Origin: Ostreococcus lucimarinus | Taxonomy: Eukaryota | DNA length: 64,000 nucleotides | Reading direction: 5' to 3' (one strand) | NCBI GenBank assembly: GCA_000092065.1 | Contig: CP000587.1 | Shown: positions 1-64,000 of the stretch, piece after piece | Layout: each line of letters begins with the position of its first letter | Position numbering within the stretch: position 1 is the first letter of the stretch | Translations under genes and position numbers: made by a program | The notes under the pieces: generated by a model | What the model was told of the DNA's origin: nothing | Seen by the model: only the letters and a program-made list of their open reading frames with translations | The model's database searches: none

Positions 1-1226
1 GCGACGACTTGCGTCTTGCTCTTGATGCCATCCAGTGGCCCGGGATCGGGGAACACGATTGCCGCCGAACTAGGTTGCTCACGCGCGGCGCGCGCTGAGC
101 TCATCCTCGATGATCCTCCGGCCAGTGCCGATGACGTGTCGACGCCTCGAATGGCGGTGACTAACCCGGCGGTGTTTTCTAACCTGTTCGCCTCGCTCGC
201 CGCGCGACGACGACCGTTCGATTCGTTCTGCCCAGAGTCGACGATAACTCCACTTTCGTTCGAAGTCGCCACGATTTGGTCCACCATGTCCTTTTTCATT
301 CGTGGGAGCACCAAATTGGGGCGCTGCGCCCGAAACCCATCGAAGCCGCCGTCAAACGTCGAGAGCTGCTGCTTATCGAATTGAATAATGTGCGTAGAAA
401 TCTTTCGCAAAAACTCGTAGTCGTGCGACACGCACATCACAGTCGTCCCTTCCAACGCGACTAAGTAATTTGCCAGCCATTCCACGGCGCTGACGTCCAA
501 GTGATTCGTCGGCTCGTCGAGGAGCAACAAATCCGCTCGCTGCAACATCGCTCTCGCGATGGACAATCGCATCCTCCAACCGCCAGACAGTTCAGCCACG
601 CTCTTTTTCATCATATCGTCGTCAAATCCGACCGACCGCAGGCTCGAGTCGATCGCGCTCGCGTCCGCCCCCCCGAACTCGTTCGCCTCATCCGCCATGA
701 ACTTGACCACCGACGCGCTCAGCGTCACCAGCACCTCGTGTCGAACGAACACGCACTTGATCCCGGTCGGAAACCCCGCGATATCGCCCGCCGCGATTCG
801 CGTCAACAGCGTCGTCTTTCCCGCGCCGTTATGCCCGACGACGCCGTATCGCGCCCCTCGCGTCAACGACAAGTTCGTCGGCCGCAGCAGCACCTTGGCC
901 GCGTACGCCAGGATGATCCCTCTCAGGTCCAAAATCAACCCCTCCGACGTCCCGACGTCCTCCCTCGTCGACGTCGCGTTCGCCATCGTCGCCGCCGTCC
1001 CGTCGTCTCGCGCGCACATCGCTCGAACGTCGCCGTCGTCCATGTTTTCCTCCAGCACCGGCTGCACGAGCTCCATCAGCGCCTCCGTCGTCACCGCGCG
1101 TCCCTCGTCCGCCGCCTCGAGCGTCGCCTCTCGCAGCGCGCTCGCGACGTACTCGCGCACCTCCTCGTCCACGCCCGCGCGTCGCATGACGCCGTCGCAC
1201 CGCGCGAGCCAGGCGTCGTCGTCCAT
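1..1226 (-). CDS. ABC-F family ATPase (partial). The N-terminal ABC domain is complete; the C-terminal ABC2 domain runs off the left edge of the window.
   Basis: Manual minus-strand translation gives MDDDAWLARCDGV...LRPTNLSLTRGARYGVVGHNGAGKTTLL (Walker A)...GFDDDMMKKSVAELSGGWRMRLSIARAMLQRADLLLLDEPTNHLD (ABC signature and Walker B)...FPDPGPLDGIKSKTQVV (start of second ABC domain) at the window edge. ATG is at 1224-1226. The gene is absent from the ORF track because its stop lies outside the window. Confidence 0.85.
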   Translation of the reverse strand, partial: MDDDAWLARCDGVMRRAGVDEEVREYVASALREATLEAADEGRAVTTEALMELVQPVLEENMDDGDVRAMCARDDGTAATMANATSTREDVGTSEGLILDLRGIILAYAAKVLLRPTNLSLTRGARYGVVGHNGAGKTTLLTRIAAGDIAGFPTGIKCVFVRHEVLVTLSASVVKFMADEANEFGGADASAIDSSLRSVGFDDDMMKKSVAELSGGWRMRLSIARAMLQRADLLLLDEPTNHLDVSAVEWLANYLVALEGTTVMCVSHDYEFLRKISTHIIQFDKQQLSTFDGGFDGFRAQRPNLVLPRMKKDMVDQIVATSNESGVIVDSGQNESNGRRRAASEANRLENTAGLVTAIRGVDTSSALAGGSSRMSSARAAREQPSSAAIVFPDPGPLDGIKSKTQVV

Positions 1227-1261
1227 CGCGTCGACGCGTGACGCGATGACGCGACGACGCG

Positions 1262-2884
1262 ATGGACGACATTCGTCGACGCCGCGCGATGGCGTCGCGC
1301 GCGACGGCGCGCGCGGCGGCGTCGCACGACGCGCGCGCGGCGACGCGGCGCGCGCGCGTCGGCGGTGCGGCGCGCGAATCGGCGGCGCGGCGGCGCGCTT
1401 CGGGACGCGCGACGTCCGACGTCGACGGCGCTTCGGGACGCGCGACGTCCGACGTCGACGGCGCTTCGGGACGCGCGACGTCCGCGGACGCGTTCGATCT
1501 CGGACAGGCGATCGGGACGCTGGCGAGGGGCGAGCGAGGGGCGACGCTGCCGCCGGGACGCGTGGGCGCGCTCGGCGTGCGCGAGACGCTGGAGTACCTC
1601 GCGGACTCGAACGGCTTCGTGCGACGGCGCGTCGAGCGGTACGGACCGATTTTTAAGACGGCTTTGTTTTTCAAGCCGGCGATCGTGTTCGGAAGCCGAG
1701 AGGCGGTTCGAGAGTTTTTGAAATTTGAAGGCGAGCTCCCCGCGGACGAGGCGCTGCCGGAGACGTTTCGCGAATTGCACACCGAGTACGGGGCGCTGCG
1801 CATGACGGGGAGCAGACACGCGGCGACGCGCGCGAATTTCGGCAAGGTGCTGGGACGCGCGGCGCTGGAGAGTTACGCGCCGGCGATCGGGGAAAGGACG
1901 AGGGAGTTTGTGGAAGACGTAGCGCGGCGATCTGGGAAGGAGACGTCGTCGTTCAGGCCGGGCGCGGAGTGCGTGGATTTCGCGCTCGATTTGTTGTTTG
2001 AGCTCTTCCTCGGTCACGTGCCCGAGGCAAAGTACAAAGACGCGATGAAAGCGTACAACGGAGGATTACTTTCGCTCGGAAAATGGTCGTCGGAGTTTAA
2101 GGCTGGAAAACTGGCGCTGGAGGATTTGACGTCGTACGTCGAGGCGCATTACAGAGGCGTCAAAGCGCGCGGCGAACTCGATCGCCCAGAGTACTTCTTT
2201 TACAAGCAATACTCGCAAGCCGTGGACGAGTTCGACGAAGTGTTCAGCGACGATCGCATCGCGACGACGTGCGTGTTAATGGTCTGGGGTTCGTACATCG
2301 AAGCCGCCGCTCTCATGGGACACGCATGCGTTTTGCTGGGCGAGCACGACGACGCGCGGCGAGCCGTTTTGCGCGAGTTCGAGCGGGTGTGCTGCGACGA
2401 TGAAAACGGTTGTCGTCGCATCGGTACTTTGGCGGACATCATGTCCATGCAGTACACGTCCGCGGTGGCGAAGGAGTCGCTTAGAGTCATGCCGCAGACG
2501 GCGGGCGGCTTGAGAGTGAACCCGTCGCCTCGCAAATTCGCCTCGTTCGACGTACCCGCCGGTTACGTTTTGACCGCAGACCCACGCATTCCATTTCGCG
2601 ACGAAGCCAACTTCCCCGACCCGGACGCGTTCAAGCCTGAACGTTTCGTTCCAGGGACGCACGAAGCGAAGCAAAACGACGTCTCTTCGGAAACGTATTA
2701 TCCGGGCGGCATGGGCCAGCACCAGTGTCCTGGGATCTCTCTCGCGACGGTCATGACGCAAATATTTCTCGCCGAACTCGTGTCCGCTTTCCCAAACGGG
2801 TGGCGAGGAAAGACGGCGCCGAAATACGTTCAGGTTCCCATAGTCATCCTCGACAGAGAGTATGAAATCGAGTTTCTTCGCTGA
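1262..2884 (+). CDS. Cytochrome P450 monooxygenase with Arg/Ala/Ser/Thr-rich N-terminal presequence (possible organellar transit peptide)
   Basis: PERF motif (FPDPDAFKPERF) and heme-binding loop YYPGGMGQHQCPGISLA (FxxGxxxCxG). Pro-rich hinge LPPGRVG, then RYGPIFKTALFFKPAIVF. ATG verified at 1262; alternative ATG at 1289. Confidence 0.9.
   Translation: MDDIRRRRAMASRATARAAASHDARAATRRARVGGAARESAARRRASGRATSDVDGASGRATSDVDGASGRATSADAFDLGQAIGTLARGERGATLPPGRVGALGVRETLEYLADSNGFVRRRVERYGPIFKTALFFKPAIVFGSREAVREFLKFEGELPADEALPETFRELHTEYGALRMTGSRHAATRANFGKVLGRAALESYAPAIGERTREFVEDVARRSGKETSSFRPGAECVDFALDLLFELFLGHVPEAKYKDAMKAYNGGLLSLGKWSSEFKAGKLALEDLTSYVEAHYRGVKARGELDRPEYFFYKQYSQAVDEFDEVFSDDRIATTCVLMVWGSYIEAAALMGHACVLLGEHDDARRAVLREFERVCCDDENGCRRIGTLADIMSMQYTSAVAKESLRVMPQTAGGLRVNPSPRKFASFDVPAGYVLTADPRIPFRDEANFPDPDAFKPERFVPGTHEAKQNDVSSETYYPGGMGQHQCPGISLATVMTQIFLAELVSAFPNGWRGKTAPKYVQVPIVILDREYEIEFLR
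1395..1487 (+). repeat. In-frame 33-bp tandem repeat (about 2.8 copies) encoding GASGRATSDVD inside the P450 presequence
   Basis: gcgcttcgggacgcgcgacgtccgacgtcgacg is repeated head-to-tail starting near 1395, 1428 and 1461. Confidence 0.8.
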
Positions 2885-2939
2885 GACTCGAAACACATTC
2901 ATTTTACATTCAATTCAATTCATTCTAGATACCCGTTTG

Positions 2940-3719
2940 CTACTCTAACTCTACGTCGTCATCTTCATCGTCGCGAAACGTCCCACAGACGAAGTCGGGA
3001 GGCGGCGCGGTTTCCCGCAGAATCGAATTCTGCCCCGTTTTCGCGCCGTCGCGCACCAACTCGAAATAATGACAATCCCGTCCCTGTCCCACTCTGTACG
3101 GCGGCGTTTGCACCTCGAGCACCGCGCACGCCGACAGCGCCGACAGCGTGTGCACGTTCGCCCTCCTCGGATACAAAATTCTCGTCGCCCCTCGCGCGCC
3201 GTTCGCCGCCGACATCACCTCGTCGACGCAATCGCGCGCTTCGTGTTCCCCCCCCCGCGCGGCGTGCGCGTCGCGCGTCGACAACCTCGGCGCGTCGTCG
3301 ATCAAATCGTACGCCTTCACGCGCGTCTCCCCGAACAGGCACCGCATGAGCACCGTCATTCCCGGATGGTTGTGCAGCGGTATCGTCTGTCCGCGCTCGA
3401 AGACGAACGCGCCGACGGTGAAGTCCTCCTCCGCGTGCAACCGCAGGTACGTCACCGTCGCCTGCGGCGTCGACGTCGCCCGCGGCGTCGACGTCGTCGA
3501 CGCCTCGCCGTCGCGCTCGCGCGCGTCCCGCGCGTCCCGCGCCTCGGCGCGCCGCGAGAACGCGCGCAGCGCGCGCAATCCCACGTCATCCATCGACACC
3601 GCGCACACCGCGCGCGCGATCTCCTCGACCGCGCGCGGCGACGCCTCGAGTCGCTTCGCCGCGCCCGCGCGCCGCAGGTGTCGCGCGCACGTCGCGACGA
3701 GCGCGTCGAGCGTCGTCAT
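2940..3719 (-). CDS. Cupin-type thiol dioxygenase, plant cysteine oxidase / 2-aminoethanethiol dioxygenase (PCO/ADO, DUF1637) family
   Basis: IPLHNHPGMTVLMRCLFG motif characteristic of the PCO/ADO family; ATG verified at 3717-3719. Lies tail-to-tail with the P450 (55 bp between stops). Confidence 0.7.
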   Translation of the reverse strand: MTTLDALVATCARHLRRAGAAKRLEASPRAVEEIARAVCAVSMDDVGLRALRAFSRRAEARDARDARERDGEASTTSTPRATSTPQATVTYLRLHAEEDFTVGAFVFERGQTIPLHNHPGMTVLMRCLFGETRVKAYDLIDDAPRLSTRDAHAARGGEHEARDCVDEVMSAANGARGATRILYPRRANVHTLSALSACAVLEVQTPPYRVGQGRDCHYFELVRDGAKTGQNSILRETAPPPDFVCGTFRDDEDDDVELE

Positions 3720-3775
3720 CGCGCGCGGCGCACTGCGGCGGCGGCGGCGGCACTCACCGACGCGACGACGCGACG

Positions 3776-4492
3776 ATGCGCCCGCAGCGCGGCGGACGCG
3801 GCGGACGCGGCGCGCGCGGCGCGCGCGGCGGACGCGGCGGACGCGGACGCGGCGACGCGCGCGCGCCGTCGTCGAACGGGGGCATCTGGAGGAGCAAAGT
3901 CACGTGCTTCGGGTGTCGAGGCGTCGGACACACGCTGCGGGACTGCCGCGTGGCCAAGGGCGGGAGCGCGACGATGCGGCGAGGGGAGAAATCGTGCTAT
4001 AACTGCGGCGCGAGCGATCACGCGGCGCGAGACTGCGCGGCGGCGTGGACGAATTACGCGCACGCGAAGTGCTTCGTGTGCGGCGAGACGGGACACCTGA
4101 GCAAGAGCTGCCCGAGGAACGAGCGCGGGGTGTACGTGAACGGAGGTGAGTGTAAGATATGCAAGGCGAAGGATCACTTGGTGAAGGATTGCCCGCACAA
4201 GGGAGACACGTGCATTCGGTGCGGGGAGCGGGGACACTTCGCGGCGGGATGCTCGAAACCGTTCGCGGGGGCGAAGACGACGAAGGCGAAGACGGGGGAG
4301 AAACGACGGTTGGGGGGGGATGATTTAGACGATGATTTCGTCGCCGGTGGTCGTGACGACGGCGATGGTGTCGACGGCGACGCGAGCGAGGATGCGGGCG
4401 TCGAGGCCGAGGAGGTAGAGGCGGAATCGAAGAAGAATCCTTCAAAAAAGTCGAAAAAGGACAAGAAGAATCGAGAGGTTGTCTTTTCCTGA
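3776..4492 (+). CDS. CCHC zinc-knuckle protein (five CX2CX4HX4C knuckles) with N-terminal RGG/GAR repeats; CNBP/Air1-Air2-like
   Basis: CFGCRGVGHTLRDC, CYNCGASDHAARDC, CFVCGETGHLSKSC, CKICKAKDHLVKDC and CIRCGERGHFAAGC. N-terminal GGRGGRGARGARGGRGGRGRG. Acidic/basic C-terminal tail. Confidence 0.85.
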   Translation: MRPQRGGRGGRGARGARGGRGGRGRGDARAPSSNGGIWRSKVTCFGCRGVGHTLRDCRVAKGGSATMRRGEKSCYNCGASDHAARDCAAAWTNYAHAKCFVCGETGHLSKSCPRNERGVYVNGGECKICKAKDHLVKDCPHKGDTCIRCGERGHFAAGCSKPFAGAKTTKAKTGEKRRLGGDDLDDDFVAGGRDDGDGVDGDASEDAGVEAEEVEAESKKNPSKKSKKDKKNREVVFS

Positions 4493-5095
4493 TGACTGGT
4501 ACTACAATCGCTACTTTCGAGGGCTTTAGGTCGTTCGGCGAGATCGCGCGAGCGAGCTGTCCCTCCTTCGCGTGGGGTGTAGTACTGCGGCTGGGTCAAC
4601 CCTGGGTTAACCTGCCGCAGGCGAGCGATAGTTTGTACGCTATCGCCGCCTTGTTTCGGGTGTCTTCTGGCGTCGGCCTCTGCGCGAGGGTCAGTCTGCG
4701 CGGCCCGTCTCGGAGATGACGATCGCGCGAGTCGTCGCGCGAACGCGCGCGCGCGCGTCCATCGCCGCGCACATCGATTCAAAAGAATTCGTACCCGCTT
4801 TCTTTCCTTCGTTTTCGTGTCTTGCTAGTCGCGCGCGCGACGCCCGAGGCGCCGCCCGAGGCGGGATCCGGCGCCGAGAAACGCCGTTTCAACGCGCCCC
4901 GTCTCGCGCGTCCGCGCGTCGCGCGCGCCGCGGCGCGGCGCTCGAACGACGCGCGGTTCGATGTTCGACCTTTTTTCTTCTTTCGCGACGCTTCCGCGAC
5001 GACCGCGCCGAGTCGCGCGCGCGTCGCAGAGTGCCGAGGTGCCCTCGCGCGCGTCCGAGGCGCGCGTCACGAGGTCGAGACGCCGAGACGAAACG

Positions 5096-5512
5096 TCACA
5101 TGGAGGCATGACGAAGAAGACGCACGTGAAAAAGTTTCTGCGACGCCAACGACGCGTGGCGGAGAACGCGCGCGTCGCGGGGGACCGAAATTTCGCGCGG
5201 CTCGCGCAAATCGCGCTCGCGCCCGGTCAAGACGCGCACGCACGCCAGGGCGTGCGAGACGCCGGACTCGTAGTTGACTTCACGGCAGAGAGGACACTGG
5301 TGCGACACTCGCATCCACGGAAGGAGACAATCGGCGTGAAAAGTGTGAGAGCAAGGAAGCTGCGCGAGTTCGCCGACGGCGAGCGAATCGCGACAGACGC
5401 CGCATTCGCGGTCGTCTGCGAGCGGGCGCACGGCGAGCAACGCTCGCGCTTCCTGATGACTGGTTCGCGCGCGCGCGCGCGTTGTAGTGATATCTATCGC
5501 GATGAATTTCAT
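5096..5512 (-). CDS. Small RING-H2 finger protein (putative E3 ubiquitin ligase)
   Basis: CGVCRDSLAVGELAQLPCSHTFHADCLLPWMRVSHQCPLCR matches the C3H2C3 RING-H2 pattern; ATG verified at 5510-5512. Upstream exons cannot be excluded. Confidence 0.55.
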   Translation of the reverse strand: MKFIAIDITTTRARARTSHQEARALLAVRPLADDRECGVCRDSLAVGELAQLPCSHTFHADCLLPWMRVSHQCPLCREVNYESGVSHALACVRVLTGRERDLREPREISVPRDARVLRHASLASQKLFHVRLLRHASM

Positions 5513-5734
5513 TCGTTCCGTCTCTCGTTCGCTTATTAAACTCGCATTAATGTGTGCTCGTGCGAATGGATGGTTTTGGGAGAGGGCGGCGTCGCGTCCG
5601 TCGCGACGCCGTCGTCTCGCGCCGGAAGTTGTTTGTACAGGATGGAAGGCGCGAATCGTGAAAAATATTGCGTCGTCGAAACGGACGCAGGAAAAGCCAA
5701 CTTGCCGCGGTAATCTCGCGGGATCGCGGCTCGT

Positions 5735-6985
5735 TTACTTCTTCCCGGCGCCGGAGAGGATGCGATCGAAAGACTTGGCGAAGCCGTCGAGCGCGGTGGG
5801 CTTGTAGCCGACGAGCTCGGTGGAAATATCAAACACTTCGTTCGCCTTGGCCATGTCTCTGCCTTCCTTCGACGGCTTGTTGTTGAACGCAATCGTGCGC
5901 GTGTCGTCGTTGTTGTTGTTGTAGTTGTCCCAAAGCTGGTCGCCACCACCCTTCCAGGCCCAGTACGCGCCTTGCTCGCTGTATCGCGGATCGTACACGA
6001 TGGAGGCGAGGCGTTCGCCGGCTTCTTCCTCGCTGACGTAACCCTTGGTGACGTTCTTTTGAAGAATCGGGAAGAACCAGCGGAAGAACGCGGTGTGGTT
6101 GCGGAACAAGTTGGAATCCGCGATGCATCCCGGGTACATCGTGCTGAACTTGATCCCCGTGGATTCGCCGAAACGCTCGGCGAACGCCTTGATGTCGAGC
6201 ATGTTGCACAGCTTGGAATCCTTGTACGCCTTGGCGCCGATGAAGCGAGTGCCGTCGATCAACGCGCCTTGGTTACGGTCGCTATTCTTGAAGCCGTTTC
6301 TCAAGCCCGACATGTCGCCGAGACCCGCGCGCGGCGGCACTTGACCGGCGAGCGTGTTCGTGTTGCCCGTCACCGACCCGACGATGATCAAACGCTTCAT
6401 GTTCGCGTCCGGCGCTTCCGCGAGATCGTCGAGCAAGAGCAAAGACAACAAGTGGTGACCGAGATGATTCACCCCCACGCACTCCTCGAACCCATCCTTG
6501 GTGTACGACGGCACCGTGGCGTTCGGGAGATACAGCGCCGCGTTGCACACCAGCGCTTGAAAGTTCTTCACGTACTTGGATCGTCGGAACTCGGTCGCGA
6601 AATCGCGCACCGACTGCAAGTCACCGAGTTCGAGGTACATGATCGCGTACGACGACTCGTCCAGCCCCAGCTCGTTCGCCTTGACCTGCATCTTCTCCGG
6701 CGAGCGCACCGCGTTGACGACGAAGTATCCATTCTTGATCAGCGCCTTCGCCGTGTACAGCCCGAGTCCCGAGGACGAGCCCGTGACGATGGCGACCGGT
6801 TTGTTTTCCGCGTTCGCCGGCATCACGTTTTGTTGCGACGACGCCGCGCGCGCGACGACGGCGCGCCCACCGCGGCGCGTCGGCGTCGCCGCGCGTCTTC
6901 CGGAAGATCCCTTCCTCGCGGTCGTCATCCGTCCCGCCGCGTTCGGCGTCGACGACGCGCGGAGCGAAGACGCGCGCGCGTGCAT
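5735..6985 (-). CDS. POR: Light-dependent NADPH:protochlorophyllide oxidoreductase (LPOR), chloroplast precursor
   Basis: SDR Rossmann motif VAIVTGSSSGLGLYTAKAL; YKDSKLCNML catalytic YxxxK region; LPOR-typical STMYPGCIADSNLFRNHTAFFRWFFPILQKNVTKGYVSEEEAGERLA. The likely start is ATG 6983-6985 (MHARASSLRASS..., a transit-peptide-like sequence). The ORF track extends to 7108 in frame, without a verified ATG there. Confidence 0.9.
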   Translation of the reverse strand: MHARASSLRASSTPNAAGRMTTARKGSSGRRAATPTRRGGRAVVARAASSQQNVMPANAENKPVAIVTGSSSGLGLYTAKALIKNGYFVVNAVRSPEKMQVKANELGLDESSYAIMYLELGDLQSVRDFATEFRRSKYVKNFQALVCNAALYLPNATVPSYTKDGFEECVGVNHLGHHLLSLLLLDDLAEAPDANMKRLIIVGSVTGNTNTLAGQVPPRAGLGDMSGLRNGFKNSDRNQGALIDGTRFIGAKAYKDSKLCNMLDIKAFAERFGESTGIKFSTMYPGCIADSNLFRNHTAFFRWFFPILQKNVTKGYVSEEEAGERLASIVYDPRYSEQGAYWAWKGGGDQLWDNYNNNNDDTRTIAFNNKPSKEGRDMAKANEVFDISTELVGYKPTALDGFAKSFDRILSGAGKK

Positions 6986-7381
6986 GACTGGTTGGCTGGT
7001 TGGTGCGCGAGGCGTCGCGAGGTCGCGACCGAGTCGACGTGTGCGGCGCGCGCGATTCCGGGCGCGAGGTCCCGGCGCGAGGTCGGCGTGTGGATAATAC
7101 TCACGCACCTCGATCGCGATTGCAGTTCGATTTTAGCGCGGACGCGATTCACACGCGAATTGCGAAAAGTGCAGTAATATGCACGAATTAAAGCCTAGAT
7201 CGCACGCGATGCGCGAGAATCACGCGATGCGCGATCAGAGCACCCGTAACATTAGCGCCGCGTGGAGACCTCGGCTGGGGGCGAGCGCTATCGGGCGAAT
7301 TTGCATGTATACGGGTTGGAGACAACCCGATGAATTTCAGCCGGATTCAACGCCGGCGGTGACTCCTGCAACGAATGAGTG

Positions 7382-7511
7382 TTCCCGATAGTATAATGGT
7401 TTAGTATGCCACGCTGTCAAAGGCGTCACGTCGAACGACGTGAGACGAGAAAACGTGAGAAAACGTGAACACAGCGCCGTGGAGATCGGGGTTCGATTCC
7501 CCGTCGGGAAA
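7382..7511 (+). tRNA. tRNA-Asp (anticodon GTC) with a 57-nt intron at the canonical 37/38 position (about 7420-7476)
   Basis: Acceptor TTCCCGA/TCGGGAA plus discriminator A. D-arm GTAT-AATGGTTTA-GTAT. Anticodon stem CCACG/CGTGG flanking loop CTGTCA[intron]C. T-arm CGGGG-TTCGATT-CCCCG. T-run terminator at 7521-7525. The intron contains a direct repeat gagaaaacgt x2. Confidence 0.85.
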
Positions 7512-7670
7512 AGCGATAACTTTTTGGCTTTTTGGGTCGGGAAAAGCGATAACCCCGTCGGGAAATCTTTTGCATCAAAAACAACGAGTGTTGTATGTAC
7601 ATTACAAGGCGGGATGGTGGGCTATGAGGCGCCGGTGGGCTACTAGGCGGGATGGTGGGCTATGGAGCGC
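7501..7670 (+). repeat. Repeats derived from the tRNA-Asp 3' end, plus an adjacent 2x direct repeat
   Basis: ccgtcgggaaaagcgataac (the tRNA 3' end) is repeated at about 7536-7553 and partially at 7554-7566. ggcgggatggtgggctat is repeated at about 7606-7623 and 7646-7663. Confidence 0.7.
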
Positions 7671-7842
7671 CTCCGTCACGGTGCGCGGACGCCGATCGAT
7701 CTCGCGTTTTCGGCGAGACTCGTCGGCCAAGGCAAACATCCGGAGTTCCGCCACACATCCTGTTCGTCGAATCGACGTGCACGCGGCCAAGACTTCGGCG
7801 CATCGAGCGTGCAGCTGCGGCGCGATGAGCACCTCGTACACT

Positions 7843-8886
7843 TCACGGAGCGACGACTCCCCGTTCATCGTTCCAGTCGTCTGGCAAACCGCTCGGGGGT
7901 CCTCCGACCTCGTTTTGGTGCACCCATATGCGCACGATCCATTTCTCTTCGTTCGCTTCCGTGCCCTCGTGCTCGACGCGGTCGTCGAACTCGCCGTCGG
8001 CGTTCGCCGGAAAGAACACCAAGGCGCGTCCTTTCGCCGGTCGCACGGCGAGGTCACCCAACCGCCCGAACACGGTCTGACCGCCACCGCGCACCTCATC
8101 AACGTCGTTCAAGTAGACGAGCAAGGTCACTAAAGTCTGCCCGCCGCGATTGGCGTCCTCCACCGCCGCGCCGCGATTGGCGTCGAAGTGCGGCGCCAGC
8201 TTCTGGCCTCGCTCGTACCGAATCACCGTCGGCGCCTCGTACGTCGTCCACGACGTCCCCGGAAGCAATCTCTCCGTCGCTCGTATCAACTCACGCTCAC
8301 CGACCCCAGAGCCGTCCAACGCCGTGCTCGTGCTCGTTCGCAAATCCCCGAGCTCTCGCTCCTTATCTTTCACGTACGCCAGAGACGCCGCGTACGCCGC
8401 GCCGACGGCGCCCAAGTACCCGACCACGCCCTCGCCGAGCAACCCCAGGCCGGACTGCCCGAACGCGGCCGATCCTATCAACATCGCGAGCGCTCCGATC
8501 CAAACCGCGGGTCCACTGGACACCGTGGACGTCCACGCCTCGACGTCGTTCGTCCACCCGGCGTACACCACCGGGCTCTGCGTCATGTCCCCTTTCGCCT
8601 TCGCCCGAGCGATTATGTCCGCGCACGCGTCGGCGCTCAGAAAGTCATCGACGACGAAGACGTCGGGGGAGGCGTGCAGCTGCCGCAAACCGTCCGCGTA
8701 GCGGTCGATGGGGACGTGCTTGTCTAAAACCGCCGCCGAGCGCGCGGTGGGGACCGCCGCGCCGAAACCGGCGCGCGGCGGCGCGCCGCGGCGCGTTCGC
8801 GCGGGCACGCGCGACGACGTCGACGCCGGCGTCGACGCTCGCCGCTCGCAGAGCGACGCGGCGAGACGAGGCGCGGATGTCGTCAT
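7843..8886 (-). CDS. Prolyl 4-hydroxylase-like 2OG-Fe(II) oxygenase with N-terminal presequence and an internal hydrophobic segment
   Basis: PHFDANRG...QTLVTLLVYLNDVDEVRGGGQTVF...ALVFFP matches the P4H alpha-type HxD...H...R core. A hydrophobic stretch PAVWIGALAMLIGSAAFGQSGLGLLGEGVVGYLGAVGAAYAASLAYV is inserted. ATG verified at 8884-8886. Confidence 0.75.
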   Translation of the reverse strand: MTTSAPRLAASLCERRASTPASTSSRVPARTRRGAPPRAGFGAAVPTARSAAVLDKHVPIDRYADGLRQLHASPDVFVVDDFLSADACADIIARAKAKGDMTQSPVVYAGWTNDVEAWTSTVSSGPAVWIGALAMLIGSAAFGQSGLGLLGEGVVGYLGAVGAAYAASLAYVKDKERELGDLRTSTSTALDGSGVGERELIRATERLLPGTSWTTYEAPTVIRYERGQKLAPHFDANRGAAVEDANRGGQTLVTLLVYLNDVDEVRGGGQTVFGRLGDLAVRPAKGRALVFFPANADGEFDDRVEHEGTEANEEKWIVRIWVHQNEVGGPPSGLPDDWNDERGVVAP

Positions 8887-9125
8887 GACGCGGTGTGACG
8901 CGAGGCGAGGCGAGACGAGACGTTCGTGTTTTGCTTTTCCAGTGACATAACAAGAGACATTTCCTAGCGAAACGAATCGAGTTCAACGTACACACCGCGC
9001 CGCGATAGACTATTTAATTATCAGATTAACCGAGCGACGCTGGACGAGCGCGGGCTCGTTCGAACCCGCGCTCGCGTCGTCGCTCCACCCCCCAAAGAAT
9101 CTGCGTCCCTCGTCGGCGTCTCGGC

Positions 9126-9854
9126 TTACGCCTTGACAACCTTGGTGACGAGGAAACGAGTCATGGATTGGCGATGACCGTTCTTCTTGCGATAGTGCTT
9201 CTTCGGTCTGTACTTGAAAACGATCACCTTCTTCGCGTCAAAGTTCTCCAACACCGTCGCCTCGACGCGCGCGCCCTTCACGTACGGGTGGCCCCAGTTC
9301 GGCGCGTTCCCGTCGTGCGTTCCGAGCACGCGTTCGAACGCAATCTTCGAGCCCGGCTCGACGCCCTTCAACGAGTGGCACTCGTAGAAGCGCCCTTCGG
9401 AAACAAACTGCTGCGAGCCGCCGACTTCGATGATGGCGTCCCACTTCGGGGCGGCGCCCGCGGACGGGGGCGTGTTGAAACCGATTTGGTTGATCGAGCT
9501 CTCCGCCGTCGCTGCGAGGGATGAAACAAACGCGCCGTCAGTACACACAACTTTATCACGCCACTCGCGCACCGCCCTTCGCGCGCGCGTTCGCGCCTCG
9601 CCGCCTCCTCGCGCCTCGTCGTCGCGTCTCGCGCCCTATCCCCACAGGTTTTAGGTTTTTCGCCCGCCCGCCCGTCCCATCCTTCGTCGTCGCGTCGCTC
9701 GATGCTCACCCTCCACGCGCACGTCGCGCTTCACCGCGCGCGTCGTCAAGGAAATCTTCGCGCCGTTGCGCTCGACGCTCGCCTTCGCGCGCATTCGCAT
9801 CGCGCGGTTCGCCCCCATCGCGGGCGTCGCCGTCATCGCCGTCATCGCCATCAT
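9126..9854 (-). CDS. Organellar (bacterial-type) ribosomal protein bL21 precursor. Two exons: exon 1 about 9710-9854 (transit peptide), intron about 9511-9709 (GT-AG), exon 2 9126-about 9510.
   Basis: Exon 2 encodes ...KWDAIIEVGGSQQFVSEGRFYE...VLENFDAKKVIVFKYRPKKHYRKKNGHRQSMTRFLVTKV, the bL21 signature. The track ORF starts at a GTG (9572), not an ATG. Upstream ORF 9651-9854 (ATG verified) encodes MMAMTAMTATPAMGANRAMRMRAKASVERNGAKISLTTRAVKRDVRVE and ends in a consensus donor GAGG|GTGAGC. The acceptor is tttgtttcatccctcgcag|CG. Phase 1 is compatible and joins as ...RVE-A-TAESSINQIGF.... Coordinates of splice sites are +/-2 nt. Confidence 0.75.
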
Positions 9855-10187
9855 CGTTCGCGTCGCGCGCGCGTTCGCGCGTCTGAGATCGTGCGTGCTC
9901 GCGTCTCCGCGCTCGCGTTCGGCGCGAGTTTAAGTCTCGCGCGTCTGAGTCTCGCGCGTCGCGGTGGCGCGTCGTCGAGTGCCGCGCGTCGCCCGCGTCG
10001 CCGTCGTCCCGCGGTCGCGCCCGGTCGCGGGCGTCTCGCCCCGCGGACTGTTTGCGCATACGGACCGACGCGTCGTCGCACACATGGGCGTTTCTGGGGG
10101 CGCTCTACGACGTTCGACGCCGTCGCGGATTTATGGACGCATCGGCGTCGCGCCGCGTCGCGACTCGGCGGCGCGGCGGCGACGGCG

Positions 10188-10757
10188 ATGCGCGCGACGG
10201 CGATCGCGCGCGCGCGCGCGACGGCGACGGCGCGCGCGACGGCGACGCGCGCGCGACGCGCGCGGCGAACGACGACGCGCGCGGGCGTCGAGGAAGAGAC
10301 GAACTTTGCCCCCATCGACGCGACGGCGAGCGACGCCCCGGGAGGCGTCGCCGACGGGCGGTTCGGACCGGAGGCCGCGCTGCTCGTCGGGTTCACCGAG
10401 AGCGAGGTCGCGCGATGGCGCGAGACGCTGGACGAGATCGGCGCGGATTTCGTGCGCGCGACGGCGTGCGAAGAGGCGACGCTCGACGCGCCGCTCGGAC
10501 GCGCGTTGGAGCGGCTTCCGCGAGAGGACGCGAGCGCGGCTAAACTCGCGCTCGGGGTGCCGAGGATGATGTTTTTGAGCGGGATGAGCTCGGCGGAGGT
10601 GATGGAGATCGTGGACGTGTACGACGAACTCGAATGGGAGCCGTGCGTGTTCGCGTGCGCGGTGCCGAAAAATTACGAGACAAACGTCCGCGCGCTACTG
10701 GCGGAGATCATGGACGACCACGAGCGCTTGACGGGGGAGGCGCGGTGTAATTTGTAA
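10188..10757 (+). CDS. Conserved hypothetical protein (presequence plus C-terminal alpha/beta domain); identity unknown
   Basis: The C-terminal part of track ORF 9702-10757 has non-repetitive, codon-biased sequence: EAALLVGFTESEVARWRETLDEIGADFV...LGVPRMMFLSGMSSAEVMEIVDVYDELEWEPCVFACAVPKNYETNVRALLAEIMDDHERL. The first in-frame ATG downstream of the bL21 exon-1 region is 10188. The upstream part of the ORF is Arg-rich GC noise. Confidence 0.45.
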   Translation: MRATAIARARATATARATATRARRARRTTTRAGVEEETNFAPIDATASDAPGGVADGRFGPEAALLVGFTESEVARWRETLDEIGADFVRATACEEATLDAPLGRALERLPREDASAAKLALGVPRMMFLSGMSSAEVMEIVDVYDELEWEPCVFACAVPKNYETNVRALLAEIMDDHERLTGEARCNL

Positions 10758-10806
10758 AACACACGCATTGTTTGCGCGCGCGCGATGTCTCGGGCGGCCT
10801 CGATAG

Positions 10807-12369
10807 ATGTTCGATTCGTCGACGCGCGAGCGCCCGTCTTCGCGAAGCTTCGCCGCGACGACGGCGTCGCGCCGCACACGCGCGCGCGCGCGCGCCATGC
10901 TCGCCCGCGCGTCGACGCGCGCGACGCTTCGCGCATCGACGCGCGCGACGCGCGCGACGACGGCGACGCGCGCGACCGCGCGGCGGCGCGCGCGGCGGCG
11001 CGAGCTCGAGCCAAAGTCGTTACGTCACCGGCGCCTCGTGCCGCTGACCGCGGGCGACGGCGACGGCGGTCAGCGGTCAGCGGGCGACGGCGACGATCGG
11101 CTGTGGAGCAACGTCGAGCGCGGCGACGATGGGTTGCGACGCCGCGCCGGATCGCTCGGCGCGTCCGTGGCGCTCGTCGCGGGGACGACGCTCGGCGCGG
11201 GCATGCTCGCGCTACCGCTCGTCTTGCGCGACGCGGGCTTCGTGCCGAGCACGGTCGTCATCGTCGCCTGCTGGGTCTTCTTCGCCGCGACCGGGCTGTG
11301 CGTGCTGGAAGTAAACCTCGGGACGATGTGCGAGCTCGGACGGGGCGGCGGGGTGTCGGTGAATGCGATGTGTCGAAGGACGCTCGGCGACGCCGGCGTA
11401 AACGCGGCGACGGCGTCGTTCGCGTTCATCCACTACGCGTTACTCGTGGCGTACGTGCAAAAGGTCGGGGAGCTCGCGGTTGAGATTTGGCCGCAGGTGC
11501 CAGGAGGGGCGAACGCGGCGTCGGTGGCGTACGCGACGGCGATGTCGACATTTTTGTACCTCGCCTCGCCGGCGAAAATCGAACGGTTCAACTCGGCGCT
11601 CTTCGCGGGCGTCGTCGGGACGTTTGTACCGCTGTTGCTGCTCGCCGCGAGGAGCGAAACGACTTCAGTGGATAATCTGCTCGCCGTGTCGGATTGGAGC
11701 GCGGCGCCGGCGACGATTCCAATCGTCGCCGTGGCGTTCGTGTATCACCAAGTCGTTCCAGTCGTGGCGACTTCGTTGGAGGGCGACAGGAAGCGCGCCA
11801 CGACGGCCGTGCTCGCGGGCACGGCGATACCGGCGTTGATGTTCATCTTGTGGGACGCCGCCGTGCTCGGAAGCGTCGACGCGGGGGCGATCGATGTCGA
11901 CCCTATCGGCGCTCTGCAAGCGTCTTCGCCGTTGACGGCGGCGCTCGTTCGTGGGTTCGAATTCTTCGCCGTATCGACGTCTTTCTTGGGATTCGGATGG
12001 GGTCTCGCGGATTTCCTCGCGGACGGCATGAAGACGACTGATATTCACGATCCGCGGCCGTGGGCCTTGGCGCTCGTGCCTCCCGTGATTTTCGCGCTCG
12101 CGTGCCCGGGCGTCTTCCTAGCCGCGCTCGACAGCGCGGGCGCTTTCGGGGTTTTAGTCGTGTTCGGTATGATTCCACCCGCGATGGTGTATAGACACAG
12201 GCAAATGCGAGACGAGTGTGCGCTCGAGAACGACCCAGTGGGGTGCTTGCCGGTATTAGATCCGGTGCTTCCGGGCGGTGCGCTCACGCTAGCGCTCATG
12301 TTCGCGTTCGCAGCGAGCGAGGTCGGTTCGGAGACCATCGGGCTTGCGCGTCAGTGGTTCCGCATGTGA
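10807..12369 (+). CDS. Hydroxy/aromatic amino acid permease family transporter (Trp/Tyr permease-like) with N-terminal presequence
   Basis: About 11 predicted TM segments; signature LVAGTTLGAGMLALPLVL; ATG verified at 10807. Confidence 0.65.
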   Translation: MFDSSTRERPSSRSFAATTASRRTRARARAMLARASTRATLRASTRATRATTATRATARRRARRRELEPKSLRHRRLVPLTAGDGDGGQRSAGDGDDRLWSNVERGDDGLRRRAGSLGASVALVAGTTLGAGMLALPLVLRDAGFVPSTVVIVACWVFFAATGLCVLEVNLGTMCELGRGGGVSVNAMCRRTLGDAGVNAATASFAFIHYALLVAYVQKVGELAVEIWPQVPGGANAASVAYATAMSTFLYLASPAKIERFNSALFAGVVGTFVPLLLLAARSETTSVDNLLAVSDWSAAPATIPIVAVAFVYHQVVPVVATSLEGDRKRATTAVLAGTAIPALMFILWDAAVLGSVDAGAIDVDPIGALQASSPLTAALVRGFEFFAVSTSFLGFGWGLADFLADGMKTTDIHDPRPWALALVPPVIFALACPGVFLAALDSAGAFGVLVVFGMIPPAMVYRHRQMRDECALENDPVGCLPVLDPVLPGGALTLALMFAFAASEVGSETIGLARQWFRM

Positions 12370-12399
12370 AGCGTATTTCTAGGTGTATTATTGATTCAT

Positions 12400-14331
12400 T
12401 CATTCTAGCCGCTCTTTTTTGCGCTTCTGTAACTCATCGTCGCCAGGACCGACGGTGACTTTTCGCTTCGTCGCGACGACGTCGCCTTTCTTCGTCTTAA
12501 AAACGCGACCGCGCCCCCCTTTGTCGTTGTTCCACCACGATGATTTCGATTCACGCTCTCGCTGCGGCGCGTCGGCGATGCCTTCGTCGCCTTCATCATC
12601 GCTCCCTCGCACGTCGTCGGCGTGTTTGCGTTCGCCGCCGTCTCTCGCCGCCGACGCGGTCGCGTCATCGTCGTCGTCGTCGTCGCGTTCGAGCTCGCCG
12701 TGCTCGTCCGCGGGCGAGTCATCGTAGCGATCGGCGTTCGTGACGCTCTTGGCGCTTGGTTTCGGCAGCGCTTCGGCGACTTTGGCCAACACTCGCAAGT
12801 TGGGATCGACAAAATGGCCATCCTTCTCGAGCAGCTTGACCAAATCACTCGCGAGCGGTGTAAACTTGCGCGTGAAGAACGAGAGCGCGGCGCCTTTCTT
12901 GCCTTGTCGTCCAGCACGCCCGACACGATGGCGATATTGTTCTATGCTTCCTGGAAAATCCCAATTCACCACGTACTCTAGTCCCGCGATGTCCAAGCCG
13001 CGACCGGCGACATCCGTGGCGATTAACACCGGAGTCTTCCCCGCTTTGAAATCTTTCAACGCCTGATCTCGTCTGTTTTGCTTCATCGTTCCGTGAAGCG
13101 TGCTCACTTTTTCATTGTGTCTCTTGCACAAATCCGCGATGAACTGCACCGTTTTGATGCGATTGGCGAAGACGAGGACTCGGCTACGAGCGCGCCCGTC
13201 TTCGGCGCGAAGCTTTGTGATGTACTTCATCAACTTGCGACTTTTTTTGTGCTCGGCGCACACGTGTACCGTCTGCTCCACGATCGCCATGTGAACGTTG
13301 ACGTCGTCGTCGTCTTTTGGCACTGTCGCCTTCTCTGAATCAATCTTCACCGTCTCAAAGCCTTTGCGGAGCCACGTCTTGCCGATGGCGCGCACCGCCT
13401 TTGGAAACGTGGCGCTGAACAACAAAGTTTGGCGGCCGCTGTCTTTGTCAGGCAGCGCTTCGCGAATCGTAGAGAGCTGCTCTTCAAAACCGAGGGCGAG
13501 CATGCGATCGGCTTCGTCTAAAACGAGCATCGCGCATCTATCCAACTGCAGGGCGCCTGATTCGAGAACGGCGAGCAATCGCCCCGGGGTGCCGATGACG
13601 AGTAAAGCTTGCGACGTATGCTGAGCCAAGGCCTCTTCCTGCTCCTCCTGAGACGCTCCACCGTACACGGCGACCGCACGTACCGGCACAGCTTTCTTCA
13701 GTTTGTTGCAGACGCCAGATATTTGCAAAGTCAGTTCCCGCGTCGGGGCGACGACGAGCACCGCCGGCGCCCCGGGCCGTTTCTTTCCCACGTTTGGATT
13801 TTCTCTGTGATCTTTCAGCGCGGCTTCGATGGCGGGTAATAAAAACCCTAACGTTTTCCCGCTTCCAGGTGGCGCGATGGCTAAAACATCGCTACCCGCG
13901 CACGCCGGCGGCCAACATTGTCTTTGCACCGGCGTCGTGCGACGATGCCCGATGCTCTTCATCGCATCCATGAAATAATCCGGAACATCGTCCGCACTCA
14001 CGCCGTCGCCGTTCGTTTCTGTTCCATCCGCGTCATCTTCTTCCACCTCTTCCCCGCGCGCCTTCGCTTTCAGCTTTTTCCTCAGCGCCTTCGCCGCTAA
14101 CCGCTCTCGCTCCGCCTTGCGCTTCGCGCTCCGCTCCGCCGCCGTTCGCTTCTCGTCCTCTTCCTGCAGTGCGGGCGGCAGCGGCGGTGCGCTCGAGCAC
14201 ATCCCGCGCAGCTGTCGTTTCACCCCTCGCTTCGTTCGGATTCGATTCCCGTCCGCGTCTTTGCGCGAGAGCGCGCGCGCTTTCTTCGCCTCGCGCTTGC
14301 TTCGCTTTCGCTGGAGGAAATCAACCGTCAT
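12400..14331 (-). CDS. DEAD-box ATP-dependent RNA helicase
   Basis: Q motif/Walker A APPGSGKTLGF; PTRELTLQ; DEAD in VLDEADRML; SAT in LLFSATFP; HGTMKQNRRDQAL; motif VI HRVGRAGRQG. Lys/Arg-rich N-terminus and RGG-like C-terminus. ATG verified at 14329-14331. Confidence 0.9.
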   Translation of the reverse strand: MTVDFLQRKRSKREAKKARALSRKDADGNRIRTKRGVKRQLRGMCSSAPPLPPALQEEDEKRTAAERSAKRKAERERLAAKALRKKLKAKARGEEVEEDDADGTETNGDGVSADDVPDYFMDAMKSIGHRRTTPVQRQCWPPACAGSDVLAIAPPGSGKTLGFLLPAIEAALKDHRENPNVGKKRPGAPAVLVVAPTRELTLQISGVCNKLKKAVPVRAVAVYGGASQEEQEEALAQHTSQALLVIGTPGRLLAVLESGALQLDRCAMLVLDEADRMLALGFEEQLSTIREALPDKDSGRQTLLFSATFPKAVRAIGKTWLRKGFETVKIDSEKATVPKDDDDVNVHMAIVEQTVHVCAEHKKSRKLMKYITKLRAEDGRARSRVLVFANRIKTVQFIADLCKRHNEKVSTLHGTMKQNRRDQALKDFKAGKTPVLIATDVAGRGLDIAGLEYVVNWDFPGSIEQYRHRVGRAGRQGKKGAALSFFTRKFTPLASDLVKLLEKDGHFVDPNLRVLAKVAEALPKPSAKSVTNADRYDDSPADEHGELERDDDDDDDATASAARDGGERKHADDVRGSDDEGDEGIADAPQRERESKSSWWNNDKGGRGRVFKTKKGDVVATKRKVTVGPGDDELQKRKKERLE

Positions 14332-14737
14332 GGCGCTCGCGGCGACGCTCGCGCGCGATCGGCGCGACGCTCGGCGCGATCACGCGCGTGAACGATCGTT
14401 TCGCACGGCTCGACCGCGCGTCGGCGCGCGGGACGCGTCGCGCGAGACGATGGGCGGTCGAACGCGCGCGCAGCCGCCGCCGCCACGAGCGCGGTCGAGG
14501 CGACGCGTCGACGCGACGGCGCGCGCCGTGGAATAGACGGTGCGTCGATTCCGAAGTGCCGCTAAAATCTCGCGGCGCTCGCGTCGGAGCTCGCGTCGAC
14601 GGTGTCGCGCGCGTGAGTGCGAACGAAGGCGAGCGTTCTTCGCGCGACGGGACGCGACGCGACGCGACGGATGGTTTTGGATCCTCTTCGCTGTATTCTA
14701 GTAATCGTAAATCTAAGAAGTTGTACACCACGAACAC

Positions 14738-15676
14738 TCACAGGAAATAGTCCGGACACCGCTTCGCCGCCTGCTGCTCCTCGCCTCGCCTGGGCGCGGG
14801 ATCGAACTGAAGGAAAGACGTTCCCAAATTGTCGTCCACCTCCATGATGCTCGCTTGGTTACCGCACCTGTAGCAGTAATTCGGGGCGCTGAAAATCGTC
14901 ACTAACGACTGGTCGTGGTGCCAAAGGTACCCTTCCATCACCAATTGATGCGCGCGCGCGATGAGCTTCAGACCGTTGTTGTGGTTGAACTGCTCCGTGA
15001 TATCCTGCCCGAACGTGTACCCGGCGCCTCGCGGGCTCATCCCCCACCCGGCGCGATCGTCGGGATCGCTCCACACCAAATCACACACCGGTCCTTCGTG
15101 CGGAACTTCCGCGAACCGATCGATCTTACGCACGTCATCCAGCGTGTCGATCGACGGCGACAAGCCACCGTGCGGGCAGAATATCTTATTCTCGATCACC
15201 GCCGACAGAGGCATGAAATCAAAGAGATCTGTAAACGCCTTCCAAATTCCCGCGTGTCCGTACTTCCGCATGCACTCGTCGTAGAACCCGTACACCTGCG
15301 TGATCTGTCTCGACTCGTGATTCCCACGAATGATCGTCACCCGATCCGGATACCTCACCTTGAGCGCGACGACCAACGTCACCGTCTCCACCGAGTAGTA
15401 CCCGCGATCGACGTAATCCCCCAAAAACAGATAATTCGTATCGGGCGCCAGCCCTCCCATCTTGAACATCTCCATCATGTCGTGAAACTGTCCGTGTATG
15501 TCCCCCACCACCGTCACCGGCGCTCGCACGAGCTGCACGTTGCTCTCCTCCGCCAACAACCCGCGCGCTCGATCGCACAGCGTCATGACCTCCTCCTCGG
15601 GCAGAAACTCGTGCTTCAACAGCGCGCTCACCATCGCGTCGTAATCCCCGTACTCGCTCGCTCGCAATCGCGTCAT
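14738..15676 (-). CDS. Ser/Thr protein phosphatase, PP2A-family catalytic subunit
   Basis: [49 protein letters not shown], ends ...DYFL. ATG verified at 15674-15676 ([12 protein letters not shown]...). The track ORF extends further upstream without a plausible start. Confidence 0.92.
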
Positions 15677-16067
15677 CGTCGCCGCACGTCTCGCGCCGCA
15701 CGTCTCGCGCCTCGTCCCGCGTCGCGTCCTTCGGTCGCGCGACCGATCGCGCCTCGCGCGTCCTCGCGCGCGCGTCCCTCGCGCGCGCCCTCGCCGGTCG
15801 TCTCCGCGTCGCGCGGTCGCGCGCGCAGGGCCTCGCGACGCGTCGCGTCGCTCGGCGCGTCGACGCGCGTCGGCGTCGTCGCCGGGCGCGCTGTGCCGAC
15901 GATCGACCGCGCGGTGCCGATGGTACAAAGTGTGCTAGGCTCACTGTTTGCCCATACAAACTCCGACGGTCCGATATTGGCGCCGCGCGCGAGTGCGCGT
16001 TCGCGGCGTCGGCGCCGCCGCCGACGGCGCGACGGACGCGCGCGACGGCGCGACGACGCGACGCGCG

Positions 16068-17663
16068 ATGAAGCGCGCGCCGAGGCGCGGCGCGGCGACG
16101 ACGCCGAAGCGCCGCGCGCGCGCGACGCGCGATGAAGCGCGCGACGACGACGACGACGACGGCGCGAACGCGCGCGAGGGCGATTTCGCGGACGACGGCG
16201 ACGGCGACGGCGACGGCGACGACCGGAACGGACTCGCGCGCGCGCGACGGGAGGAGATGGAGGCGAACGAAAACGCGAGCGATTCCGAGCAGCGCGAGGC
16301 GGCGGCGGCGGCGAGGGAGACGGCGCAGGAGAAACGGGTGCGGTTGGCGAAGGCGTACCTGGAGCGGTTGCGAGAGGAACAGGCGGCGGAGGACACGGAC
16401 GAGGACGACGGGGAGGAGGAGGGGAAGAATTTGGACTCGCACACGCGGTTGGCGGCGCGGTTGATGGAGGACGCGCAGCGGAAGTCGGGACATCAGCGGG
16501 CGTCGATCGCGGATCGGACGACGGCGACGAGGGCGCCGGCGAGGCTGTGGCGGGGACATAAACGCGCGGTGACGGGCGTGGCGCTCGCGGAGGATGATCG
16601 AACGGCGTACAGCGTGTCGAAGGATGGATCTATATTTGGCTGGGATATCGAGACCGAGAAGCGAACGAAGTTTCCGAGGACTCCCGAGGCGGTGGTGGAC
16701 CCGACGCAAGGCGGCGGCGGGCCGCAGGCGCCGCCGAAGTGCGGCGCGCACGTCGTGTCGTGCTGCGCGGTGAGCGGGGAGAGAAATCTTCTCGTGACCG
16801 GTGGTGCGGATAAACGCGTCCACGTGTGGGACACACGGAGCATGACGCACATCACCGCTTTCGCGGGACACAGAGGGGCGATCACGGGGCTCGGTTTCCG
16901 CCACGGCACCGGACAGTTGTTCTCGTGCGCGGAGGATCGCACGGTGAAGGTCTGGTCTTTGGATGACATGGCTTACGTGGACACGCTTTTCGGGCATCAA
17001 GATCGGTGCATCGGCTTGGACACGCAGCGTCGCGAGCGTCTCGTCACCGTCGGCGCGGATCGATCGACGAGATTCTGGAAGGTGCCCGAAGATTCTCAAC
17101 TGGTGCTTCGTCCGCCGGAGGGCGGCGGGCCGGCTGAGAGTTGTGCTTTTACCGCGCACGACCACTGGATCACCGGCTCTCAAGACGGCACGGTGGCGAT
17201 TTGGAATACGCAACGTAAGCGCGCGGCGCAGACGTGGGAAAACGTGCACGGTTTCAGAGAGATTGTTGCGCCGAAAGGTTTTAGCGATGCCGACGCCGAC
17301 CGGGCGATGGCTCAACGGGACGCCGCGCAGGCGGCATGTGGGATGAGCGCGAGCGATGATGGAGGTGTGGGCGAGATGGCTTCTTGGGTCAGTGCCGTTC
17401 ACGTCGCCAAAGGCACGGATCTCGCCGCCTCGGGCGCCGGTGACGGCGCGATGCGTTTGTGGAAGACGTCTCACGAGGGCGAACCTCTCGTGCCGCTCGA
17501 CTGCGTACCCGCTCGAGGCTTTGTGAACTCGATTCAGGTCGCGAGTAGTGGTCGGTTTATTCTCGCGGGTATGGGGCAAGAGCCCAGACTTGGGCGTTGG
17601 GGCCGAGACGCGGGGGCGCGAAACGGCGTCCAACTGCATCAACTTAGTTTAGCGGATGAATGA
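16068..17663 (+). CDS. RRP9: WD40-repeat protein resembling U3 snoRNP protein Rrp9/U3-55K
   Basis: Acidic N-terminus, then RLAKAYLERLREE, then multiple WD repeats (GHKRAVTGVAL, GGADKRVHVWDTRS, GHRGAITGLGF, DRTVKVWSL, GSQDGTVAIWN). ATG at 16068 chosen within track ORF 15948-17663. Confidence 0.6.
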   Translation: MKRAPRRGAATTPKRRARATRDEARDDDDDDGANAREGDFADDGDGDGDGDDRNGLARARREEMEANENASDSEQREAAAAARETAQEKRVRLAKAYLERLREEQAAEDTDEDDGEEEGKNLDSHTRLAARLMEDAQRKSGHQRASIADRTTATRAPARLWRGHKRAVTGVALAEDDRTAYSVSKDGSIFGWDIETEKRTKFPRTPEAVVDPTQGGGGPQAPPKCGAHVVSCCAVSGERNLLVTGGADKRVHVWDTRSMTHITAFAGHRGAITGLGFRHGTGQLFSCAEDRTVKVWSLDDMAYVDTLFGHQDRCIGLDTQRRERLVTVGADRSTRFWKVPEDSQLVLRPPEGGGPAESCAFTAHDHWITGSQDGTVAIWNTQRKRAAQTWENVHGFREIVAPKGFSDADADRAMAQRDAAQAACGMSASDDGGVGEMASWVSAVHVAKGTDLAASGAGDGAMRLWKTSHEGEPLVPLDCVPARGFVNSIQVASSGRFILAGMGQEPRLGRWGRDAGARNGVQLHQLSLADE

Positions 17664-17706
17664 GACTCCGGGTGTAAAAAAGAATTCATGAATATAAAAT
17701 GCTGCT

Positions 17707-20631
17707 CTAATCTGATCGAGTCGCGCGCGCGACTCGATATGCTGCTTGGTCGAATAATACCGAGCCCAATCGCAACGCCGCCGCCTGCGCACCAGGGGCG
17801 AGTTCCGGAGCAAGGTCGACGAGCTCTTGCACGAGCTCCATATCAATCTCCGGCGGAGTTAAGGCGTTGGCTTCTTCCTTCTTGTCCGTCCCTCCATCAC
17901 TGCCGCTGAAGAAGTTGCGAAGCTCGTCAACGACTTTGAGGGTTTCCAAATCTTCCTCGCTCACGTGCGTCGCGCGTTCGAGTGGCGCCAACGTGCCCTG
18001 CGCGCTGCTCAAGAGTTCAGCGGCGGGCGCGAAAGACTGCGCGAAAGACTCGGCTGCGGAGAGAGGAGCCGATAACGCCGACGACGCTGTCGTGGACGCG
18101 AGCGCCCCGGCGTAGCGACCGAGCTCTCGTAGCGCAATGTCTTGAATCGGCCCGCCCGTGGGATCAAACGCTAGTTTCAACGCTTCGCGGGTGCTGCTCG
18201 AAATCTTCTTGTGCGCGCCTCCAGCCTTTTCAGGCTCCGTCGAAGGCTTGGCGCGGCTCGTGATCGATGTGTAGCTTCCGAACGCGGTAGAGAGTTGCCG
18301 AACGCGATTAACACTCAGAACGGCGTGTTCGCCGCTTTCCTTGCCGTACAAGAGCTGTTCCAAAGCACGTCGAGTCTCGGGTGACTTGTCCGTCAACAAT
18401 CGACGAGCGACGTACGGATAGCACTCGTTCGCGATTGAATAGTTTTTGTCGGAAGACAGCCCGATGCCCTCGAGGACGGAGAACGCACGGAGAATGTAGC
18501 CGAAATAGGCTGGAATCTGAAAAATATTTCCGTACTTTTCCTGGACACCTTCCAAATCCTTCGTCAACTGCGCCACCTTGCTATCCGTGCCCGCGGCTTC
18601 CAAGAAGGCGTCGCGACGCGCCTTGGGATCTTTGACGCCCTTTAACTCTTTGCGAATCTCTTTAATGCGCTCTTCGTCCGGAAGACCGAGTTCGTCGCGG
18701 AAACCTTGCGCCCCGCCACCGCGAGCGAGGGCAGAGAATAACAAGCCAAGCGCTCGAGCGACACCTGAATCCTCCATCGCTTCTCGTTTACCAGACGGGA
18801 TGAAACCCATCGCGTCCAAATCACCCGGTACGGCTTCGAAATCCTTGCTCACCAAGTGCGCGATGAAGCGCAAAATAGCCGCCGATAAATCCTTGGATAC
18901 TGGCGTGACGAGACCCCAGTCAAGAATGCACAGCTTGCCGTCATTCGTACGCAGCAGGTTGCCCGGATGCGGATCGGCGTGCAGGTAACCGAGATCCAAG
19001 AGCATCGCCAGGTACGATGTGAGCGCGACAGCGCAGAGTTGCGCCGTATCGTCCGCCTTGCTGTCTTGCAGACGCACGCCCTCTATCCAACCCGTGGTGA
19101 GCACACGACGAGTCGAGGCCTGACGAAAGACGGGCGCCGCCGTGACGACACCTCCCAAATCGGAGCGCGACGCCATGGCTTTCGCAAAGTTCTCACCATT
19201 CGTCGCCTCAGCTTCATAGTCAAGCTCAGCGATGAATCGTCGCCCCCACTCGTCGACCAGACCTTCGAGGTCGGAGTTCAAGTTGTTCCACTTTCGCCAC
19301 GGCTCGGCAAAAGAACGAATGATGCCGACGTCGAGGCTGATGGCGACAAGCGCCCCGGGGCGTTGAACTTTCACCGCCACCTCTTCTAATTGACCCTCGT
19401 CGTTTCGCCAAGTCCCTCTGTACACCTGTCCCAAGCTCGCGCTTGCGATGGGCGTTGAGCCGAGCGACAGCCGGTCAGCGGTGGGTCCGAGCTCGCGATC
19501 CAAAATTCTTCGCGCCAAGTCGTCGTCAAAGGGCGGCACTCTATCTTGCAGCACGCGCAACTCTTCGATGTACTCGGCCGGTAGCAAATCGGCACGACTA
19601 CTCAAAACTTGACCGAGTTTGACGTACGTTGGTCCGAGTGAGACGAGCAGGTTACGCAGCTGCGTCGCGCGCTTGGTGTTGATTTCCTTGCGCTTCGCGT
19701 CGCTCGTGTTCTCGCCTCGCGTCTTCCGATCCAACCAAAGCTTAGCGCTGAAACCGCCGAGCAAGATGAATGATCGAATCCCACGCTTCAACAACGTGAT
19801 CGGTCTGGTCGAGAAATACTTGCGCGTCGCCGCTGGGTCGTACCGCCTCAACTCAGCCGGCTCCACGTCGCCCTCTTGGCTCGCGAGCGCCGCCCACTCG
19901 TCCATGCCGTTCCCTTTCTTCGGTCGCGACGCGACCATCGCCAACGCCGCGAGACCGGCGATCAATCCAGCGCCGGTGGTAAAATCCGCACCTCCTCCGT
20001 TCACCGCGATCGACCCCGCGCGCCTCGCCGCCTCGTTCGCGAGCTCGCTCGCCTCGTTCGGCAGCGACTCGAAGAACGCCGCGCCGTCCGTCGTAAACCT
20101 TTCCCGATCGATCGCCGGCAGTCCCTCGAACGCGTCCGTCAGCGCCTTCACCAGTGTCGACATCACATCGATCCCACCACCGTCGACGACCGAATCAAAC
20201 GCCGCCATCGCCGTCCGCGCCGCGCGTTCCAGCGCGTCCCACGTCGCCGCGCTCGCCGCCGCCTCCGCCGCGTCCGCGCTCGCCCCCGCCGCGCGCGCCG
20301 CCTCCATCGCGCGTCGTCCCGCGCCCTCCGCGCTCGCGAGATCGATCGTCGCCGTCGCTTCGAGCGCCGTCGCGCGCGCGCGATCGAGCGCGTCGTCCGC
20401 GACGCTCCCGCGCGCGACGCCGCGTCGACGTCGTCGCTCGGCGTCGAGATTCCGCCGCGAGCGTCGCTCGCGCCGCGCGCCGCGCGCGTCGGCGACGCGC
20501 GCGATCGACGCGCGAGGCGCGCGCGCGGCGCCCGTCGCCATCCCGCGCGTCGGCGTCGCGCGCGGCGTCGAGCGTCGTCGTGTGCGGCGCCGCGCGCGCC
20601 GGGCCGCACTTCGCCCCGCGCGACGCGCCAT
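17707..20631 (-). CDS. ABC1/ADCK (UbiB-type) atypical protein kinase with long N-terminal Ala/Arg-rich presequence; plastoglobule ABC1K-like
   Basis: ABC1 domain: LGPTYVKLGQVLSSRADLLPAEYIEELRVLQDRVPPF, ASLGQVYRG, VAVKVQRPG, LHADPHPGNLL, ILDWGL. ATG verified at 20629-20631. Confidence 0.85.
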   Translation of the reverse strand: MARRAGRSAARRARRRTRRRSTPRATPTRGMATGAARAPRASIARVADARGARRERRSRRNLDAERRRRRGVARGSVADDALDRARATALEATATIDLASAEGAGRRAMEAARAAGASADAAEAAASAATWDALERAARTAMAAFDSVVDGGGIDVMSTLVKALTDAFEGLPAIDRERFTTDGAAFFESLPNEASELANEAARRAGSIAVNGGGADFTTGAGLIAGLAALAMVASRPKKGNGMDEWAALASQEGDVEPAELRRYDPAATRKYFSTRPITLLKRGIRSFILLGGFSAKLWLDRKTRGENTSDAKRKEINTKRATQLRNLLVSLGPTYVKLGQVLSSRADLLPAEYIEELRVLQDRVPPFDDDLARRILDRELGPTADRLSLGSTPIASASLGQVYRGTWRNDEGQLEEVAVKVQRPGALVAISLDVGIIRSFAEPWRKWNNLNSDLEGLVDEWGRRFIAELDYEAEATNGENFAKAMASRSDLGGVVTAAPVFRQASTRRVLTTGWIEGVRLQDSKADDTAQLCAVALTSYLAMLLDLGYLHADPHPGNLLRTNDGKLCILDWGLVTPVSKDLSAAILRFIAHLVSKDFEAVPGDLDAMGFIPSGKREAMEDSGVARALGLLFSALARGGGAQGFRDELGLPDEERIKEIRKELKGVKDPKARRDAFLEAAGTDSKVAQLTKDLEGVQEKYGNIFQIPAYFGYILRAFSVLEGIGLSSDKNYSIANECYPYVARRLLTDKSPETRRALEQLLYGKESGEHAVLSVNRVRQLSTAFGSYTSITSRAKPSTEPEKAGGAHKKISSSTREALKLAFDPTGGPIQDIALRELGRYAGALASTTASSALSAPLSAAESFAQSFAPAAELLSSAQGTLAPLERATHVSEEDLETLKVVDELRNFFSGSDGGTDKKEEANALTPPEIDMELVQELVDLAPELAPGAQAAALRLGSVLFDQAAYRVARATRSD

Positions 20632-21934
20632 GTCGAGCGACGCGCGCGTCGCCGAGCTCGATCGACGCGGGTACTACGTCGCCGTCGACGTCCCGCGCGG
20701 GGCGACGTTCGCGCTGGACACGGCGGAGTGGACGTGCGACGAACGCTTCGCGGGCGTCAAGGCGCTGACGCGTGGATTGCACTTCGTCGCCGTGCGCGAC
20801 GCGAACGAGCGAGGCGCGGGCGAACGCGTGGGAGAGTTCATCGACGCCGCGCCGGGAAGCGTGGAGATCCGGAGGTGGGACGCCGCGGTGGAGACGCTGG
20901 GGGAGGGAGAGGGGATGAGCGCGGAGGACGCGGAGCGCGCGCGCGCGGCGACGCGGGAAGGACGAGCGTTCGATGGAGGGTTAGCGTGGTATCCGACCGA
21001 GGTCGAGACGCGATGGATGGGATTGAGCGGATGGATCACGCGGGACAGCTTGCGGAGGTGTGGGGTGGATTGCGGGACGCGCGTGGTGGCGGGCGACCCG
21101 GAGGCGGAGACGCGCGGCGACGAACGGGGAGGAGTGGTGCCGTATTTCGATAACATACAGCGCGCGCCGACGTTTACGGTGAATGCGGTGCGGAAAAGGC
21201 CGAGTGGAATGACGCCGGCGGAGGTGTCGGCGATAAATATCGATGCGAACGCGCGGCTGGCGCACGCGGTGGCGTGCTTCGGCGACGACGGCTGGCGCGG
21301 GTTGTTGGGAGAGTTTCAACTCGCCTTCGTTCTCTTGATGGGGCTGTCCTCCATGGCGGCGTTGGAGCAGTGGAAACATCTCGCGCACGTGGTGTGCTCG
21401 TGCGCGGAGACGGCGGTGTTCGACTATCCGGAGCTTTACCTCGGGTTTGTCGACGCGCTCGATGCGCAGCTCGCGCGCGCGGGCGAAGACTTTTTCGTGG
21501 ACGATTACACCGAGGACAACTTCTTGCGGCCGTGCATGGTAGCACTGATGCGCATCGACGTCGACGACACCCCGAAGCGAGAAGTCACGGACATGGATGT
21601 CGAATCGACGCTGGACGCGATTTCGAGCAAGCTCGCCGCGCTCGCTCGCGGCGTGCGCGAGAAATTCGACGTCGACCTCATCGAGGAAGCTCGCGAGGCG
21701 AAGCTCGCGGACTCGAGCGTCGTCGACGCCGAAGAAGACGCCCCGGTCGTCGTCGAGTTGAGTGAGGGTCATTACATGGCCATGAACGCGACCGACGTCG
21801 ACGTCGAGTCCGACGCCTTCAAAACGGACGCCGAATCCGGCGCCGAGCGCATGGGCTGGATGCGCGCGTACGCGCCGACCAGCGCCGACCACACGCCGAG
21901 GAACGGTTCGAAATTCGTCAACCAACGGGCGTAG
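20630..21934 (+). CDS. AAR2: AAR2-family protein (U5 snRNP assembly factor homolog)
   Basis: GYYVAVDVPRGATFALDTAEWTCDERFAGVKALTRGLHFVAV matches the AAR2 N-terminal consensus. Conserved C-terminal region FQLAFVLLMGLSSMAALEQWKHLAHVVCSCAETAV. ATG verified at 20630-20632, overlapping the ABC1K start codon on the other strand. Confidence 0.6.
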   Translation: MSSDARVAELDRRGYYVAVDVPRGATFALDTAEWTCDERFAGVKALTRGLHFVAVRDANERGAGERVGEFIDAAPGSVEIRRWDAAVETLGEGEGMSAEDAERARAATREGRAFDGGLAWYPTEVETRWMGLSGWITRDSLRRCGVDCGTRVVAGDPEAETRGDERGGVVPYFDNIQRAPTFTVNAVRKRPSGMTPAEVSAINIDANARLAHAVACFGDDGWRGLLGEFQLAFVLLMGLSSMAALEQWKHLAHVVCSCAETAVFDYPELYLGFVDALDAQLARAGEDFFVDDYTEDNFLRPCMVALMRIDVDDTPKREVTDMDVESTLDAISSKLAALARGVREKFDVDLIEEAREAKLADSSVVDAEEDAPVVVELSEGHYMAMNATDVDVESDAFKTDAESGAERMGWMRAYAPTSADHTPRNGSKFVNQRA

Positions 21935-22170
21935 AATCGAATCGGTCCCATGCCGCGGCATCCTCGGTCGTACGTCAGCGATTCCAACTTTTCGTGGAAT
22001 CCGCTCGCGTCGCGCAGGCACCCGGGCCAGATCTCGGCGTCGCTCGTCGCCTTCGAGCCTCGCCGCGACGTCGACATCGCGCGCGTCGCGTTCGTCGTCC
22101 CGCGGCTTGTGATCGTAATCTCACGAACGACCATCCGCGGCTTCGCCTCTCGCCTCTAACGGTAGGGGTC

Positions 22171-22566
22171 GGTGATGCTGAAATCTGCTACATGTTTTTC
22201 AGACTTTTTTTGCTACAAGTTTCTGAACTTTCAGCCAATTTTTGCTACAACTTGTAGCAACTTTCAGACAATTTGCACGCAGAAAGTCTGAAACTTGCTA
22301 CGTCTCCGGTGATGCTGAAATCTGCTACATGTTTTTCAGACTTTTTTTGCTACAAGTTTCTGAACTTTCAGCCAATTTTTGCTACAACTTGTAGCAACTT
22401 TCAGACAATTTGCACGCAGAAAGTCTGAAACTTGCTACGTCTCCGGTGATGCTGAAATCTGCTACATGTTTTTCAGACTTTTTTTGCTACAAGTTTCTGA
22501 ACTTTCAGCCAATTTTTGCTACAAGTTGTAGCAACTTTCAGACTTTGGTGTAGCAAGTTTCAGACT
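22171..22566. repeat. AT-rich 137-bp tandem repeat (about 2.9 copies) full of short palindromes, at the left boundary of the low-GC island
   Basis: Copies start at 22171, 22308 and 22445. The unit contains gctacaacttgtagc (a perfect 7-bp inverted repeat) and tttcagac...gtctgaaa. About 35% GC in a genome that is otherwise 65-70% GC. Confidence 0.9.
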
Positions 22567-22836
22567 GACCCCCTCTCGCCCGAAATCGACATTCGGCGTC
22601 CGCGTCACCAATTCAACGAACTCGCCGGCATTGATCGGGCGCGACGTCACGCGTGCGCGCGAACGAAGCGAACGAAGCGAACGACGCGACCGCTCGATCG
22701 AACGGCGCGACGACGCGAACGACGCGACCGCTCGATCGAACGGCGCGACGGCGCGACGCGCGCCGGCGCGACGAATCGAATTCGCGTCGCGCGATTCGTT
22801 GAATTGCGATTGCGCATCGACGGTCGACGGTGAACC

Positions 22837-24609
22837 ATGGCGAACGCGCTGATCGCGTTTACGCTCGCGAACGCGGCGTGTGAGCTGGTGACGCCGATAC
22901 GGTACGCGCGGACGATGACGCTGTGGAGCCGAGGACGCGGGGATTGCGGAGAGACGGCGAAGATTGGAGCGGTGTGCGGGTACCTGATTCAAATCGCGGC
23001 GACGTTTACGTGGTACGAACTCGCGGTGCTGGGAATCATCCCGGGCGGCGCGAGCGACGGTACGGTGGACTTTGAATTGCGATTGATACATCAAATGTTC
23101 ACGTACGTGACATTCGGAGCGGTGTTCGCTATTTGGCTGGACGACCTCGCCGTCGTCGGCGCGCCCGTTTCGTGGTGCTCGTCGCTGGCGAGATTGTACC
23201 AGTTCTTCTCGACGCGAATGATCGCGTGCATGATGATCATGGCGAGTCGAAAAACGCCAACGGCGTGGCATCCGTTCTGGACCGCGGCCGGTTACACGGC
23301 CAGCGCGGTAAAGGGCGCGGGAACGGACGTAATTCTTAAATATGCGTACTACTTTTGCCGAGCTGGGTTCAGCGTTGTGTCCATGGCGATAGCGCTGACG
23401 GGGGTATTTTACTGGAATCCAGTTCGCGCCTGGTTTATCCGCGTAGAAGATTCTCAATCGCGCGCGAGTCGCACTTCGAACCGCAAGGAGATGATGCGAA
23501 CCATCTTTTGGCACTGTGCGTTTGGTCTGATTTTCAGCGCAATTTGGATCACGGCGTCGAATTCAGGAATTCCTCGCATCGATGCCATCAAGGGGGCATC
23601 TAGATCTACCATGTCTACGCATTACTTCGAGCCTTGGATTCCGGGACACCAGATCATCCACGCGAAGAATCACGGGCAAACGATGATAGCGGTTGCATAC
23701 GCCACTTTTATCGCGTACTCATTGAACTATATGGACGACGGCGGTTTGTGGATCTCAAAAGTTCTCTCAATTCAACTGCCCGCCCAGATTTACAACTTTT
23801 TTGTTGTTATTTACATCATCGTCGCCCTTGGTGGTGGAACCATCTTTCATCCAACCTGGTACACGAATGGTTGGGCCCCAAGCTGGGCGACACATCGTAT
23901 GCTGGATTGGCTCTTCTTCGTTGGTACTGGTCATCTGACTATTTTCGGTGTTCCACTCATCACGTACGCGCTTCTCAAGCATCTCAGTATTCCCGAATTT
24001 AAGCCGTATGCGACTGCTTCCATGGGCTTCTTTACCAAGTGCATGCGTCATGGAATGGTATCAATTTTGTTTTCTGGGCTGTGGATGATGGCCGTCAGTA
24101 CGGGCGTGCCCATGCCAGATGCCAAACTCACAGCCATGTTTGGACTTCCCCCTCTACACAAACTCGACGTGCGAGAAACTATCAAGATGCATCACGTCGA
24201 TATCATCGTGAGCATAATTATTATGGCGAACGGTTACGCCGTGCTGGCTCTCGACCGCGTTGTTCAGCTGGATTACAAGCTGCATCAATTCATCACTGTC
24301 GTATGGAAGCACTCGATGACCAGTCGATGGGTGTACTTTTGGTGTGCGAAAATTCTCTTGCATAGCGGCGAGCGTTTTACTACACCGAACGTTATCGCCT
24401 CGCTCTTGCGCTTCCGATCGCAAGTTAAGTCTACCAGCAGTGACAACTGGTTTTTCGTTTTGATCGCCGTCATGGAACTGTACTCTTTCACCGCGATGAT
24501 GCTCTTATTTCTCTTCACACTCACCCGAATGGCTCGTGCCAGTGTGGCTTACTTGAGAAATAACGGCCAAGGTCAGGTAAACTGGACAACCGGCCTGAAG
24601 CAAGAATAG
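22837..24609 (+). CDS. Polytopic membrane protein (about 12 TM segments), unknown family; likely paralogous to the N-terminal membrane region of the 26138-31984 megaprotein
   Basis: ATG verified at 22837. GC falls from about 62% at the 5' end to about 47% at the 3' end. By-eye matches to the megaprotein: NFFVVIYIIVALGGGTIFHP vs MPFFTIMTAALMNILFHHAF; HRMLDWLFFVGTGHLTIFG vs FHMFGVSLASMAHLFILG; EPWIP vs HSWIP. Confidence 0.6.
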   Translation: MANALIAFTLANAACELVTPIRYARTMTLWSRGRGDCGETAKIGAVCGYLIQIAATFTWYELAVLGIIPGGASDGTVDFELRLIHQMFTYVTFGAVFAIWLDDLAVVGAPVSWCSSLARLYQFFSTRMIACMMIMASRKTPTAWHPFWTAAGYTASAVKGAGTDVILKYAYYFCRAGFSVVSMAIALTGVFYWNPVRAWFIRVEDSQSRASRTSNRKEMMRTIFWHCAFGLIFSAIWITASNSGIPRIDAIKGASRSTMSTHYFEPWIPGHQIIHAKNHGQTMIAVAYATFIAYSLNYMDDGGLWISKVLSIQLPAQIYNFFVVIYIIVALGGGTIFHPTWYTNGWAPSWATHRMLDWLFFVGTGHLTIFGVPLITYALLKHLSIPEFKPYATASMGFFTKCMRHGMVSILFSGLWMMAVSTGVPMPDAKLTAMFGLPPLHKLDVRETIKMHHVDIIVSIIIMANGYAVLALDRVVQLDYKLHQFITVVWKHSMTSRWVYFWCAKILLHSGERFTTPNVIASLLRFRSQVKSTSSDNWFFVLIAVMELYSFTAMMLLFLFTLTRMARASVAYLRNNGQGQVNWTTGLKQE

Positions 24610-24806
24610 TCCGTGAGCAATGGACTTAATTAAAAACTTTCTGCGACTTACTACTCTTTACATCAACTGAAAACGGTCAAGAAGTGTTCGCACACCGGTT
24701 GCTATACAAAAGCCGTTTGTGCACTTTTGCCATAGCATTCTGGAACCTTGTGCGACTTCGAAAAGGATGCTTGATACAATACATATGAATATGCTATGAC
24801 TATTAA

Positions 24807-25859
24807 TTACGCTAATTTCGATGCTCGTGAAGACGAATGCGGCGCGCCATCGAGCGATTCATTGTCATGTAGTAGAACGCTGATGTATTCAAGCATCGCT
24901 TGCCCCGCCGTGTCATTCAGAATTTCCTCAAAGGAGAGTGATCCGCGATTCGAGATATCGATGCGCTCGAAAAGCTCTTTTATGTCTCGTGCGTCGACGC
25001 CCCACGTGAACAATTGCTCACGGAGCTCGCTCCCATCTAACGTGCCATTACCATCCTTATCCAGCACATCAAAAGCTGTCCGTAACGGCGTCTTACCGAT
25101 TCGCAAACGTACCAACGAATTCACTCTACCACAGATAGCTGCAAAATTGCGTTCTTTTCCGCTTTCCTCGGATCCGCACGCGTTGGAATACGCGGCAATG
25201 ATGACTATGGCAATGAGGGCACCCACGGGACCGTACACTGCTGGTATGACTAAAAACAGTGCAAGAGTTGCCCCTGTCGTGTACCGGTGCTCCTTAATAC
25301 CCGGAACATTCGTGAACGCAAATATAAACATTCTGGAATACACGAACCCCTGCGCGAGAACGAGCTGGTCGATGAAATTTTCCAATACGGCGCCGCTCGA
25401 GTCTGACGAAAGCGCGCCGGCTCCAATCAGCACTCGAAACGCTTTTTCGATGTGCGCGGTGTTTATAATGTGCAATGCAGGAGTTATAATAGACGGTGTC
25501 CCAAACGATGCGTCGATTTGAAGCATCGCCGTGAGCGCGATCACCAACACGCACGCCGCGCTCGCGCGCATCGTACCCCTCGCGCCGCCGCCGACCAGCA
25601 ACGCTCGCGCGCCCAACGTCAGCTCCATCGTTCCGAAGGCCACGTGCACCAACAGGCGCCTCGCTCGTCGACGATTCAGTCTAAATTTAGGATGCATGCG
25701 CTTCTTGCCCGCTCGAGCGTAGCCCAAGACGAGGAAAATCTCGAGCACGTACCCGATGACAATCACGGCAATCTTTTGCGTTCGCTGCTCGCTCGCCTCG
25801 CGCACGGTCCCACCGAACGCGTACGCACCGAGCGGGAGATCATACGTCCATGCGAACAT
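24807..25859 (-). CDS. Multi-pass membrane protein with a C-terminal EF-hand calcium-binding motif
   Basis: Hydrophobic helices through the first roughly 230 aa; EF-hand loop DKDGNGTLDGSELREQL; ATG verified at 25857-25859. About 50% GC. Confidence 0.6.
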   Translation of the reverse strand: MFAWTYDLPLGAYAFGGTVREASEQRTQKIAVIVIGYVLEIFLVLGYARAGKKRMHPKFRLNRRRARRLLVHVAFGTMELTLGARALLVGGGARGTMRASAACVLVIALTAMLQIDASFGTPSIITPALHIINTAHIEKAFRVLIGAGALSSDSSGAVLENFIDQLVLAQGFVYSRMFIFAFTNVPGIKEHRYTTGATLALFLVIPAVYGPVGALIAIVIIAAYSNACGSEESGKERNFAAICGRVNSLVRLRIGKTPLRTAFDVLDKDGNGTLDGSELREQLFTWGVDARDIKELFERIDISNRGSLSFEEILNDTAGQAMLEYISVLLHDNESLDGAPHSSSRASKLA

Positions 25860-26137
25860 TTACGCGTGCGTATCGAACGCGCGTCGTCGGGTCGAGACGA
25901 ACGCGTCGCGGTGTTCGGTTGGCCGTTGAGCGGGTTTGGGAAGTGCTTGTTTGAACGTTGTGCTTTTGCTTAAATAGTAAAACTGGTAGCGCGACAAACG
26001 CGTTATCGCACGATAAACGCGCTATCGTTGGGAATGTATCCAAAACTACGAATAGGCCGCAGGCTCGCGGCGGGAAGTCTTGCTCGTGGTGAGTTGGTTC
26101 ACCCACCGATTTTTGGAATTTTGACGCAACAGTGGCT

Positions 26138-29100
26138 TTACACACCAATGTTGCTCGGCACGCGTTCTGGGTGCATGTAAGGATATGCCTTTACTCCAAG
26201 CTTTGCGTTGCGGTTTTCGATCTGGCGTCCCATGGCACGCAGCTCAGAACGGAGATCTTGGAGAGCGGCGATTTCAGCCGGCGTAATCATCATGTCAGTG
26301 ATGTAATGTCCGACAAAAACCTCTTCTTTTGAGAACTGTGAAAGCGTCCAGCCAGTCGCCATCGTCTGCGCCGCTTGACCGACGCTCGGCAGCGCGTCGA
26401 TAACATCTTTTTCCGTCACCGGAACCTTCTTCGTCGGCGCAGGCTTGCGCATGATGAGCGGACGATTTGGACAATAAGAGTAATAGTCCCACTGGCTGAA
26501 GTTGACTGCGGCGTGAGTAAAAGAGCACGTGTACATCACTGACGTGCAGATATCAACAAGTTGATCGATTGAATCGATACTACCCGGCACACCGTGCTGA
26601 CTTCTGTCCGTGCCTTGGTATCCATAGCCTTGCATCTCAAGAATCATGCTCTGTATGTATGGATCGGCGGCAACTTCCGCGTCAGACGTGTAGTGCAGCT
26701 TGAAGATGCTTTTAGCGAAACGACGAAGACAGGCCCATGCTCGCAACGAGTCGTCACGATGATGATAACCTCTCAAATCTCCCTCACTTAGCACGCCACG
26801 TTTTTTAAAGGAGGTCGGAACGTGCAAATCGTCAAGCTTAAATCTCTGGTACGCTTTGCTCATCAAGTCCATGTGACCTCCTTGGCCAACTGCTACGACG
26901 CGATCAGTAACTCCTCCCGGAGATATTAACAACGACCGCCCAAGGGTATTGATGGCAATCACGTAGATGAGATGAGGACGCAATACCCGGTACACAGGAT
27001 GGTTTCTTGGAAGAGTTCTTTCGACGCAGACGGACCACGGTTCCATGAGCAAGTGCGTGCCCAATAGGTGCGATATCATCTGATGTACGTTTCCGTCAGA
27101 GCACATTAAGTGCGCTTTTGCGAGGAGCCACTCGTACTCGCCATCTTTTGGAGTCCATACCGGCGCGCTAGCACCAGACTGAAAGTGCTGGATGCAGATT
27201 GGGCGAAGTGCCGTGCTCTTGTCCGCAAAGAAGAGAGCCATGGAGTTCTCGACGCAGTAGCCTTGACCGCGCTTGATATCCTCAAGGATTTCATAGTCAA
27301 CCATGAATATGTGCCCTGCTGCCAACTCGCTTTCGAGCGTTTTGCCTGGAGGTAAAACGCCTCTTACATGTTCTTCGGTGACGCGAAACTTGGCTGGAAT
27401 TTGAGACACTTTGCGCACTTGATTTGGATGTGTTCCATTCATAAATTGACGACCAAACTCCTCGTCCGAACGCCAGTCTCTGATGATTGCAACAGGGGGG
27501 AGAGAAGCGTAAAGGCGATAGTAGTCATCCAGCGATTTAATTTCTTCGTCCTTGATCATTTCGGCGACGCCTTTATTTTCGAATCCCACAAAAGTATCGA
27601 CAAAGAAGTCCTTGTATTTTGTTGAGCTGAATTGCTCCGTGATGGGGAGCTTTGAGTGGTCGTCATATGTGCTATGATTTGGCAAGTACGAACCATTCGA
27701 CCAATCGAATTCCTTCTTCATGAACGAAAGGTACTGTTCAGTCGCATCGGCGATCAGTTGGCGACAAGCCAAGCTTGTTGTCGGCGTAATGGAGCACGGA
27801 AGAACGAATCGGACACCTTGGCCAATGTATCGCCACACATTCAACGTGAAACTCGTTGGAATTTGCGAAGTGAACGTCACATCTATCCGACCGCAATTCC
27901 AAGAGCTTTTCGAGGTTTGAGAAATAATGGCGTAAGCTGGCTCTCCAATATCGTCGGCGTGCACGAAGTGCGTGCTGATTGCTCCAGTTGCGAAGGAGTC
28001 ACCGAGATCATGCAGGACGATTTTGGGCGTAGCGCCACGCGTTCCGACGAATTGTAGCACCACATCACCGTCTATTCCAGACCCAGCGATTGAATGCGTC
28101 GTAACTTTGATCGTATACTTTTTTGACGCTTCAGGAGCGTAAACGTCTTTTCGTCCGCGGGTGAAAACGCGGCGAATTTTATATGACGTCTCGTAAACCA
28201 CCGCACGCGTCCAGTTCAAGGAGTTATAGTCTTGCGAGTTGATTGGTCGAGTGAGAGGCATGCAAGCCGGAGTACGATTCATACCGAACGATAAATTCTC
28301 AACCGAGTGTTGCGGGAGTGCGGCGTGAAGTCTCACGACTCCAACGTCGAGAAATTCAGTCCCCCAAGCTTTGTTGGGGTTGAAAATTTCCGCGGTATCC
28401 GAAGAAGTGGCCTCATATAACTGGATTTGAAGTCGGTACCTCACGGCTTCGCCCGCCACCTTGGTGCAGAACTCGTTTCGCAGATAGTCAGGCAAACGTT
28501 TCTCGTTCGGTAGTCGACGATATTTCATCATATGTGTCGTTGCGATCAGGTTCTGGTCAGCCTCGTCAGGCAAGAACGGCTCTTGACCGACGTCCGTCCC
28601 AGGGCCAGCTCCGTATGGAACGAGTCTGAACTTGCAGTATCGCTTTTTGCCATCCAAAGCATGGAATTCGCGACAAGTCTGCGAGTAATAATGTAAATCG
28701 CAGTACGAGTCGGGTGCCCTTCGCACCCCGCCGATACCAGCCTTAATGCCTGTGGGATACTTCATTCCCCATGCCTTGTAAGCGGAGTCGTTAAACGTCG
28801 CCATTTGAAATACGAACGGAAGAAACGAATCCAAGTTGAAAAATCCAGCGAATTCACCAGTGTTCAGGTGCAGATCGAATGGACTTTCGTCGACGGCATT
28901 TGAGAACTTCAGCGCACAACCTCGAATCTCAAGAGATGCGTCGTCATACATTTCCGAGTCGGCGAGCTTCACGCCGACGGCGTTCGAGTGCCTCAAGATG
29001 ATTGGCATCGTCTTGCCCTTCGTAAAGAAAGCATTTTTGGGCACCTTACTGTTCTCGATGACGGTGAATTGCCCGATCGCACCAACACCGACTGGATGGG

Positions 29101-31984
29101 TCGGGCGCCTTTTCTGCATCAGAGTGCCAAACACGAACATGAAAGCAATCTTCAACTGCATCACCAGCAACCCAAACGCATTGGGAGGTGGCATTGGAAT
29201 GGGAAACTCGGAATTCGAGGCTGCGTCGAACATTTCATCTCCGAAAGCGGCTTTATAACACTTGACCCAGTGATTTTGCCACTGTGACACCACCGCGACC
29301 AATGGCCTTGGAGAGGTGGATGGCGACTTCGACAAAATACGACCGAAACTCGACTTTCGCATCGTACTCATCTCATCCGGAACCACAATGCCCCGCTTAA
29401 ATAGTGCAGCAATGAACCTTACCTTGACGGTACTGAGCATCACCACTCGGTTTTTAACCGAATGGATCAACTTTTGAGTGGCTTTGGCGAATTGGAACCA
29501 GACATAAGTCCAACCCATGGTGTGGAGGAACAGCGAAAGCGTCAAGGGTGTACTGGTGTAACCGCAAAGCCACGAGAACCGCGAAACAAACACCAGCATG
29601 TGCATGAAATACACTCCACGGACGACTCTCATCACAGGTTTCAAGAATCGACCAAACGACGAGACGCCGCTTGTAAGGACTGAATGTGTCAGCGCGAGAG
29701 TCAAGAGACAGAAGTATCCAACGTGAAAGGAATCCTCGATGATACTGTCAGCCGATTCAAACGCGGAGAGAGTCATGAGCCGTCGACGAAGGAGGTCAAC
29801 CATCGAGTTCGAAAGAGCGCCCGCGCCAATAATACGCACTAACCTGATGAGAATATGCCAGATGTGAGATAATGCACCCAGTGTGCACATCATCTTCGTC
29901 GTCTTCTGGATTGCATGAAAACGCGACCTCGCCTCCTTCGACGTTTCGTGCGTATTCACGAGAGCAATGTGCTGCAAGTACACCCGAAGCCAAGCCAGGC
30001 ACAGTAAGATGATTTGAACATCAGTCTCGACGCTTTCTAGGTATGCATTTTCGAAGCGCTTTGCGTCACAACTGCGCAACGGGCATCCTAAGAGTATGTG
30101 AACGAGGGTTCGTGAAACTTTATCACTCTTGCCCGTCAGCGCCTTGTAATAGAGTGAGATAATCACAAACCACAAAGTGATAGTGCTCTGCGCAAAAGTA
30201 TTCATGGAGAGTGCGACTCCTTTTGGAAAAGAAGGGTTCATGAGATTGTGGGCAGCGAAAGATAACAGTAGAGGACTGATTGCGGACATTCTTGGAACTG
30301 GCTTCGGTGCGATCAAGTACGTGTCTGAAAGCGGCACAGGATGCGGTATACCACTCGTTAGCAGAGCGATCGGAAGCATAGCGCAGAGGACAAGGACCCC
30401 ATTTATCCATGCACACTTCTCTACCTGCCGTTGCAAAGCGAAATGCTTCAGCACAAGCATGCGCCAGCGTCCACGCAAATTCGTGAAACCCGTTCGCTGG
30501 CCGCTCGAATCCGGATTTCTGGAAAGGTGAACGGCGCCTCGTACGCACGCGTAGATTGAGAGCATCATGATGAGCCAGATAGTGAAATCAACCCCCACCC
30601 AATCACTGGGAGCGTGATGTAACTTTCGCGTCCACGGATTGGACATAGCACGAGCCACCAGAAAATGATCGCAGAGAGTGTAGGAAACAGACATTGCCAT
30701 CACGCCGTAGATCAATCTGGCGCTTCTTAGCGTTCGTTGGTCAGAAAATGCGCTCTTTCGAATCACGGCGGTGCTTATACCCACGAACGCGTGCAACACG
30801 ATGGAGTATTGCATCATTGAAATGCGAGCCAACTCGGCGTCGCCGCGCAGCAGCGCGTGTTCCTTGCTGAACCGTAAGCGCAGGACGGGAAAAGAAAGAG
30901 TTGACAAGCGGCGTGCGATGGTGCGGAGGATTGGAAAGTTGACCTTCAAAAGTGGTACCTGAAGGCGACCCCACTCTGGCATCATCACACCGGTGGCGAT
31001 GCCCTGGTACCACAAATTTGTGTACAGGAGACTCCCCAGTATGAACAAATGCGCCATGGATGCCAGGGAGACACCAAACATGTGGAATCCTTTGCGAGTC
31101 GGCCCGACGAAAATGGGACCGTTAAACGCGTGGTGAAAGAGAATGTTCATCAGGGCGGCCGTCATGATTGTGAAGAAGGGCATGTTGATAGAGAACCTGA
31201 ACCAGTCCGGCAGTGATCCGTGCGTTATGATGATCAACGCGAGAAGGCTCTTCGACGCTATCATGACGAACAGTGCGCCGAATGAACCTTGCCGCAGTGC
31301 AGGAATCCACGAATGAGATAGAATGCCAGTGACGAAGAGACCGGCGGAACACATACCGATGGTGTTTGGATTGCGCATGTTCGCCAAAGCGGAGAAGTGT
31401 CGACCGAACTCGAGTACGAAGATCGCCCCGCCGATGTAACAGATGCTAAATAGCACAGCCAGACGTTCGTGCATGATAAATAGCGTCGACGCTGATCGAG
31501 GTTTGGGAATCTTGAAATACCTGACCCGTTTCTCCGGCGGCACGTCCACCACGCCCAAGCGGCTCACGCGAATCAAACAAAATTTACCCAACGCGCCCAG
31601 ACCGTCCACGGACACCATGAGCGCTCCGACCGCGCAGTTCGGCATCTTCATCATCAACCGTAATCCATAAAGCGTCACGAACGCCAGCTGCGTTTCAGTC
31701 GCGTAATGCGTGTACGCGTCGCTCCCCGTGCACACGTACGACCACCCAATCGCGTGCACGCACGAGAACACGTACACCCACAGCGCCAGGCACGTCCCAT
31801 CGAACGAATTGAACACCAAATCGTTCGCGATCGCCCCGACGACCGCCGGCCGCGTTCGATCGCGCGCCACCGCCGCGTACGTCACGTACGCCGTCGACAG
31901 CACGTAATTGATTCCCTGCAACGCGTGGAAACGCCCGACCGACCATCCGGGCCTTAGCGCGTCGCTCGCCGCGTCGCTCGACAT
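26138..31984 (-). CDS. 1948-aa single-ORF fusion of an N-terminal polytopic membrane region (about aa 1-910), a catalase-fold heme domain (about aa 930-1280, AOS/HPL-like), a PLAT domain and a lipoxygenase
   Basis: Catalase core by eye: RRPTHPVGVGAIGQFTV (cf. ERVVHAKGAGAFGYFEV, distal His), MPIILRHSNAVGV (cf. TPIAVRFSTVAGE), LEIRGCALKF (cf. RDPRGFAVKF), FFNLDSFLPFVF (cf. FFIRDALLFPSFIH), proximal-Tyr region RAPDSYCDLH. PLAT: GSGIDGDVVLQFVGTRGATPKIVLHDLG. LOX: HQMISHLLGTHLLMEPW (His ligands), HAAVNFSQWDYYSYCPNRP (His/Asn ligands), C-terminus ...ERVPSNIGV (terminal Val, not Ile). ATG verified at 31982-31984. About 48-50% GC except the 5' 300 nt. Confidence 0.85.
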   Translation of the reverse strand: MSSDAASDALRPGWSVGRFHALQGINYVLSTAYVTYAAVARDRTRPAVVGAIANDLVFNSFDGTCLALWVYVFSCVHAIGWSYVCTGSDAYTHYATETQLAFVTLYGLRLMMKMPNCAVGALMVSVDGLGALGKFCLIRVSRLGVVDVPPEKRVRYFKIPKPRSASTLFIMHERLAVLFSICYIGGAIFVLEFGRHFSALANMRNPNTIGMCSAGLFVTGILSHSWIPALRQGSFGALFVMIASKSLLALIIITHGSLPDWFRFSINMPFFTIMTAALMNILFHHAFNGPIFVGPTRKGFHMFGVSLASMAHLFILGSLLYTNLWYQGIATGVMMPEWGRLQVPLLKVNFPILRTIARRLSTLSFPVLRLRFSKEHALLRGDAELARISMMQYSIVLHAFVGISTAVIRKSAFSDQRTLRSARLIYGVMAMSVSYTLCDHFLVARAMSNPWTRKLHHAPSDWVGVDFTIWLIMMLSIYACVRGAVHLSRNPDSSGQRTGFTNLRGRWRMLVLKHFALQRQVEKCAWINGVLVLCAMLPIALLTSGIPHPVPLSDTYLIAPKPVPRMSAISPLLLSFAAHNLMNPSFPKGVALSMNTFAQSTITLWFVIISLYYKALTGKSDKVSRTLVHILLGCPLRSCDAKRFENAYLESVETDVQIILLCLAWLRVYLQHIALVNTHETSKEARSRFHAIQKTTKMMCTLGALSHIWHILIRLVRIIGAGALSNSMVDLLRRRLMTLSAFESADSIIEDSFHVGYFCLLTLALTHSVLTSGVSSFGRFLKPVMRVVRGVYFMHMLVFVSRFSWLCGYTSTPLTLSLFLHTMGWTYVWFQFAKATQKLIHSVKNRVVMLSTVKVRFIAALFKRGIVVPDEMSTMRKSSFGRILSKSPSTSPRPLVAVVSQWQNHWVKCYKAAFGDEMFDAASNSEFPIPMPPPNAFGLLVMQLKIAFMFVFGTLMQKRRPTHPVGVGAIGQFTVIENSKVPKNAFFTKGKTMPIILRHSNAVGVKLADSEMYDDASLEIRGCALKFSNAVDESPFDLHLNTGEFAGFFNLDSFLPFVFQMATFNDSAYKAWGMKYPTGIKAGIGGVRRAPDSYCDLHYYSQTCREFHALDGKKRYCKFRLVPYGAGPGTDVGQEPFLPDEADQNLIATTHMMKYRRLPNEKRLPDYLRNEFCTKVAGEAVRYRLQIQLYEATSSDTAEIFNPNKAWGTEFLDVGVVRLHAALPQHSVENLSFGMNRTPACMPLTRPINSQDYNSLNWTRAVVYETSYKIRRVFTRGRKDVYAPEASKKYTIKVTTHSIAGSGIDGDVVLQFVGTRGATPKIVLHDLGDSFATGAISTHFVHADDIGEPAYAIISQTSKSSWNCGRIDVTFTSQIPTSFTLNVWRYIGQGVRFVLPCSITPTTSLACRQLIADATEQYLSFMKKEFDWSNGSYLPNHSTYDDHSKLPITEQFSSTKYKDFFVDTFVGFENKGVAEMIKDEEIKSLDDYYRLYASLPPVAIIRDWRSDEEFGRQFMNGTHPNQVRKVSQIPAKFRVTEEHVRGVLPPGKTLESELAAGHIFMVDYEILEDIKRGQGYCVENSMALFFADKSTALRPICIQHFQSGASAPVWTPKDGEYEWLLAKAHLMCSDGNVHQMISHLLGTHLLMEPWSVCVERTLPRNHPVYRVLRPHLIYVIAINTLGRSLLISPGGVTDRVVAVGQGGHMDLMSKAYQRFKLDDLHVPTSFKKRGVLSEGDLRGYHHRDDSLRAWACLRRFAKSIFKLHYTSDAEVAADPYIQSMILEMQGYGYQGTDRSQHGVPGSIDSIDQLVDICTSVMYTCSFTHAAVNFSQWDYYSYCPNRPLIMRKPAPTKKVPVTEKDVIDALPSVGQAAQTMATGWTLSQFSKEEVFVGHYITDMMITPAEIAALQDLRSELRAMGRQIENRNAKLGVKAYPYMHPERVPSNIGV

Positions 31985-32532
31985 CGCGTCCCGCGCGTCC
32001 GCCTCTTTTCGCGACCGTCTCCGCGATCGCTCGCGTCGCGTCGCCGTGCGCGCGCGCGTCTGTGTCGTGATACCGCCGCGGAATCAAATTTAATTAATCG
32101 ATTCGATCGCTAACGGTCGCGCGCGATCTTCAGCGCGCGCCGTCGACGCGACGCGACGCGCGCCCGCGCGCGGGTCGCGGATTCGCGAAAAACAAAATCG
32201 CCGCGGGCCGGCGCGCGATCCTCGGCGCGCGCGCCGTCACGCGCGATGTATCATCTTAGTCATTCTTAGCGCTTGGTTTAGCTCACTGTATAGTAGCGCG
32301 TCTTTGTAGTCTCAGCTCGTCCGACGCTCGTCTCGCCGAAACGAAACAAACTGCCTCAAAACCCGATACAGGGATCGCCGCAAAGATGGCCTCGCCGTTC
32401 GCCGTCCCGCCGCTCCGGCGGCGCGCCGCCGTCCTCGCGGCGTGGGAAACCATCACAGACGTTATCGCGGACGAAGGTGCGCGCGCGCGCGCGCGGTGAC
32501 GAGAAAACGACGTCGACGAAGACGAGCACGCG

Positions 32533-35500
32533 ATGTGTCGGATGTGTCGAAAGCGACCTCGCGAGCGTGGACTGACGGACGCTGCGGCGCGACGAACAGG
32601 ACTGGCGTCGACGCATGACGTGCAAACGTTGATAAAGTCAATATTTGCTCACGTGCGAGACGCGCGATGGCGGGTGAAGGAGGTGCGGGAGGCGATGGAG
32701 ACGGCGACGAGCGCCGCGAGCGGGAGAGACGCGGGATTTCGAAGCGTCTTCGTCGCGGCGTGCGGGAAAGCGGTGGAAAAGGGAGGGTTTAGTGAACACG
32801 AGTGTTACGTCGCGAGTCGATTGATGTGCGCCGTGATGAGCGCGATGACGTTGGAGAGCGAGGATGGGTTGTTGGCGAAGTCGCTGGAGACGCTCGCGAG
32901 GCTGCGAGCGAAGGGCGCCAAGGCGTTCTCGGCTAAGGCGTTTAAACAGATGGTGCTCGCGCACGGGGGGGATGTGGTTTTGGATAGATACATCGAGCTT
33001 GTGCAAAGTAGTGGTGGGACGAATCCGGTTCTGTGCGCGTTGGCGCACGAAGCGTTCGCCGTGGCCAAAACGACTTCTCGGCGACCAGCCGAGATCCGCA
33101 AGGCGCTTTTGGAGGTGTTTTGTACCGTCGTGCTTGGCGCCGACGCGAAAGTCGCCAAAGTTGGAGTGTCGAGCGAGTCGTTTGCGTCCATTTTGACGAA
33201 TGCTACGAGCGAAGAACTCAACGAGACCTTGCTCCCAAAAGCCGTTCGACAGTTGCGTCGCAGTCCCGAAGCTGTCTTGCCCGCCGTTCTCGGCGCGTTG
33301 AAGACGTTGAGCGCGGACGTGAGCAACATGTGCGCGGAAATGGGGCCGGTAATACTGCCTCTGGCGAAGCACGCAAACGAAGATCGTCGCGCGATGGCTC
33401 TGGAGATCGTAAGCGCCCTCGTGAATGGTTCTGCCGATGCGAGCGTCGTCAAGGAGCACATTTTTGCGCCGTGCACGAGCGAGTTTTCTTCAGGACCTCG
33501 ACCGAAGGAGTGGACCGCTCGCACCGGTTTGTACGCTGTGATTGCGTCCTGTTCGCAGTTGAGCGACCGCAAAGCGAGAGAGTTGCTCAGCGCCGACGCC
33601 ATCGGTGTTCTCTCAGCGGAACTGACCGTGGAAAAGCAACTCGAAGCGAAAGCCGCAGCGCTCAGCGCTCTAACTGCATGGCTTCGTCATGCGAGTGAAT
33701 GCCCAGAATCGCTCGCTAGTCTGGTAAAGGAGGCTTCGAAGGACACGACGGAGCGCTGCTCGACATTTCAGTGCGTAGCACAGGCTTTGCGCGTAAACTC
33801 TGCGCTTCCGGCAGGGCTATCAGGCGTCGTCGCCAACTTGTCTCCGATTGCGGTGGCGGGCAGTGGTAAGCTAGCACTACGTGCCGAGGGCTTAAGCTCA
33901 CTATACATACTTCTGCGCGTTGCAGCAGAAGACCCATCTACTGCTGAAGCGCTGAAGACGAACAAGGTTTGGGATTCTGTCGCGGCGTACTTTGAGCCTG
34001 CGACCATGACACGCTTGGACGACGAGAGTACTGAAATTCTTGCCGCGACGGGTCAGTCCATCATGGCTTTCCACGCCTCACATGCGGCGAAGATGGGGTT
34101 GGTAGATTCGGTGATTCAAGCGATTGCTTTTTTGACTGTGCACGCTCACTCACGAACACGAGCGGCGGCGAGAGAGGCTGTGCGAGGCGCAATTTCTGTT
34201 GGACAACCATCCGTCAAAATGATCCAAGGGCTGCGACATTGGCTCGCTTGGGCCGAGGCTGGAAAGTGGGAGGGTATGATGGACGACACGTTCCCGTCGC
34301 AATACGCCGGTGCTTCACTGATAGCATATTGCGAGTTCAATGAAGACGAGCAAGCCCTGACACTTCCGAATGATTTGATCGGCGAAATGCTCTTACTTGC
34401 ACATCACCCGCTCGTCAAAGCGTCTGATGGCCGACGTGGAGGCGCGTGGTCCGCAATTTTATCGCTCGTGGGGGATAACATCGACGTCGAGGACGCTGCG
34501 ATCGTGTGTAGTACCATTATGGGTGACAAGGGGTTGCGCAGCGAGTCCAGCATGGAACGTTCGTCGGCGCGTAGAGCAATCGTGTCGTTTGCAAGACTGG
34601 GCACTGAGACTGGACGTGTTGTTCTGGACACTATCGTGCCCCGTGCGTTAGAGATGCTCGATACATCGATACACGACGCCCTGAGTGCGAAGGATGTACT
34701 CATCTACAACACAGCACCGGGCTCGCTCTCCACAGATCCCGCGAACAAGCCTGCGGTTTCGACATCGACGCAACAACCGAAGAAGGAATCGAATGTGGTC
34801 TCTTTACGACCGAGCCAGGCATCAGCTGGAGCAAAGAAGACAAGTTCAAAGCCTTCGACGAAAGCGATTGATCCACGAGAAGCAGCGCGACGCGCGCAGC
34901 TAGCCGAAGAAGACACTGTTCGATCGCGAGTCAAGGAAGTCGTCCGCAAGTTTGTTGATGGACTCGAGGTCTTGACTGCTACTTTAGAAGGTCTCGGGCA
35001 TAAAGCGCGTGCGTGTGTGTGCGATATTGCGTATTCGAACGTCTTTCCACTGTTAAAGTCGAAAATCATCCCACAGTCTACGGTTCTGAAAGCAGTAGAG
35101 GCACTCGTGTATTGCGCCGCGGCGAGAGGGGCAGCGATGATGCTTTCGTTTCCACGGGAACGACAAGCCGAAGCTTTAGCCATTCGGTTGGGGGCAATGA
35201 GCTTAAACGGGACGCCCGCACCCGTTGAGATCGGCTTGAACGGTAAACCTGTATCGGTGGACATGCATACGGTTGGATTCGAGAGTCGCATCTTGGGACA
35301 AGCAATTGAGCTTGCACAAGAAGCCTTGGAGGACAATGATCCAGATCCACTTCCGGTACCTATATTTGGCGTGATGTTCCCTGTCATCGCGCACGCTCTA
35401 CTTCTTCCTGAAGCTCCAAAGAGTTTGCGCGTTGATGCTCTCGGTTTACTTGCAGCACACGCCGGTGAAGATGAAGACGGTGTGCCAATCTTGCCGAGCG

Positions 35501-38500
35501 CCGCGGCCGCTGTACGACTGTTGTTGAACACGCTCGCGAATGCGACACCAGATCTAGTAAACATAGCAAAACCCATTCTGTCAGACGTGTCGCGATACTT
35601 GCGCACGAGCGATGACGTTCTCGCATTGGTCGACGGTGTCGAAAGTGAGTACAGAGCGGTTAGAGGTGCCTCTCTATCAGGTTTGCTGAACGCGCCGCTG
35701 AATTTTGCTTCCATGGAACAGCAAACGGCTAACATCGCGATTGCAAAGCTTTTTATTGCGCGTTTCGACGCCGACGAAGTAAATAAGCAGACGGCTGAAG
35801 AGGTTTGGGTATTGTGCGGACTTTCAGACACGATTCCGTCTCCTGTGGATGTCCTGCCGTTTCTCACACACGCAAGCGGTTCCGTTAGGGGGAGTGCCGT
35901 GGAAGCTTTTGCGGCGACGATTGCTGCGCAAGAAAACGGCATGTCGATTTCACTACCGAAGCTTTTCGGCGAATTCAACTCATGTGAGCATGGGTATGGG
36001 CGAGAAGCGCTCATCAAGGGACTCGGCGCTTGTACGCCAAGTCTTAGCGCCCGTGATCTCCCGCTCGTATCCACATTTCTCACAAAGGTTCTCTCTGATG
36101 TCGACGCTGGCGTGCGTTCCGCGACGGTAGAAACCGGACGCTTGATGATTGACGCACACGGTGCAGAGCACACGCAACAGCTACTTGCTGTTTACGAAGC
36201 ATACTTCGACCGAGGAGGAAGTAGAGGTAATCTATCGGAAGAAGCAGAGGATCACGTTCGACAAGGCGTCATCGTTTTTCTCGGCGCACTTGCGGTGCAC
36301 TTAGACAAAGAGGATGAGAAAGTTCGCGCAATCTTGACTCGCTTGCTCGAGGTTTTAAGCACACCATCCGAAGCTGTACAGCGTTCAGTGGCGGATTGTT
36401 TACCTCCTCTCATGAAGAAGCTCAGTGCTGAAGAGCAACAAGCTTTGGTTGATGCTCTGCTGCAGCAACTCACGACGAGCCATGCGTATGCCGATCGGCG
36501 AGGCGCGGCGTTTGGCCTGGCAGGTGCCGTCAAGGGCATCGGTATGAGCAGTCTCAAAGGCATGAACATCATGGACACTCTGAAGGTAGCGATCGAGGAC
36601 AAAAAGAATCCCGAATCGAGAGAAGGCGCGGTTATGGCTTTTGAATTATTCTGCACGAGGTTGGGCAGGCTTTTTGAGCCATACGTCGTGAACATTCTGC
36701 CCATGCTTCTAGTTTGTTTTGGCGACGTTACTGCCCCCGTTCGCGAAGCCACGCAAGCGGCAGCGCGCGTAATCATGGCAAATTTATCTGCGCAAGGCGT
36801 GAAGCTTGTTTTACCGGCACTTCTTTGCGGGGTCGATGACGACAAATGGCGTACGAAACAAGGTTCGGTTCAACTGCTCGGCGCGATGTCAAACTGTGCC
36901 CCGAAACAGCTTGGAGCGTGCTTACCTCAGATCGTGCCTCGTCTGAGCGAAACGTTGATTGATACCCATCCGAAAGTCGTAGAGGCTGCAACGCAAGCCC
37001 TCAAGGCAGTGGGTGACGTTATTCGCAACCCAGAGATTATCGCTTTGAGTAGCTATCTCCTCGGCGCTATTCAAGATCCCACAAGACGTACAAAAGCATG
37101 CTTGGACGTACTGCTCGAAACGACGTTCGTGAACGTGGTCGACGCGCCTTCGCTCGCACTCATCGTACCGGTCTTGGTTCGCGGTTTGCGCGAACAGAAA
37201 GCAGATATGAAGAAGAAAGCGGCTAAGATCGCTGGGAACATGAGTGCTCTCGTCGCCGATCCAAAAGACATGGCTCCGTACATCCCCATGCTCGTCCCCG
37301 AGCTCAAGAAGGCTCTGATGGACCCAATTCCAGAAGTACGCGGCGTTGCCGCGCAAGCACTCGCAGGACTGATTAACGGTCTAGGTGAAGAGTACTTTGA
37401 AGACTTACTCCCGTGGATGATGCGCGCCATGCAAAGCGACGGCACAAGCGTGGAGCGCTCTGGCGCCGCGCAAGGTTTGTCTGAGTGCTTGGCCGTACTT
37501 AGCACGGATCACTTCGACGCGCTCTTCCCAGAAATCCTTTCTGGTTGTGCCAACGCATCATCGGCCGTGAGAGAAGGTCACTTGACTCTACTGCGATTCC
37601 TACCGATATCACTTGGTGACGTCTTTGAGGCACATCTCGTCGACGCACTAGCGTGCGTTCTCCAGGGCTTGGCTGATGAAGACGAACCCGTTCGAGAAGC
37701 CGCGCTGAACGCGGGCAGAGTATTTGTCGAAGAATTTTCTCACAGTGGTAGTTCGCTAGATTTGATTTTGCCGGCGATCGAAGACGGTATCGTCTCCGAT
37801 AACTGGCGCATTCGCCAATCCTCTGTTGAGCTTCTCGGTTCGATGTTGTTCCGCATTATCGGCTCGAGTGGCAAGGTGCGCGTTGAGGGTGGTGATGATG
37901 CCGAAGGCATCTCCACCGAAGCACAAGGACAAATGCTCAGTAATACGTTGGGTGAAATTCGTCATCACAACTTGCTTGCCGCTGTTTACATTCTTAGATC
38001 GGACGGAACTTTGAGCGTGCGAAACGCTGCAGTTCACATTTGGAAAACCGTCGTCGCGAACACTCCGAAGACTCTCAGAGTCATATTACCTTTACTCATG
38101 CAGCGCGTGATTTCAACAATGTCTGGCGGTTCGGACGATCGTCAGCAGACTGCGAGTCGATGTCTTGGCGATGTCGTGCGAAAGCTGGGCGAACGCGTGC
38201 TCGTATCCGTCTTGCCAATCATGCGAGAAGGGTTAAAGAGCGAGCTCGCCGAGCATCGCGAAGGCGTCGCCTTGGGTTTGGCTGAAATATTATTTGCGGC
38301 GACAGATTCTCAACTCGAAAATCATTACGACGTCGTCATTCCTACCGTTCAAGACGCGCTGTGCGATGAAGATGAAAGGGTACGTAGCGCCGCTGGCGCG
38401 GCGTTCGACAAACTCTTTCAGCACGGCGGCGGACACGCCGCGGGTGAGATCGTCCCGGCACTCCTGGAACAGCTGGAGTCGAGCCCGACCGTACTCGAGG

Positions 38501-40362
38501 GCTTGAAGCAAGTGCTTAAGGCGCAGCCAAAGATTCTTGCCACCGTGCTTCCGAATTTGGCGCAACCGCCGCTGTCAATTTCAGGAGCTCGAACGCTCGG
38601 CGCGCTCGCAGAAGTCGCAGGCACCGCCTTGCCTCCCCACCTTCCTTTGTTGATCCCGCCTCTTCTCGAAGCCATGGCCGATGATGATGAAGAAAGCCGG
38701 TCGGCGGCGAGTTCTGCAGCGCTCGCGGTCATCAAGGCTGTTCCTGAGAATTCGTCGCACCTGTTGCTGACAGAAATAAAACGCGGAATGACGGATGAGT
38801 ACCCGGGTTGTCGAGCCGCGGCAGCGAAACTGGCGGGTGAATACGCCAAGAACGCGCCTGGCTACGACGGAGATTCAGAAACAGAGGTGTTGATAAAAAG
38901 GTTGTTCGAGCTCTTCACTGACACCGACGAGGCCGTGCTGCTCGCCGCATGGAGCGCCATGGGAGACGTCACCGCCACTATTTCACGACAGGAGCTTCCA
39001 GAATACGTCGAGTGTGTATCGAAGGCTTTGACTCTCGCGCGTGACAAAGTTCGTCGCGCTAACAAAGCATCACACGAATATCTTATCCCCGCACTCTGTC
39101 TTCCGAAAGGTCTTGCGCCCATCGTGCAAATCTTTCTCCAAGGTGTTCTCTCTGCAGAGAGCGCGGATGCTCGAGAAGACGCGACAAAGGGCCTGACGCT
39201 TGCCGTCTCAAGTACGACTTCCGCGGCTTTGAAAGCGCACATTATCGCGATTACCGGCCCTCTTATTCGTGTCGTTGGCGATAAGCACCCGAGCGCCGTG
39301 AAGAGTGCGATCCTGGAATCGCTTGGTGTGTTGATCAACAAGGGAGGCATCGCGTTGAAACCATTCGTTCCGCAGCTTCAAACGACGTTCGTGAAGTGCC
39401 TATCCGATGTGCAGATATCTGTGCGCATGAAAGCTGCGACCGCTATCGGTTTGTTGATGGCTCTGCAGACTCGTGTAGACGCACTGGTCAATGATTTGAT
39501 CAGTACGGTCGAGTCCGATGAGACTGAAGCCGGTATTCGCGAATCGACATATAAAGCCATCGCCGGCGTATTTGCGTACGGCGGGAAGAACATTGCAGCA
39601 CCCAATGTGACGCGCGCCGTTGACGCGGCATACGCCGCGCTCGCTTCATCGTCATCGGGCGAGCGAGCTTGCGCGAGTTTGGCGCTATCCCGCGCGTTTG
39701 TGTGGTGTCCAACAGAAGAGCGCACCGCCGTGTTGGAAAGACTCAACGCCGGCGATGGTCGCGCGGCCGAGCATCGTGAAGGTGTTGCGGACGCTTTATG
39801 CCAGATTTCACGAGCAAACGGGCAAGTCATCATGAATGATCACGCATCAATTACGCTTAATGCGCTCGTTCGCGCTGCGAGTGATGAACGTCCGCCGAGT
39901 CGAGCCGCAGCTGCTCGCGGACTTGGTGCGCTTGCAGCCATTTCCGCGACAACTTCGGGAGGTGCGTCACCGTATCTGAGTAAGCTCATGCCAGTGTTGA
40001 GTAAACTCTTGCGGGATGCAGTCATAGAAGTGCGCTACGCCGCGACACGAGCATTTCGCGTCATTATTCATGCGGCTGGTCCTTCGGAAATGTCCATTCA
40101 TTTTGAGAGTTTCATGAACGTCCTGGCCGAATGCGCCGTGGCCGATAAGTCTTCAGAAGTCCGACATCAAGCTGAGCGCGCCGTTTATCGAGCGTTTAAC
40201 TTGCAAAATGGTATGGATGAAGCATTAGAACATTTGCGCGCCGGTGGCACCGCCCATGGCGCGCGAGGTCGCCTGTCCGACATTGCGTTGCGAGCGCTCG
40301 CCGCTCTGCCCGAACAAAGCGACGATGAAGCCGATCCGCCCGTCGAGATGGATTTGCAATAA
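32533..40362 (+). CDS. GCN1: GCN1 translational activator (eIF2alpha-kinase GCN2 co-activator), HEAT-repeat protein, single exon
   Basis: 2609 aa. The eEF3-like HEAT region is conserved: VVEAATQALKAVGDVIRNPEI...LVPELKKALMDPIPEVRGVAAQALAGL...; the overall architecture is diagnostic. GC-rich 5' end, about 55% GC in the body. Confidence 0.9.
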   Translation: MCRMCRKRPRERGLTDAAARRTGLASTHDVQTLIKSIFAHVRDARWRVKEVREAMETATSAASGRDAGFRSVFVAACGKAVEKGGFSEHECYVASRLMCAVMSAMTLESEDGLLAKSLETLARLRAKGAKAFSAKAFKQMVLAHGGDVVLDRYIELVQSSGGTNPVLCALAHEAFAVAKTTSRRPAEIRKALLEVFCTVVLGADAKVAKVGVSSESFASILTNATSEELNETLLPKAVRQLRRSPEAVLPAVLGALKTLSADVSNMCAEMGPVILPLAKHANEDRRAMALEIVSALVNGSADASVVKEHIFAPCTSEFSSGPRPKEWTARTGLYAVIASCSQLSDRKARELLSADAIGVLSAELTVEKQLEAKAAALSALTAWLRHASECPESLASLVKEASKDTTERCSTFQCVAQALRVNSALPAGLSGVVANLSPIAVAGSGKLALRAEGLSSLYILLRVAAEDPSTAEALKTNKVWDSVAAYFEPATMTRLDDESTEILAATGQSIMAFHASHAAKMGLVDSVIQAIAFLTVHAHSRTRAAAREAVRGAISVGQPSVKMIQGLRHWLAWAEAGKWEGMMDDTFPSQYAGASLIAYCEFNEDEQALTLPNDLIGEMLLLAHHPLVKASDGRRGGAWSAILSLVGDNIDVEDAAIVCSTIMGDKGLRSESSMERSSARRAIVSFARLGTETGRVVLDTIVPRALEMLDTSIHDALSAKDVLIYNTAPGSLSTDPANKPAVSTSTQQPKKESNVVSLRPSQASAGAKKTSSKPSTKAIDPREAARRAQLAEEDTVRSRVKEVVRKFVDGLEVLTATLEGLGHKARACVCDIAYSNVFPLLKSKIIPQSTVLKAVEALVYCAAARGAAMMLSFPRERQAEALAIRLGAMSLNGTPAPVEIGLNGKPVSVDMHTVGFESRILGQAIELAQEALEDNDPDPLPVPIFGVMFPVIAHALLLPEAPKSLRVDALGLLAAHAGEDEDGVPILPSAAAAVRLLLNTLANATPDLVNIAKPILSDVSRYLRTSDDVLALVDGVESEYRAVRGASLSGLLNAPLNFASMEQQTANIAIAKLFIARFDADEVNKQTAEEVWVLCGLSDTIPSPVDVLPFLTHASGSVRGSAVEAFAATIAAQENGMSISLPKLFGEFNSCEHGYGREALIKGLGACTPSLSARDLPLVSTFLTKVLSDVDAGVRSATVETGRLMIDAHGAEHTQQLLAVYEAYFDRGGSRGNLSEEAEDHVRQGVIVFLGALAVHLDKEDEKVRAILTRLLEVLSTPSEAVQRSVADCLPPLMKKLSAEEQQALVDALLQQLTTSHAYADRRGAAFGLAGAVKGIGMSSLKGMNIMDTLKVAIEDKKNPESREGAVMAFELFCTRLGRLFEPYVVNILPMLLVCFGDVTAPVREATQAAARVIMANLSAQGVKLVLPALLCGVDDDKWRTKQGSVQLLGAMSNCAPKQLGACLPQIVPRLSETLIDTHPKVVEAATQALKAVGDVIRNPEIIALSSYLLGAIQDPTRRTKACLDVLLETTFVNVVDAPSLALIVPVLVRGLREQKADMKKKAAKIAGNMSALVADPKDMAPYIPMLVPELKKALMDPIPEVRGVAAQALAGLINGLGEEYFEDLLPWMMRAMQSDGTSVERSGAAQGLSECLAVLSTDHFDALFPEILSGCANASSAVREGHLTLLRFLPISLGDVFEAHLVDALACVLQGLADEDEPVREAALNAGRVFVEEFSHSGSSLDLILPAIEDGIVSDNWRIRQSSVELLGSMLFRIIGSSGKVRVEGGDDAEGISTEAQGQMLSNTLGEIRHHNLLAAVYILRSDGTLSVRNAAVHIWKTVVANTPKTLRVILPLLMQRVISTMSGGSDDRQQTASRCLGDVVRKLGERVLVSVLPIMREGLKSELAEHREGVALGLAEILFAATDSQLENHYDVVIPTVQDALCDEDERVRSAAGAAFDKLFQHGGGHAAGEIVPALLEQLESSPTVLEGLKQVLKAQPKILATVLPNLAQPPLSISGARTLGALAEVAGTALPPHLPLLIPPLLEAMADDDEESRSAASSAALAVIKAVPENSSHLLLTEIKRGMTDEYPGCRAAAAKLAGEYAKNAPGYDGDSETEVLIKRLFELFTDTDEAVLLAAWSAMGDVTATISRQELPEYVECVSKALTLARDKVRRANKASHEYLIPALCLPKGLAPIVQIFLQGVLSAESADAREDATKGLTLAVSSTTSAALKAHIIAITGPLIRVVGDKHPSAVKSAILESLGVLINKGGIALKPFVPQLQTTFVKCLSDVQISVRMKAATAIGLLMALQTRVDALVNDLISTVESDETEAGIRESTYKAIAGVFAYGGKNIAAPNVTRAVDAAYAALASSSSGERACASLALSRAFVWCPTEERTAVLERLNAGDGRAAEHREGVADALCQISRANGQVIMNDHASITLNALVRAASDERPPSRAAAARGLGALAAISATTSGGASPYLSKLMPVLSKLLRDAVIEVRYAATRAFRVIIHAAGPSEMSIHFESFMNVLAECAVADKSSEVRHQAERAVYRAFNLQNGMDEALEHLRAGGTAHGARGRLSDIALRALAALPEQSDDEADPPVEMDLQ

Positions 40363-40409
40363 TCTAGAAGTAGTTAGAAACGTAATGGAATTCCATTCAC
40401 AAATAATCA

Positions 40410-41519
40410 TCAATCGCTATCGCTGTCGAATAACTGCAAGCTAATCTCTACATCTTTTAACGCGGCCTTGGCGCTGGAGTTTGCCGCATCAAGCTCGAGC
40501 GCTTTGTGAAGCATCTCTCGAGCTCGTTTCAATTTCCCGACGTTCTGCGTCGCATCACCGAGCGCCAAGAGAGCCTTCCCGCCTCGTACGTACCCTCGCA
40601 CGTAACTTTCATCTATCGCGATCGCGGATTCACACGCCGAAATGGCGATTTCAAGCACCTCCGCCTTTTGCGGCGACGCATCGCGAAGTTCGTTCGCGTA
40701 GAGAAGCGCCGCCGCCGCTGTGTTTCCTTGGTACGCAATCTTCCCAGGTTCCATACGCGCAGCTTCGACATACAGCGCCAGTGCGTCAGCGTATTTTTTC
40801 TTTGCGTACAGCGCCATGCCTTGGTCGTTCAATTCCTCCGCCGTCGAGAGCGACGCGACGGCATCTGACGCCTTCCACGACAAAGACTTTTTCGGCGCGA
40901 CCACGGACGCGTCGAACCCAACTCCACCCACTCGCTCCCACGGTCTCTCATCACTCGCCCCAGCTACAGCCTTTGCCGCCCACGCGAGCTCCATCTGCCG
41001 CGTCTCGTTTGCTCCCGAGCCGTCGCCCAGCGCTCGCGTCTTTGAGTACGCCGACGCCCCGCAATTAAAATCCGCCTCCGGCCGCTCCCCAGCCTCCCAC
41101 GGCACGCGCACGTCCACTCCAAAGTTCACATGCGGTCTATACTCTCCCCTCGCCCTCAACATCGCCTCGATCTCAAACGGATCCATCCCCGACAGCGCCA
41201 ACGCGAGCACGTCCTCCAACCGCTGCAGCGGCGGTATCTCGTACGTCCGCGCCCACCGTTCGTGATCAAAGTTCGCCGTCGTCAGCGTGTGATACGCGCA
41301 CGTTATCTCCGTGAACATCATCTTCGCCTTTTCCACGTCATCCGGATTCTTATCCGGGTGCCAACGCAAGCACAGCGCGCGATATTTCGCCCGGATGACT
41401 TTGGCCGCGTCCCCATCTTCCTCAGTCGACCCATCACCGCGTCGCGCGCGCGCGTCCGCGATCGACGATCCGAGCTCGAGCACTTCGAGCGCTTTTTCGC
41501 GCGTCATCGCGTCGCCCAT
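40410..41519 (-). CDS. DnaJ (J-domain) protein with C-terminal TPR repeats
   Basis: J domain KYRALCLRWHPDKNPDD...FTEITCAYHTL (HPD motif). C-terminal TPR-like repeats (ALYAKKKYADALALYVEAARMEP...). ATG verified at 41517-41519. Stops of GCN1 and this gene are 47 bp apart. Confidence 0.8.
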   Translation of the reverse strand: MGDAMTREKALEVLELGSSIADARARRGDGSTEEDGDAAKVIRAKYRALCLRWHPDKNPDDVEKAKMMFTEITCAYHTLTTANFDHERWARTYEIPPLQRLEDVLALALSGMDPFEIEAMLRARGEYRPHVNFGVDVRVPWEAGERPEADFNCGASAYSKTRALGDGSGANETRQMELAWAAKAVAGASDERPWERVGGVGFDASVVAPKKSLSWKASDAVASLSTAEELNDQGMALYAKKKYADALALYVEAARMEPGKIAYQGNTAAAALLYANELRDASPQKAEVLEIAISACESAIAIDESYVRGYVRGGKALLALGDATQNVGKLKRAREMLHKALELDAANSSAKAALKDVEISLQLFDSDSD

Positions 41520-41673
41520 CGCCCTCGAGCGCGCGCGCGCGTCGGGGTGTGCGGCGACGCGCGCGTTCGCGCGAGCGTTTTTTCAGTTTGTTTAAATTTA
41601 ATGTCATGAACGTCGACGAACGATCGCGCGCGCCGGCGACACTTGACCGCGCGACGCGAGCGCGAGCGCTTCG

Positions 41674-42189
41674 ATGGTGAGCGCGGTGTTCGTCGCGTCG
41701 TCTGCGGCGCCCGCGATGCGAACGACGGCGGCGGTGACGCGCGCGACGCGCGCGAACGCGCGCGATGGGGCGCTGACGTGGCTGGGACGCGCGCCAACGC
41801 GACGCGCGCGCGTCGTCGTCCGCGCCGCGGGGCCGGCGGCGAGGAAGGAGCTGCTCGAGATCGAATCCCGAGAAGCGTTCGACGCGCTCGTGGGCGAAGA
41901 CCGCGTGACGGTGGTGGATTTCATGGCGCTGTGGTGTCGAAAGTGCGTGTTTCTCAAAGGCAAGCTCGAGAAGAAGGCTTCGTTCTTCGGCGACGACGTG
42001 CGATTCGCGTTCGTGGACGTCAATAAGGTGTCGCAGGAGCTCGTGCGTGGATGTGGCGTCGAGAGCATGCCGACGCTGCAGGTGTACAGGAATGGGGAGA
42101 AGCTTTGGGAACTCGTGGCGGGGGAGGACGGCGAAGCCGTGGTGAAGAAGCTTCACTACGCGATAGAGGACGCGCAAAAGGAGAAGTGA
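41674..42189 (+). CDS. Atypical chloroplast-type thioredoxin with WCRKC active site (Trx-like 2 / ACHT-type) and transit peptide
   Basis: VVDFMALWCRKCVFLKGKLEK...MPTLQVYRNGEKLWELVAG. N-terminal MVSAVFVASSAAPAMRTTAAVTRATRANARDG presequence. ATG verified at 41674. Confidence 0.8.
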   Translation: MVSAVFVASSAAPAMRTTAAVTRATRANARDGALTWLGRAPTRRARVVVRAAGPAARKELLEIESREAFDALVGEDRVTVVDFMALWCRKCVFLKGKLEKKASFFGDDVRFAFVDVNKVSQELVRGCGVESMPTLQVYRNGEKLWELVAGEDGEAVVKKLHYAIEDAQKEK

Positions 42190-42247
42190 GGCGCGTTTTC
42201 GTTCGTCGTTGTGTACACGTGAAGTTTGTTGTATTACTGATCTACAT

Positions 42248-43897
42248 CTAGAAGCCGCATTTGCATTTCGGAATGTGCGAGATGGCTCGCTCGAGAACGT
42301 TCGTGGCGCGGACTCGGACGAGCGACCAGGCGTCTTCGAGTCTGGCCTGCGCGAGCGCGTCGACGTCGTCGTAAGAGTCTTCGAAACCGTGCACCGCAGC
42401 TAGTCGAAGCCAAAGCTGTGGTGCGCCGAATTTCGTTAGTTTGTGTGGTACCGTCGTCGGCGCGAGACATAAGCCATCACCCGAGGAATTCACGGCGCGG
42501 AGAAGATCGAGATTCATCGCGTTGAAATCGACGCCGTGCGACTCTTCCAATTCGGCGACTGTGAATCCGTTCGACGCCGCGCCGGTGAGACGAAATAATA
42601 TCATCGCGTCGTCCTCGTCTACCGAGTCGTCGATTTCGAATCTCAAGTCTTTCGCCATCGCGCGCGTCATCGCGCGCTTTACGCTCGGAATCGCGGCGAC
42701 GCACGACAGAGGTAAAGGTTGCTCGAGCGCTCGAATGTCTCGCATGATCTCTTCCTCGTTCAAGCCCACACCGATCACCACCAAACACGTGCTCGTCGCG
42801 CTCACGAGCTCACCCACGCTCGGCTCGAGCTCGAGTCGACGCTTGCCGGAAAAGTGGAAATCGTAGCTCTCTCGGTTTTCATCCTCGGCGAGAGTCAACA
42901 CGCCTTTGGCGCGAATCGTCGCCGCGGGCATCATCTTCGTCGCCCAATGCTGAAATCGCGCAAACACGAGCGGTGACGTGGTTTCGTGCGCCAGTGAGTT
43001 GCACGAGCTCTGCGAACCACCGGCAAAGTGCGTGGTCTTCCTCGACGGATCTAGTGATAGAGGACCGCGAACGACGATTTTTTGTTCCTCCGTCTTCGGT
43101 TTGCGTAATCGCCCGCCCGACGCCGAGAGCACGTAAGGAAGCGGCCCCGCGCCCCAATCGTGACCACTCTTTCCTTCCGGTTGCGGCACCATGTCGACGT
43201 CTAATATGCTCGTCAAAGGCACGTTGGCGTCGACGCATTCCAACACTCGAGCGCCTCGCGCCTTGTCCTCCACGACGGCTCGCGCGCGCGCCAATCTCTC
43301 TTCATCCCCCTCAAGTAAATCAATCTTATTCAGAAGCACGACGTCAGCGCACGCCAACTGCGCGTCCCACGCCTCTCGTTCGACCTCGGGTCCTCCTTCC
43401 GACGCAATCTCCGCGTCCACGACGCACACCACGCCGTCCAAACGCGCGCGCGTCAGCGCCCCAAAGTTCCTATCCAACCTCGAAACCACCTCCCCCGGAT
43501 CCACCAACCCGCTCGTTTCGATCAGCAGGTAATCAAACACCCCCAATTCCCCCCCGTTTTCGTCCGCGTTCAGCAGCTCGATCACCCCTCGCTCTAAATC
43601 GTCTCGCAGCGAGCAGCACACGCACCCGTTCGTCAGCTCCGTCACCCGCGCCGCCGCTCTCCCATCCTTTCCCTCGCCATCCCTCGCCCCGCTCGCGCGT
43701 CGAACCAACCGCGCGTCCACGTTCAGCGCCGCGAAATCGTTCACCGCCGCCGCGACGCGCAGCGTCTGTCGATTCTCCAGCGCGCGTCTCGCGAGCGTCG
43801 TCTTCCCCGCGCCCAGAAATCCAACCACCAGCGTGATCGGCAGCGTCCGCGACGCCGTCGCCGCGTACGCCGTGCGCAGTTCGTAGTTACGGAACAT
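42248..43897 (-). CDS. CobW/COG0523-family GTPase (putative metal chaperone) with C-terminal CobW-C-like extension
   Basis: P-loop VVGFLGAGKTTL; metal-binding GCVCC (CxCC); ETSGL; DAEIASEG; NKIDLL. ATG at 43895-43897 (MFRNYELRTAYAA...). The track ORF continues upstream to 44101 through an acidic low-complexity stretch. Confidence 0.85.
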   Translation of the reverse strand: MFRNYELRTAYAATASRTLPITLVVGFLGAGKTTLARRALENRQTLRVAAAVNDFAALNVDARLVRRASGARDGEGKDGRAAARVTELTNGCVCCSLRDDLERGVIELLNADENGGELGVFDYLLIETSGLVDPGEVVSRLDRNFGALTRARLDGVVCVVDAEIASEGGPEVEREAWDAQLACADVVLLNKIDLLEGDEERLARARAVVEDKARGARVLECVDANVPLTSILDVDMVPQPEGKSGHDWGAGPLPYVLSASGGRLRKPKTEEQKIVVRGPLSLDPSRKTTHFAGGSQSSCNSLAHETTSPLVFARFQHWATKMMPAATIRAKGVLTLAEDENRESYDFHFSGKRRLELEPSVGELVSATSTCLVVIGVGLNEEEIMRDIRALEQPLPLSCVAAIPSVKRAMTRAMAKDLRFEIDDSVDEDDAMILFRLTGAASNGFTVAELEESHGVDFNAMNLDLLRAVNSSGDGLCLAPTTVPHKLTKFGAPQLWLRLAAVHGFEDSYDDVDALAQARLEDAWSLVRVRATNVLERAISHIPKCKCGF

Positions 43898-44145
43898 GTT
43901 TATCGACGTCGATCGCGCCTCGCGTCGTCGTCGCGCGTCGTCGTCGTCGTCGTCGTCGTCGCGTCGTCCATCGCGTCTCTCGTCGTCATCCATCGCGTCG
44001 CGCGCGCGCGTCGCGCGGTCGACGCGTCGCGCCCCGACGCGTCGCGCGCCGTCGCGCGTCCCGTTCGGCGCGCGCTTCGCCGCGACGCGCGCGCCGAGCA
44101 TCCGCGCGCCGCGCGTCGCGGCGTCACACGCGCGCGCGCCGCGCG

Positions 44146-45990
44146 ATGCCGCCGACGCACCGTCGCGCGGCGTCGAGCGCGTCCCTCGACCTTCCCGCGG
44201 GCGACGCGGTGGAGCGCGACGCGCGGCGCGATCGCGCGCGCGCGCGGCGGCGCGCGCGCACGGCGATCGCGCGCGCGGCGGCGTTCGGCGCGGTCCTTCG
44301 CGGTGGGCTGAGCGTGGGGAAAATCGCGCTCGCGGCGACGAGGCGCGGAAGGCGCGGGACGACGGCGGGGAGGGCGCGGAAGGCGGTGCGAGACGTCGCG
44401 TCGTACGCGGCGTTCCTGGCGACGTTCGCGGGGACGTACGTGAGCGCGGACGAGGGCCTGCGAAGGCGGTACGGGGGAGAGGAGAGCAAGGCGTGGCGAT
44501 GCGCGTTGGCGGGCGCGTGCGCGGGGCCGTCGTTGATGCTCGCGGGGTCGGGCGCGACGCATTACGGGCTGGCGGGGTACATATGGGTGCGGTCGATCGT
44601 GCTGCTGACGCGCGTGGCGCAGAAGAGCGAGGATGAGACGATGAAGAGGTTGACGGCGGCGACGCGGATGGAACACGGGGACTGCGCGTTGATGGTGGGG
44701 AGCGCGGCGGTGATTTTGTCGTGCTTCATACTGAGGCCGGAGACGGTGGAACCGGCGTATAAACACTTTCTGGACGTGCACGGGGGGAAGACGAGGGAGG
44801 AGTACGCGGCGCTGCGGACGCTGTGCGAGGCGGGAGGGGATTCGGAGTTGCGCGCGCTGTGCGCGAGATTGGCGATTTCGAATACGTGGTCGGCGGGAAA
44901 GACGGCGCGGGAGATGGCGAATAAGACGGCGGTCGGCGCGATCGGTGCGGGAACCGGTGCGATCGATCGCGCGGAGTTGTATAGGATGATATTTTTCCGA
45001 GGCGCGTCCAACGCTGAGCACTTCTTGTCGCACGTGGTGAAGTCGTTTGCGGCTACGCTGAGCGTGTACGCGCCCGTGTACCTCGTTCCGGCGGCGTTGA
45101 TACACCGAGAGAAGCTTCTGTCGCGCGAGAAAGGGCCGGACTTGTTGTCTAGGATCGCCGTCGGTTCGGCGCGTTCGGCGTTGTTTCTATCGTCCTACGT
45201 CGGCGCGGCGTGGAGCGGAGTGGATTTAGCGAATCGAGCCTTCGGCGGAAGCTGCGACGGTCGTTCGTTAACGTTGGGCGTTTCCATGGCTGGTTTAGCG
45301 ACCTTCATCGAAAAGAAGTCTCGTCGGATGGAGTTAGCGATGTATTGCACGTCGCGCGCGATCGAAACCGCGGCGTTGATGGCGGTTTACCGCGGCTTTG
45401 TGCCGAATTGGATCCAGCGACGCCGCGGCGACATCTTCCTCTTCTCCATCGCCTCGGCGACGATCATGCACTGCTACAACACCGAACGCGACGTCTTCCG
45501 AAGTAAGTACCTTAGCGTGCTCGATTTCATATTCGGCTCGACCGGTCACGATTCGCAAAGCATCTCTCACGCCGCGAGTTATGAGATTTTATTCGAAGGC
45601 AACTTTGGCGAGAGCAAAAGAAAGCCGGCGGCTTCGCTGCCGCCCGGCGGCGAGCGAGAGATGCAACCGATTCGCACGTACGTCACCGAGGAACAATTCC
45701 ACGCCGCGAGTGCGGCGATGAAAGACACGCTGAGTGACGCTAGCGTGAGCGATATCCTCAAGATGTACGGCTTGTACAAACAAGCCACCGTCGGAGACGC
45801 GTGCAACCACCCGCGACCGAGCGTGATGGATCAAAGAGGTCGCGCCAAGTACTCGTCCTGGTCGCAATTCGAGGGCATGAGCGCCCAGCAAGCGATGACC
45901 GGGTATTGCATGCTCGTCGACGACTTGACGACCGCTGGGAAGTTTAAGACCGCCCCGGTCTCGCCCGCGTCATCGACCAACGCGGATTAG
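44146..45990 (+). CDS. Membrane protein with C-terminal acyl-CoA-binding (ACB) domain
   Basis: Several hydrophobic helices in the N-terminal two-thirds. C-terminal ACB signature ILKMYGLYKQATVGDACNHPRPSVMDQRGRAKYSSWSQFEGMSAQQAMTGY. ATG verified at 44146. Confidence 0.7.
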   Translation: MPPTHRRAASSASLDLPAGDAVERDARRDRARARRRARTAIARAAAFGAVLRGGLSVGKIALAATRRGRRGTTAGRARKAVRDVASYAAFLATFAGTYVSADEGLRRRYGGEESKAWRCALAGACAGPSLMLAGSGATHYGLAGYIWVRSIVLLTRVAQKSEDETMKRLTAATRMEHGDCALMVGSAAVILSCFILRPETVEPAYKHFLDVHGGKTREEYAALRTLCEAGGDSELRALCARLAISNTWSAGKTAREMANKTAVGAIGAGTGAIDRAELYRMIFFRGASNAEHFLSHVVKSFAATLSVYAPVYLVPAALIHREKLLSREKGPDLLSRIAVGSARSALFLSSYVGAAWSGVDLANRAFGGSCDGRSLTLGVSMAGLATFIEKKSRRMELAMYCTSRAIETAALMAVYRGFVPNWIQRRRGDIFLFSIASATIMHCYNTERDVFRSKYLSVLDFIFGSTGHDSQSISHAASYEILFEGNFGESKRKPAASLPPGGEREMQPIRTYVTEEQFHAASAAMKDTLSDASVSDILKMYGLYKQATVGDACNHPRPSVMDQRGRAKYSSWSQFEGMSAQQAMTGYCMLVDDLTTAGKFKTAPVSPASSTNAD

Positions 45991-46068
45991 ACGACTCGCG
46001 GCGATGGCGCCGCGAAGATATCTTTCGCCTCGTAATAACAACTCGCCGCACTTTGCATCGCACTCGAC

Positions 46069-46494
46069 ATGCTGGCCGCGCGCGCGACAACGACGACGCG
46101 CGCGACGGTGCAGACACCGCGCGCGCCCAGCGCGGGCGCGAGTCGCGCGCGCGTCGTCGCGCGCGCGTCGTTGAAACAATCCGCATCCAGCTTGGTCGCG
46201 CACGCCGCGGTCGCGCTCACCGTCGCCAATCCCGCCCTCGCCGACGCCCTCGCCGCCGTGGATGACGTTCCGCTGACGAAATCGCCCGCGTTCCTCGGAT
46301 TCGCGTGCGTCGCGGTGTGCTGGGGGATCCCACAAACGCTGGGAACGGCGATTTTGTCGCAAAAGGAAGCGAAGGGACGCGCGCTGTTGCAGAAGCGAGG
46401 CATCGACACGTCGGACATCGGGCAGGGTAATTGGGGGAAGGTGCAGCGTCGTTTGCAAGAGAACGACATAGATTGGAAGAACGAGGAAGCTTAG
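46069..46494 (+). CDS. Small single-TM protein with bipartite (stromal plus lumenal) targeting sequence; putative thylakoid membrane protein
   Basis: Ser/Thr/Arg-rich N-terminus, then hydrophobic VAHAAVALTVANPALADALAA (AxA-type cleavage site), then TM helix FLGFACVAVCWGIPQTLGTAIL. ATG verified at 46069. Family not recognised. Confidence 0.5.
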   Translation: MLAARATTTTRATVQTPRAPSAGASRARVVARASLKQSASSLVAHAAVALTVANPALADALAAVDDVPLTKSPAFLGFACVAVCWGIPQTLGTAILSQKEAKGRALLQKRGIDTSDIGQGNWGKVQRRLQENDIDWKNEEA

Positions 46495-46652
46495 TTCGTT
46501 GTTATGATTTGAGAAACGTAGATTTTTATTATTGGTATCGGTAACCATTGACAACGTATTGGCGCTATCCTGTGATGAATAATAGAAGATGGAATGTGGA
46601 CGAGAATAAGACAAGAGTAAAACAAGGGTACAGCAAGGCGCGGTTTGCGCGG

Positions 46653-48260
46653 TTATCGAACCGGAGGCATCGGCGTGTAAGCCGTTTCGCCGTGCGAGTA
46701 CACATCCAAACCGAGCTCCTCCGCCTCGGCGGGGACGCGAATGCCTCCCGTGATCTTATCGGTGAGCTTGAGGCACGCCCATGACGCACCGGCGGTGTAC
46801 ACAGCCGTGGAGACGGCGGCGATAACTTGCACGATGGTTTGCTTCATCATGGGGACGTCGTTGAAGCCACCGAGCGCGGGGTGCGCGAGAACACCGAGCA
46901 GAATTGTGCCCAAGAATCCGCCGACGCCGTGGACGCCGAAGACGTCGAGGGCGTCATCGTAGCCAAACTTCTCCTTGACCGTGGTGGAGAAGAAACGGCA
47001 CACGATGGCGGACGCGAGGCCCATTAAACAAGCGCCAACGGGGCCGACGAAGCCGGCCGCCGGAGTGATGGCGGCGAGACCGGCGATGGACGCCGTGCAC
47101 GTGCCGAGAACGGAAACCTTGCCGTTCTCGATGACATCGAGCGCGGTCCAAACGATCGCGGCGACGGACGCGGAGAGTTGCGTCGCGAGGCACGCGAAGG
47201 CGGCACCCGCGGAAGCCGCACCGGCAGAGCCACCGTTGAAGCCGAACCAGCCGACCCACAACATGGCGGTACCGAGGAACGTCAGCACCAAGTTGCCTTG
47301 GTGCATCTTGTTCTCCTTGCGCTCGCCGAGGTACATGGCGGCGACGAGGGCACCGATGCCGGCGGTGATGTGCACGACGATACCGCCAGCGAAATCAAGG
47401 ACGCCCATGTCGGCGAAGAACGCGCCCGGGCCACCCCAAACCATGTGGCACGCCGGGAAGTACACGGCGAACATCCAGAGCGTGGAAAACCACATGACGG
47501 CGTTAAACTTCATGCGCTCGACGAGCGCACCGATCATGAGCGCCGGAGTGATGATAGCGAACGTCATTTGGTACAACACCCACAGCGCTTCGGGGATCGT
47601 CCCCGCGACCGACGCCGCGGTGACGCCCGCCAAGCCGACCTTGTCCCAACCGCCGATGAAGGACGCCAACGTCGTGACGCCCTCCTTCATGCCGACGTCG
47701 CTGAACGACAGCGAGTAACCGCACAGGAACCAAAGCACGCTCATGTGTGCCGTGAGTGCGAAGCACTGAATCAACACGCTCAGCGTGTTCGTGCGTCGCA
47801 CCAAACCGGCGTAAAACGCCGCCAAGCCCGGAATGGTCATAAACAGCACCAACGCGCTCGAAATCAAAATCCAGCACGTGTCCGCGCCGACGACCGCCGG
47901 CACCGCCGCCGCCGCCGCCGCCGCCGGACCGGCCAGCGTCAAACCCGCGACCGCGACCGCCGCCGCCGCGACCGGCGTCTTCGCCCGCGCGAACACCGAC
48001 CGCGCCGCGTTCGATTCCGCTTCCGCAAGCGTCGCCCGCGCGGCGTCCACCGACACCGCCCCCGCGACGCGCGCGCGTCGCCCCGCCGTCGCCCCGATCG
48101 CGCGTCCGAGGACGCGCGAATTTTTTTCCGCGCCGTTCGCGCGCGCCGCGCGCGCGCATCCGCTCGCGCGCGCCGCGCTCGCGCGCGCGCGCGCGTCGGT
48201 CGACAAGCGCGCCCCGCGCGTCGTCGTCGTCGTCGTCGTCGTCATCGTCATCGCGAACAT
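46653..48260 (-). CDS. AMT: Ammonium transporter (AMT/MEP/Rh family, AMT1-like)
   Basis: DTCWILISSALVLFMTIPGLAAFYAGLVRRTN, FAIITPALMIGALVERMKFNAVMWFSTLWMFAVYFPACHMVWGGPG and DFAGGIVVHITAGIGALVAAMYLGER are AMT signatures. ATG at 48258-48260 (MFAMTMTTTTTTTTRG...). The track ORF extends to 48632 through an in-frame 30-bp repeat. Confidence 0.9.
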   Translation of the reverse strand: MFAMTMTTTTTTTTRGARLSTDARARASAARASGCARAARANGAEKNSRVLGRAIGATAGRRARVAGAVSVDAARATLAEAESNAARSVFARAKTPVAAAAVAVAGLTLAGPAAAAAAAVPAVVGADTCWILISSALVLFMTIPGLAAFYAGLVRRTNTLSVLIQCFALTAHMSVLWFLCGYSLSFSDVGMKEGVTTLASFIGGWDKVGLAGVTAASVAGTIPEALWVLYQMTFAIITPALMIGALVERMKFNAVMWFSTLWMFAVYFPACHMVWGGPGAFFADMGVLDFAGGIVVHITAGIGALVAAMYLGERKENKMHQGNLVLTFLGTAMLWVGWFGFNGGSAGAASAGAAFACLATQLSASVAAIVWTALDVIENGKVSVLGTCTASIAGLAAITPAAGFVGPVGACLMGLASAIVCRFFSTTVKEKFGYDDALDVFGVHGVGGFLGTILLGVLAHPALGGFNDVPMMKQTIVQVIAAVSTAVYTAGASWACLKLTDKITGGIRVPAEAEELGLDVYSHGETAYTPMPPVR

Positions 48261-48510
48261 GTTCGCGAGCGCGTCGAGCGTGCGCGCGTGTCGTAAATTA
48301 TTTAGCGCGCGTCGAACCGCGCGGTCGCGTCGTCGCGATGTGTCGCGCGCCGCGCGCCGTCGGCCGGCGTCCAATCGGGTCGACGCGACCAACCGTCGCG
48401 CCCAAGAGTCGACAACGCCGACCGTCCCCGCGCGCCGTTCAGGACTCAACACGAGGGGGGGGGTCCGTCCGGGGGGGGTCGTCGACCGGTCTCGACCCGT
48501 CGTCCGACGT

Positions 48511-48625
48511 GGGGACGTTTTCGCCCTCGCGTGGCGACGCGACGTTTTCGCCCTCGCGTGGCGACGCGCCGTTTTCGCCCTCGCGTGGCGACGCGCCGTT
48601 TTCGCCCCCGCGTGGCGACGCGCGC
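48511..48625. repeat. 30-bp tandem repeat (about 4 copies) in the AMT/CSL4 divergent intergenic or 5' region
   Basis: gacgttttcgccctcgcgtggcgacgcgac repeated head-to-tail. Translated as SRRHARAKT repeats if the AMT ORF is extended upstream. Confidence 0.8.
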
Positions 48626-48661
48626 GCGGCACGCCGCGACGCCGACGCCGGCGCGACGGCG

Positions 48662-49216
48662 ATGCCGGCGCCGACGCGCGCGGTGCCCGGGGACGTGATC
48701 GCCGAGCGCGGCGAGGCCGCGCGAGGCGCGCGCGTCGACGCGTGCGGACGCGTGCGAGCGACGACGTGCGGGGAGGTGTTTCTCGAGGACGGCGGCGCGC
48801 GCGCGGGCGTCGGCGCGCGCGCGCCGGTGGTGCCGCGCGGCGGGGACGTCGTGTTCGGACGCGTGACGCGCGTGCTCGAGAAGGCGGCGCACGTGGAGAT
48901 CGCGGCGGTGAACGGAAGGGCGCCGAGGGGAGGGGATTTCGCGGGCGTCGTGCGAAGGCAAGACGCGCGCGCGCACGCGGTGGACTCGGTGGAGCTGGAG
49001 AGGTGCTTCAGGGCGGGGGACGTCGTCAGAGCGAAGGTGCTGTCGCTGGGCGACGCGCGGTCGTTTTATCTGACGACGGCGGGTGACGATTTGGGGGTGG
49101 TGCGGGCGACGCACGGGACGTCGCGCGCGACGATGCTTCCGATCGGTTGGACCGAGGTGCAGTGCCCGGTGACGGGGGAGGTTGAGGATAGAAAGGTGGC
49201 GAGAGTGGATGAGTGA
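48662..49216 (+). CDS. CSL4: Exosome complex component CSL4-like (S1 domain plus C-terminal Zn-ribbon)
   Basis: AVPGDVIAERG N-terminus. C-terminal GDVVRAKVLSLGDARSFYLTTAGDDLGVVRATHGTSRATMLPIGWTEVQCPVTGEVEDRKVARV resembles the CSL4 Zn-ribbon region. ATG at 48662 chosen inside track ORF 48338-49216. Confidence 0.55.
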   Translation: MPAPTRAVPGDVIAERGEAARGARVDACGRVRATTCGEVFLEDGGARAGVGARAPVVPRGGDVVFGRVTRVLEKAAHVEIAAVNGRAPRGGDFAGVVRRQDARAHAVDSVELERCFRAGDVVRAKVLSLGDARSFYLTTAGDDLGVVRATHGTSRATMLPIGWTEVQCPVTGEVEDRKVARVDE

Positions 49217-49328
49217 GTGCGAATGCCGCTAGCGTGTAATGTACATATGAGTATAGCGTGTACGTGGCGTTCCGCCGAACCGCGGACGCGGCGTCGACGG
49301 CGTCTCGCGTCGACGCGGCGCGTCAAAG

Positions 49329-50219
49329 TCATGGGGTTCCATCTGTCGTGTTCGTCGTCGGTGAGCGCGCGAACCACGATGGTTCGGGTTGCGCGCGCGG
49401 AAGGCGAACGAAAGCCGCGTCTTCGACGGCGTCGAGGGACGACGCGTCGACGGCGTCGACGTAATCCGCAAACTCAGAAAATCTATACGGTTCAGCCATC
49501 AAGTCTTCGTAATCGTCGTCGCGCTCGTCGATGAGTGGCTCGCCCACGCCGTCGTCAACGTTGTCATCATCCGCCAGTTGGCGCTTGACCCAGCGAACGA
49601 ACGGGTTGGTGTCGGAAAGTCGTCTCCAGTCTTCGTCGCGTTCGCCGCTTTCTCCGTGCGTCAGGCGCTGCACGCGCACGATGGCCGCCCGCGCGCCCTC
49701 GGCCACGATCACTTTCGCTTGCTTCGCGAACTCTCTCAACTCGTCCCTCAGCGTCATCTCTTCTTCGGAGTCCGAGTCGTCCAACTGACGGGCGCCTCGC
49801 GCGTTTCGGCCGCTCGCGCCGCGGCGTCGCTCTCCGAGCGCCCGCGCGCCGCCCAACCCGATCCCCACGTACACCAGCCCCGACACCACGATCAGCGTCA
49901 GCGCGGTAAAAATCACCAACGCCGCCCCGTCCGCGGTTCGCGCGATCGTCGGCGGCGGCGGCGACGGCGGCGGCGGCGGCGACGGCGGCGACCTCGGCGT
50001 CGGCGACGGCGGCGACCTCGGCGGGTGCGGCGCGCGCGGCGCCGGCGGCGGTCGCGGCGGTCGCGGCGGCGCCGGCGCCGGCGGCGCCTCGGGATACTCC
50101 GGATACGGCGGGTACGGCGGCGCGTCGACGGCCGCGGCGCTCGCCATCATCGTCATCGCGATCGCCGCGCGCGCGAGCGCGACGCGACGCGCGCCGACGC
50201 GTCGCGCGCGCGCGCGCAT
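49329..50219 (-). CDS. Proline-rich (extensin-like) single-pass membrane protein with acidic cytoplasmic tail
   Basis: Signal-like VALARAAIAMTMMASAAAVDA; Pro-rich PPYPPYPEYPEAPPAPAPPRPPRPPPAPRAPHPPRSPPSPTPRSPPSPPPPPSPPPP; TM ALVIFTALTLIVVSGLVYVGIGLG; acidic C-terminus. ATG at 50217-50219. The track ORF runs to 50906 but is antisense to ACBP there. Confidence 0.4.
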   Translation of the reverse strand: MRARARRVGARRVALARAAIAMTMMASAAAVDAPPYPPYPEYPEAPPAPAPPRPPRPPPAPRAPHPPRSPPSPTPRSPPSPPPPPSPPPPTIARTADGAALVIFTALTLIVVSGLVYVGIGLGGARALGERRRGASGRNARGARQLDDSDSEEEMTLRDELREFAKQAKVIVAEGARAAIVRVQRLTHGESGERDEDWRRLSDTNPFVRWVKRQLADDDNVDDGVGEPLIDERDDDYEDLMAEPYRFSEFADYVDAVDASSLDAVEDAAFVRLPRAQPEPSWFARSPTTNTTDGTP

Positions 50220-50331
50220 GGCGCGCTCACGCCCGTCGCATCGCGCCCGCGCGATCGGAGCGCGGAGACGTGCGCGCGCGCGGCGGTGTGCCGCACATCG
50301 CGTCGCGCATCGACACCCATCATCGATCGTC

Positions 50332-50691
50332 ATGGCGACGCTCGAAGAGTTTAACGCCGCCGCGGAGGCGATCAAGGCCGTGAAAGAGGTGCGCCGATCG
50401 CGACGACGATCGCTCGCGCCGACGCGACGACGCGACGCGACGCGACGACGCGATGACTGAGCGAAAACCGCGAACGATGGATAGACGACGAACGAAGAGA
50501 TGCTCGAGCTGTACGCGCTGTTCAAGCAAGCGAACGTCGGAGACGTGAACACCGCGCGACCGGGGATGATGGATTTTAAGGGCAAGGCGAAGTGGGACGC
50601 GTGGAAAAAGCGCGAGGGGACGTCGAAGGAGGACGCCATGACGGCGTACGTCGCGTTGGTCGCCGAGCTAAAGTCAAAGTACGGGAAGTGA
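50332..50691 (+). CDS. ACBP: Acyl-CoA-binding protein (ACBP, about 87 aa). Two exons: exon 1 50332-50388, intron about 50389-50484 (GT...AG), exon 2 about 50485-50691.
   Basis: Exon 1 is [19 protein letters not shown]. Exon 2 is (TTNE)[64 protein letters not shown], the canonical ACB motif. Donor aaagag|gtgcgc; acceptor gatggatag|acg. In phase; an in-frame TAG precedes exon 2. An alternative acceptor lies 12 nt downstream. Confidence 0.75.
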
Positions 50692-51089
50692 GCGCGCGTC
50701 GCGCGAACCGTCGCGATAGTGCGCTCGCGTTGTGAATGAACGACGTTCATCGTCGCGTCGCCGACGGGCGTCGCGTCGAGATTTGAATTTGACGTCGACG
50801 CCGACGACGCGACTCGACTCGACGCCGACGACGCGACTCGACGCCGACGACGCGACTCGACGCCGCACTGCGCGCCGCGGCGCGACGAACCAGCGCGCGA
50901 GCGCACGCGAAGAGACGCGCACGAGTGATACCGCGCGCGCGCGTCGACGACGATCGCGCGAGCGCGGCGCGCGCGACGACCACGCGCGCGCGTTGATTCG
51001 CATTCGACGCGGCGGCGCGTTCGACCGCGCGCGCGCGCGCGGCGCGCGTCTCCGCGCTCGACGCGCGCGCGAAAGACGCGAGAGACGTC

Positions 51090-52460
51090 ATGTCGCTCGC
51101 GCGTCAGGAGAGCGGCGAAAAGGTGCGCGGCCGGGCGTCGACGCGGTTGAAGTTGAATTCAAAACCGCGAATTGAATTGAATCGAGTCTCGTCGAGTCGC
51201 GCGCGGATGGACGATGGACGACTGACGACGCGTGTCGGCGCGCAGGATGCGAATGGCGAGGAAAAACTCGAGCGCGCGTACTCGCCGAGCCTGCGAAGCG
51301 GCGAACACGGCGAGGTGGGGTGCCGGGAAGCGATGGAAGACGCGACGGTGTTGGACGATAACGTCCCGGTGGAGGGCGCGCGGGACGTCGTGGCGTTTTA
51401 CGGCGTCTTCGATGGACACGGTGGACGGGCGGCGGCGGAGTTTTTACGAGATAATCTCATGAAAAATGTGGTTGAGAATGAAAATTTTATGCGCGATCCA
51501 GAGCTGGCGCTGAAGGAGGCGTTTTTGAGGACGGATGAGGATTTCTACGACAAGTCGGGACCGGGCGAGACGAGCGGGAGCACGGGGTTAGCGGCGTGCG
51601 TCATTGGAGGTAAGTTATATATCGCCAATGCCGGGGACTGTCGCGCGGTTTTGAGCCGGAAAGGTAAGGCGATCGATTTGTCCATCGATCAAAAACCGAG
51701 TTCAGTGGGTGAGATGGAACGCATCAAGAACGCGGGCGGTTTCGTGGAGGATGGGTACGTGAACGGGTTGCTTGGCGTCTCGCGAGCGTTCGGGGATTGG
51801 CACATCGAGGGTCTCAAAGGACGTGGGGGCAAAGCTGGACCTGTGACCGTCGATCCAGAGATAGAAAAGACACGCTTGACAGAGGACGACGAGTTCTTGA
51901 TCCTCGCGTGTGATGGTTTGTGGGACGTGTTTAGCTCACAAAACGCCGTCGACGTCGCGCGGGCAAGCCTGCGTCAACACAACGATCCGACGATTACAGC
52001 GAAAGAGCTCGCGGCAGAAGCTTTGAGGAGAGACAGTTCGGATAATATTTCGGTAGTATGCGTGTGTTTGACCCCTGAAGCGCCGAAAAAGGAGACATTT
52101 ATTCGCACTTCTCCGAGCTTGTTGCGTTCGCTCTCGGTCGAAGCAATGTCTATCGTATCAAAAGCCATGACGGATGACGCCAACTCGCCCGCAGTTCCCG
52201 AAGCGTTCGCGCCAAAACGCGTGCAAAGCATTCGGAACTTTGCAGGTCACGGACGAACTGGATCCGATTCCGATTCCATAGCCTCGGATGTCGCGTCGCA
52301 GCCATCCGCCGAACAAGTTTCGGAAGTTTTAGAAAGCATCGCGGCTCTCAACGTGGTGAATAAAGTATCGACTGGGGCGCTCGGTTTAGAGCGTCTGGAT
52401 AGCGCCGATACTTCGTCGGGAGTAGCTAATGAGTTAGACACGCTCGAAGAAGAAGATTGA
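51090..52460 (+). CDS. Protein phosphatase 2C (PPM family)
   Basis: MEDATV; FYGVFDGHGG; DGLWDV; LAACVIGGKLYIANAGDCRAVL; SRAFGDW; DNISVVCVCL. ATG verified at 51090. Ser-rich C-terminal tail. Confidence 0.9.
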   Translation: MSLARQESGEKVRGRASTRLKLNSKPRIELNRVSSSRARMDDGRLTTRVGAQDANGEEKLERAYSPSLRSGEHGEVGCREAMEDATVLDDNVPVEGARDVVAFYGVFDGHGGRAAAEFLRDNLMKNVVENENFMRDPELALKEAFLRTDEDFYDKSGPGETSGSTGLAACVIGGKLYIANAGDCRAVLSRKGKAIDLSIDQKPSSVGEMERIKNAGGFVEDGYVNGLLGVSRAFGDWHIEGLKGRGGKAGPVTVDPEIEKTRLTEDDEFLILACDGLWDVFSSQNAVDVARASLRQHNDPTITAKELAAEALRRDSSDNISVVCVCLTPEAPKKETFIRTSPSLLRSLSVEAMSIVSKAMTDDANSPAVPEAFAPKRVQSIRNFAGHGRTGSDSDSIASDVASQPSAEQVSEVLESIAALNVVNKVSTGALGLERLDSADTSSGVANELDTLEEED

Positions 52461-52531
52461 GTGCGTAAGCTCTCACCGTTTGTATTAAAACACAGTACCA
52501 CTACAACTCGACGCCGAAACCGCTGAATCGC

Positions 52532-53719
52532 TCAGCCAACGTTCGCGTTCTCCATCACGACATCGCACATTTCATAGTAGATCTCCCCTAAACGAGTCAC
52601 CACCGGCGTGGACTCTTCACCTTCGCGAAGGAGACTCACTCGCAAATTAATCACGCTATCTATGAATCGGCCTGGGCGCAAATCTCTCGAGTCCAACCCA
52701 GCCGCCGTCGCAGCGGCTCGTTCGATGCGAGGTTGGAACCCGCGCGTCGTCTTCTTCAGTTTGACTTTACCGCTCGATCTATCGAAGTCTTGATCAAGCT
52801 TATCTCGCGTTTCGTCGAACATCTGCGCCAGCAACGCGCGCCGTTGGGCCACCGTGTTAACCACGACGAGTTCCTTGATGAGCGCGGATTCCGCCTTTGG
52901 AAGCTCTGAAGGCGCGAACGAACCGGAGACGACGACGTCGCTGTACACCCCACTGGCGTCCGCAGCTTTCGACAACTGTCGAGCGGTCTCTCGCACGACG
53001 ATAACTTGGTACAGGAGGTCCCAATTAGGAATCTGTTCCTGAAGTTCGAGCTCGTCGATGAGTTGCGCGGCGGCGCGTTCAATTTTTTCCACGCTCACCC
53101 CCGGAACGTCTACATCCCCCAACGCCCGACCGCCACCCGCGTGCGCGACGCGTATGACTTCAAACCGCTCTTCATTACTCTTCAGCCTCGCCACGAGCTG
53201 CACGACCTGCATCTCATCCGTCAACGAATCCGTCACCGTCGCCAGCGTCTCCTCCTTGATTGCGTTCAACAGCGACACCAATTGCAAATCCCCGCTCGCC
53301 TCACTCGCCCGCACGTACGCCCCCAGCGCGGCCAAAAACGATCCATCCAACTCTTCAAAGTGCGATCGCACCACCGCGCGCAGCACCGCGCGCTTATCCA
53401 CCGCGCTCTCCACCGCCTCTCGCTCGTTCGCCGCGCTCGCCTCGTTCAGCACCTCCGTCGCCGCCTCCTCCAAAAAGATTCCCTCCACCGTCTCTCGTAT
53501 GATCTTATCCAGCACCTCGCTCGCCGCGTCCACGCGCTTCGCCGTGTCGTCGTCTTCCATCGCGCGCTCGTCCTCGATCGCGTCCGCGCGCGCGTCGCGT
53601 CGCCGCCGTCGCCGCCGTCCCAGAATTCGTCGCGCGCGAATCGACGCGTCGCGTCCCGCGCGGCGCGTCCCGAGCGTCGCGCGCGGCGCGATCGCGCGCG
53701 GCGACGCCGCGGCGAGCAT
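52532..53719 (-). CDS. Hypothetical protein with Arg/Ala-rich presequence and acidic, helical mature region; family unknown
   Basis: ATG at 53717-53719 (MLAAASPRAIAPRATLG...). Codon-biased, non-repetitive body. The track ORF extends to 53950 only by reading through the upstream 46-bp tandem repeat. Confidence 0.45.
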   Translation of the reverse strand: MLAAASPRAIAPRATLGTRRAGRDASIRARRILGRRRRRRRDARADAIEDERAMEDDDTAKRVDAASEVLDKIIRETVEGIFLEEAATEVLNEASAANEREAVESAVDKRAVLRAVVRSHFEELDGSFLAALGAYVRASEASGDLQLVSLLNAIKEETLATVTDSLTDEMQVVQLVARLKSNEERFEVIRVAHAGGGRALGDVDVPGVSVEKIERAAAQLIDELELQEQIPNWDLLYQVIVVRETARQLSKAADASGVYSDVVVSGSFAPSELPKAESALIKELVVVNTVAQRRALLAQMFDETRDKLDQDFDRSSGKVKLKKTTRGFQPRIERAAATAAGLDSRDLRPGRFIDSVINLRVSLLREGEESTPVVTRLGEIYYEMCDVVMENANVG

Positions 53720-53788
53720 CGCCGGTCGTCGACGCGCGCGCGCGTCGCGGTGTCGCGCGCGCGCCGCGCGGGACGCGACGCGTCGATT

Positions 53789-54050
53789 CGCGCGCGTATA
53801 CCACCGCGAAAACGCCCATCGAGGGTGGACGCGCGTATACCACCGCGAAAACGCCCATCGAGGGTGGTCGCGCGGACGCGCGTATATTACCGCGAAAACG
53901 CCCATCGAGGTGGCGAGCGGACGCGCGTATATTACCGCGAAAACGCCCATCGAGGGTGGCGAGCGGACGCGCGTATATCACCGCGAAAACGCCCATCGAG
54001 GGTGGCGAGCGGACGCGCGTATATTACCGCGAAAACGCCCATCGAGGGTG
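53789..54050. repeat. Six tandem copies of an approximately 46-bp unit containing a TATA-like core, in the divergent promoter between 52532-53719(-) and PI4K(+)
   Basis: Unit acgcgcgtatat(t/c)accgcgaaaacgcccatcgagggtgg(cgagcgg). Each unit has gcgtatata plus a ccacc...ggtgg inverted repeat. Followed at 54320-54370 by a purine-rich run and (gattgattgattg). Confidence 0.85.
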
Positions 54051-54382
54051 GCGACCGGCCGATCGACCGTCGCGGTCGATCGACGCGTGTCGAGGGCGCG
54101 TCGGCGCGCAGAGCGCGACGCGCACGGCGCGCGACGGCGGCGGCGGCGCGCGCGCGGAGCGCTCGCGAGGGATCGCGATCGCGCGAGAGACGCGCGCGAG
54201 AGACGCGAGAGACGCGCGCGCGAAGCGCGCTTAGGGGGGGGAATTCGATCGACGCCGACGCGGTGCCCAGCGCGTGGGACGCGAGGACGCGGGGCGTCGC
54301 GCGCGCGAGCGCGAAGGGATAGAGAGCGAGAGGGGGAGAGGGAGAGAGAGAGGGATTGATTTGTTGATTGATTGATTGGACG

Positions 54383-56647
54383 ATGGCGCTGGATGATCCG
54401 GTGCCCGTGCTGGTGACGCCGCGACGAGAGGCGCGGAACACGCCGGCGCGCGTGGCGTTGGGTTTCGACGTCAAGGACGTCGTCAAGGATGTCGCGGTGG
54501 GCGGATCGAGCGATGCGGGATCGCCGACGACGGTCGTGACGTCGCCGCTCGCGCGCGCGGGATCGGGGAGCGGGGAATTCGGTGAGAGTTTGTTGAACGC
54601 GGACGAGTTGGTCGCGCCGAAGCACGACATTAGAATCATGCTGAAGAATGGGTCGTCGAAACCGGTGGAAGTTTTGCGATCGCAAATGGTGACGTCGTTG
54701 ACGCTGAGCATGAAACCCGAGTGGTTCACGAAACATAGACATGTGTTCTCGCGCTCGAGTCGACTGTTGCTCGGCGAGTCGTCTTTACCGGCTGATATCA
54801 GTCGGGACGAATTGTACAACAAGCTCGACGATCCGAACGAGTACCGCGAAGTGGTGATGAAACTCGCCGATTTGCAGTATATTCGAGTCAAGGCGGTCGT
54901 GAACGTAAACGAGGCGGGAGACATCGACGAGCGCGAGTATTGGTTGCCTCTGAATAGATCGCAAACCGTCGGCGAGATAAAGCGCTTGGTCGCCACCGCG
55001 GACGACTTGGAATCGTCCAAGGAAAAGTTGCTAGACAACGTGGACTTATCGACGGGAATGAGCATGATTTTGCGTGGTAAAGAGTTGAATAATGATTCCA
55101 CGATCGAAAGCCAAGGTTTGGAGCACAACGCGTTGATACATTTGTTCGTCAAGCGCGACGCAAACGTCAACGTGTCGATGCGCGGAAACAGCGAGTTGGA
55201 GATTCGTCTCAACGTCAATAAGACTGCGGAGACGTTTCGCGATCAACTTCACATGGTCAAGCCTGGTTCAGTGGATAGCGCGCAGTACGCCCATCGTCGA
55301 AGTGGTAGCGTTTCCATCTACCCAGGACGCGGCTTGCGAAACGGTCCCTTGAGCTCGTACGGCGGACGCGAGGGTACATCGCTCGAGTTGCGTCCGCACG
55401 TGCCGCGAATATCGCCGCGACGAAGTTCGTACACGAATTCTATGGCGATTCCATCACCACATTCCGCGTCGTTTGGTGCCCACTCCTTCGGTGGCCGCAG
55501 TATGCCTATTGCTTCTTCTTGGGGAGCAAGAGCCGCGCTGAATTCTCATCGGCAGAGCGGTAGCGTGAACGCTGACTCCATATCGCCACCAAGCGCGCCG
55601 ATAACGCCTTTCGGTAGCCCTGGTACGCTTTCAGCGTCGTTTGACATGGCGCGAGAAGGTTTACTCATGGGTAACGCCCCTCAGCTTTCGCAAGGAGGCA
55701 ACGGTGGCGCATACTTTTTGAAGGGCATCGATGGCAAACCCGCCGCCGTGTTCAAACCGGCGGACGAAGAACCGTTCGCTCCGAACAATCCGAGAGGACA
55801 CCGAAGTAGCCATAATGGCGAGGGTATGCGCAAAGGGACGAAGGCGGGCGAAGGTGCCACGCGTGAAGTTGCGGCGTACTTGCTCGATCACGGTGGTTTC
55901 GCCGGCGTTCCCGCGACGTCTCTCGTCAACTTGACGGATGGGACCGAAGAGGATGATGGAAAGCTCGGCTCGCTTCAGGAATACGTCGAAAACACCGCTG
56001 AGGCAGAGGAGTATGGCCCAAGCATGTTTCCTACGGAAGAAGTGCACAAGATTACCGTTCTCGATATTCGCTTGGCGAACACCGACCGCAACGCTGGAAA
56101 CATTTTATGCCGTAGCGACGAGAATGGCAACATCGTGGCGTTGATTCCAATCGACCACGGGTACGCACTTCCGCACACACTCGAAGACGTCTGTTTCGAG
56201 TGGGAATTCTGGCCCCAAGCATCAATTCCATACAGCGACGACGTCAAGGAGTACGTCGCTATGCTCGACGCCGACGCCGACGTCGAGTACTTGCGAGAAA
56301 ACGACATCGAGCTTCAAGCCTCCTCAGAACGCGTTCTTCGCGTGTGTACTTTGGTTCTGAAAGAAGCTGTACGCCGCAACTTCACCGCAGCGAACATAGC
56401 CTCCATGCTCAGTCGAAAGATGTCCAACAGGAAGTCGGACATTGAAAAGATTGCCGCGCAAGCGGCGTCGACGGCCATCGCCGAGGGGCGTTCCGAACGT
56501 GGTCTTTTGGTGCATAAATCGCCAGAAAACGGTTCGTTTTGGAACGACTTGGCTGACGATGAAATCGCCGAAACGCGTTTCATCGCTCAATTCACCAATA
56601 TCCTCAACGATTTCCTCGACAATTACGAACCGGAAGCCGACGGATGA
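54383..56647 (+). CDS. Type II phosphatidylinositol 4-kinase (PI4K-gamma-like) with two N-terminal ubiquitin-like domains
   Basis: UBL-like segments (IRIMLKNGSSKPVEV...; MSMILRGKELNNDSTIESQGLEHNALIHLFV). PI4K-II kinase motifs GGAYFLKG, AVFKPADEEP, ILDIRLANTDRNAGNIL, IPIDHGYALP. The track start 54368 is a TTG; the first ATG is 54383. Confidence 0.75.
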   Translation: MALDDPVPVLVTPRREARNTPARVALGFDVKDVVKDVAVGGSSDAGSPTTVVTSPLARAGSGSGEFGESLLNADELVAPKHDIRIMLKNGSSKPVEVLRSQMVTSLTLSMKPEWFTKHRHVFSRSSRLLLGESSLPADISRDELYNKLDDPNEYREVVMKLADLQYIRVKAVVNVNEAGDIDEREYWLPLNRSQTVGEIKRLVATADDLESSKEKLLDNVDLSTGMSMILRGKELNNDSTIESQGLEHNALIHLFVKRDANVNVSMRGNSELEIRLNVNKTAETFRDQLHMVKPGSVDSAQYAHRRSGSVSIYPGRGLRNGPLSSYGGREGTSLELRPHVPRISPRRSSYTNSMAIPSPHSASFGAHSFGGRSMPIASSWGARAALNSHRQSGSVNADSISPPSAPITPFGSPGTLSASFDMAREGLLMGNAPQLSQGGNGGAYFLKGIDGKPAAVFKPADEEPFAPNNPRGHRSSHNGEGMRKGTKAGEGATREVAAYLLDHGGFAGVPATSLVNLTDGTEEDDGKLGSLQEYVENTAEAEEYGPSMFPTEEVHKITVLDIRLANTDRNAGNILCRSDENGNIVALIPIDHGYALPHTLEDVCFEWEFWPQASIPYSDDVKEYVAMLDADADVEYLRENDIELQASSERVLRVCTLVLKEAVRRNFTAANIASMLSRKMSNRKSDIEKIAAQAASTAIAEGRSERGLLVHKSPENGSFWNDLADDEIAETRFIAQFTNILNDFLDNYEPEADG

Positions 56648-56910
56648 TTCCGCGAGCCCGAGGCGCCGCCTCCTCGCGCAGCGTCCGTCGCGCGCCGACG
56701 TTCGTTGTACAAACAATCGAATCGCGCACAGCGTGCAGACATTAAAACATTTGTTCATCGTACTTGTAACACATACCCACCTATATTTTATCCAACGTCT
56801 CGCCTCCGGCTTTCGCGCGTTGCCGCGCGACGCGCTATCCAAATCCAGCCGCCTTTCGCGATCGACAAGATGTCTCCACATCGCGCCGTCGTCGGCCCGT
56901 GCCTCTCGCG

Positions 56911-58950
56911 ATGGCGCCCAAGTCGTTCGAAGACATGTTCGCGTGCTCGCCCGCGTCGCTGACCAAGCTCAGGGCGTCGCACGCACCGCACGCGTCGCCG
57001 GCGGCGTCGCACGCGCGTGACTACTCGCCCATCGCGTTCCCGTCGATGCGTCGAGACGACGAAGACGAACGCGCGCGCGCGGTCGCGGGCGCGTTCGATG
57101 ACATGTTCGCGTGTTCGCCGGCGTCGCTGAAGAAGATGCGAGGATCGGCAGTGGAGCGGGCGTCGGGAGGGGTCGGGACGCCGACGGGGACGCCGACGCG
57201 GCCGACGGCGAGTCGCGAGGATTTAGCGTCGGCGTTCGGCGATATGTTTTTAGCGTCTCCGGCATCGTTGAAGAAGATGCGCGCCACGAATACGGCGGTG
57301 ACGGGAACGAAGGCGCGCGAGCGTGGGGATGGATTCGGATCGCCCTTGCGTTACGACGGCGACGCGAACGCGGCGGAGCCGAAGAAGGAAGCGGTGAGTT
57401 TCAGTGAAATGTTCGCAAGTTCTCCCTCGGATTTGGCCAAGATGCGACGGTCGGACGTCGGTGGTGCCGCGCGCGGATCTAATGTGGAGGTTGCTAAGGT
57501 GGCAGTGGACGCGCGAGAGCGCACGAATGCGTTCGCAGGCATGTTTGCCAGTTCACCGGCGGATTTGGCCAAGATGCGCGGGAGGTCGCAGTCGTCGATT
57601 TCTTACGCCGAAGGGCGGCACGGCGCGAGCGATCGATTTCAGGTTATCGCGCCTGATTTTCAAGCCATGTTTTCTAGTTCGCCGAGCGATTTGAAAAACT
57701 TGAGAAGCGCGTCGTCGTCGTCGAGGAAGAGGCTCGGCGACGAAGCTGATAGATTTGAGGTGACGTACTTGCTCCTCGCCCCTTGCGAAGCGGCAGCTCG
57801 AGAGAAGGTTTTAGAAATTTGTTTGGAACAGACTGTGGAGTTACCAGCGTCGCTCGTGCCGGAAGGGACTTGGATTCGAGAGCATGTCGTCGGTCGATTG
57901 GAGTCTTTGACGAAGCCGAAGACCGGACCGCACGCCCGTCGTCCGGACGCGTGGAACGCGATTGTCAGCTACCACGCCGACACTGCGGGTGGGGAGTTAA
58001 CACAGCTTGTGAACGTCATCTTCGGCAACACGAGCATGAAGGAGAACGTGATGGTCGTCGATATCGAACTACCTCGCACCATGCTGCGCGAGTACCCTGG
58101 GCCACGATTCGGCGTTCACGGTCTTCGTCGTTTGCTCCGCGTACCCGAAGGGCCTCTGGTGATGACGGCACTCAAACCAATGGGATTGTCTAGCCAAGAA
58201 TTAGCAGAAATTGCGTACGGTTTCGCCAAGGGAGGGATCGACATCATCAAGGATGACCACGGACTCGCAGACCAGCCGTACAGCCCTTACGACGAGCGAG
58301 TTCGAATGTGCGCTGCCGCTGTAGCGCGCGCCAACGCAGAGACCGGTCGAAACGTTCTCTACGCCCCGTGTATCAACGCTCCCGCGCATTTAATCATTTC
58401 TCGAGCGCACGCTGCGAGACAGGCGGGCGCGGGCGCGGTGTTGATGATTCCCGGCATTACGGGTTTGGACGCCATGCGTGAGCTCGCTGCAGACCCGAGC
58501 TTCAACCTCCCCATCATCGCTCATCCCGCGTTGCTCGGGTGCATGCTAGGCGGAGGGAGCACAAATAGAATAGCGGGCTTTAGTCATGAAGTCCTTCTCG
58601 GGTTATTACCGCGGTTGGCCGGTGCGGACGCCACCGTCTTCCCGTCCTTTGGCGGGCGGTTTGGATTCAGCGTGGACGAATGCAAGGCCATCAACGTCGG
58701 GTGCACGCGGGTGATGGGAGATTTGCCCGCCATTTTACCCTCTCCGGGCGGTGGCATGACGCTCGAGCGCATCGCTCAGATGCGCGAGGTGTACGGCCCC
58801 GATTTATTACTTCTCATCGGCGGTTCTTTGTACTCGCACTCGGAAAATCTCGTCGACGGCGCTCGTCACTTCATGAAACTCGCCGGACGCAAAGAGCTCT
58901 ACGGTCCGCTCGAGTGCCCGCACGACGGTTACCGCGGACATACGATGTGA
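56911..58950 (+). CDS. RuBisCO large-subunit-like protein (form IV RLP) preceded by an approximately 285-aa N-terminal region with six copies of an F-x-DMFA(C/S)SP(A/S)(S/D)L(K/A)KMR motif
   Basis: RLP region: LKPMGLSSQELAEIAYGFAKGGIDIIKDDHGLADQPYSPYDERV (RuBisCO KDDE-type active-site region), LPIIAHPALLG, VFPSFGGRFGFS. Repeats: EDMFACSPASLTKLR, DDMFACSPASLKKMR, GDMFLASPASLKKMR, SEMFASSPSDLAKMR, AGMFASSPADLAKMR, QAMFSSSPSDLKNLR. The track start is a GTG at 56899; the first ATG is 56911. Confidence 0.8.
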   Translation: MAPKSFEDMFACSPASLTKLRASHAPHASPAASHARDYSPIAFPSMRRDDEDERARAVAGAFDDMFACSPASLKKMRGSAVERASGGVGTPTGTPTRPTASREDLASAFGDMFLASPASLKKMRATNTAVTGTKARERGDGFGSPLRYDGDANAAEPKKEAVSFSEMFASSPSDLAKMRRSDVGGAARGSNVEVAKVAVDARERTNAFAGMFASSPADLAKMRGRSQSSISYAEGRHGASDRFQVIAPDFQAMFSSSPSDLKNLRSASSSSRKRLGDEADRFEVTYLLLAPCEAAAREKVLEICLEQTVELPASLVPEGTWIREHVVGRLESLTKPKTGPHARRPDAWNAIVSYHADTAGGELTQLVNVIFGNTSMKENVMVVDIELPRTMLREYPGPRFGVHGLRRLLRVPEGPLVMTALKPMGLSSQELAEIAYGFAKGGIDIIKDDHGLADQPYSPYDERVRMCAAAVARANAETGRNVLYAPCINAPAHLIISRAHAARQAGAGAVLMIPGITGLDAMRELAADPSFNLPIIAHPALLGCMLGGGSTNRIAGFSHEVLLGLLPRLAGADATVFPSFGGRFGFSVDECKAINVGCTRVMGDLPAILPSPGGGMTLERIAQMREVYGPDLLLLIGGSLYSHSENLVDGARHFMKLAGRKELYGPLECPHDGYRGHTM

Positions 58951-58984
58951 AGTTAAAGTATCGTGTAATAACAAAGGTATAATA

Positions 58985-59536
58985 CTACCGCCACGCGTCT
59001 TCAGATACGATGCCGCGTTTCGCCGCCCACCCCACCGCCGGCGACACCAGCGTCGCCAGCATGTGCACCCCGAGCAAAGGCTGAAACAAAAACGGCCACA
59101 AAAATAACCACGTCCCCAAAAACGGTTCATCGTACGACAGCCCGTTCCCTTTGCTCAACCGCACCCCGACGCCGACGACGAGCCACGCCAGGATGAACAA
59201 GATGACGAAAAAGTCATACAACAAAAACGTATCGATCGCCTCCTTCACGCCGTCCATCGCCCCCGGCGCGGCTTTCGCGCTCGACGACGCTTCCTCCGCG
59301 CTCGTCTCGCGCGCCTTGGCCTCGGCGTAGCGCGCTATGTCGGCCTCGAGCTCGCTCGACACGTCGAAATCCCTGCGCTTGGTGATGTCATCGTCGTCGC
59401 CGTTCTCTCTCGCGCGCGGCGCGTTTCGCGCGCGTCGGCGCCCCGGCGCGGCGCCCCGGCGCGCGGTGCGTCGCGCGGGCGTCGCGCGGGCGCGCGCGGA
59501 CGCCGCGACGGCCGTCGAGGACGCGATTGAATTCAT
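58985..59536 (-). CDS. Small membrane protein with presequence (two C-terminal TM helices); family unknown
   Basis: ATG at 59534-59536 (MNSIASSTAVAASARARATPARR...). Lower-GC, codon-biased C-terminal part: FLLYDFFVILFILAWLVVGVGVRL...WLFLWPFLFQPLLGVHMLATLVSPAVGWAAKRG. Confidence 0.4.
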   Translation of the reverse strand: MNSIASSTAVAASARARATPARRTARRGAAPGRRRARNAPRARENGDDDDITKRRDFDVSSELEADIARYAEAKARETSAEEASSSAKAAPGAMDGVKEAIDTFLLYDFFVILFILAWLVVGVGVRLSKGNGLSYDEPFLGTWLFLWPFLFQPLLGVHMLATLVSPAVGWAAKRGIVSEDAWR

Positions 59537-59627
59537 CGTCGGGGCGTTATCGCGTCGCGAAGTGACGCGCGGCGCCGACACAACGCGACGCGTCGGCGCG
59601 GCGCCCGCGGCGCGCGAGGCGGCGGCG

Positions 59628-61007
59628 ATGGCGCGCGCGGTGACGACGGCGCGCGCGCGAGCGACGGCGCGCGCGCGCGCGGTGACGGTGCGACGAAAAG
59701 ATGTCGATTTCGCGACGGCGTCGACGTCGGGACGACGACGCGCGCGGCGCGCGGCGACGACGACGCGCGCGACGGCGACGACGCGCGGCGCGACGCGCGA
59801 TGGGATCGATGGTCGCGCGCGCGCGCGCGCGGCGTCGATCGAGAGACGGGGTGAACGCGCGGCGCGAACGCGCGCGGCGGACCCGACGTTCGCCGACGCG
59901 CTGGGGGTGACGGCGGCGACGTGGGAACAAGTCGAAGGCGGCCTGTTCGGCGCGTCGTTGTTCCCGTACCTTGGATTTCTGTATTTTTTGGCCAAGCCGG
60001 AGGCGAGGTGCCCGCGCGGGACGCTTTTCGGATTCAAATTCTTGCTCGCGTTTGTGTTCGGGACGATTCCGTTCGCGATTTACGCAAAGGTCGAGTACGA
60101 CGAGATATTGGCGAACGTCGACGTGCTGCACGGGGTGGCGGAGTCGCTCCTGACGATGACGAATGTTTTCATCGTGCTCGGGTTTCGGCAAGGCCTGCGC
60201 GACGCGAGCGAGGGGGGAGATGGAGACGGCAGGCGGCGGAGGAAGACGAGTTTGGGCGACATCGGCGCGGCGTTGTTTTGCACGCTCGCGACGTCGAGCG
60301 CTATTTTCGGCGCGACGGAGGCGTTTGCGGGAACGGAGATCGCTGAAACGGCAGCGATTTGGGATTCCACGTGGCCGCACGTCGAGCCTGCGAACGCGTT
60401 GAGCTTGCCCACGTGGGTGATTCACGTGTCGAGCTTGGTCGAGTGGTTGATCGCGATGGGATTGGCGTGGGAATACGCAGAGGTGACCAAGAGACCGGCG
60501 TGGAAGGGCTTGACACTCGGGATGATCCCGTGTCACGCCTCCGGCATCGCGGCGTGTACGTTTCACTTGTTCTACAACGCCCCGGCGCTAAACAGCGTCG
60601 TGGCGATGCAAGCGCTCTTGACCGTCGTCGGCAACACCACGTGCGCGCTCGCGTCGTATCGCATCGCCAAGGAGGGCGAACGAATGTTGGCGTCGCCGCC
60701 GACGACGACGGAGCCGGAGACGGACGTCAACGACGAAGTGGAAATCATCGAGATCTCCATCGGTAACGAGTCTTTGAAGGGTTGGGAAGATTTAAGCGCC
60801 GCGTGGGCCGCGGATTCCGACGCCGTGCTCTTGCTCAAGCTCGCCTTAGTCTCCGCCGTCGCCTCCGCAGGCGTCAAGTACGGCTCGCTCCTCGTCGATT
60901 TCCCGTTCGAACCAAACCTTTGGGTGGCGTATTCCATCATATTTGTCCCGACGCTGTTGAATTGCGCCAAGTGGAAGCAATTGAGCGACGAAGGCGCCGC
61001 CTTGTAA
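59628..61007 (+). CDS. Chloroplast-type membrane protein with DUF3593-like and Ycf49-like (DUF2499) regions, with transit peptide
   Basis: Ycf49-like segment ALSLPTWVIHVSSLVEWLIAMGLAWEY; upstream multi-TM region FPYLGFLYFLAKPEARCPRGTLFGFKFLLAFVFGTIPFAIYAKVEYDEILANVDVLHGVAESL. ATG at 59628 chosen within track ORF 59337-61007. Confidence 0.5.
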   Translation: MARAVTTARARATARARAVTVRRKDVDFATASTSGRRRARRAATTTRATATTRGATRDGIDGRARARAASIERRGERAARTRAADPTFADALGVTAATWEQVEGGLFGASLFPYLGFLYFLAKPEARCPRGTLFGFKFLLAFVFGTIPFAIYAKVEYDEILANVDVLHGVAESLLTMTNVFIVLGFRQGLRDASEGGDGDGRRRRKTSLGDIGAALFCTLATSSAIFGATEAFAGTEIAETAAIWDSTWPHVEPANALSLPTWVIHVSSLVEWLIAMGLAWEYAEVTKRPAWKGLTLGMIPCHASGIAACTFHLFYNAPALNSVVAMQALLTVVGNTTCALASYRIAKEGERMLASPPTTTEPETDVNDEVEIIEISIGNESLKGWEDLSAAWAADSDAVLLLKLALVSAVASAGVKYGSLLVDFPFEPNLWVAYSIIFVPTLLNCAKWKQLSDEGAAL

Positions 61008-61057
61008 CAACAACGAATTGCTGTAGAGCGCGCCGCTCTCACCGGCGCGCCGTGACA

Positions 61058-61573
61058 ATGACGGACCGACCGTCCACGAGCGGCGCGAACGACGAAGACG
61101 AAGACGACACCGCGCGCGCGCTTCGCCGAGCCCTGGGCGCGACGAAACACGCGCCAGAACTGCGCGAGTTTTTGCTTTCGCTCGGCATTCGCGACCCTCC
61201 GTCCGACTCAAAAACTTTCGCCCCGAGCTGCGAGTACGTCAATTTCAGGCCGCACGGGTTATCGCTGTGCTTCGAGGGCGGGAAGCTGGACTGCGTGCAC
61301 TGCTACGCGGGGTGCGATGGGTTCGGGACGTACGCGGGCGGTTTGCCGACGGGCGTGGCGCTGACGAGCGCGGCGGCGGACGTCGTGCGGAAACTCGGCG
61401 AGCCGACGAGCAAGGGAGGGCAAGGCAGGATGATTTGGTTGTCGTACGATCATCTAGGGGTGAAATTCGACGTCGCGGCGAGTGGGTGGGACGAGCCGGA
61501 CGCGCGGCTGACGTCGGTGGCGATTTGGGACGCGAGCGGTTACGGCGAAGACGACGTAGCCGCGAAAAAGTAG
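61058..61573 (+). CDS. Hypothetical soluble protein (about 171 aa), family unknown
   Basis: ATG verified at 61058 (MTDRPSTSGANDEDEDD...). Cys/His-containing core CEYVNFRPHGLSLCFEGGKLDCVHCYAGCDG. Codon-biased. Confidence 0.4.
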   Translation: MTDRPSTSGANDEDEDDTARALRRALGATKHAPELREFLLSLGIRDPPSDSKTFAPSCEYVNFRPHGLSLCFEGGKLDCVHCYAGCDGFGTYAGGLPTGVALTSAAADVVRKLGEPTSKGGQGRMIWLSYDHLGVKFDVAASGWDEPDARLTSVAIWDASGYGEDDVAAKK

Positions 61574-61651
61574 ATGTAATGCGTAGTTTAGTACCGTAGA
61601 TAGCACAGAGTTCGACTAGTTTGCTATTTTGACGACGAAACGAGTCGTCGA

Positions 61652-62542
61652 TCATTTCTTGCGCCGCTTGCGACCACCCTCCGCGCGCGTGCGCTGTGGC
61701 TTGTTGCCATCCTTGCTCGCCTCCGCCTTGGCGCGTTCACTTCGCTCGACGAGTTTTTGAGCGTGATTCTTGATGTAAATCGGATCTTTAGTCACTGGAA
61801 GTTCTTTCTTTGGAATGTGCACGGGCGTGCGAGCTTTCTTTGAAGACGACGAACTCGACGAACTCGAACTCGAACTCGACGAACTCGAACTCGAACTCGA
61901 ACTCGAACTCGAATCACTATCGTTTCCATCGTCAGATTCATTCAAGAAGAAGTCGTCCTGCTCGGCATCTATCGCAGCATCGCCTTGCGCCGCCATGTCC
62001 GCGCCGCCCTCGTTCTCGTCTCCGAGCGCCGCCGACGCCGCCAAGTTCGCCTTGACCAATTTCCGGAGCCTCGCGCGTTCCTTCGTCGCGTGTTCTGTAT
62101 CTCCCTCCTTCACCAACACGCTCACATACTTCTCCCCTCTTGGAAAGTTCATCACGTACTCTAAATCTTCCTTCACTTGCGCCAATTCGTCTAATTCATC
62201 CGCGCCCAACGCCCCGTCGTCGTCTCGCTTCTTCTCGAGTTGCTCCTTTCGCCGCGTCAACTTTACCCGCTCGAAAAACTTCACCTTGTGATACTTGGTC
62301 GACAGTTTCTTCTCCCGTTCGATTCGAGCGTTCTCTTTCCCAGCATCTCGCAGCTTTTCCAGCTCGCGCGCTTTTTCCTCGCGCAGTTTCGGCGGTATTC
62401 CTTCGCGCTTGAGGAGGCGCTCGATGCTTCGAATTTGATTCTTCACGCTCGGACGCTTGGCGGCGGCGTGTTTACCGCCCGTGCGCTTGACCCATTTGCG
62501 CTTGACGCCACCCTCGGGCGCTCTTTCGTTTTGCGGGCGCAT
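61652..62542 (-). CDS. Lys/Glu-rich coiled-coil nucleolar-type protein, possibly rRNA-processing EFG1-like; contains poly-Ser tract
   Basis: KNQIRSIERLLKREGIPPKLREEKARELEKLRDAG...KYHKVKFFERVKLTRRKEQLEKK pattern. A 24-residue poly-Ser is encoded by a (tcgaac)/(gaactc)n microsatellite at about 61850-61920. ATG verified at 62540-62542. Confidence 0.4.
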   Translation of the reverse strand: MRPQNERAPEGGVKRKWVKRTGGKHAAAKRPSVKNQIRSIERLLKREGIPPKLREEKARELEKLRDAGKENARIEREKKLSTKYHKVKFFERVKLTRRKEQLEKKRDDDGALGADELDELAQVKEDLEYVMNFPRGEKYVSVLVKEGDTEHATKERARLRKLVKANLAASAALGDENEGGADMAAQGDAAIDAEQDDFFLNESDDGNDSDSSSSSSSSSSSSSSSSSSSSSSSSKKARTPVHIPKKELPVTKDPIYIKNHAQKLVERSERAKAEASKDGNKPQRTRAEGGRKRRKK

Positions 62543-62752
62543 CGGCGACGGAACGGGGACCGAGCGCGCGAGACAGTGTCGGCGTGGCGTGTCGAAAAAA
62601 GTGGCGGCTGCGTTTGCTCGGGCGCAAAGAAGTGCATTTTAATTTTCGTTTACATTCGCGCCTTTCGGACGAGATAAGCTATACAATGAGCAGAGTTAAC
62701 AAGTAACAAGTAATGATCGCGCGCGCGCGCGCCGTCAAACGTGAAGCTCGCT

Positions 62753-63295
62753 CTACCCGAAGAGCGCGCGCCCGGTGAGCATTTGAGTCGACCGCGAAGA
62801 GCCTCTGCTCATGCGCGGCGAGGCGTTCATCTCCAAGTGCAACTTCATCGCCATCTGTTCGTCCGTCAACTCTTTCGGTTCCGCGTTAGAATCGTCGTCG
62901 TCATCTTCGTCAGATTTCAACGCCTGTGTCGTCGAGCGATCGCGTTTCGTCGACAGCTTCTTCTTCTTCTTCTCCGTCGTCGCCGTCGCCGTGTTGAGCG
63001 ACGAAGAGCTCATATTCCGCGGTCCCTTCTTACTCTTCGTCGACGCCGACGCGCCACCGTTTTCTCTATCGCTACTGCCTCCGTCCACATCGTATCGCTC
63101 CTCGCTCACGATCTCCAACGCCTTGCCCAACAACCGCGGGTCCCGCAGCGCCGTTCGCACGTACGCCTCCCCCGCGAGACGCGCCTTCTTACTCCCCAAA
63201 TCCGTCGGCGAGTGCGCCACGTCTCGCAGCACGCACGCCAAGCGTTTTCGCGGCGGCAGCGTGTGCACTTCCGCCGAAGCGTACAAGAAATCCAT
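62753..63295 (-). CDS. Hypothetical protein (about 180 aa), basic/Ser-rich; family unknown
   Basis: The first ATG is at 63293-63295 (MDFLYASAEVHTLPP...). The track start 63322 is a TTG. Confidence 0.3.
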   Translation of the reverse strand: MDFLYASAEVHTLPPRKRLACVLRDVAHSPTDLGSKKARLAGEAYVRTALRDPRLLGKALEIVSEERYDVDGGSSDRENGGASASTKSKKGPRNMSSSSLNTATATTEKKKKKLSTKRDRSTTQALKSDEDDDDDSNAEPKELTDEQMAMKLHLEMNASPRMSRGSSRSTQMLTGRALFG

Positions 63296-63669
63296 CGCGA
63301 TTCGGACGATTCGTCGGCGCAATTTCCGACGTCACCCGCGATTCAGCGCGCCGCCGTCGCGAACGAGTCGCGGCGTCGTCTCGGCGATTCTCGCGGCGTC
63401 GAGGGACGCAAAACGTGCGCGCCGCGTTCGAATCTCCCTCGGCGAGCGATCTCGCGTCGCGTCGAGCGTTTCGCGCGGCGACGGGGAATGCGGCGTCGGC
63501 GGCCCGATCGCCCGCCGGCGCCGCCAGCGCACGGCGGCGACCTGTAACAACGCGCTCGACGACGAACGCGAACGGACAGCTTCGAGTTTATGCGTTTATT
63601 ACATAGTCTTCGGAACTAGTAGCGTATGGGAAACCGTAAAAAGTTTCCGAAATCGCTTCATCTAGCCAC

Positions 63670-63740
63670 GCGCCAATGGTTTAGTGGTAGAATTCCTGTT
63701 TCCCAAACATGTGGCCCGGGTTCGATTCCCGGTTGGCGCA
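63670..63740 (+). tRNA. tRNA-Gly (anticodon CCC), 71 nt, no intron
   Basis: Acceptor GCGCCAA/TTGGCGC plus A. D-arm TGGTTTAGTGGTAGAAT. Anticodon loop TTCCCAA. T-arm CCCGG-GTTCGATT-CCGGG. T6 terminator at 63747-63752. One C-U mismatch in the anticodon stem. Upstream hairpin ggaaaccgtaaaaagtttcc at about 63629-63648. Confidence 0.75.
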
Positions 63741-63769
63741 CTGCAACTTTTTTAGAGCTACGCGGTGCA

Positions 63770-63853
63770 CTTTTCGTTCGCGTGCGATTCTGGGCTACGC
63801 TACGGCGCTTCTTTTGCGTTCGCGTGCGATTCTGGGTCACGCCACGGCGCTAG
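63770..63853 (+). repeat. 2x direct repeat of about 38 bp downstream of tRNA-Gly
   Basis: ttcgttcgcgtgcgattctgggctacgctacggcgct / tgcgttcgcgtgcgattctgggtcacgccacggcgct. Confidence 0.6.
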
Positions 63854-64000
63854 AGCTACGTCTATTTTCTATCTTCTATTTTAGCGGGCCCGCCGCGCGC
63901 CCGCTCGCCGCGATATCGCACTTCCAACTCTTGCACGTCTTTGCACGACCCCAACGCGGTCTTCATGCCGCGCAACACGCGCTTTCTGATTTCCTCATCC

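Follow-up and report, generated by a model that had tools for sequence, protein, structure and literature searches.

What kind of event, if any, has placed a low-GC island encoding three membrane proteins between the AAR2 and GCN1 genes of Ostreococcus lucimarinus? The window analysed, a stretch of 64,000 nucleotides whose encoded proteins match those of strain CCE9901 exactly, contains such an island, which a preliminary description ascribed to relatively recent acquisition by horizontal transfer or to a locally distinct mutational regime. The evidence below argues strongly that it is a dispensable gene cassette of ~10.4 kb, comprising a conserved oxylipin module and inserted by breakage and end-joining.

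Insertion polymorphism between AAR2 and GCN1

The inserted cassette occupies positions 21867–32238 (10,372 bp, with borders placed to within ~12 bp) and is missing from the ancestral empty-site alleles. It is bordered by AAR2 on the left (20630–21934, plus strand) and by GCN1 on the right (32533–40362, plus strand), which lies outside it. In empty-site metagenome contigs with flanks 99.5–99.9% identical to the window, AAR2 is joined directly to GCN1. L020, L022, L023 and L025 (99.5–99.75% identical) align through 21866 and restart at 32240, and the same empty layout is found in L026, L027 and L031. Sister lineages at 93% and 81–88% DNA identity likewise lack the insert, and another Ostreococcus species carries a colinear DEAD-Metallophos-WD40-ABC1-AAR2-GCN1 block from which the cassette is absent. 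Synteny with near-identical haplotypes and relatives shows a 10.4-kb piece gained or lost whole: the island is a discrete insertion that some members of the O. lucimarinus population carry and others lack. Recent acquisition, as proposed earlier, holds in the sense of recent arrival at this site, a within-species polymorphism, but not in the sense of foreign horizontal transfer.

Resolved base by base, the junctions sit in GC-rich simple sequence. In the cassette-bearing allele, the final 7 codons of AAR2 are swapped for 22 codons of cassette DNA. The left breakpoint cuts through a fourth gene, here called X, whose truncated 5' fragment (~89 codons; 21868–22134, minus strand) forms the left edge of the cassette and whose reading frame runs on into antisense AAR2 as far as 21772. 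Residues 21–92 of gene X are 56% identical (E 8e-28) to residues 7–79 of a 333-aa open reading frame that lies between the lipoxygenase (LOX) and 590-aa genes in contig L007, and this homology ends exactly at the left insertion junction. An AT-rich 137-bp tandem repeat of 2.7–3 copies (22170–22580), which includes the palindrome TTGCTACAACTTGTAGCAA, differs in copy number among contigs, L034 included. The junctions may include an imperfect 6–9-bp duplication (GCGCCG...), and with it a target-site duplication; no transposon hallmarks were found.

One contig, L028, lacks a slightly larger segment (21823–32249). Its flank haplotype has SNPs in common with the cassette-bearing contig L001, and on this single-contig basis its empty allele is probably a secondary loss. 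L001 itself matches the window at all 10,427 insert positions, whereas 29 of 8,977 positions in the left flank differ (Fisher p 2e-10).

Base composition of the cassette and its surroundings

The low-GC island is real. Segment 21823–32249 has a GC content of 52.8%, compared with 62.2% in the remaining window. Sliding 500-bp windows from 23250 to 31750 range from 0.45 to 0.60 GC, most of the window lies at 0.60–0.80, and every 10.4-kb window away from the island and GCN1 has at least 0.605; this background comprises ~30 genes in a single 64-kb window, from which genome-wide values may differ. The low GC previously noted for the GCN1 body (~55%) is measured at 0.555, with a GC3 of 0.57, and is intrinsic, as GCN1 has 0.53–0.58 GC in alleles without the cassette. 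The flanking genes, described as near-saturated in GC3, are less extreme, at 0.62–0.86 (mean 0.77).

Low GC belongs to the cassette genes and not to the chromosomal site. Their Ostreococcus orthologues are alike in GC (LOX 0.50–0.52, 590-aa gene 0.53–0.55), and the L010 cassette is equally GC-poor despite GC-rich flanking genes (GC3 0.75–0.78; 0.62–0.63 in L007 and L013). A locally distinct mutational regime is not supported, given a GC content that travels with the genes in Ostreococcus, ordinary flanks and a GCN1 that is GC-poor even without the cassette. The low GC is instead due mostly to a genome-wide decay of GC3 combined with a very long open reading frame and hydrophobic proteins. GC3 decays from 5' to 3' in 21 of 23 other genes of the window (p 5e-4), and the cassette genes show this host-type gradient. 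The fall from 0.62 to 0.47 GC along 22837–24609, accurately described but taken as a sign of transfer, is the same decay. The megaprotein, with a GC3 of 0.604 against a position-based expectation of 0.608, is as predicted from its length. GC1 and GC2 are lower in the cassette genes than in other genes by 0.06–0.15 because of hydrophobic amino-acid composition. Relative to position-matched neighbours, GC3 residuals are −0.10 for the 590-aa gene and −0.17 for the EF-hand gene, an extra deficit for which a low-GC donor region or weak expression may be responsible.

The most durable alternative, possible though less probable than not, is that the segment moved to a standard chromosome from one of the low-GC outlier regions of Mamiellales, either the stretch of low GC on chromosome 2, which is a candidate mating-type region, or the small outlier chromosome, and kept the composition of that region. 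As a donor hypothesis this is compatible with a dispensable cassette, and the island may derive from such a region. The cassette resembles outlier regions in having GC3 below the genomic background, the sole LOX gene of O. mediterraneus (Ostme02g00890) lies on chromosome 2, and GC-poor genes flank the cassette in L007 and L013. Outlier regions are associated with variable gene content and with the translocation of genes (PMC8557840, PMC5128809); genes have been reported to translocate between autosomes and the low-GC region, where GC3 is ~20% lower (PMC8557840), and the same source has been proposed for Bathycoccus cassettes (PMC5128809). However, L010 combines GC-rich flanks with an equally GC-poor cassette, the megaprotein GC3 requires no special source, and, unlike outlier regions of hundreds of kilobases, the island is a 10-kb insert in a normal syntenic region of 62% GC on a 783-kb chromosome.

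It is unlikely that no special event occurred and that low GC merely reflects long reading frames, membrane-protein composition and GC3 decay. The fit of the megaprotein to its positional expectation, the still lower GC3 of the core gene GCN1 and values of 0.62–0.66 in other window genes mean that this explanation covers much of the composition, but it leaves the structure unexplained: near-identical haplotypes and relatives lack the segment, a truncated gene X lies at its edge, and the 590-aa and EF-hand genes remain 0.10–0.17 GC3 below position-matched genes. As a full explanation, an ordinary low-GC stretch is contradicted by the empty-site alleles.

The three cassette genes

All three open reading frames have the coordinates and strands first assigned to them. 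The largest encodes a 1948-aa megaprotein on the minus strand, with the proposed order of transmembrane (TM), catalase, PLAT and LOX regions borne out by Pfam Catalase, PLAT and Lipoxygenase matches and by N-terminal TM-like segments. The 1031-aa reference gene model lacks its N-terminal 910-aa polytopic domain (29255–31984), for which searches found no Pfam or PDB relative. A hydropathy scan identifies six TM-like segments in the first 676 residues and a seventh hydrophobic segment at residues 937–955, within the catalase-like region. A catalase-related haem domain (residues ~919–1272; 28169–29230), a PLAT/LH2 domain (residues 1290–1382; 27839–28117) and a lipoxygenase catalytic domain (residues ~1400–1948 plus stop codon; 26138–27787) follow, each with Pfam and structure matches. 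The lipoxygenase domain contains the HxxxxH and H...N iron-ligand motifs and ends in Val; most lipoxygenases end in Ile.

The C-terminal 1038 residues match the fusion of allene oxide synthase with lipoxygenase (AOS-LOX) from the coral Plexaura homomalla (PDB 3DY5; its domains are 1U5U and 2FNQ/3FG1) end to end (E 7e-161), with the haem, PLAT and lipoxygenase domains colinear. As in the coral enzyme, the distal Thr-His (cAOS Thr66-His67), Asn137 and proximal Arg...Tyr motif are kept along with the iron ligands. Unlike it, the megaprotein adds the polytopic N-terminal domain, and its gene is clustered with two genes for membrane proteins. At position 150 it has Phe, the residue of the coral hydroperoxide-lyase variant, where cAOS has Leu (PMC5617202).

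The second product is a 350-aa membrane protein (XP_001418900 / A4S025; 24807–25859, minus strand) with three TM-like segments in the hydropathy scan. Pfam confirms the EF-hand noted earlier as a C-terminal pair at residues 258–314, encoded at ~24918–25088.

The third product, of 590 aa, is polytopic (XP_001418669 / A4S024; 22837–24609, plus strand), with seven TM-like segments by hydropathy and an internally duplicated module. Its family is rare and has no Pfam model, and its structure model (pLDDT 39) is unusable. A homologue 31% identical to it adjoins a gene for a patatin phospholipase with EF-hands. The preliminary description saw it as a paralogue of the megaprotein N-terminal membrane domain, a unit occurring with or without the enzyme. 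This now appears very unlikely. A [ST][SN]G[IVL]P.P motif after a hydrophobic helix recurs in both proteins, and the best, non-significant hhalign alignment falls on that region. Against this resemblance, the best BLASTP match covers 20 aa (E 0.015 for a single comparison), hhalign with orthologue profiles gives a probability of 0.4% and with a 25-member family profile 0.7%, and hmmsearch of the family against the N-terminus, or the reverse, scores ~0 bits. When 1.84 billion representatives were searched exhaustively with a profile, 41 family members came up with no megaprotein among them; the longest have 907 and 1238 residues, and the longer members P0095 and P0101 do not match the N-terminal domain.

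Distribution and origin of the cassette

The trio is also linked in L007, L010, L013 and L017, giving five Mamiellales lineages of Ostreococcus and Bathycoccus with five different sets of neighbours. The earlier view of the locus as a module is thus upheld by this linkage and by its gain or loss here as one piece. In one Bathycoccus species the cassette is flanked by TypA and PGP-phosphatase, which are directly adjacent in three B. prasinos assemblies. It also occurs in a lineage that shares 97% identity with chromosome 12 of O. tauri, where the reference carries no cassette. The cassette tree, (((L010,L013),L007),O. lucimarinus),Bathycoccus, indicates that cassette phylogeny follows the hosts. 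Orthologues from other lineages are 56–70% identical to the O. lucimarinus proteins (81–84% for the enzyme domains between genera), and together with the host-like tree this identity suggests that cassettes are long resident in the group.

Since the phylogeny follows the hosts, there is no support for the transfer from a foreign donor suggested earlier. That a bacterium, virus or other eukaryote outside Mamiellales recently supplied the segment, its low GC being the donor signature, is highly improbable. The segment is compositionally distinct and an insertion, and the nearest solved relatives of the enzyme are lipoxygenases of cnidarians and other animals, not plants. However, orthologous cassettes reside in four other Ostreococcus/Bathycoccus lineages, their genes carry the host-type GC3 gradient, and two scans of viral contigs yielded no homologue. 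An ancient transfer of an AOS-LOX fusion into the Mamiellales ancestor may have taken place. It is just as hard to credit that the cassette is ancestral at the AAR2–GCN1 site and that the empty alleles arose by deletion. L028 does look like an allele that lost the cassette together with 44 bp on its left and 10 bp on its right. However, the AAR2 tail and GCN1 upstream sequence are colinear across the site in the common empty allele, the sister lineages and a more distant species, AAR2 ends in a foreign 22-codon tail in the cassette allele, whose junction also holds the truncated gene X, and repeated deletion to the same base pairs is unlikely.

By comparison with known systems, the island fits best with the low-GC dispensable gene cassettes of Bathycoccus. 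Those of B. prasinos contain 2–4 genes, with low GC and fixed borders (Vannier et al. 2016, PMC5128809). Like them, the island is a block of few genes on a standard chromosome in part of a natural population, with constant borders across samples, GC below its surroundings and neighbours that are syntenic in relatives without the block. It differs in its Ostreococcus host, in a defined gene content, in a truncated gene at one breakpoint and in the way the same trio recurs together, at different sites, across several species and two genera; B. prasinos cassette genes are mostly short and domain-free, whereas this cassette includes a 1948-aa enzyme.

Fungal and plant metabolic gene clusters likewise physically link non-homologous genes of one pathway that are gained or lost together. 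The cassette, in a picoeukaryote with a 13-Mb genome, is much smaller, and two of its three products are uncharacterised membrane proteins.

As a dispensable cassette, the island would have entered one lineage of the O. lucimarinus population by breakage and end-joining, without a recognisable transposon. It would have landed in the final codons of AAR2, just upstream of GCN1, bringing three complete genes, each with its own upstream region, and the stump of gene X. Its source may be an intragenomic move or introgression from another strain. Judging from its domains and motifs, the lipoxygenase would convert a polyunsaturated fatty acid to a hydroperoxide, which the catalase-related haem domain would turn into an allene oxide or cleavage products, while the PLAT domain and polytopic N-terminus would anchor the enzyme at a membrane. 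From linkage and domain content, we infer that the EF-hand protein may act as a Ca2+ sensor or regulator of this module and that the 590-aa protein may handle its lipid substrate or product.

Insertion polymorphism between AAR2 and GCN1

The site between AAR2 and GCN1 is ancestrally empty, and the low-GC cassette at 21867-32238 has been inserted there. In metagenome contigs found through AAR2 (L020, L022, L023 and L025), position 21866 is joined straight to 32240, and both flanks are 99.5-99.75% identical to the window. Within this same-species population, where flank identity is 99.5-99.9%, the cassette is present in contigs L001-L006, L034 and L035 and the site is empty in L020, L022, L023, L025 and L028. 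All cassette contigs, which come from several samples, have the junctions of the window. The borders are identical across independent samples and the whole block is present or absent at once, with a single variant, L028, in which 21822 is joined to 32250. The empty layout recurs in two further lineages, L026 (93% DNA identity) and L027 (81-88%). In L031, from a more distant Ostreococcus species, the order DEAD-Metallophos-WD40-ABC1-AAR2-GCN1 and the next gene runs on without the cassette, and seven flanking genes are colinear. Because near-identical haplotypes and all three of these lineages lack the cassette, the empty state is the ancestral one.

The insertion altered the C-terminus of the splicing factor AAR2, whose last 7 codons are replaced by 22 new ones (21863-21934, plus strand): the ancestral protein ends in ...WMR-DGADVSS and the cassette allele in ...WMR-AYAPTSADHTPRNGSKFVNQRA, each followed by the stop codon. 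A third variant of the tail, ending in ...F-NHLSHS and a stop, is found in L028. This contig lacks 21823-32249, that is, the cassette together with 44 bp to its left and 10 bp to its right, and since its flanks carry the SNPs of the cassette-bearing L001, this one contig is most simply, and probably, the product of a secondary deletion. The insert is younger than the flanking haplotype diversity, yet not brand new, because between L001 and the window none of 10,427 insert positions differs but 29 of 8,977 left-flank positions do (p 2e-10), and L035 shows 11 differences in 6.5 kb.

The left end of the cassette consists of the first ~89 codons of a fourth gene, gene X (21868-22134, minus strand). 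This stump matches the beginning of an ORF of 333 aa in L007, a contig from another Ostreococcus lineage, with 56% identity (E 8e-28), and because the similarity ends at the left junction, the segment must have been cut from its donor locus by a break inside gene X. The full gene (L007, 8669-9670, plus strand) encodes a single-TM protein of 333 aa without a Pfam match, has a coding-type GC pattern and lies between the LOX gene and the 590-aa gene, an arrangement seen in L007 only. The left spacer of the cassette also holds an AT-rich 137-bp tandem repeat (22170-22580) with a perfect 19-bp palindrome, TTGCTACAACTTGTAGCAA. Its copy number varies, with 3 copies in the window and L001 and 2 in L002, L005, L006 and L034, and it is restricted to cassette-bearing O. 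lucimarinus loci, being absent elsewhere in the window and from related loci. The repeat may have a regulatory role or be left over from the donor locus.

No terminal inverted or direct repeats were found between the cassette ends, no clean target-site duplication at the junctions, which hold only GC-rich microhomology and filler, and no tRNA at the insertion site. Among the cassette ORFs searched, only the three genes and the gene X stump have homologues or domain matches, and none is a transposase, integrase or reverse transcriptase. A recognisable transposon, whether a DNA transposon, an LTR element or a Helitron-like element, is rejected on these grounds. A virus is likewise rejected as the vector, two scans of viral contigs having returned no homologue.

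The module in other lineages and its base composition

Among 5.8 billion proteins, the 590-aa polytopic protein (22837-24609, plus strand) has only five close orthologue clusters. In every readable locus its gene is adjacent to those of the 350-aa EF-hand membrane protein (24807-25859, minus strand) and the LOX megaprotein (26138-31984, minus strand), and the neighbours differ: AAR2 and GCN1 in O. lucimarinus, LysM and 2OG oxygenase in L007, Beta-helix and 5'-nucleotidase in L010 (an Ostreococcus lineage close to O. tauri), SET in L013 (also an Ostreococcus lineage), and TypA and PGP-phosphatase in L017 (Bathycoccus). In L010, from a wild lineage, the flank of the cassette (1-9722) shares 97% identity with chromosome 12 of O. 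tauri RCC4221 (L036, at 13443); similarity ends at the cassette edge, and the O. tauri locus carries no cassette genes. L017 derives from a Bathycoccus species whose coding DNA is 75-87% identical to that of B. prasinos, and its cassette of ~10.2 kb (7477-17670) lies between TypA and PGP-phosphatase. In three B. prasinos assemblies (L037-L039, 9678-10001), the two are direct neighbours with a gap of 322 bp. Absence of the cassette from the O. tauri and B. prasinos references is direct at the examined sites and elsewhere read from the silence of the protein databases.

The protein tree has the form (((L010,L013),L007),O. lucimarinus),Bathycoccus, and across lineages the enzyme domains of the megaprotein are 81-84% identical and its N-terminal domain 45-55%. 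Two gene orders occur, 590/EF/LOX in O. lucimarinus and Bathycoccus and LOX/[X]/590/EF in L007, L010 and L013. A circular intermediate was considered as the source of the two orders and dropped, since on the tree 590/EF/LOX is the ancestral order and one rearrangement, in the L007/L010/L013 clade, accounts for the other.

The preliminary description had singled out a low-GC island at this locus, and this holds: GC is 52.8% in 21823-32249 versus 62.2% in the remainder of the window, and apart from the island and GCN1 no 10.4-kb window falls below 60.5%. It had also offered recent horizontal acquisition as one explanation, citing a fall from 62 to 47% GC along the 590-aa gene. The cause of the low GC is mostly ordinary, as judged against a background formed by the genes of this one 64-kb window. 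In the 29 other genes of the window, GC3 declines from 0.83 in the first 100 codons to ~0.68 by codons 400-600, and it is higher in the first 100 codons than in the last 100 in 21/23 genes (Wilcoxon p 5e-4); across 127 bins, Spearman rho is -0.55. The gradient in the 590-aa gene is thus the normal pattern of the genome and does not indicate transfer or amelioration. In very long genes GC3 falls to ~0.55, the plateau also reached by the core gene GCN1, and the megaprotein, at 0.604, agrees with the 0.608 expected from the positional model. Only the 590-aa gene and the EF-hand gene lie below their position-matched GC3, by 0.10 and 0.17, respectively (1-2 SD). In the cassette genes, GC1 and GC2 fall short of those of other genes by 0.06-0.15, as expected of hydrophobic proteins. 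GCN1 remains as GC-poor (0.53-0.58) where the cassette is missing, in alleles as well as in species. The GC content of the spacers among the ~30 genes of the window is low (0.24-0.43, AT-rich) where 3' ends converge and high (up to 0.9) at 5' ends.

By the refuting condition that the preliminary description had set, a recent foreign origin is made unlikely by the orthologues in other Ostreococcus lineages, in which GC is equally low (LOX 0.50-0.52; 590-aa gene 0.53-0.55); those of Bathycoccus match a 48% GC background. The site-specific insertion at AAR2-GCN1 is nevertheless real. As a genome property, GC3 decay can mimic compositional islands wherever long genes sit. In this genome, the length of a gene and the position along it largely predict low GC, and the lesson for genome scans is that a compositional island should be confirmed structurally before it is taken for a transfer.

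Cassette proteins and the predicted oxylipin enzyme

The 590-aa and 350-aa ORFs match XP_001418669 / A4S024 and XP_001418900 / A4S025 exactly. The LOX gene is annotated as a protein of 1031 aa (XP_001418901 / A4S026), and the open frame at 26138-31984 (minus strand) encodes 1948 aa; the annotated model is truncated, with 917 N-terminal residues missing. The 910-aa N-terminus is real coding sequence, because the ORF is uninterrupted and 45-55% identical in four other lineages. A hydropathy scan finds 7 strongly hydrophobic segments in the 590-aa protein, 3 in the 350-aa protein and 7 in the megaprotein, where six of the seven fall in the first 676 residues and the last at aa 937-955. Pfam recognises paired EF-hands (aa 258-314) in the 350-aa protein and Catalase, PLAT and Lipoxygenase in the megaprotein, and returns nothing for the 590-aa protein; PADLOC and NCBIfam scans of the cassette proteins give only generic EF-hand matches. 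The N-terminal domain of the megaprotein has no Pfam or PDB relative. A database search with its 910 aa gave no match and missed the known orthologues too, since hydrophobic words swamp the pre-filter and its 90% cluster is represented by the truncated 1031-aa model.

Over its whole length, the C-terminal 1038-aa part of the megaprotein aligns with 3DY5, the coral allene oxide synthase-lipoxygenase fusion (E 7e-161; query 14-1035 against chain 25-1063), and the matches ranking next are animal lipoxygenases. This alignment and Pfam agree on a Catalase-related domain, PLAT and LOX that are colinear in one polypeptide. In the LOX domain, HQMISH and HAAVNFSQ align with coral HQLNTH and HAAVNFSQ, which keeps HxxxxH and H...N, and the megaprotein ends in ...SNIGV, with Val last; we take these histidines and asparagine and the C-terminal carboxylate to be the iron ligands. 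At the haem site, the segments RRPTHPVG, LHLNTGE and TRAVVY align with coral RRATHTVG, IVMNTGE and LRVAVY. The catalase-related domain retains the distal Thr-His, Asn137 and the proximal Arg/Tyr, residues whose roles are described in part in PMC5617202. Where the coral allene oxide synthase has Leu150, the megaprotein has Phe (aa ~1060; window 28700-28800, minus strand). Phe at this position goes with hydroperoxide-lyase rather than allene-oxide-synthase chemistry, and the coral hydroperoxide-lyase variant has Phe (PMC5617202), so that the substitution is a lead towards hydroperoxide-lyase-like chemistry.

The LOX domain would form a fatty-acid hydroperoxide, the substrate from which the fused haem domain would make either an allene oxide or cleavage products, and PLAT and the polytopic N-terminus would put the enzyme at the membrane. 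The adjoining EF-hand membrane protein suggests control by Ca2+; the roles of the 590-aa and EF-hand partners are proposed from linkage. For the 590-aa protein there is a single distant homologue of full length, P0006 (31% identity; Tara metagenome), whose gene (L016, 400-2181, plus strand) lies tail to tail with a gene for a patatin-like phospholipase that carries EF-hands (2462-4432, minus strand). This independently ties the 590 family to a lipid metabolism regulated by Ca2+. For O. mediterraneus, a preprint of 2026 describes oxidised galactolipids, including one with a chain-shortened 13-carbon acyl group, ascribes this group to lipoxygenase and hydroperoxide-lyase activity, and names a single LOX gene, Ostme02g00890, on chromosome 2.

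The 590-aa protein had also been proposed as a paralogue of the N-terminal region of the megaprotein, a relationship for which we find no significant sequence or profile similarity. The best BLASTP match between the two spans 20 aa (E 0.015). An hhalign comparison gives a probability of 0.4% with orthologue profiles and 0.7% with a 25-member family profile, and hmmsearch yields ~0 bits in both directions. Longer members of the 590 family (P0095 and P0101) do not match the N-terminal domain either. An exhaustive profile search of 1.84 billion representatives recovered 41 members of the 590 family and no megaprotein, and a renewed search with the 25-member profile returned the original six proteins only. 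AlphaFold2, given 6 sequences, produced a model of the 590-aa protein with a pLDDT of 39, too poor for a fold search. All that recurs in both is one short motif, [ST][SN]G[IVL]P.P, following a hydrophobic helix. The 590 family, which has no Pfam model and no solved structure (no relative in the PDB), is made up of repeats of one module, W-M-x-x-S-[ST]-G-[VI]-P ... H-x-x-D ... L-G-G-G-T-P-F-H-P-S-W, and the invariant residues of the family include two histidines. Two copies of the module are found in the 590-aa protein and more in relatives of 900-1200 aa; the relatives P0095 (907 aa), P0101 (1238 aa) and P0099 (503 aa) are modular, and some relatives have three or four copies of a unit ending in LGGG[ST]PFH.SW.

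Relation to dispensable gene cassettes

The locus shows every defining feature of a Mamiellales dispensable gene cassette, as described by Vannier et al. (PMC5128809) for Bathycoccus, where such cassettes are GC-poor units of 2-4 genes with fixed borders and an origin from the outlier chromosome has been proposed. Like these, it is present or absent within a population, has fixed borders and syntenic flanks, carries a comparable number of genes (three and a stump) and is GC-poor (0.528 versus 0.622). It goes beyond the Bathycoccus cassettes in its defined gene content, in the presence of one and the same gene set at several sites across two genera, in a breakpoint marked by a truncated gene and in a probable re-deletion. 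Low GC3 and gene translocations have also been reported for the low-GC region of chromosome 2 (Benites et al., PMC8557840). The locus itself does not belong to a low-GC outlier region (BOC/SOC): its flanks are 0.60-0.66 GC and colinear with another species, and the chromosome measures 783,246 bp. No description of an Ostreococcus AOS-LOX fusion megaprotein, or of its cluster, was found in the literature searched.

Taken together, these observations allow a broader reading, which we put forward tentatively and consider rather unlikely to be right as a whole. The cassette would be a self-contained 'accessory island' of picoeukaryotic algae that relocates repeatedly and encodes an oxylipin unit for signalling or defence, embedded in the membrane and triggered by Ca2+, in which two new membrane-protein families are obligate partners of an AOS/HPL-LOX. 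The block would move between sites, and possibly between strains, without a transposon signature, and its polymorphism would be kept by fluctuating selection, for example by viruses or grazers. If true, bacterial islands devoted to defence or metabolism would have a eukaryotic equivalent in the cassette.

Few eukaryotic phototrophs of the sea are as abundant as the Mamiellales, whose small genomes are usually seen as highly syntenic. Here, a defined functional gene cluster acts as accessory genome, present or absent in one species and found at different sites in Ostreococcus and Bathycoccus, and it provides a concrete, PCR-testable marker of population structure. The reference gene model of the LOX is corrected by the addition of its 917 N-terminal residues. 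The cassette is also a candidate for the source of the unexplained oxidised lipids in work on virus resistance in Ostreococcus (bioRxiv 10.64898/2026.02.10.705097). Finally, two uncharacterised membrane regions, the 590 family and the N-terminal domain of the megaprotein, gain a functional context in lipid oxidation and Ca2+.

Follow-up and report, generated by a model that had tools for sequence, protein, structure and literature searches.

An AT-rich tandem repeat in Ostreococcus lucimarinus is probably a small Mutator-like transposon derivative carried inside a 10.4-kb gene block

What is the AT-rich tandem repeat that lies between AAR2 and the next gene in Ostreococcus lucimarinus, and does it mark the edge of the gene island beside it? 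We analysed a 64,000-nt stretch of contig CP000587.1 (hereafter the window), in which the local gene order is ABC1 kinase (− strand), AAR2 (+ strand, stop at 21934), the array, a 590-aa ORF (+, 22837–24609, XP_001418669 of strain CCE9901), an EF-hand ORF (−, 24807–25859), a 1948-aa ORF (−, 26138–31984, weak catalase-like match/PLAT/lipoxygenase) and GCN1 (+). A first-pass annotation made from the sequence alone had placed the AAR2 stop and the following ATG at 22837 correctly, and had left three options for the repeat: a satellite or minisatellite, a MITE-like footprint at the edge of an inserted segment, or a protein-binding array (promoter, insulator or origin). The segment 22170–22571 is most likely a non-autonomous, MITE-like derivative of a Mutator-like element (MULE) that has undergone an internal tandem duplication and sits as a passenger inside a 10.4-kb block. 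We read the array in this way because its family is dispersed and has fixed ends, because one member has a 9-bp target-site duplication (TSD), and because its relatives form a chain to a transposase ORF.

The head-to-tail repeat is real. Tandem Repeats Finder returned an array at 22170–22543 with a period of 137, 2.7 copies, 99% matches and a score of 741, and a repeat search showed that the copies at 22170–22306 and 22307–22443 (both + strand) are 100% identical, with a copy at 22444–22580 at 77% identity. The three starts proposed earlier (22171, 22308 and 22445) agree within 1 bp with 22170, 22307 and 22444. The third copy diverges after about 100 bp: relative to copy 1 it has a sole mismatch at position 82 up to about position 100, and a different end thereafter. 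The array had been ended at 22566; its true end is 22571, at the terminus ...CAGACTGACCC, which gives a full extent of 402 bp (22170–22571). Its GC content is 0.388, against 0.652 and 0.654 in the 500 bp on each side, and the earlier figure of 35% was slightly low although rightly far below the flanks (0.65). Two other stretches of the window fall below 42% GC (24601–24825 and 46451–46650) and neither has repeats inside it, so that the array stands, as proposed, as the sole AT-rich structured repeat in the 64 kb.

Each of the first two copies consists of the family terminus T1, which in copy 1 is CGGTGATGCTGAAATCTGCTACA (22170–22192), and the 137-bp left subterminal region of the family. Copy 3 (22444–22571, + strand) is a 128-bp MITE form made of T1, the first 100 or so positions of the unit, TTTGGT and, on the right, the terminus T2 (TGTAGCAAGTTTCAGACTGACCC, 22549–22571), and this architecture is that of the short copies in the metagenome loci L034, L053 and L092. 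The element would thus be read as two successive blocks of [T1 + 137-bp left subterminal region] and, after them, a miniature form running from T1 to T2. Because both upstream [T1 + 137 bp] blocks are 100% identical, the duplication is recent; recent unequal exchange or replication slippage would be its simplest cause. An apparent copy-number polymorphism of the 137-mer (2.7 against 1.7 copies between assemblies) was set aside, as short-read assemblies with k = 141 can collapse identical 137-bp units.

The building block of the array is a 16-mer, GTAGCAA(C/G)TTTCAGAC, present in both orientations as six exact and three degenerate copies. Searched with at most three mismatches, GTAGCAANTTTCAGAC has nine matches in the 64-kb window (0.84 expected by chance), all within 22176–22565 and none elsewhere in the window. 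An inverted pair, GTAGCAACTTTCAGAC and GTCTGAAACTTGCTAC, makes up a hairpin-forming module at 22254–22301 that is repeated at 22391–22438; further 16-mers lie at 22528–22543 and 22550–22565, and degenerate ones at 22176–22191, 22313–22328 and 22450–22465. We presume that the 16-mers are putative transposase-binding subterminal repeats. The 19-bp palindrome TTGCTACAA-C-TTGTAGCAA is found at 22242–22260, 22379–22397 and 22516–22534, its central base being G in the last of these (copy 3); both it and the tttcagac/gtctgaaa pairs had been recognized in the first-pass annotation and are present in the array. T1 and T2 match each other in inverted orientation (22171–22192 against 22549–22570, 77% complementary over 22 nt), imperfectly, at 16 of 23 positions.

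The DNA fold of the whole element, folding having been among the checks proposed for this repeat, pairs both ends (z = −6.3), and the RNA fold of one unit (z = −2.5) contains a stable hairpin at 22254–22301. Such a hairpin and fold, with the box-like strings GTGATGC and CTGA that the array contains, are what tandemly clustered genes for small structured RNAs, e.g., snoRNA-like genes of the form GTGATGC ... CTGA, might offer. We consider such a cluster extremely improbable: no Rfam family reached its gathering threshold (the only weak match at E ≤ 1, MIR8562, scored 24.5 bits against a gathering threshold of 211), the inverted 16-mers account for the hairpins, and the family to which the units belong has transposon hallmarks. 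Only one ORF overlaps the window copy, a mechanical call on the antisense strand that continues into the next gene. With 402 bp, relatives of 127 and 71 bp, no coding capacity and inverted though imperfect termini, the element has the size (below about 600 bp) and the ends of a MITE.

A scan of metagenome contigs with the 16-mer returned at least 120 loci, at least 23 of which have two or more copies of it, L139 being the sole window locus among the matches listed. The other loci (at least 22) match the window within 22166–22572 only, over 56–137 bp at 83–96% identity, and their flanks are unrelated, which is the dispersal expected of a MITE. These other copies belong to uncultured Ostreococcus-like populations, an exact protein look-up having matched none of them to an NCBI-named genome. 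Multi-motif loci other than L139 represent at least 14 contexts unrelated to the island, and this dispersal, by the standard that the first-pass annotation had itself set, speaks against its proposal that the unit marks the island boundary. The family has two termini, T1 (CGGYGATGCTGAAATCTGCTAC) and T2 (GTAGCAAGTTTCAGACTGACCC). Similarity stops sharply on the left between CGGY and GATGCTGAAATCTGCTAC (T1) in eight loci, and on the right directly after ...CAGACTGACCC (T2) in at least 10 loci. At the window locus T1 and T2 both lie inside 22170–22571, unlike the arrangement of a composite transposon or Pack-MULE.

In L092/L103 a 71-bp copy consists of T1 joined to two T2-type 16-mers, and a perfect 9-bp direct repeat, CGAGCGGTT, abuts both termini; L034 and L053 carry 127-bp single-unit versions with the plan of window copy 3. 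Target-site duplications had also been proposed as a check, and the outcome was mixed: of the four copies with both ends, the one in L092/L103 has a perfect TSD, but none was found at T1 and T2 of the window copy or in L034 and L053, even when shifted boundaries were allowed for these three. The right flank of the window copy (22572–22587, + strand) begins with CCTCTCGCC (22572–22580), followed in overlap by TCTCGCCCGAAATC (22574–22587). The 9-mer CCTCTCGCC, which abuts T2, occurs a second time at 22146–22154, 15 nt to the left of T1, and the pair around the array is possibly a displaced 9-bp target duplication. No empty allele of the L092 insertion was found; the five further contigs were all filled, and a 92% relative had a diverged intergenic region.

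At all the other loci examined the unit occurs singly; it reaches 2.7 copies at the window locus alone, no satellite-type expansion having been seen elsewhere, and the option of a plain satellite, with the long arrays that characterize satellites and minisatellites, is not supported. Tandem arrays arising within MITEs are well documented (PMC9659126, PMC4079207). As in the MITE-derived satellites of Xenopus (Xmix/Xstir, miDNA4), bivalves (pearl/CvA) and Drosophila (the Tetris foldback element), the part bearing the terminal repeat has been duplicated head-to-tail (PMC9659126, PMC4079207), but the array here has only 2.7 copies at a single locus.

A reading of the array as a host cis-regulatory or chromatin element would make it a set of sites, bound by a DNA-binding protein of the cell, that lies upstream of the 590-aa gene and has counterparts at other genes. 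AT-rich DNA generally carries few nucleosomes, the array lies 266 bp upstream of the ATG in an otherwise GC-rich intergenic region, and the 16-mer is strongly over-represented locally. We nevertheless find a host element quite improbable, as whole units, spacers included, are 83–96% identical between loci and hence look like recent copies and not like conserved sites, copies also lie downstream of genes and within other repeats, and the orthologous gene block in another contig (L163, below) lacks the 16-mer. For the protein-binding array of the first-pass annotation, nothing in the data requires an array of the host.

Longer relatives connect these small copies with a coding element. The window unit corresponds to positions 7053–7166 of L127 (94.7%), where a 1.9-kb non-coding version of the family ends in T2. 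The L127 element shares overlapping sequence with L028 (97%) and with L081 (96–97%), in the latter case to the left and right of an additional 2.8-kb segment. In L081 the L127 backbone is thus extended by 2.8 kb; the copy has two ORFs (289 and 1017 aa) and T2 at its end, and its left end is missing. L127, L028 and L134 connect the backbone to the 137-bp unit and T1. The link between the T1/137-bp unit and the transposase ORF is therefore a contig overlap through L127 and L028, not a single molecule, and the overlap chain would imply an element of about 5 kb. With L081 sharing T2 and the backbone, the family has the autonomous relative that is characteristic of MITEs. The MITE-like option of the first-pass annotation is the one that the dispersed family, its conserved imperfect inverted termini, the 9-bp TSD in one copy and this transposase-bearing relative bear out.

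Pfam gave no match for the 1017-aa or the 289-aa ORF, even at E ≤ 10. The 1017-aa protein family has 43 representatives among 1.84 billion proteins, and in relatives of the protein Pfam Peptidase_C48 is above the cut-off, with MULE, Transposase_mut and SWIM weak. A PDB profile search with the family returned an Ulp1-like protease first (E = 2.3e-5) and a 'Mutator family transposase' second (6xg8, E = 0.043). One relative, P0100, matches Pfam MULE below the cut-off (E = 5.9e-5) and is itself tied to the family at E = 1.6e-7 (hhalign probability 96%). An AlphaFold (AF2) model of the 1017-aa ORF built on 20 sequences has a pLDDT of 75.9 and a strand/helix order as in the RNase-H fold, a first model on seven sequences (pLDDT 50) having been too poor for the N-terminal part. 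The best PDB match of the 20-sequence model is the ISCth4 (IS256/Mutator) transposase (6xgx_A, probability 1.00, E = 3e-3, 326 aligned columns). Furthermore, the C-terminus of the ORF matches SENP/Ulp1 proteases, the motif W-x-C-N-C ... C-G-H (CxC...CxH) is invariant in a seven-sequence family alignment, another relative (P0074) has a Pfam SWIM match at E = 0.091, and candidate catalytic residues (GADG, NSDD and PIESLQ) were read by eye from the alignment. For the transposase part, the signals are marginal E-values (0.003–0.04) and the order of the fold, each weak alone but in agreement. The whole suggests that the ORF is a predicted DDE transposase of the Mutator/IS256 type that also bears a SWIM-like motif and, at its C-terminus, an Ulp1-like protease. 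ISCth4, of the IS256 family, is both the best structural and the second-best sequence-profile match, but, as a bacterial insertion sequence that is about 12% identical and lacks Ulp1 or SWIM-like parts, it is kin at the level of the superfamily only.

The 289-aa ORF of L081 (80–949) overlaps the 1017-aa ORF (880–3933), and an intron or a frameshift may join the two. It has a C-x7-C-x-C...H-x-C pattern (RYFFCLSHEEESCPCKLRV...GHVC), which by eye resembles the WRKY/FLYWCH-type DNA-binding fingers of MULE transposases.

A 9-nt TSD is typical of plant MULEs, and MULEs carrying ULP are established in plants (PMC2528002). Like the MULE MITEs and ULP1-carrying MULEs (KI-MULE, melon and rice), our family has small non-coding members with inverted ends, one of them with a 9-bp TSD, and its larger relatives likewise combine a DDE transposase, a CxC..CxH motif and an Ulp1-like cysteine protease in the same element. 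It differs from the ULP1-carrying MULEs in that here the transposase ORF runs in frame into the protease, and in that the family is very small, is invisible to the Pfam MULE, SWIM and C48 models and has a prasinophyte host. The long TIRs (100–200 bp) of Mutator elements are absent. In contrast to classical MULEs, the TIRs here are about 23 nt, inverted at the tips and imperfect, with several 16-bp subterminal repeats in both orientations, and inward of the tips the two ends share 16-mers in different arrangements; this layout is nearer to that of Ac or En/Spm than to the classical 100–200-bp Mu TIRs. Short TIRs do not exclude membership, because non-TIR and short-TIR MULEs are known (PMC2528002). 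We found no description in the literature of the array repeat or of MULEs in Ostreococcus, and the MULE family is apparently previously unnamed in Ostreococcus-type picoalgae. Taken alone, the array would be nothing unusual: a locally duplicated remnant of a small transposon. A Mutator-like family that the Pfam models tried have missed, however, can aid the repeat annotation of very compact picoalgal genomes.

Under the MULE reading, the AT-rich modules (the 16-mer and the GCTACA/TGTAGC palindromes) would be terminal and subterminal repeats of the family with a putative role in transposase binding, and the small copies may have been mobilised in trans by cut-and-paste. The palindrome TTGCTACAASTTGTAGCAA, with a 16-mer after it, is found both in the left subterminal unit and directly before T2 in the long copies. 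A deletion between two copies of TTGCTACAASTTGTAGCAA could produce the 128-bp miniature form that is copy 3.

A viral origin was considered and rejected. In IMG/VR a 28-mer had 0 matches and the 16-mer 10 single matches, which is at chance level, and there was no prasinovirus link. The 1.8-kb 'accordion' repeats of O. mediterraneus (PMC13390643) are likewise unrelated to the array.

The surroundings of the family termini show a regularity. TAGGGTT starts 22–23 nt outward of the terminus at 7 of 11 distinct termini, with intervening spacers that are unrelated in sequence; the heptamer occurs once in the 64-kb window, and a simple binomial estimate for the spacing gives P ~1e-25. The TSD-bearing L092 has CAGGGTT at 22 nt, its spacer being host DNA; L042 and L079 have the reverse-oriented AACCCTA at 21–22 nt; and L154, a sister family with a transposase 40% identical and a homologous terminus, has TAGGGTT at 21–22 nt. 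The heptamer-flanked termini are those of L055 (4993), L126 (889), L064, L074 (6879), L127 (8948), L110 (848), L053 (1330), L028 (T1 side), L092 and L154. The sequence TCTCGCCCGAA(A)TC is shared by the right flank in the window (22574–22587) and the L154 spacer (5906–5918), which in L154 is followed by (TTTAGGG)3. In the 1.2 Mb of DNA fetched, this sequence occurs independently at these two places only, each after a family-type terminus. The L055 copy is 4.9 kb from a true telomere, and its contig opens with 16 copies of CCCTAAA. The window copy has neither a TSD nor the heptamer.

This spacing might result from insertion at a set distance from telomere-like sites, from heptamers that are part of the element, or from healed breaks. 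We tentatively suggest a eukaryotic cut-and-paste transposon that seeks out telomere-like sites and inserts at a constant distance from them or, alternatively, ends generated by breakage and telomere-type healing; we would not put much weight on this proposal. On such a reading, the window copy, without TSD and heptamer, would be a displaced copy brought in by a relocated gene block. Either version, if true, ties the family to the hypervariable chromosome ends and the outlier chromosome of Ostreococcus. If confirmed in complete genomes, the fixed 22-nt spacing would be unusual as an example of site-directed integration or of the healing of breaks, and would bear on how Ostreococcus outlier chromosomes are rearranged.

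The telomere-like heptamers adjoining most termini, the L055 copy within 5 kb of a true telomere, the lack of a TSD in three of the four complete copies, the occurrence of the family's modules A, B and C in varied combinations and local tandems, and the presence of several copies in low-GC contigs with genes of the outlier-chromosome type (glycosyltransferase, KDO pathway) would also be consistent with a subtelomeric or outlier-chromosome repeat spread by ectopic recombination, break repair and segmental duplication, the window copy having come with the relocated block. We judge this unlikely, because recombination alone does not predict an ORF of the transposase type enclosed by the same ends, a perfect 9-bp duplication directly adjoining the L092 copy on either side, or many loci with sharp identical ends and unrelated flanks.

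We now turn from the MULE derivative to the island around it. A segment at 21868–32243 is present in the window and absent from seven contigs (L141–L147), which have ACGGCGC (7 bp) in its place. In all of these AAR2 leads straight to GCN1; the flanks are 99.1–99.8% identical in six (L142–L147) and 98.5 and 94.5% identical in L141. Two more distant Ostreococcus species (AAR2 about 60% identical; L148–L151 compared) also have the order ABC1-AAR2-GCN1 without the block, and because of this the empty state is taken as ancestral and the block as derived. By these comparisons the 10.4-kb block entered the CCE9901 lineage as an insertion, and its presence is still polymorphic. The first-pass annotation had thus seen a real island; the low-GC island as defined by composition, however, extends into GCN1, outside the insertion. 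GC3 is 0.60–0.64 in the island genes and 0.57 in GCN1, and composition alone over-extends the island because the two are alike in this respect.

The edge of an inserted segment does lie near the repeat, but the left junction is 303 bp upstream of it, inside the coding end of AAR2. In CCE9901, AAR2 reads ...GWMR followed by 22 new residues (AYAPTSADHTPRNGSKFVNQRA), against ...GWMR-DGADVSS in the empty allele. The boundary-marker role that had been suggested for the repeat is not supported, as the right end of the insertion has no copy of it and the junctions share only CG (GCGCG-type) microhomology. No TIR, LTR or direct repeat joining the island ends was found. Because the junctions show only microhomology and the ends share no repeat, the sequence points to entry by an end-joining type of insertion, not by transposition. 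An island bounded by repeats was rejected on the same ground and for the absence of the 16-mer elsewhere in the window. The array is a passenger 303 bp inside the block, neither its boundary nor its cause; the element may have travelled with the 10.4-kb native gene block or may already have been within it.

Orthologues of the three island genes occur in L163 (2003–12414) with 69, 61 and 69% amino-acid identity, clustered in a changed order beside a 2OG-Fe(II) oxygenase and a LysM gene; the 16-mer does not occur in that gene block. Because orthologues are clustered in this other Ostreococcus-like genome, the block is native to the genus, and as judged from these orthologues the island consists of native genes that have been relocated as a block, and not of foreign DNA. 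The idea that low GC betrays a foreign source was rejected, given the 61–69% orthologues and the equally low GC3 of GCN1 outside the insertion. The array has thus led to a clean 10.4-kb presence/absence polymorphism among nearly identical O. lucimarinus genomes, one that alters the C-terminus of the splicing factor AAR2 and adds three genes, one for a lipoxygenase fusion, one for an EF-hand protein and one unknown. The block is a ready marker and a case study for gene-block relocation in a picoeukaryote.

Several further observations were made at these loci. The 1948-aa ORF has a weak catalase-like segment (residues 960–1038), a PLAT domain and a C-terminal lipoxygenase domain, a layout reminiscent of allene-oxide-synthase/lipoxygenase fusions, and full-length homologues (63–69% identity) occur in other Ostreococcus-like contigs. 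Between the array and the ATG at 22837 there is a GC-rich 38-bp tandem repeat with 2.5 copies (22660–22756, + strand) that lies outside the transposon family; assemblies differ by one unit in it, which may be an assembly collapse.

In L055 a near-perfect palindrome of about 108 bp (4971–5078), with a 20-nt arm and TTTAGGG-type repeats, abuts T2. Two 12.85-kb contigs, L091 and L109 (GC 0.47), have the 137-bp unit in inverted orientation at their two ends, which are probably assembly breaks at the repeat. They carry genes for a glycosyltransferase-25, a CMP-KDO synthetase/RraA fusion, a KDO-8-P synthase, an arabinose-5-P isomerase and DUF7796, and their gene content resembles that of the small outlier chromosome of Ostreococcus. 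Finally, in L126 (about 400–560) and L064 the 137-bp unit has inside it another kind of small element with inverted repeats (gagggaaaatgtat...atacatttttcctc), accompanied by an apparent duplication of ctgaactttcag; this element is probably a second MITE family.

What the first reader, a model, noticed from the sequence alone, without database searches (positions are those of the whole stretch)
26138..31984. Single-ORF megaprotein fusing a polytopic membrane region, a catalase-fold heme domain, PLAT and a lipoxygenase
Natural fusions of a catalase-related hemoprotein (allene oxide synthase or hydroperoxide lyase) with a lipoxygenase are known from corals and a few cyanobacteria, where they make allene oxides and other oxylipins. 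This 1948-aa ORF has that core: the catalase distal-His, central and proximal-Tyr segments are recognisable, followed by PLAT and a LOX with all iron-ligand motifs. Two things are unusual. It is preceded in-frame by about 900 aa containing roughly 15-20 hydrophobic helices with no family I can recognise, so the oxylipin machinery would be tethered to, or gated by, a large integral-membrane module. The LOX also ends in Val rather than the canonical Ile; a C-terminal Val is the hallmark of manganese lipoxygenases. I do not know of this three-part architecture in any described protein.
Basis: partly seen in the sequence, partly recalled or inferred. Interest (0 to 1): 0.9.

Follow-up and report, generated by a model that had tools for sequence, protein, structure and literature searches.

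The report
Membrane-embedded allene-oxide-synthase–lipoxygenase fusion in Ostreococcus
A tiny marine green alga (Ostreococcus lucimarinus) encodes, in one 1948-codon reading frame, a coral-type two-enzyme machine for making fatty-acid signals, welded to a previously unrecognised 900-residue membrane domain that the public gene model leaves out; it matters because such enzymes were known only as soluble proteins.

Summary
Window 26138-31984 (minus strand) is one 1948-aa ORF in an Ostreococcus lucimarinus CCE9901 chromosome.

Residues 902-1945 align end to end with the Plexaura allene oxide synthase-lipoxygenase fusion (PDB 3dy5, E 6e-161). All heme residues (Thr962-His963, Asn1041, Arg1260/Tyr1264) and metal ligands (His1639, His1644, His1824, Asn1828, C-terminal Val1948) are present.

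Residues 1-~865 form about 20 hydrophobic helices. They match nothing in Pfam, NCBIfam or PDB, and only five representatives among 1.84 billion proteins, all relatives.

The region is coding and belongs to the same gene:
- Two other Ostreococcus-like clades have 1955- and 1961-aa single ORFs (N-terminal region 51% identical, dN/dS 0.36).
- A more distant lineage reads in frame from membrane region into heme domain.
- The variable linker never acquires a stop.

The public model (XP_001418901.1, 1031 aa) starts at Met918, inside conserved AOS sequence.

The gene always sits beside a 590-aa polytopic orphan, and often beside a membrane EF-hand protein.

C-terminal Val does not argue for manganese. 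Relatives end in Ile, a PLAT domain is present, and animal Fe-LOXs match far better than Mn-LOXs.

Verdict: a new, membrane-integrated variant of a known fusion. Function is inferred and no transcript evidence was available.

The parts
26138..31984 (-). Complete ORF: 1948 codons plus the stop at 26138-26140. It encodes membrane region, linker, catalase-related heme domain, PLAT and lipoxygenase.
   Evidence: define the ORF. The identical 1948-aa product is called on 22 contigs from many samples and is in the protein collection as P0020/P0029.
29390..31984 (-). N-terminal polytopic membrane region, residues 1 to about 865, with about 20 hydrophobic helices. It is an orphan domain restricted to Ostreococcus and related picoalgae.
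   Evidence: Hydropathy is shown, and helices. There is no hit in Pfam, NCBIfam or PDB. Only 5 hits were found among 1.84e9 representative proteins, all relatives. Against L002 it is 51% identical with dN/dS 0.36.
31205..31984 (-). Best-conserved N-terminal module, residues 1-260. Motifs are FH-LQG-NYV, VD-G-L-K, P-E-RV and IPALRQG. In one lineage it also occurs as a stand-alone 301-aa protein.
   Evidence: It is 70% identical with dN/dS 0.24 against L002. Invariant columns are listed. BLASTP against the L001 ORF gives 1e-10. The P0010 cluster and locus L010 show the stand-alone form.
29282..29389 (-). Poorly conserved Ser/Pro/Lys-rich linker between the last hydrophobic helix and the start of AOS homology, residues about 866-901.
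   Evidence: The spacing between anchor motifs is 59, 63, 68, 52 and 49 residues in five lineages. It is always in frame and free of stops.
28169..29281 (-). Catalase-related hydroperoxide-converting heme domain (coral AOS/HPL type), residues 902-1272. Key residues are Thr962-His963 (29096-29101), Asn1041 (28862-28864), Phe1054 at the coral Leu150/Phe150 position (28823-28825), Arg1260 and Tyr1264 (28193-28207).
   Evidence: Matches to 1u5u (E 2e-51) and 3dy5 come. The residue-by-residue alignment is, residue positions, and conservation in relatives.
29231..29233 (-). Met918, the start codon of the public 1031-aa model (XP_001418901.1 / A4S026). It lies 16 residues inside the region homologous to the coral AOS N-terminus.
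   Evidence: P0001 starts MFDAASNSEF. Homology to coral residues 3-20 begins at Trp902.
27785..28123 (-). PLAT / beta-barrel domain, residues about 1288-1400.
   Evidence: Pfam PF01477 matches residues 1290-1382. The region is colinear with residues 9 onward of 8R-LOX 3fg1 and with 5-LOX 3o8y.
26141..27784 (-). Lipoxygenase catalytic domain, residues about 1401-1948. Metal ligands are His1639, His1644, His1824, Asn1828 and the carboxylate of C-terminal Val1948. Gly1682 occupies the Ala/Gly stereocontrol position and Leu1686 is the clamp.
   Evidence: Pfam PF00305 gives E 1.3e-67. Alignment is and positions. Gly427/Leu431 of 8R-LOX are defined in PMC13059375.
22837..24609 (+). Neighbouring gene: a 590-aa polytopic membrane orphan that accompanies the fusion gene in every lineage examined.
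   Evidence: There is no Pfam or PDB hit. Its homologue lies next to the fusion gene in L001, L009, L010, L011, L002-L004 and L007.
24807..25859 (-). Neighbouring gene: a 350-aa protein with several N-terminal hydrophobic helices and a C-terminal EF-hand pair (residues 258-314).
   Evidence: Pfam EF-hand_7 gives 6.5e-10. It is syntenic with the fusion gene in three Ostreococcus-type clades and in L011.

Best explanation
This is a single gene for an integral-membrane, bifunctional oxylipin synthase.

Shown:
- One ORF encodes four parts in order.
- The first part is an orphan region of about 20 helices (about 865 aa).
- A variable linker follows.
- Next comes a catalase-related heme domain with every residue that defines the coral hydroperoxide-converting enzymes.
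- The last part is a PLAT barrel plus a lipoxygenase with a complete metal site.

Inferred mechanism:
1. The lipoxygenase abstracts a bis-allylic hydrogen from a polyunsaturated acyl chain and adds O2. Gly at the Ala/Gly switch predicts R stereochemistry.
2. The hydroperoxide passes directly to the adjacent heme domain. That domain either dehydrates it to an allene oxide or, as in the coral lyase that shares Phe at position 150, cleaves the chain.
3. The N-terminal region holds the pair permanently in a membrane. This differs from the transient, Ca2+-driven PLAT docking that I recall for soluble LOXs. It would let the enzyme work on membrane-resident substrate, probably esterified galactolipid chains.
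4. It probably acts together with the two membrane proteins encoded next door, one of which carries EF-hands and could supply Ca2+ control.

The metal is most likely iron.
For: Architecture and catalytic residues.

The membrane region is coding and under purifying selection. dN/dS is 0.24-0.57 in sub-regions and 0.36 overall, with only 7 gap columns across the whole-protein alignment against the 1955-aa homologue.

The same single-ORF architecture is found elsewhere:
- P0006/L002, 1955 aa.
- L007, 1961 aa.
- L009, a distant lineage with about 19-26% identity in the membrane part, reads in frame through the junction.
- L011 has the same colinear arrangement.

The linker varies in length (49-68 aa) and sequence but never contains a stop or a frame change in the three Ostreococcus-type clades and in L009.

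The annotated start, Met918, truncates conserved AOS sequence.

The neighbourhood is conserved. The 590-aa orphan is present in all lineages. The membrane EF-hand protein is present in four.

Gly1682 and Leu1686 correspond to Gly427 and Leu431 of 8R-LOX.

Phe1054 aligns, without gaps from Asn137, with the Leu150 (AOS) / Phe150 (lyase) determinant (PMC5617202).

Context from a sister species (preprint 10.64898/2026.02.10.705097):
- O. mediterraneus has a single putative LOX gene, and it is expressed.
- It accumulates oxidised MGDGs, including MGDG 13:3-O/16:4.
- A C13 oxo-acyl chain is what a catalase-type lyase would leave from a 13-hydroperoxy-18:4 chain. That lyase keeps the hydroperoxide carbon on the carboxyl fragment (8R-HpETE gives a C8 oxo-acid). 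This link is my inference.

Iron rather than manganese.
Against: - No transcript, proteome or activity data were available.
- The public eukaryotic gene model is the short soluble form.
- In-frame Met872 and Met875 could start a soluble isoform.
- In the L001 lineage a genuine 1-nt deletion separates a 743-aa membrane protein from an 1182-aa protein that carries the remaining C-terminal part of the membrane region (about 120 residues) plus AOS-LOX. Both stay under purifying selection, so covalent fusion is not indispensable.
- In the L009/L010 lineage the heme domain has lost His, Asn and Tyr while the membrane part remains conserved, so the membrane part may have a role independent of AOS chemistry.
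- The fold and topology of the membrane region could not be determined (pLDDT 37 and 41.5).
- Substrate, product, stereochemistry, metal and subcellular location are all inferred.
- The preprint's authors found that LOX expression explained oxidised-MGDG levels poorly.
Confidence: 0.7

Rival explanations
1. Two products from one locus. The membrane region and the AOS-LOX are made as separate proteins, through an internal promoter or start near Met872, Met875 or Met918, or through processing in the linker. They would at most associate non-covalently.
For: - The public model XP_001418901.1 is 1031 aa.
- The L001 lineage is naturally split by a frameshift found in four independent assemblies, with both ORFs conserved.
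- L010 carries a free-standing 301-aa N-module.
- The linker is poorly conserved and looks flexible.
Against: - There is no stop or frame change between the parts in the three Ostreococcus-type clades and in L009, despite saturated synonymous divergence (dS 1.1-1.5) and linker length changes.
- Met918 cuts conserved AOS sequence.
- Any transcript starting upstream of 31984 necessarily encodes the fusion.
- In L001 the downstream protein still carries the remaining C-terminal part of the membrane region (about 120 residues).
Confidence: 0.2
2. The lipoxygenase uses manganese, as the first reader suggested from the C-terminal Val.
For: - The C-terminal residue is Val in all three Ostreococcus-type clades.
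- Crystallised Mn-LOXs use a C-terminal Val.
Against: - Val occurs 'very occasionally' as the C-terminal ligand among LOXs in general, and fungal Mn-LOXs lack the beta-barrel that is present here.
- Mn-LOX 5fno matches at E 2.8e-19, against 1e-97 to 1e-105 for 5-LOX, 11R-LOX and 8R-LOX.
- Sister lineages L001, L009 and L010 end in Ile.
Confidence: 0.08
3. The N-terminal region is an active module rather than an anchor. It could be a lipid-presenting groove or scramblase, a transporter or channel for substrate or product, or an intramembrane acyl-hydrolase. The oxylipin domains would be accessory to it.
For: - At about 865 aa and 20 helices it is far larger than an anchor needs to be.
- Polar residues are invariant within or near helices, for example His20, Gln23, Asn26, Asp127, Lys134, Arg153, Glu173 and Arg231-Gln232.
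- Between L001 and L009 it is more conserved (67% identity, dN/dS 0.18) than the enzyme part (57%, 0.29). It persists where the heme site is dead.
- It is accompanied by two more membrane proteins.
Against: - No similarity to any transporter, channel, scramblase or hydrolase family was found in Pfam, NCBIfam or PDB.
- There is no internal repeat symmetry of the kind I would expect in many transporters.
- No usable structure model was obtained.
- Within Ostreococcus it evolves four to seven times faster at non-synonymous sites, relative to dS, than the enzyme domains.
Confidence: 0.3
4. The upstream 900 codons are a non-functional extension of the ORF, either a chance open frame or a decaying remnant.
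For: - The public annotation omits it.
- It has no family hit.
Against: - A 900-codon open frame at 53% GC is not chance (my calculation).
- dN/dS is 0.36, with 51% identity and almost no indels against a homologue whose dS is above 1.
- Homologous membrane regions are kept in six lineages.
Confidence: 0.02

Closest known systems
Coral allene oxide synthase-lipoxygenase fusion (Plexaura homomalla AOS-8R-LOX, PDB 3dy5/1u5u/3fg1; also Capnella imbricata AOS-LOX and HPL-LOX)
   Same: - The domain order is the same: catalase-related heme domain, then PLAT, then LOX.
- The alignment is full-length and colinear (E 6e-161).
- The Thr-His distal pair, distal Asn, proximal Arg/Tyr, LOX metal ligands, Gly at the stereocontrol site and the Leu clamp are all shared.
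- Position 150 is Phe, as in the Capnella lyase.
   Different: - The coral proteins are about 1066 aa. Coral 8-LOX activities are reported as soluble (PMC5793058), and P. homomalla cAOS-LOX as monomeric (PMC5617202).
- This protein carries an extra polytopic membrane region of about 865 aa at its N-terminus.
- It ends in Val rather than Ile.
- It comes from a green alga.
- The residues at the second AOS/lyase determinant (coral NL or YS 176-177) are Ala-Gly, matching neither.
Cyanobacterial catalase-related hemoprotein-LOX fusions (Anabaena PCC 7120 mini-LOX fusion; Acaryochloris marina AOS)
   Same: A catalase-related hydroperoxide-converting domain is coupled to a LOX in a photosynthetic microbe. 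This rests on references cited in PMC10813956 and PMC13059375, and on my own knowledge.
   Different: As I recall, the cyanobacterial fusions lack both a PLAT domain (mini-LOX) and any membrane region. They were not compared by sequence here.
Public model XP_001418901.1 / UniProt A4S026 ('predicted protein', 'Lipoxygenase domain-containing protein', O. lucimarinus)
   Same: It is the same gene, 100% identical over residues 918-1948.
   Different: - The model omits residues 1-917, that is the whole membrane region, the linker and the first 16 residues of AOS homology.
- The heme domain is not named in any source label.
Unannotated metagenomic relatives with other N-terminal add-ons: P0004 (PDZ + AOS-like + LOX, 1341 aa) and P0005 (about 300-aa hydrophobic region + AOS-like domain, 621 aa)
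   Same: They show that the catalase-related/LOX core is combined with different targeting or anchoring modules in uncultured organisms.
   Different: - Their N-terminal parts are unrelated to the one here.
- P0005 has no LOX and has Ser-His instead of Thr-His.
- P0004 has lost the distal His, and its proximal Tyr is replaced by His.
Fungal manganese lipoxygenases (PDB 5fno, 5fx8)
   Same: The C-terminal Val serves as metal ligand.
   Different: - They have no PLAT barrel.
- Sequence similarity is distant (E 3e-19 and 9e-14).
- They have no heme partner and no membrane region.

Membership tests
Catalase-related AOS/HPL-lipoxygenase fusion proteins (coral type) | One polypeptide with an N-terminal catalase-related heme domain followed by PLAT and a lipoxygenase domain | tested here: met
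   Residues 902-1945 align with residues 3-1063 of 3dy5 (E 6.4e-161).
Catalase-related AOS/HPL-lipoxygenase fusion proteins (coral type) | Distal Thr-His pair. This is the hallmark of catalase-related hemoproteins that react with fatty-acid hydroperoxides (Mashhadi et al. 2016, cited). | tested here: met
   Thr962-His963 in RRPTHPVG align with coral Thr66-His67. The pair is conserved in L002, L007 and L001.
Catalase-related AOS/HPL-lipoxygenase fusion proteins (coral type) | Distal Asn (coral Asn137), and proximal Tyr heme ligand with its Arg partner (coral Tyr353 and Arg349, numbering from my recollection) | tested here: met
   Asn1041, Arg1260 and Tyr1264 are present.
Catalase-related AOS/HPL-lipoxygenase fusion proteins (coral type) | Complete LOX metal site: three His, one Asn and the C-terminal carboxylate | tested here: met
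   His1639, His1644, His1824, Asn1828 and C-terminal Val1948 are present. The terminal residue is Val instead of Ile.
Catalase-related AOS/HPL-lipoxygenase fusion proteins (coral type) | Soluble protein without transmembrane segments | tested here: not met
   About 20 hydrophobic helices lie in residues 1-865.
Catalase-related AOS/HPL-lipoxygenase fusion proteins (coral type) | Enzymatic conversion of a PUFA to a hydroperoxide, and of that to an allene oxide or aldehydes | not testable with these tools
   This needs recombinant enzyme assays.
True (monofunctional) catalases, Pfam PF00199 | Score above the Pfam gathering threshold, and a Val-His distal motif (as I recall it) | tested here: not met
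   The score is 20.6 bits against a cut-off of 25, over only 79 residues. The distal pair is Thr-His.
Manganese lipoxygenases | C-terminal Val as metal ligand | tested here: met
   The protein ends in ...NIGV.
Manganese lipoxygenases | No N-terminal beta-barrel, and membership of the fungal Mn-LOX sequence group | tested here: not met
   PLAT is present. 5fno matches at E 2.8e-19 against 3.6e-97 for 5-LOX.
Manganese lipoxygenases | Manganese in the purified enzyme | not testable with these tools
   This needs ICP-MS or EPR.
Any described transporter, channel or membrane-enzyme family (for residues 1-865) | Significant sequence or profile match | tested here: not met
   - Pfam at E<=10 on five homologues gave no shared family.
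- NCBIfam gave none.
- A PDB profile search gave a best E of 0.72.
- phmmer against 1.84e9 representatives found only relatives.
Any described transporter, channel or membrane-enzyme family (for residues 1-865) | Recognisable fold | tested here: inconclusive
   AlphaFold2 with 9- and 11-sequence alignments gave pLDDT 37.3 and 41.5. The models were too poor for a fold search.

The most novel reading that the evidence does not exclude
The fusion protein, the 590-aa polytopic orphan and the membrane EF-hand protein would form a Ca2+-controlled membrane machine specific to Mamiellophyceae. The 20-helix domain would present esterified galactolipid acyl chains to the LOX. The catalase-type heme domain would then cleave or cyclise the lipid-bound hydroperoxide in situ. 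This would produce the oxidised MGDGs reported in Ostreococcus, including 13-oxo-tridecatrienoyl-MGDG, that track susceptibility to prasinovirus infection. It would be the first integral-membrane lipoxygenase pathway, and the enzymatic origin of algal esterified oxylipins.
Probability: 0.2. Interest if true: 0.85.

Novelty: new variant of a known kind. Interest (0 to 1): 0.66.

Why it matters
As far as I know, lipoxygenases and their hydroperoxide-converting partners are described as soluble or peripherally docking enzymes. Coral 8-LOX activities are reported as soluble. How they reach membrane-bound substrate is a central regulatory question; from my own knowledge the usual answers are Ca2+/PLAT docking and FLAP for 5-LOX.

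A naturally membrane-integrated AOS/HPL-LOX would be a new solution to that problem. Three features make it stand out:
- It is conserved across several picoalgal lineages.
- It is embedded in a conserved three-gene membrane neighbourhood.
- It gives a concrete candidate for the unexplained origin of oxidised galactolipids in Ostreococcus. The authors of a 2026 preprint state that the canonical oxylipin pathway 'appears incomplete' there.

It also shows that the coral-type fusion is not confined to cnidarians and cyanobacteria.

There is a practical point too. The public gene model of a reference genome is missing 47% of the protein, and the heme domain is unlabelled.

Tried and rejected
1. Word-indexed homologue searches with the N-terminal 894 aa and with residues 1-260 found nothing. 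One reason is that the 90% cluster holding the full-length protein is represented by the truncated 1031-aa model. The exhaustive phmmer search did find relatives.

2. AlphaFold2 of residues 1-900 (9-sequence alignment) and 1-300 (11 sequences) gave pLDDT 37.3 and 41.5. I did not run fold searches, because matches to such models are meaningless.

3. I tested whether the 590-aa neighbour is a paralogue of the N-terminal region, prompted by shared 'SGIP/TGVP' motifs. hhalign gave a probability of 8%, so this is rejected.

4. I looked for internal repeats in the membrane region. hhalign between quarters found none.

5. I considered an intron to repair the L001 frameshift (a 92-nt GT..AG candidate at L001 9910-10001). 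This is rejected because homology to L009 runs straight through the site and localises a 1-nt deletion. Programmed -1 frameshifting is unlikely, since by inspection of the sequence there is no slippery heptamer in the 43-nt overlap.

6. I checked for viral carriage. There was no match in IMG/VR.

A 4-sequence alignment of residues 1-260 worked.

8. Mashhadi et al. 2016 (PMC5267355) is not held.

9. I could not establish whether O. tauri has an annotated full-length orthologue, or the taxonomic identity of the metagenomic lineages L001, L009, L010 and L011.

10. A crude positive-inside count did not give a consistent topology.
Full report
**1. What is in the sequence**

The window is eukaryotic. 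The neighbouring long ORFs encode GCN1 (2609 aa, uninterrupted), an ABC1 kinase, a DnaJ/TPR protein, CobW, an ACBP-containing protein and a DEAD-box helicase. The C-terminal 1031 residues of the ORF under study are 100% identical to 'predicted protein [Ostreococcus lucimarinus CCE9901]' (XP_001418901.1, UniProt A4S026).

The ORF runs on the minus strand from 31984 to 26138. It has 1948 codons, an ATG start and no internal stop, and no rival ORF longer than 141 aa overlaps it.

It lies in a local low-GC stretch (0.50-0.56 between about 22 and 40 kb, against 0.59-0.71 on either side). GC3 exceeds GC2 over its whole length.

**2. The enzymatic core**

Pfam finds Lipoxygenase strongly (E 1.3e-67). 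PLAT and Catalase fall just under their thresholds. The comparison with solved structures settles the matter:
- Residues 902-1945 align colinearly with residues 3-1063 of the 1066-residue Plexaura homomalla allene oxide synthase-lipoxygenase fusion (3dy5, E 6.4e-161).
- The heme part alone aligns with 1u5u (E 2e-51).
- The PLAT+LOX part aligns with 8R-LOX (E 1.9e-105), 11R-LOX and human 5-LOX (about 3e-97).

Residue by residue, these coral AOS positions are kept:
- distal Thr66-His67 (Thr962-His963)
- Asn137 (Asn1041)
- the Tyr193 position (Tyr1100)
- the proximal Arg/Tyr pair (Arg1260, Tyr1264)

It is therefore a hydroperoxide-converting catalase relative, not a catalase.

In the LOX the ligands are the second and third His of H-x4-H-x4-H (His1639, His1644), then His1824, Asn1828 and the C-terminal carboxylate (Val1948). 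Gly1682 followed four residues later by Leu1686 corresponds to Gly427/Leu431 of 8R-LOX. That is the Ala/Gly switch, which usually gives R products when it is Gly (PMC13059375).

At the position where coral AOS has Leu150 and the Capnella hydroperoxide lyase has Phe150, this protein has Phe1054. At the second determinant (NL versus YS 176-177) it has Ala-Gly, which matches neither. AOS versus lyase chemistry therefore cannot be called from sequence. I lean slightly toward lyase-like or mixed chemistry.

**3. The N-terminal 865 residues**

They are strongly hydrophobic and poor in acidic residues. They contain about 18-20 hydrophobic segments conserved across five homologues, and appear as about 20 long helices in the otherwise unreliable AlphaFold model.

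Nothing known matches them:
- Pfam and NCBIfam on the protein
- Pfam at E<=10 on five homologues
- a PDB profile search

An exhaustive phmmer search of 1.84 billion representative proteins returned five hits, all relatives. I found no internal repeats.

**4. Is it coding, and is it the same gene?**

The best hit, P0006, is a 1955-aa protein with the same layout. A codon alignment with its contig (L002) gives the following:

| Region | aa identity | dN/dS |
|---|---|---|
| Membrane region, overall | 51% | 0.36 |
| First 250 residues | 70% | 0.24 |
| Heme domain | 80% | 0.08 |
| LOX | 84% | 0.05 |

dS is above 1 everywhere, and there are only 7 gap columns in 1948.

Further lineages:
- A third clade (L007) has a 1961-aa single ORF.
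- In L009 (GC 0.62; 19-26% identity in the membrane part) the frame runs from the membrane region through the heme domain and PLAT into the LOX.
- In L011 (GC 0.45) the same order is seen, with frame changes that may be assembly errors.

Between the last helix and the first AOS residue the linker differs in length (49-68 residues between anchor motifs) and sequence in every lineage. It never contains a stop or a frame change in the three Ostreococcus-type clades or in L009.

The public start codon, Met918, lies 16 residues inside the segment that aligns with coral residues 3-20. That segment is conserved (W-x-N-x-W...Y/F-G) in all relatives. The 1031-aa model is therefore too short at the very least.

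The exact 1948-aa product is called on 22 contigs from many environmental and culture samples.

I could not examine transcripts or peptides. In-frame Met872 and Met875 leave room for an additional soluble isoform.

**5. Lineage variation that bears on function**

- *L001 lineage.* A 1-nt deletion just after the conserved '...ECKHAL' splits the gene into a 743-aa ORF and an 1182-aa ORF. The site lies about 120 residues before the C-terminal end of the membrane region. The identical sequence at that site occurs in four independent assemblies, and many 743/1182 variants exist. Against L009, both halves are under purifying selection (dN/dS 0.18, 0.16 and 0.29). Covalent linkage is therefore dispensable in at least one lineage, but the two parts stay together.
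- *L009/L010 lineage.* The heme domain has lost the distal His, the Asn and the proximal Tyr, while the LOX ligands and the membrane region are retained. L010 also has a free-standing 301-aa copy of the N-terminal module, facing a fusion gene on the other strand.

These observations suggest that the membrane region is more than a passive tag.

**6. Conserved neighbourhood**

The 590-aa ORF at 22837-24609 (+) is another polytopic orphan. Its homologue (24% identity, E 5e-22) lies next to the fusion gene in every lineage recovered, although orientation and side differ.

The 350-aa ORF at 24807-25859 (-) has several hydrophobic helices followed by an EF-hand pair. It accompanies the gene in three Ostreococcus-type clades and in L011.

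Persistence of this trio through rearrangements and through divergence to about 22-25% identity argues for a functional unit. This is an inference.

**7. Mechanism proposed**

Shown: the domain composition, the intact catalytic residues, selection on every part, and the conserved neighbours.

Inferred:
- The LOX makes a fatty-acid hydroperoxide, predicted R.
- The heme domain converts it at once to an allene oxide or to chain-cleavage products.
- The membrane region fixes the pair in a membrane, so that substrate is taken from the bilayer, possibly without prior lipase action.
- The EF-hand neighbour may confer Ca2+ control, which I recall being exerted through PLAT docking in soluble LOXs.

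External context comes from a 2026 preprint on O. mediterraneus. It reports a single, expressed putative LOX gene, no clear canonical downstream enzymes, and oxidised MGDGs including MGDG 13:3-O/16:4.

The coral catalase-type lyase leaves the hydroperoxide carbon on the carboxyl fragment (8R-HpETE gives a C8 oxo-acid plus a C12 aldehyde). The same chemistry on an esterified 13-hydroperoxy-18:4 chain would leave exactly a 13-carbon, three-double-bond oxo-acyl chain. That match is my inference. I have not shown that the preprint's gene is the orthologue, and the authors found that LOX expression correlates poorly with the lipids.

**8. The manganese idea**

- The C-terminal ligand of LOXs is 'usually Ile, very occasionally Val'.
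- Fungal Mn-LOXs have Val but lack the beta-barrel.
- This enzyme has a PLAT domain.
- It resembles animal Fe-LOXs about 80 orders of magnitude better in E-value than Mn-LOXs.
- Its sister lineages end in Ile.

Iron is much the likelier metal.

**9. Comparison with what is known, and novelty**

The core is a member of the coral-type AOS/HPL-LOX fusion family. All sequence-defined features are met; activity is untested.

What differs is the membrane region, the alga as host, the terminal Val and the conserved membrane-protein neighbours. My literature searches on AOS-LOX fusions, on Ostreococcus lipoxygenase and oxylipins, and on Thr-His hemoproteins found no description of this protein or architecture.

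The sequence is public, but in truncated, unlabelled form. Full-length versions exist only as unnamed or 'arachidonate 5-lipoxygenase' metagenome gene calls.

I classify it as a new variant of a known kind.

**10. Limits**

There are no transcript, protein, activity, localisation or metal data. The fold and topology of the membrane region are unresolved. The taxonomy of the metagenomic relatives is unknown. Whether O. tauri or other annotated genomes already carry a full-length model could not be checked.

Noticed in passing
L001 9940-10010 (also L012, L013, L014): In one related lineage a 1-nt deletion splits the gene into overlapping 743-aa and 1182-aa ORFs. The sequence at the site is identical in four independent assemblies, and both ORFs are still under purifying selection. 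This is either a natural gene fission or an unusual expression mechanism. There is no slippery heptamer in the 43-nt overlap.
   Followed up: partly
L009 9935-15660; L010 5223-6128 and 6206-9493: A high-GC lineage has a fusion gene whose heme domain has lost the distal His, the Asn and the proximal Tyr, while the LOX ligands are kept. L009 also has a 1-nt frameshift in a C-run inside the LOX. L010 has a stand-alone 301-aa copy of the N-terminal module (P0010 cluster, 9 members) convergent with a fusion gene. L009 and L010 look mosaic relative to each other.
   Followed up: partly
window 22837-24609 (+) and 24807-25859 (-): Two uncharacterised membrane proteins travel with the fusion gene across lineages: a 590-aa polytopic orphan, and a 350-aa protein with hydrophobic helices and an EF-hand pair. 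In the window they lie downstream of the gene, but in L002, L003, L004 and L007 they lie upstream.
   Followed up: partly
window 29231-29233: The public model XP_001418901.1 / A4S026 starts at Met918. It omits 917 residues and truncates the conserved AOS N-terminus, so the reference annotation needs correction.
   Followed up: yes
P0004, P0003 (metagenome proteins): Other uncultured organisms combine an AOS-like domain and a LOX with different N-terminal parts, for example two PDZ-type domains in P0004 (1341 aa). In both proteins the proximal Tyr position is His. P0004 also lacks the distal His.
   Followed up: no
P0005 (621 aa, Logan assembly): A high-GC protein joins an unrelated hydrophobic region of about 300 aa to a coral-AOS-like domain (33% identity, E 5e-50) that has Ser-His instead of Thr-His and no LOX. 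It is an independent case of a membrane-anchored catalase-related hemoprotein.
   Followed up: partly
P0007 (135 aa): This is a copy of residues 697-830 in which many residues differ in the way C-to-T conversion would produce (S/L to F, H to Y, A to V, T to I). It probably comes from an assembly of bisulfite-type or deaminated reads, not from a real variant.
   Followed up: no
window 22000-40000: There is a local low-GC stretch (0.50-0.56) within a 0.59-0.71 GC background. It covers the 590-aa orphan, the EF-hand gene, the fusion gene and GCN1.
   Followed up: no
window 44146-45990 (+) and 44160-44251: A 614-aa ORF combines a TMEM135-like cysteine-rich region with a C-terminal acyl-CoA-binding domain. 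ARAGORN calls a 92-nt tRNA-Gly(CCC) that overlaps its start, but Rfam does not confirm it. The tRNA-Gly(CCC) at 63670-63741 is confirmed.
   Followed up: no
L011 2352-3341: In the low-GC relative, fragments with weak patatin (lipase) and EF-hand signatures lie a few kb upstream of the orphan / EF-hand / fusion gene trio.
   Followed up: no
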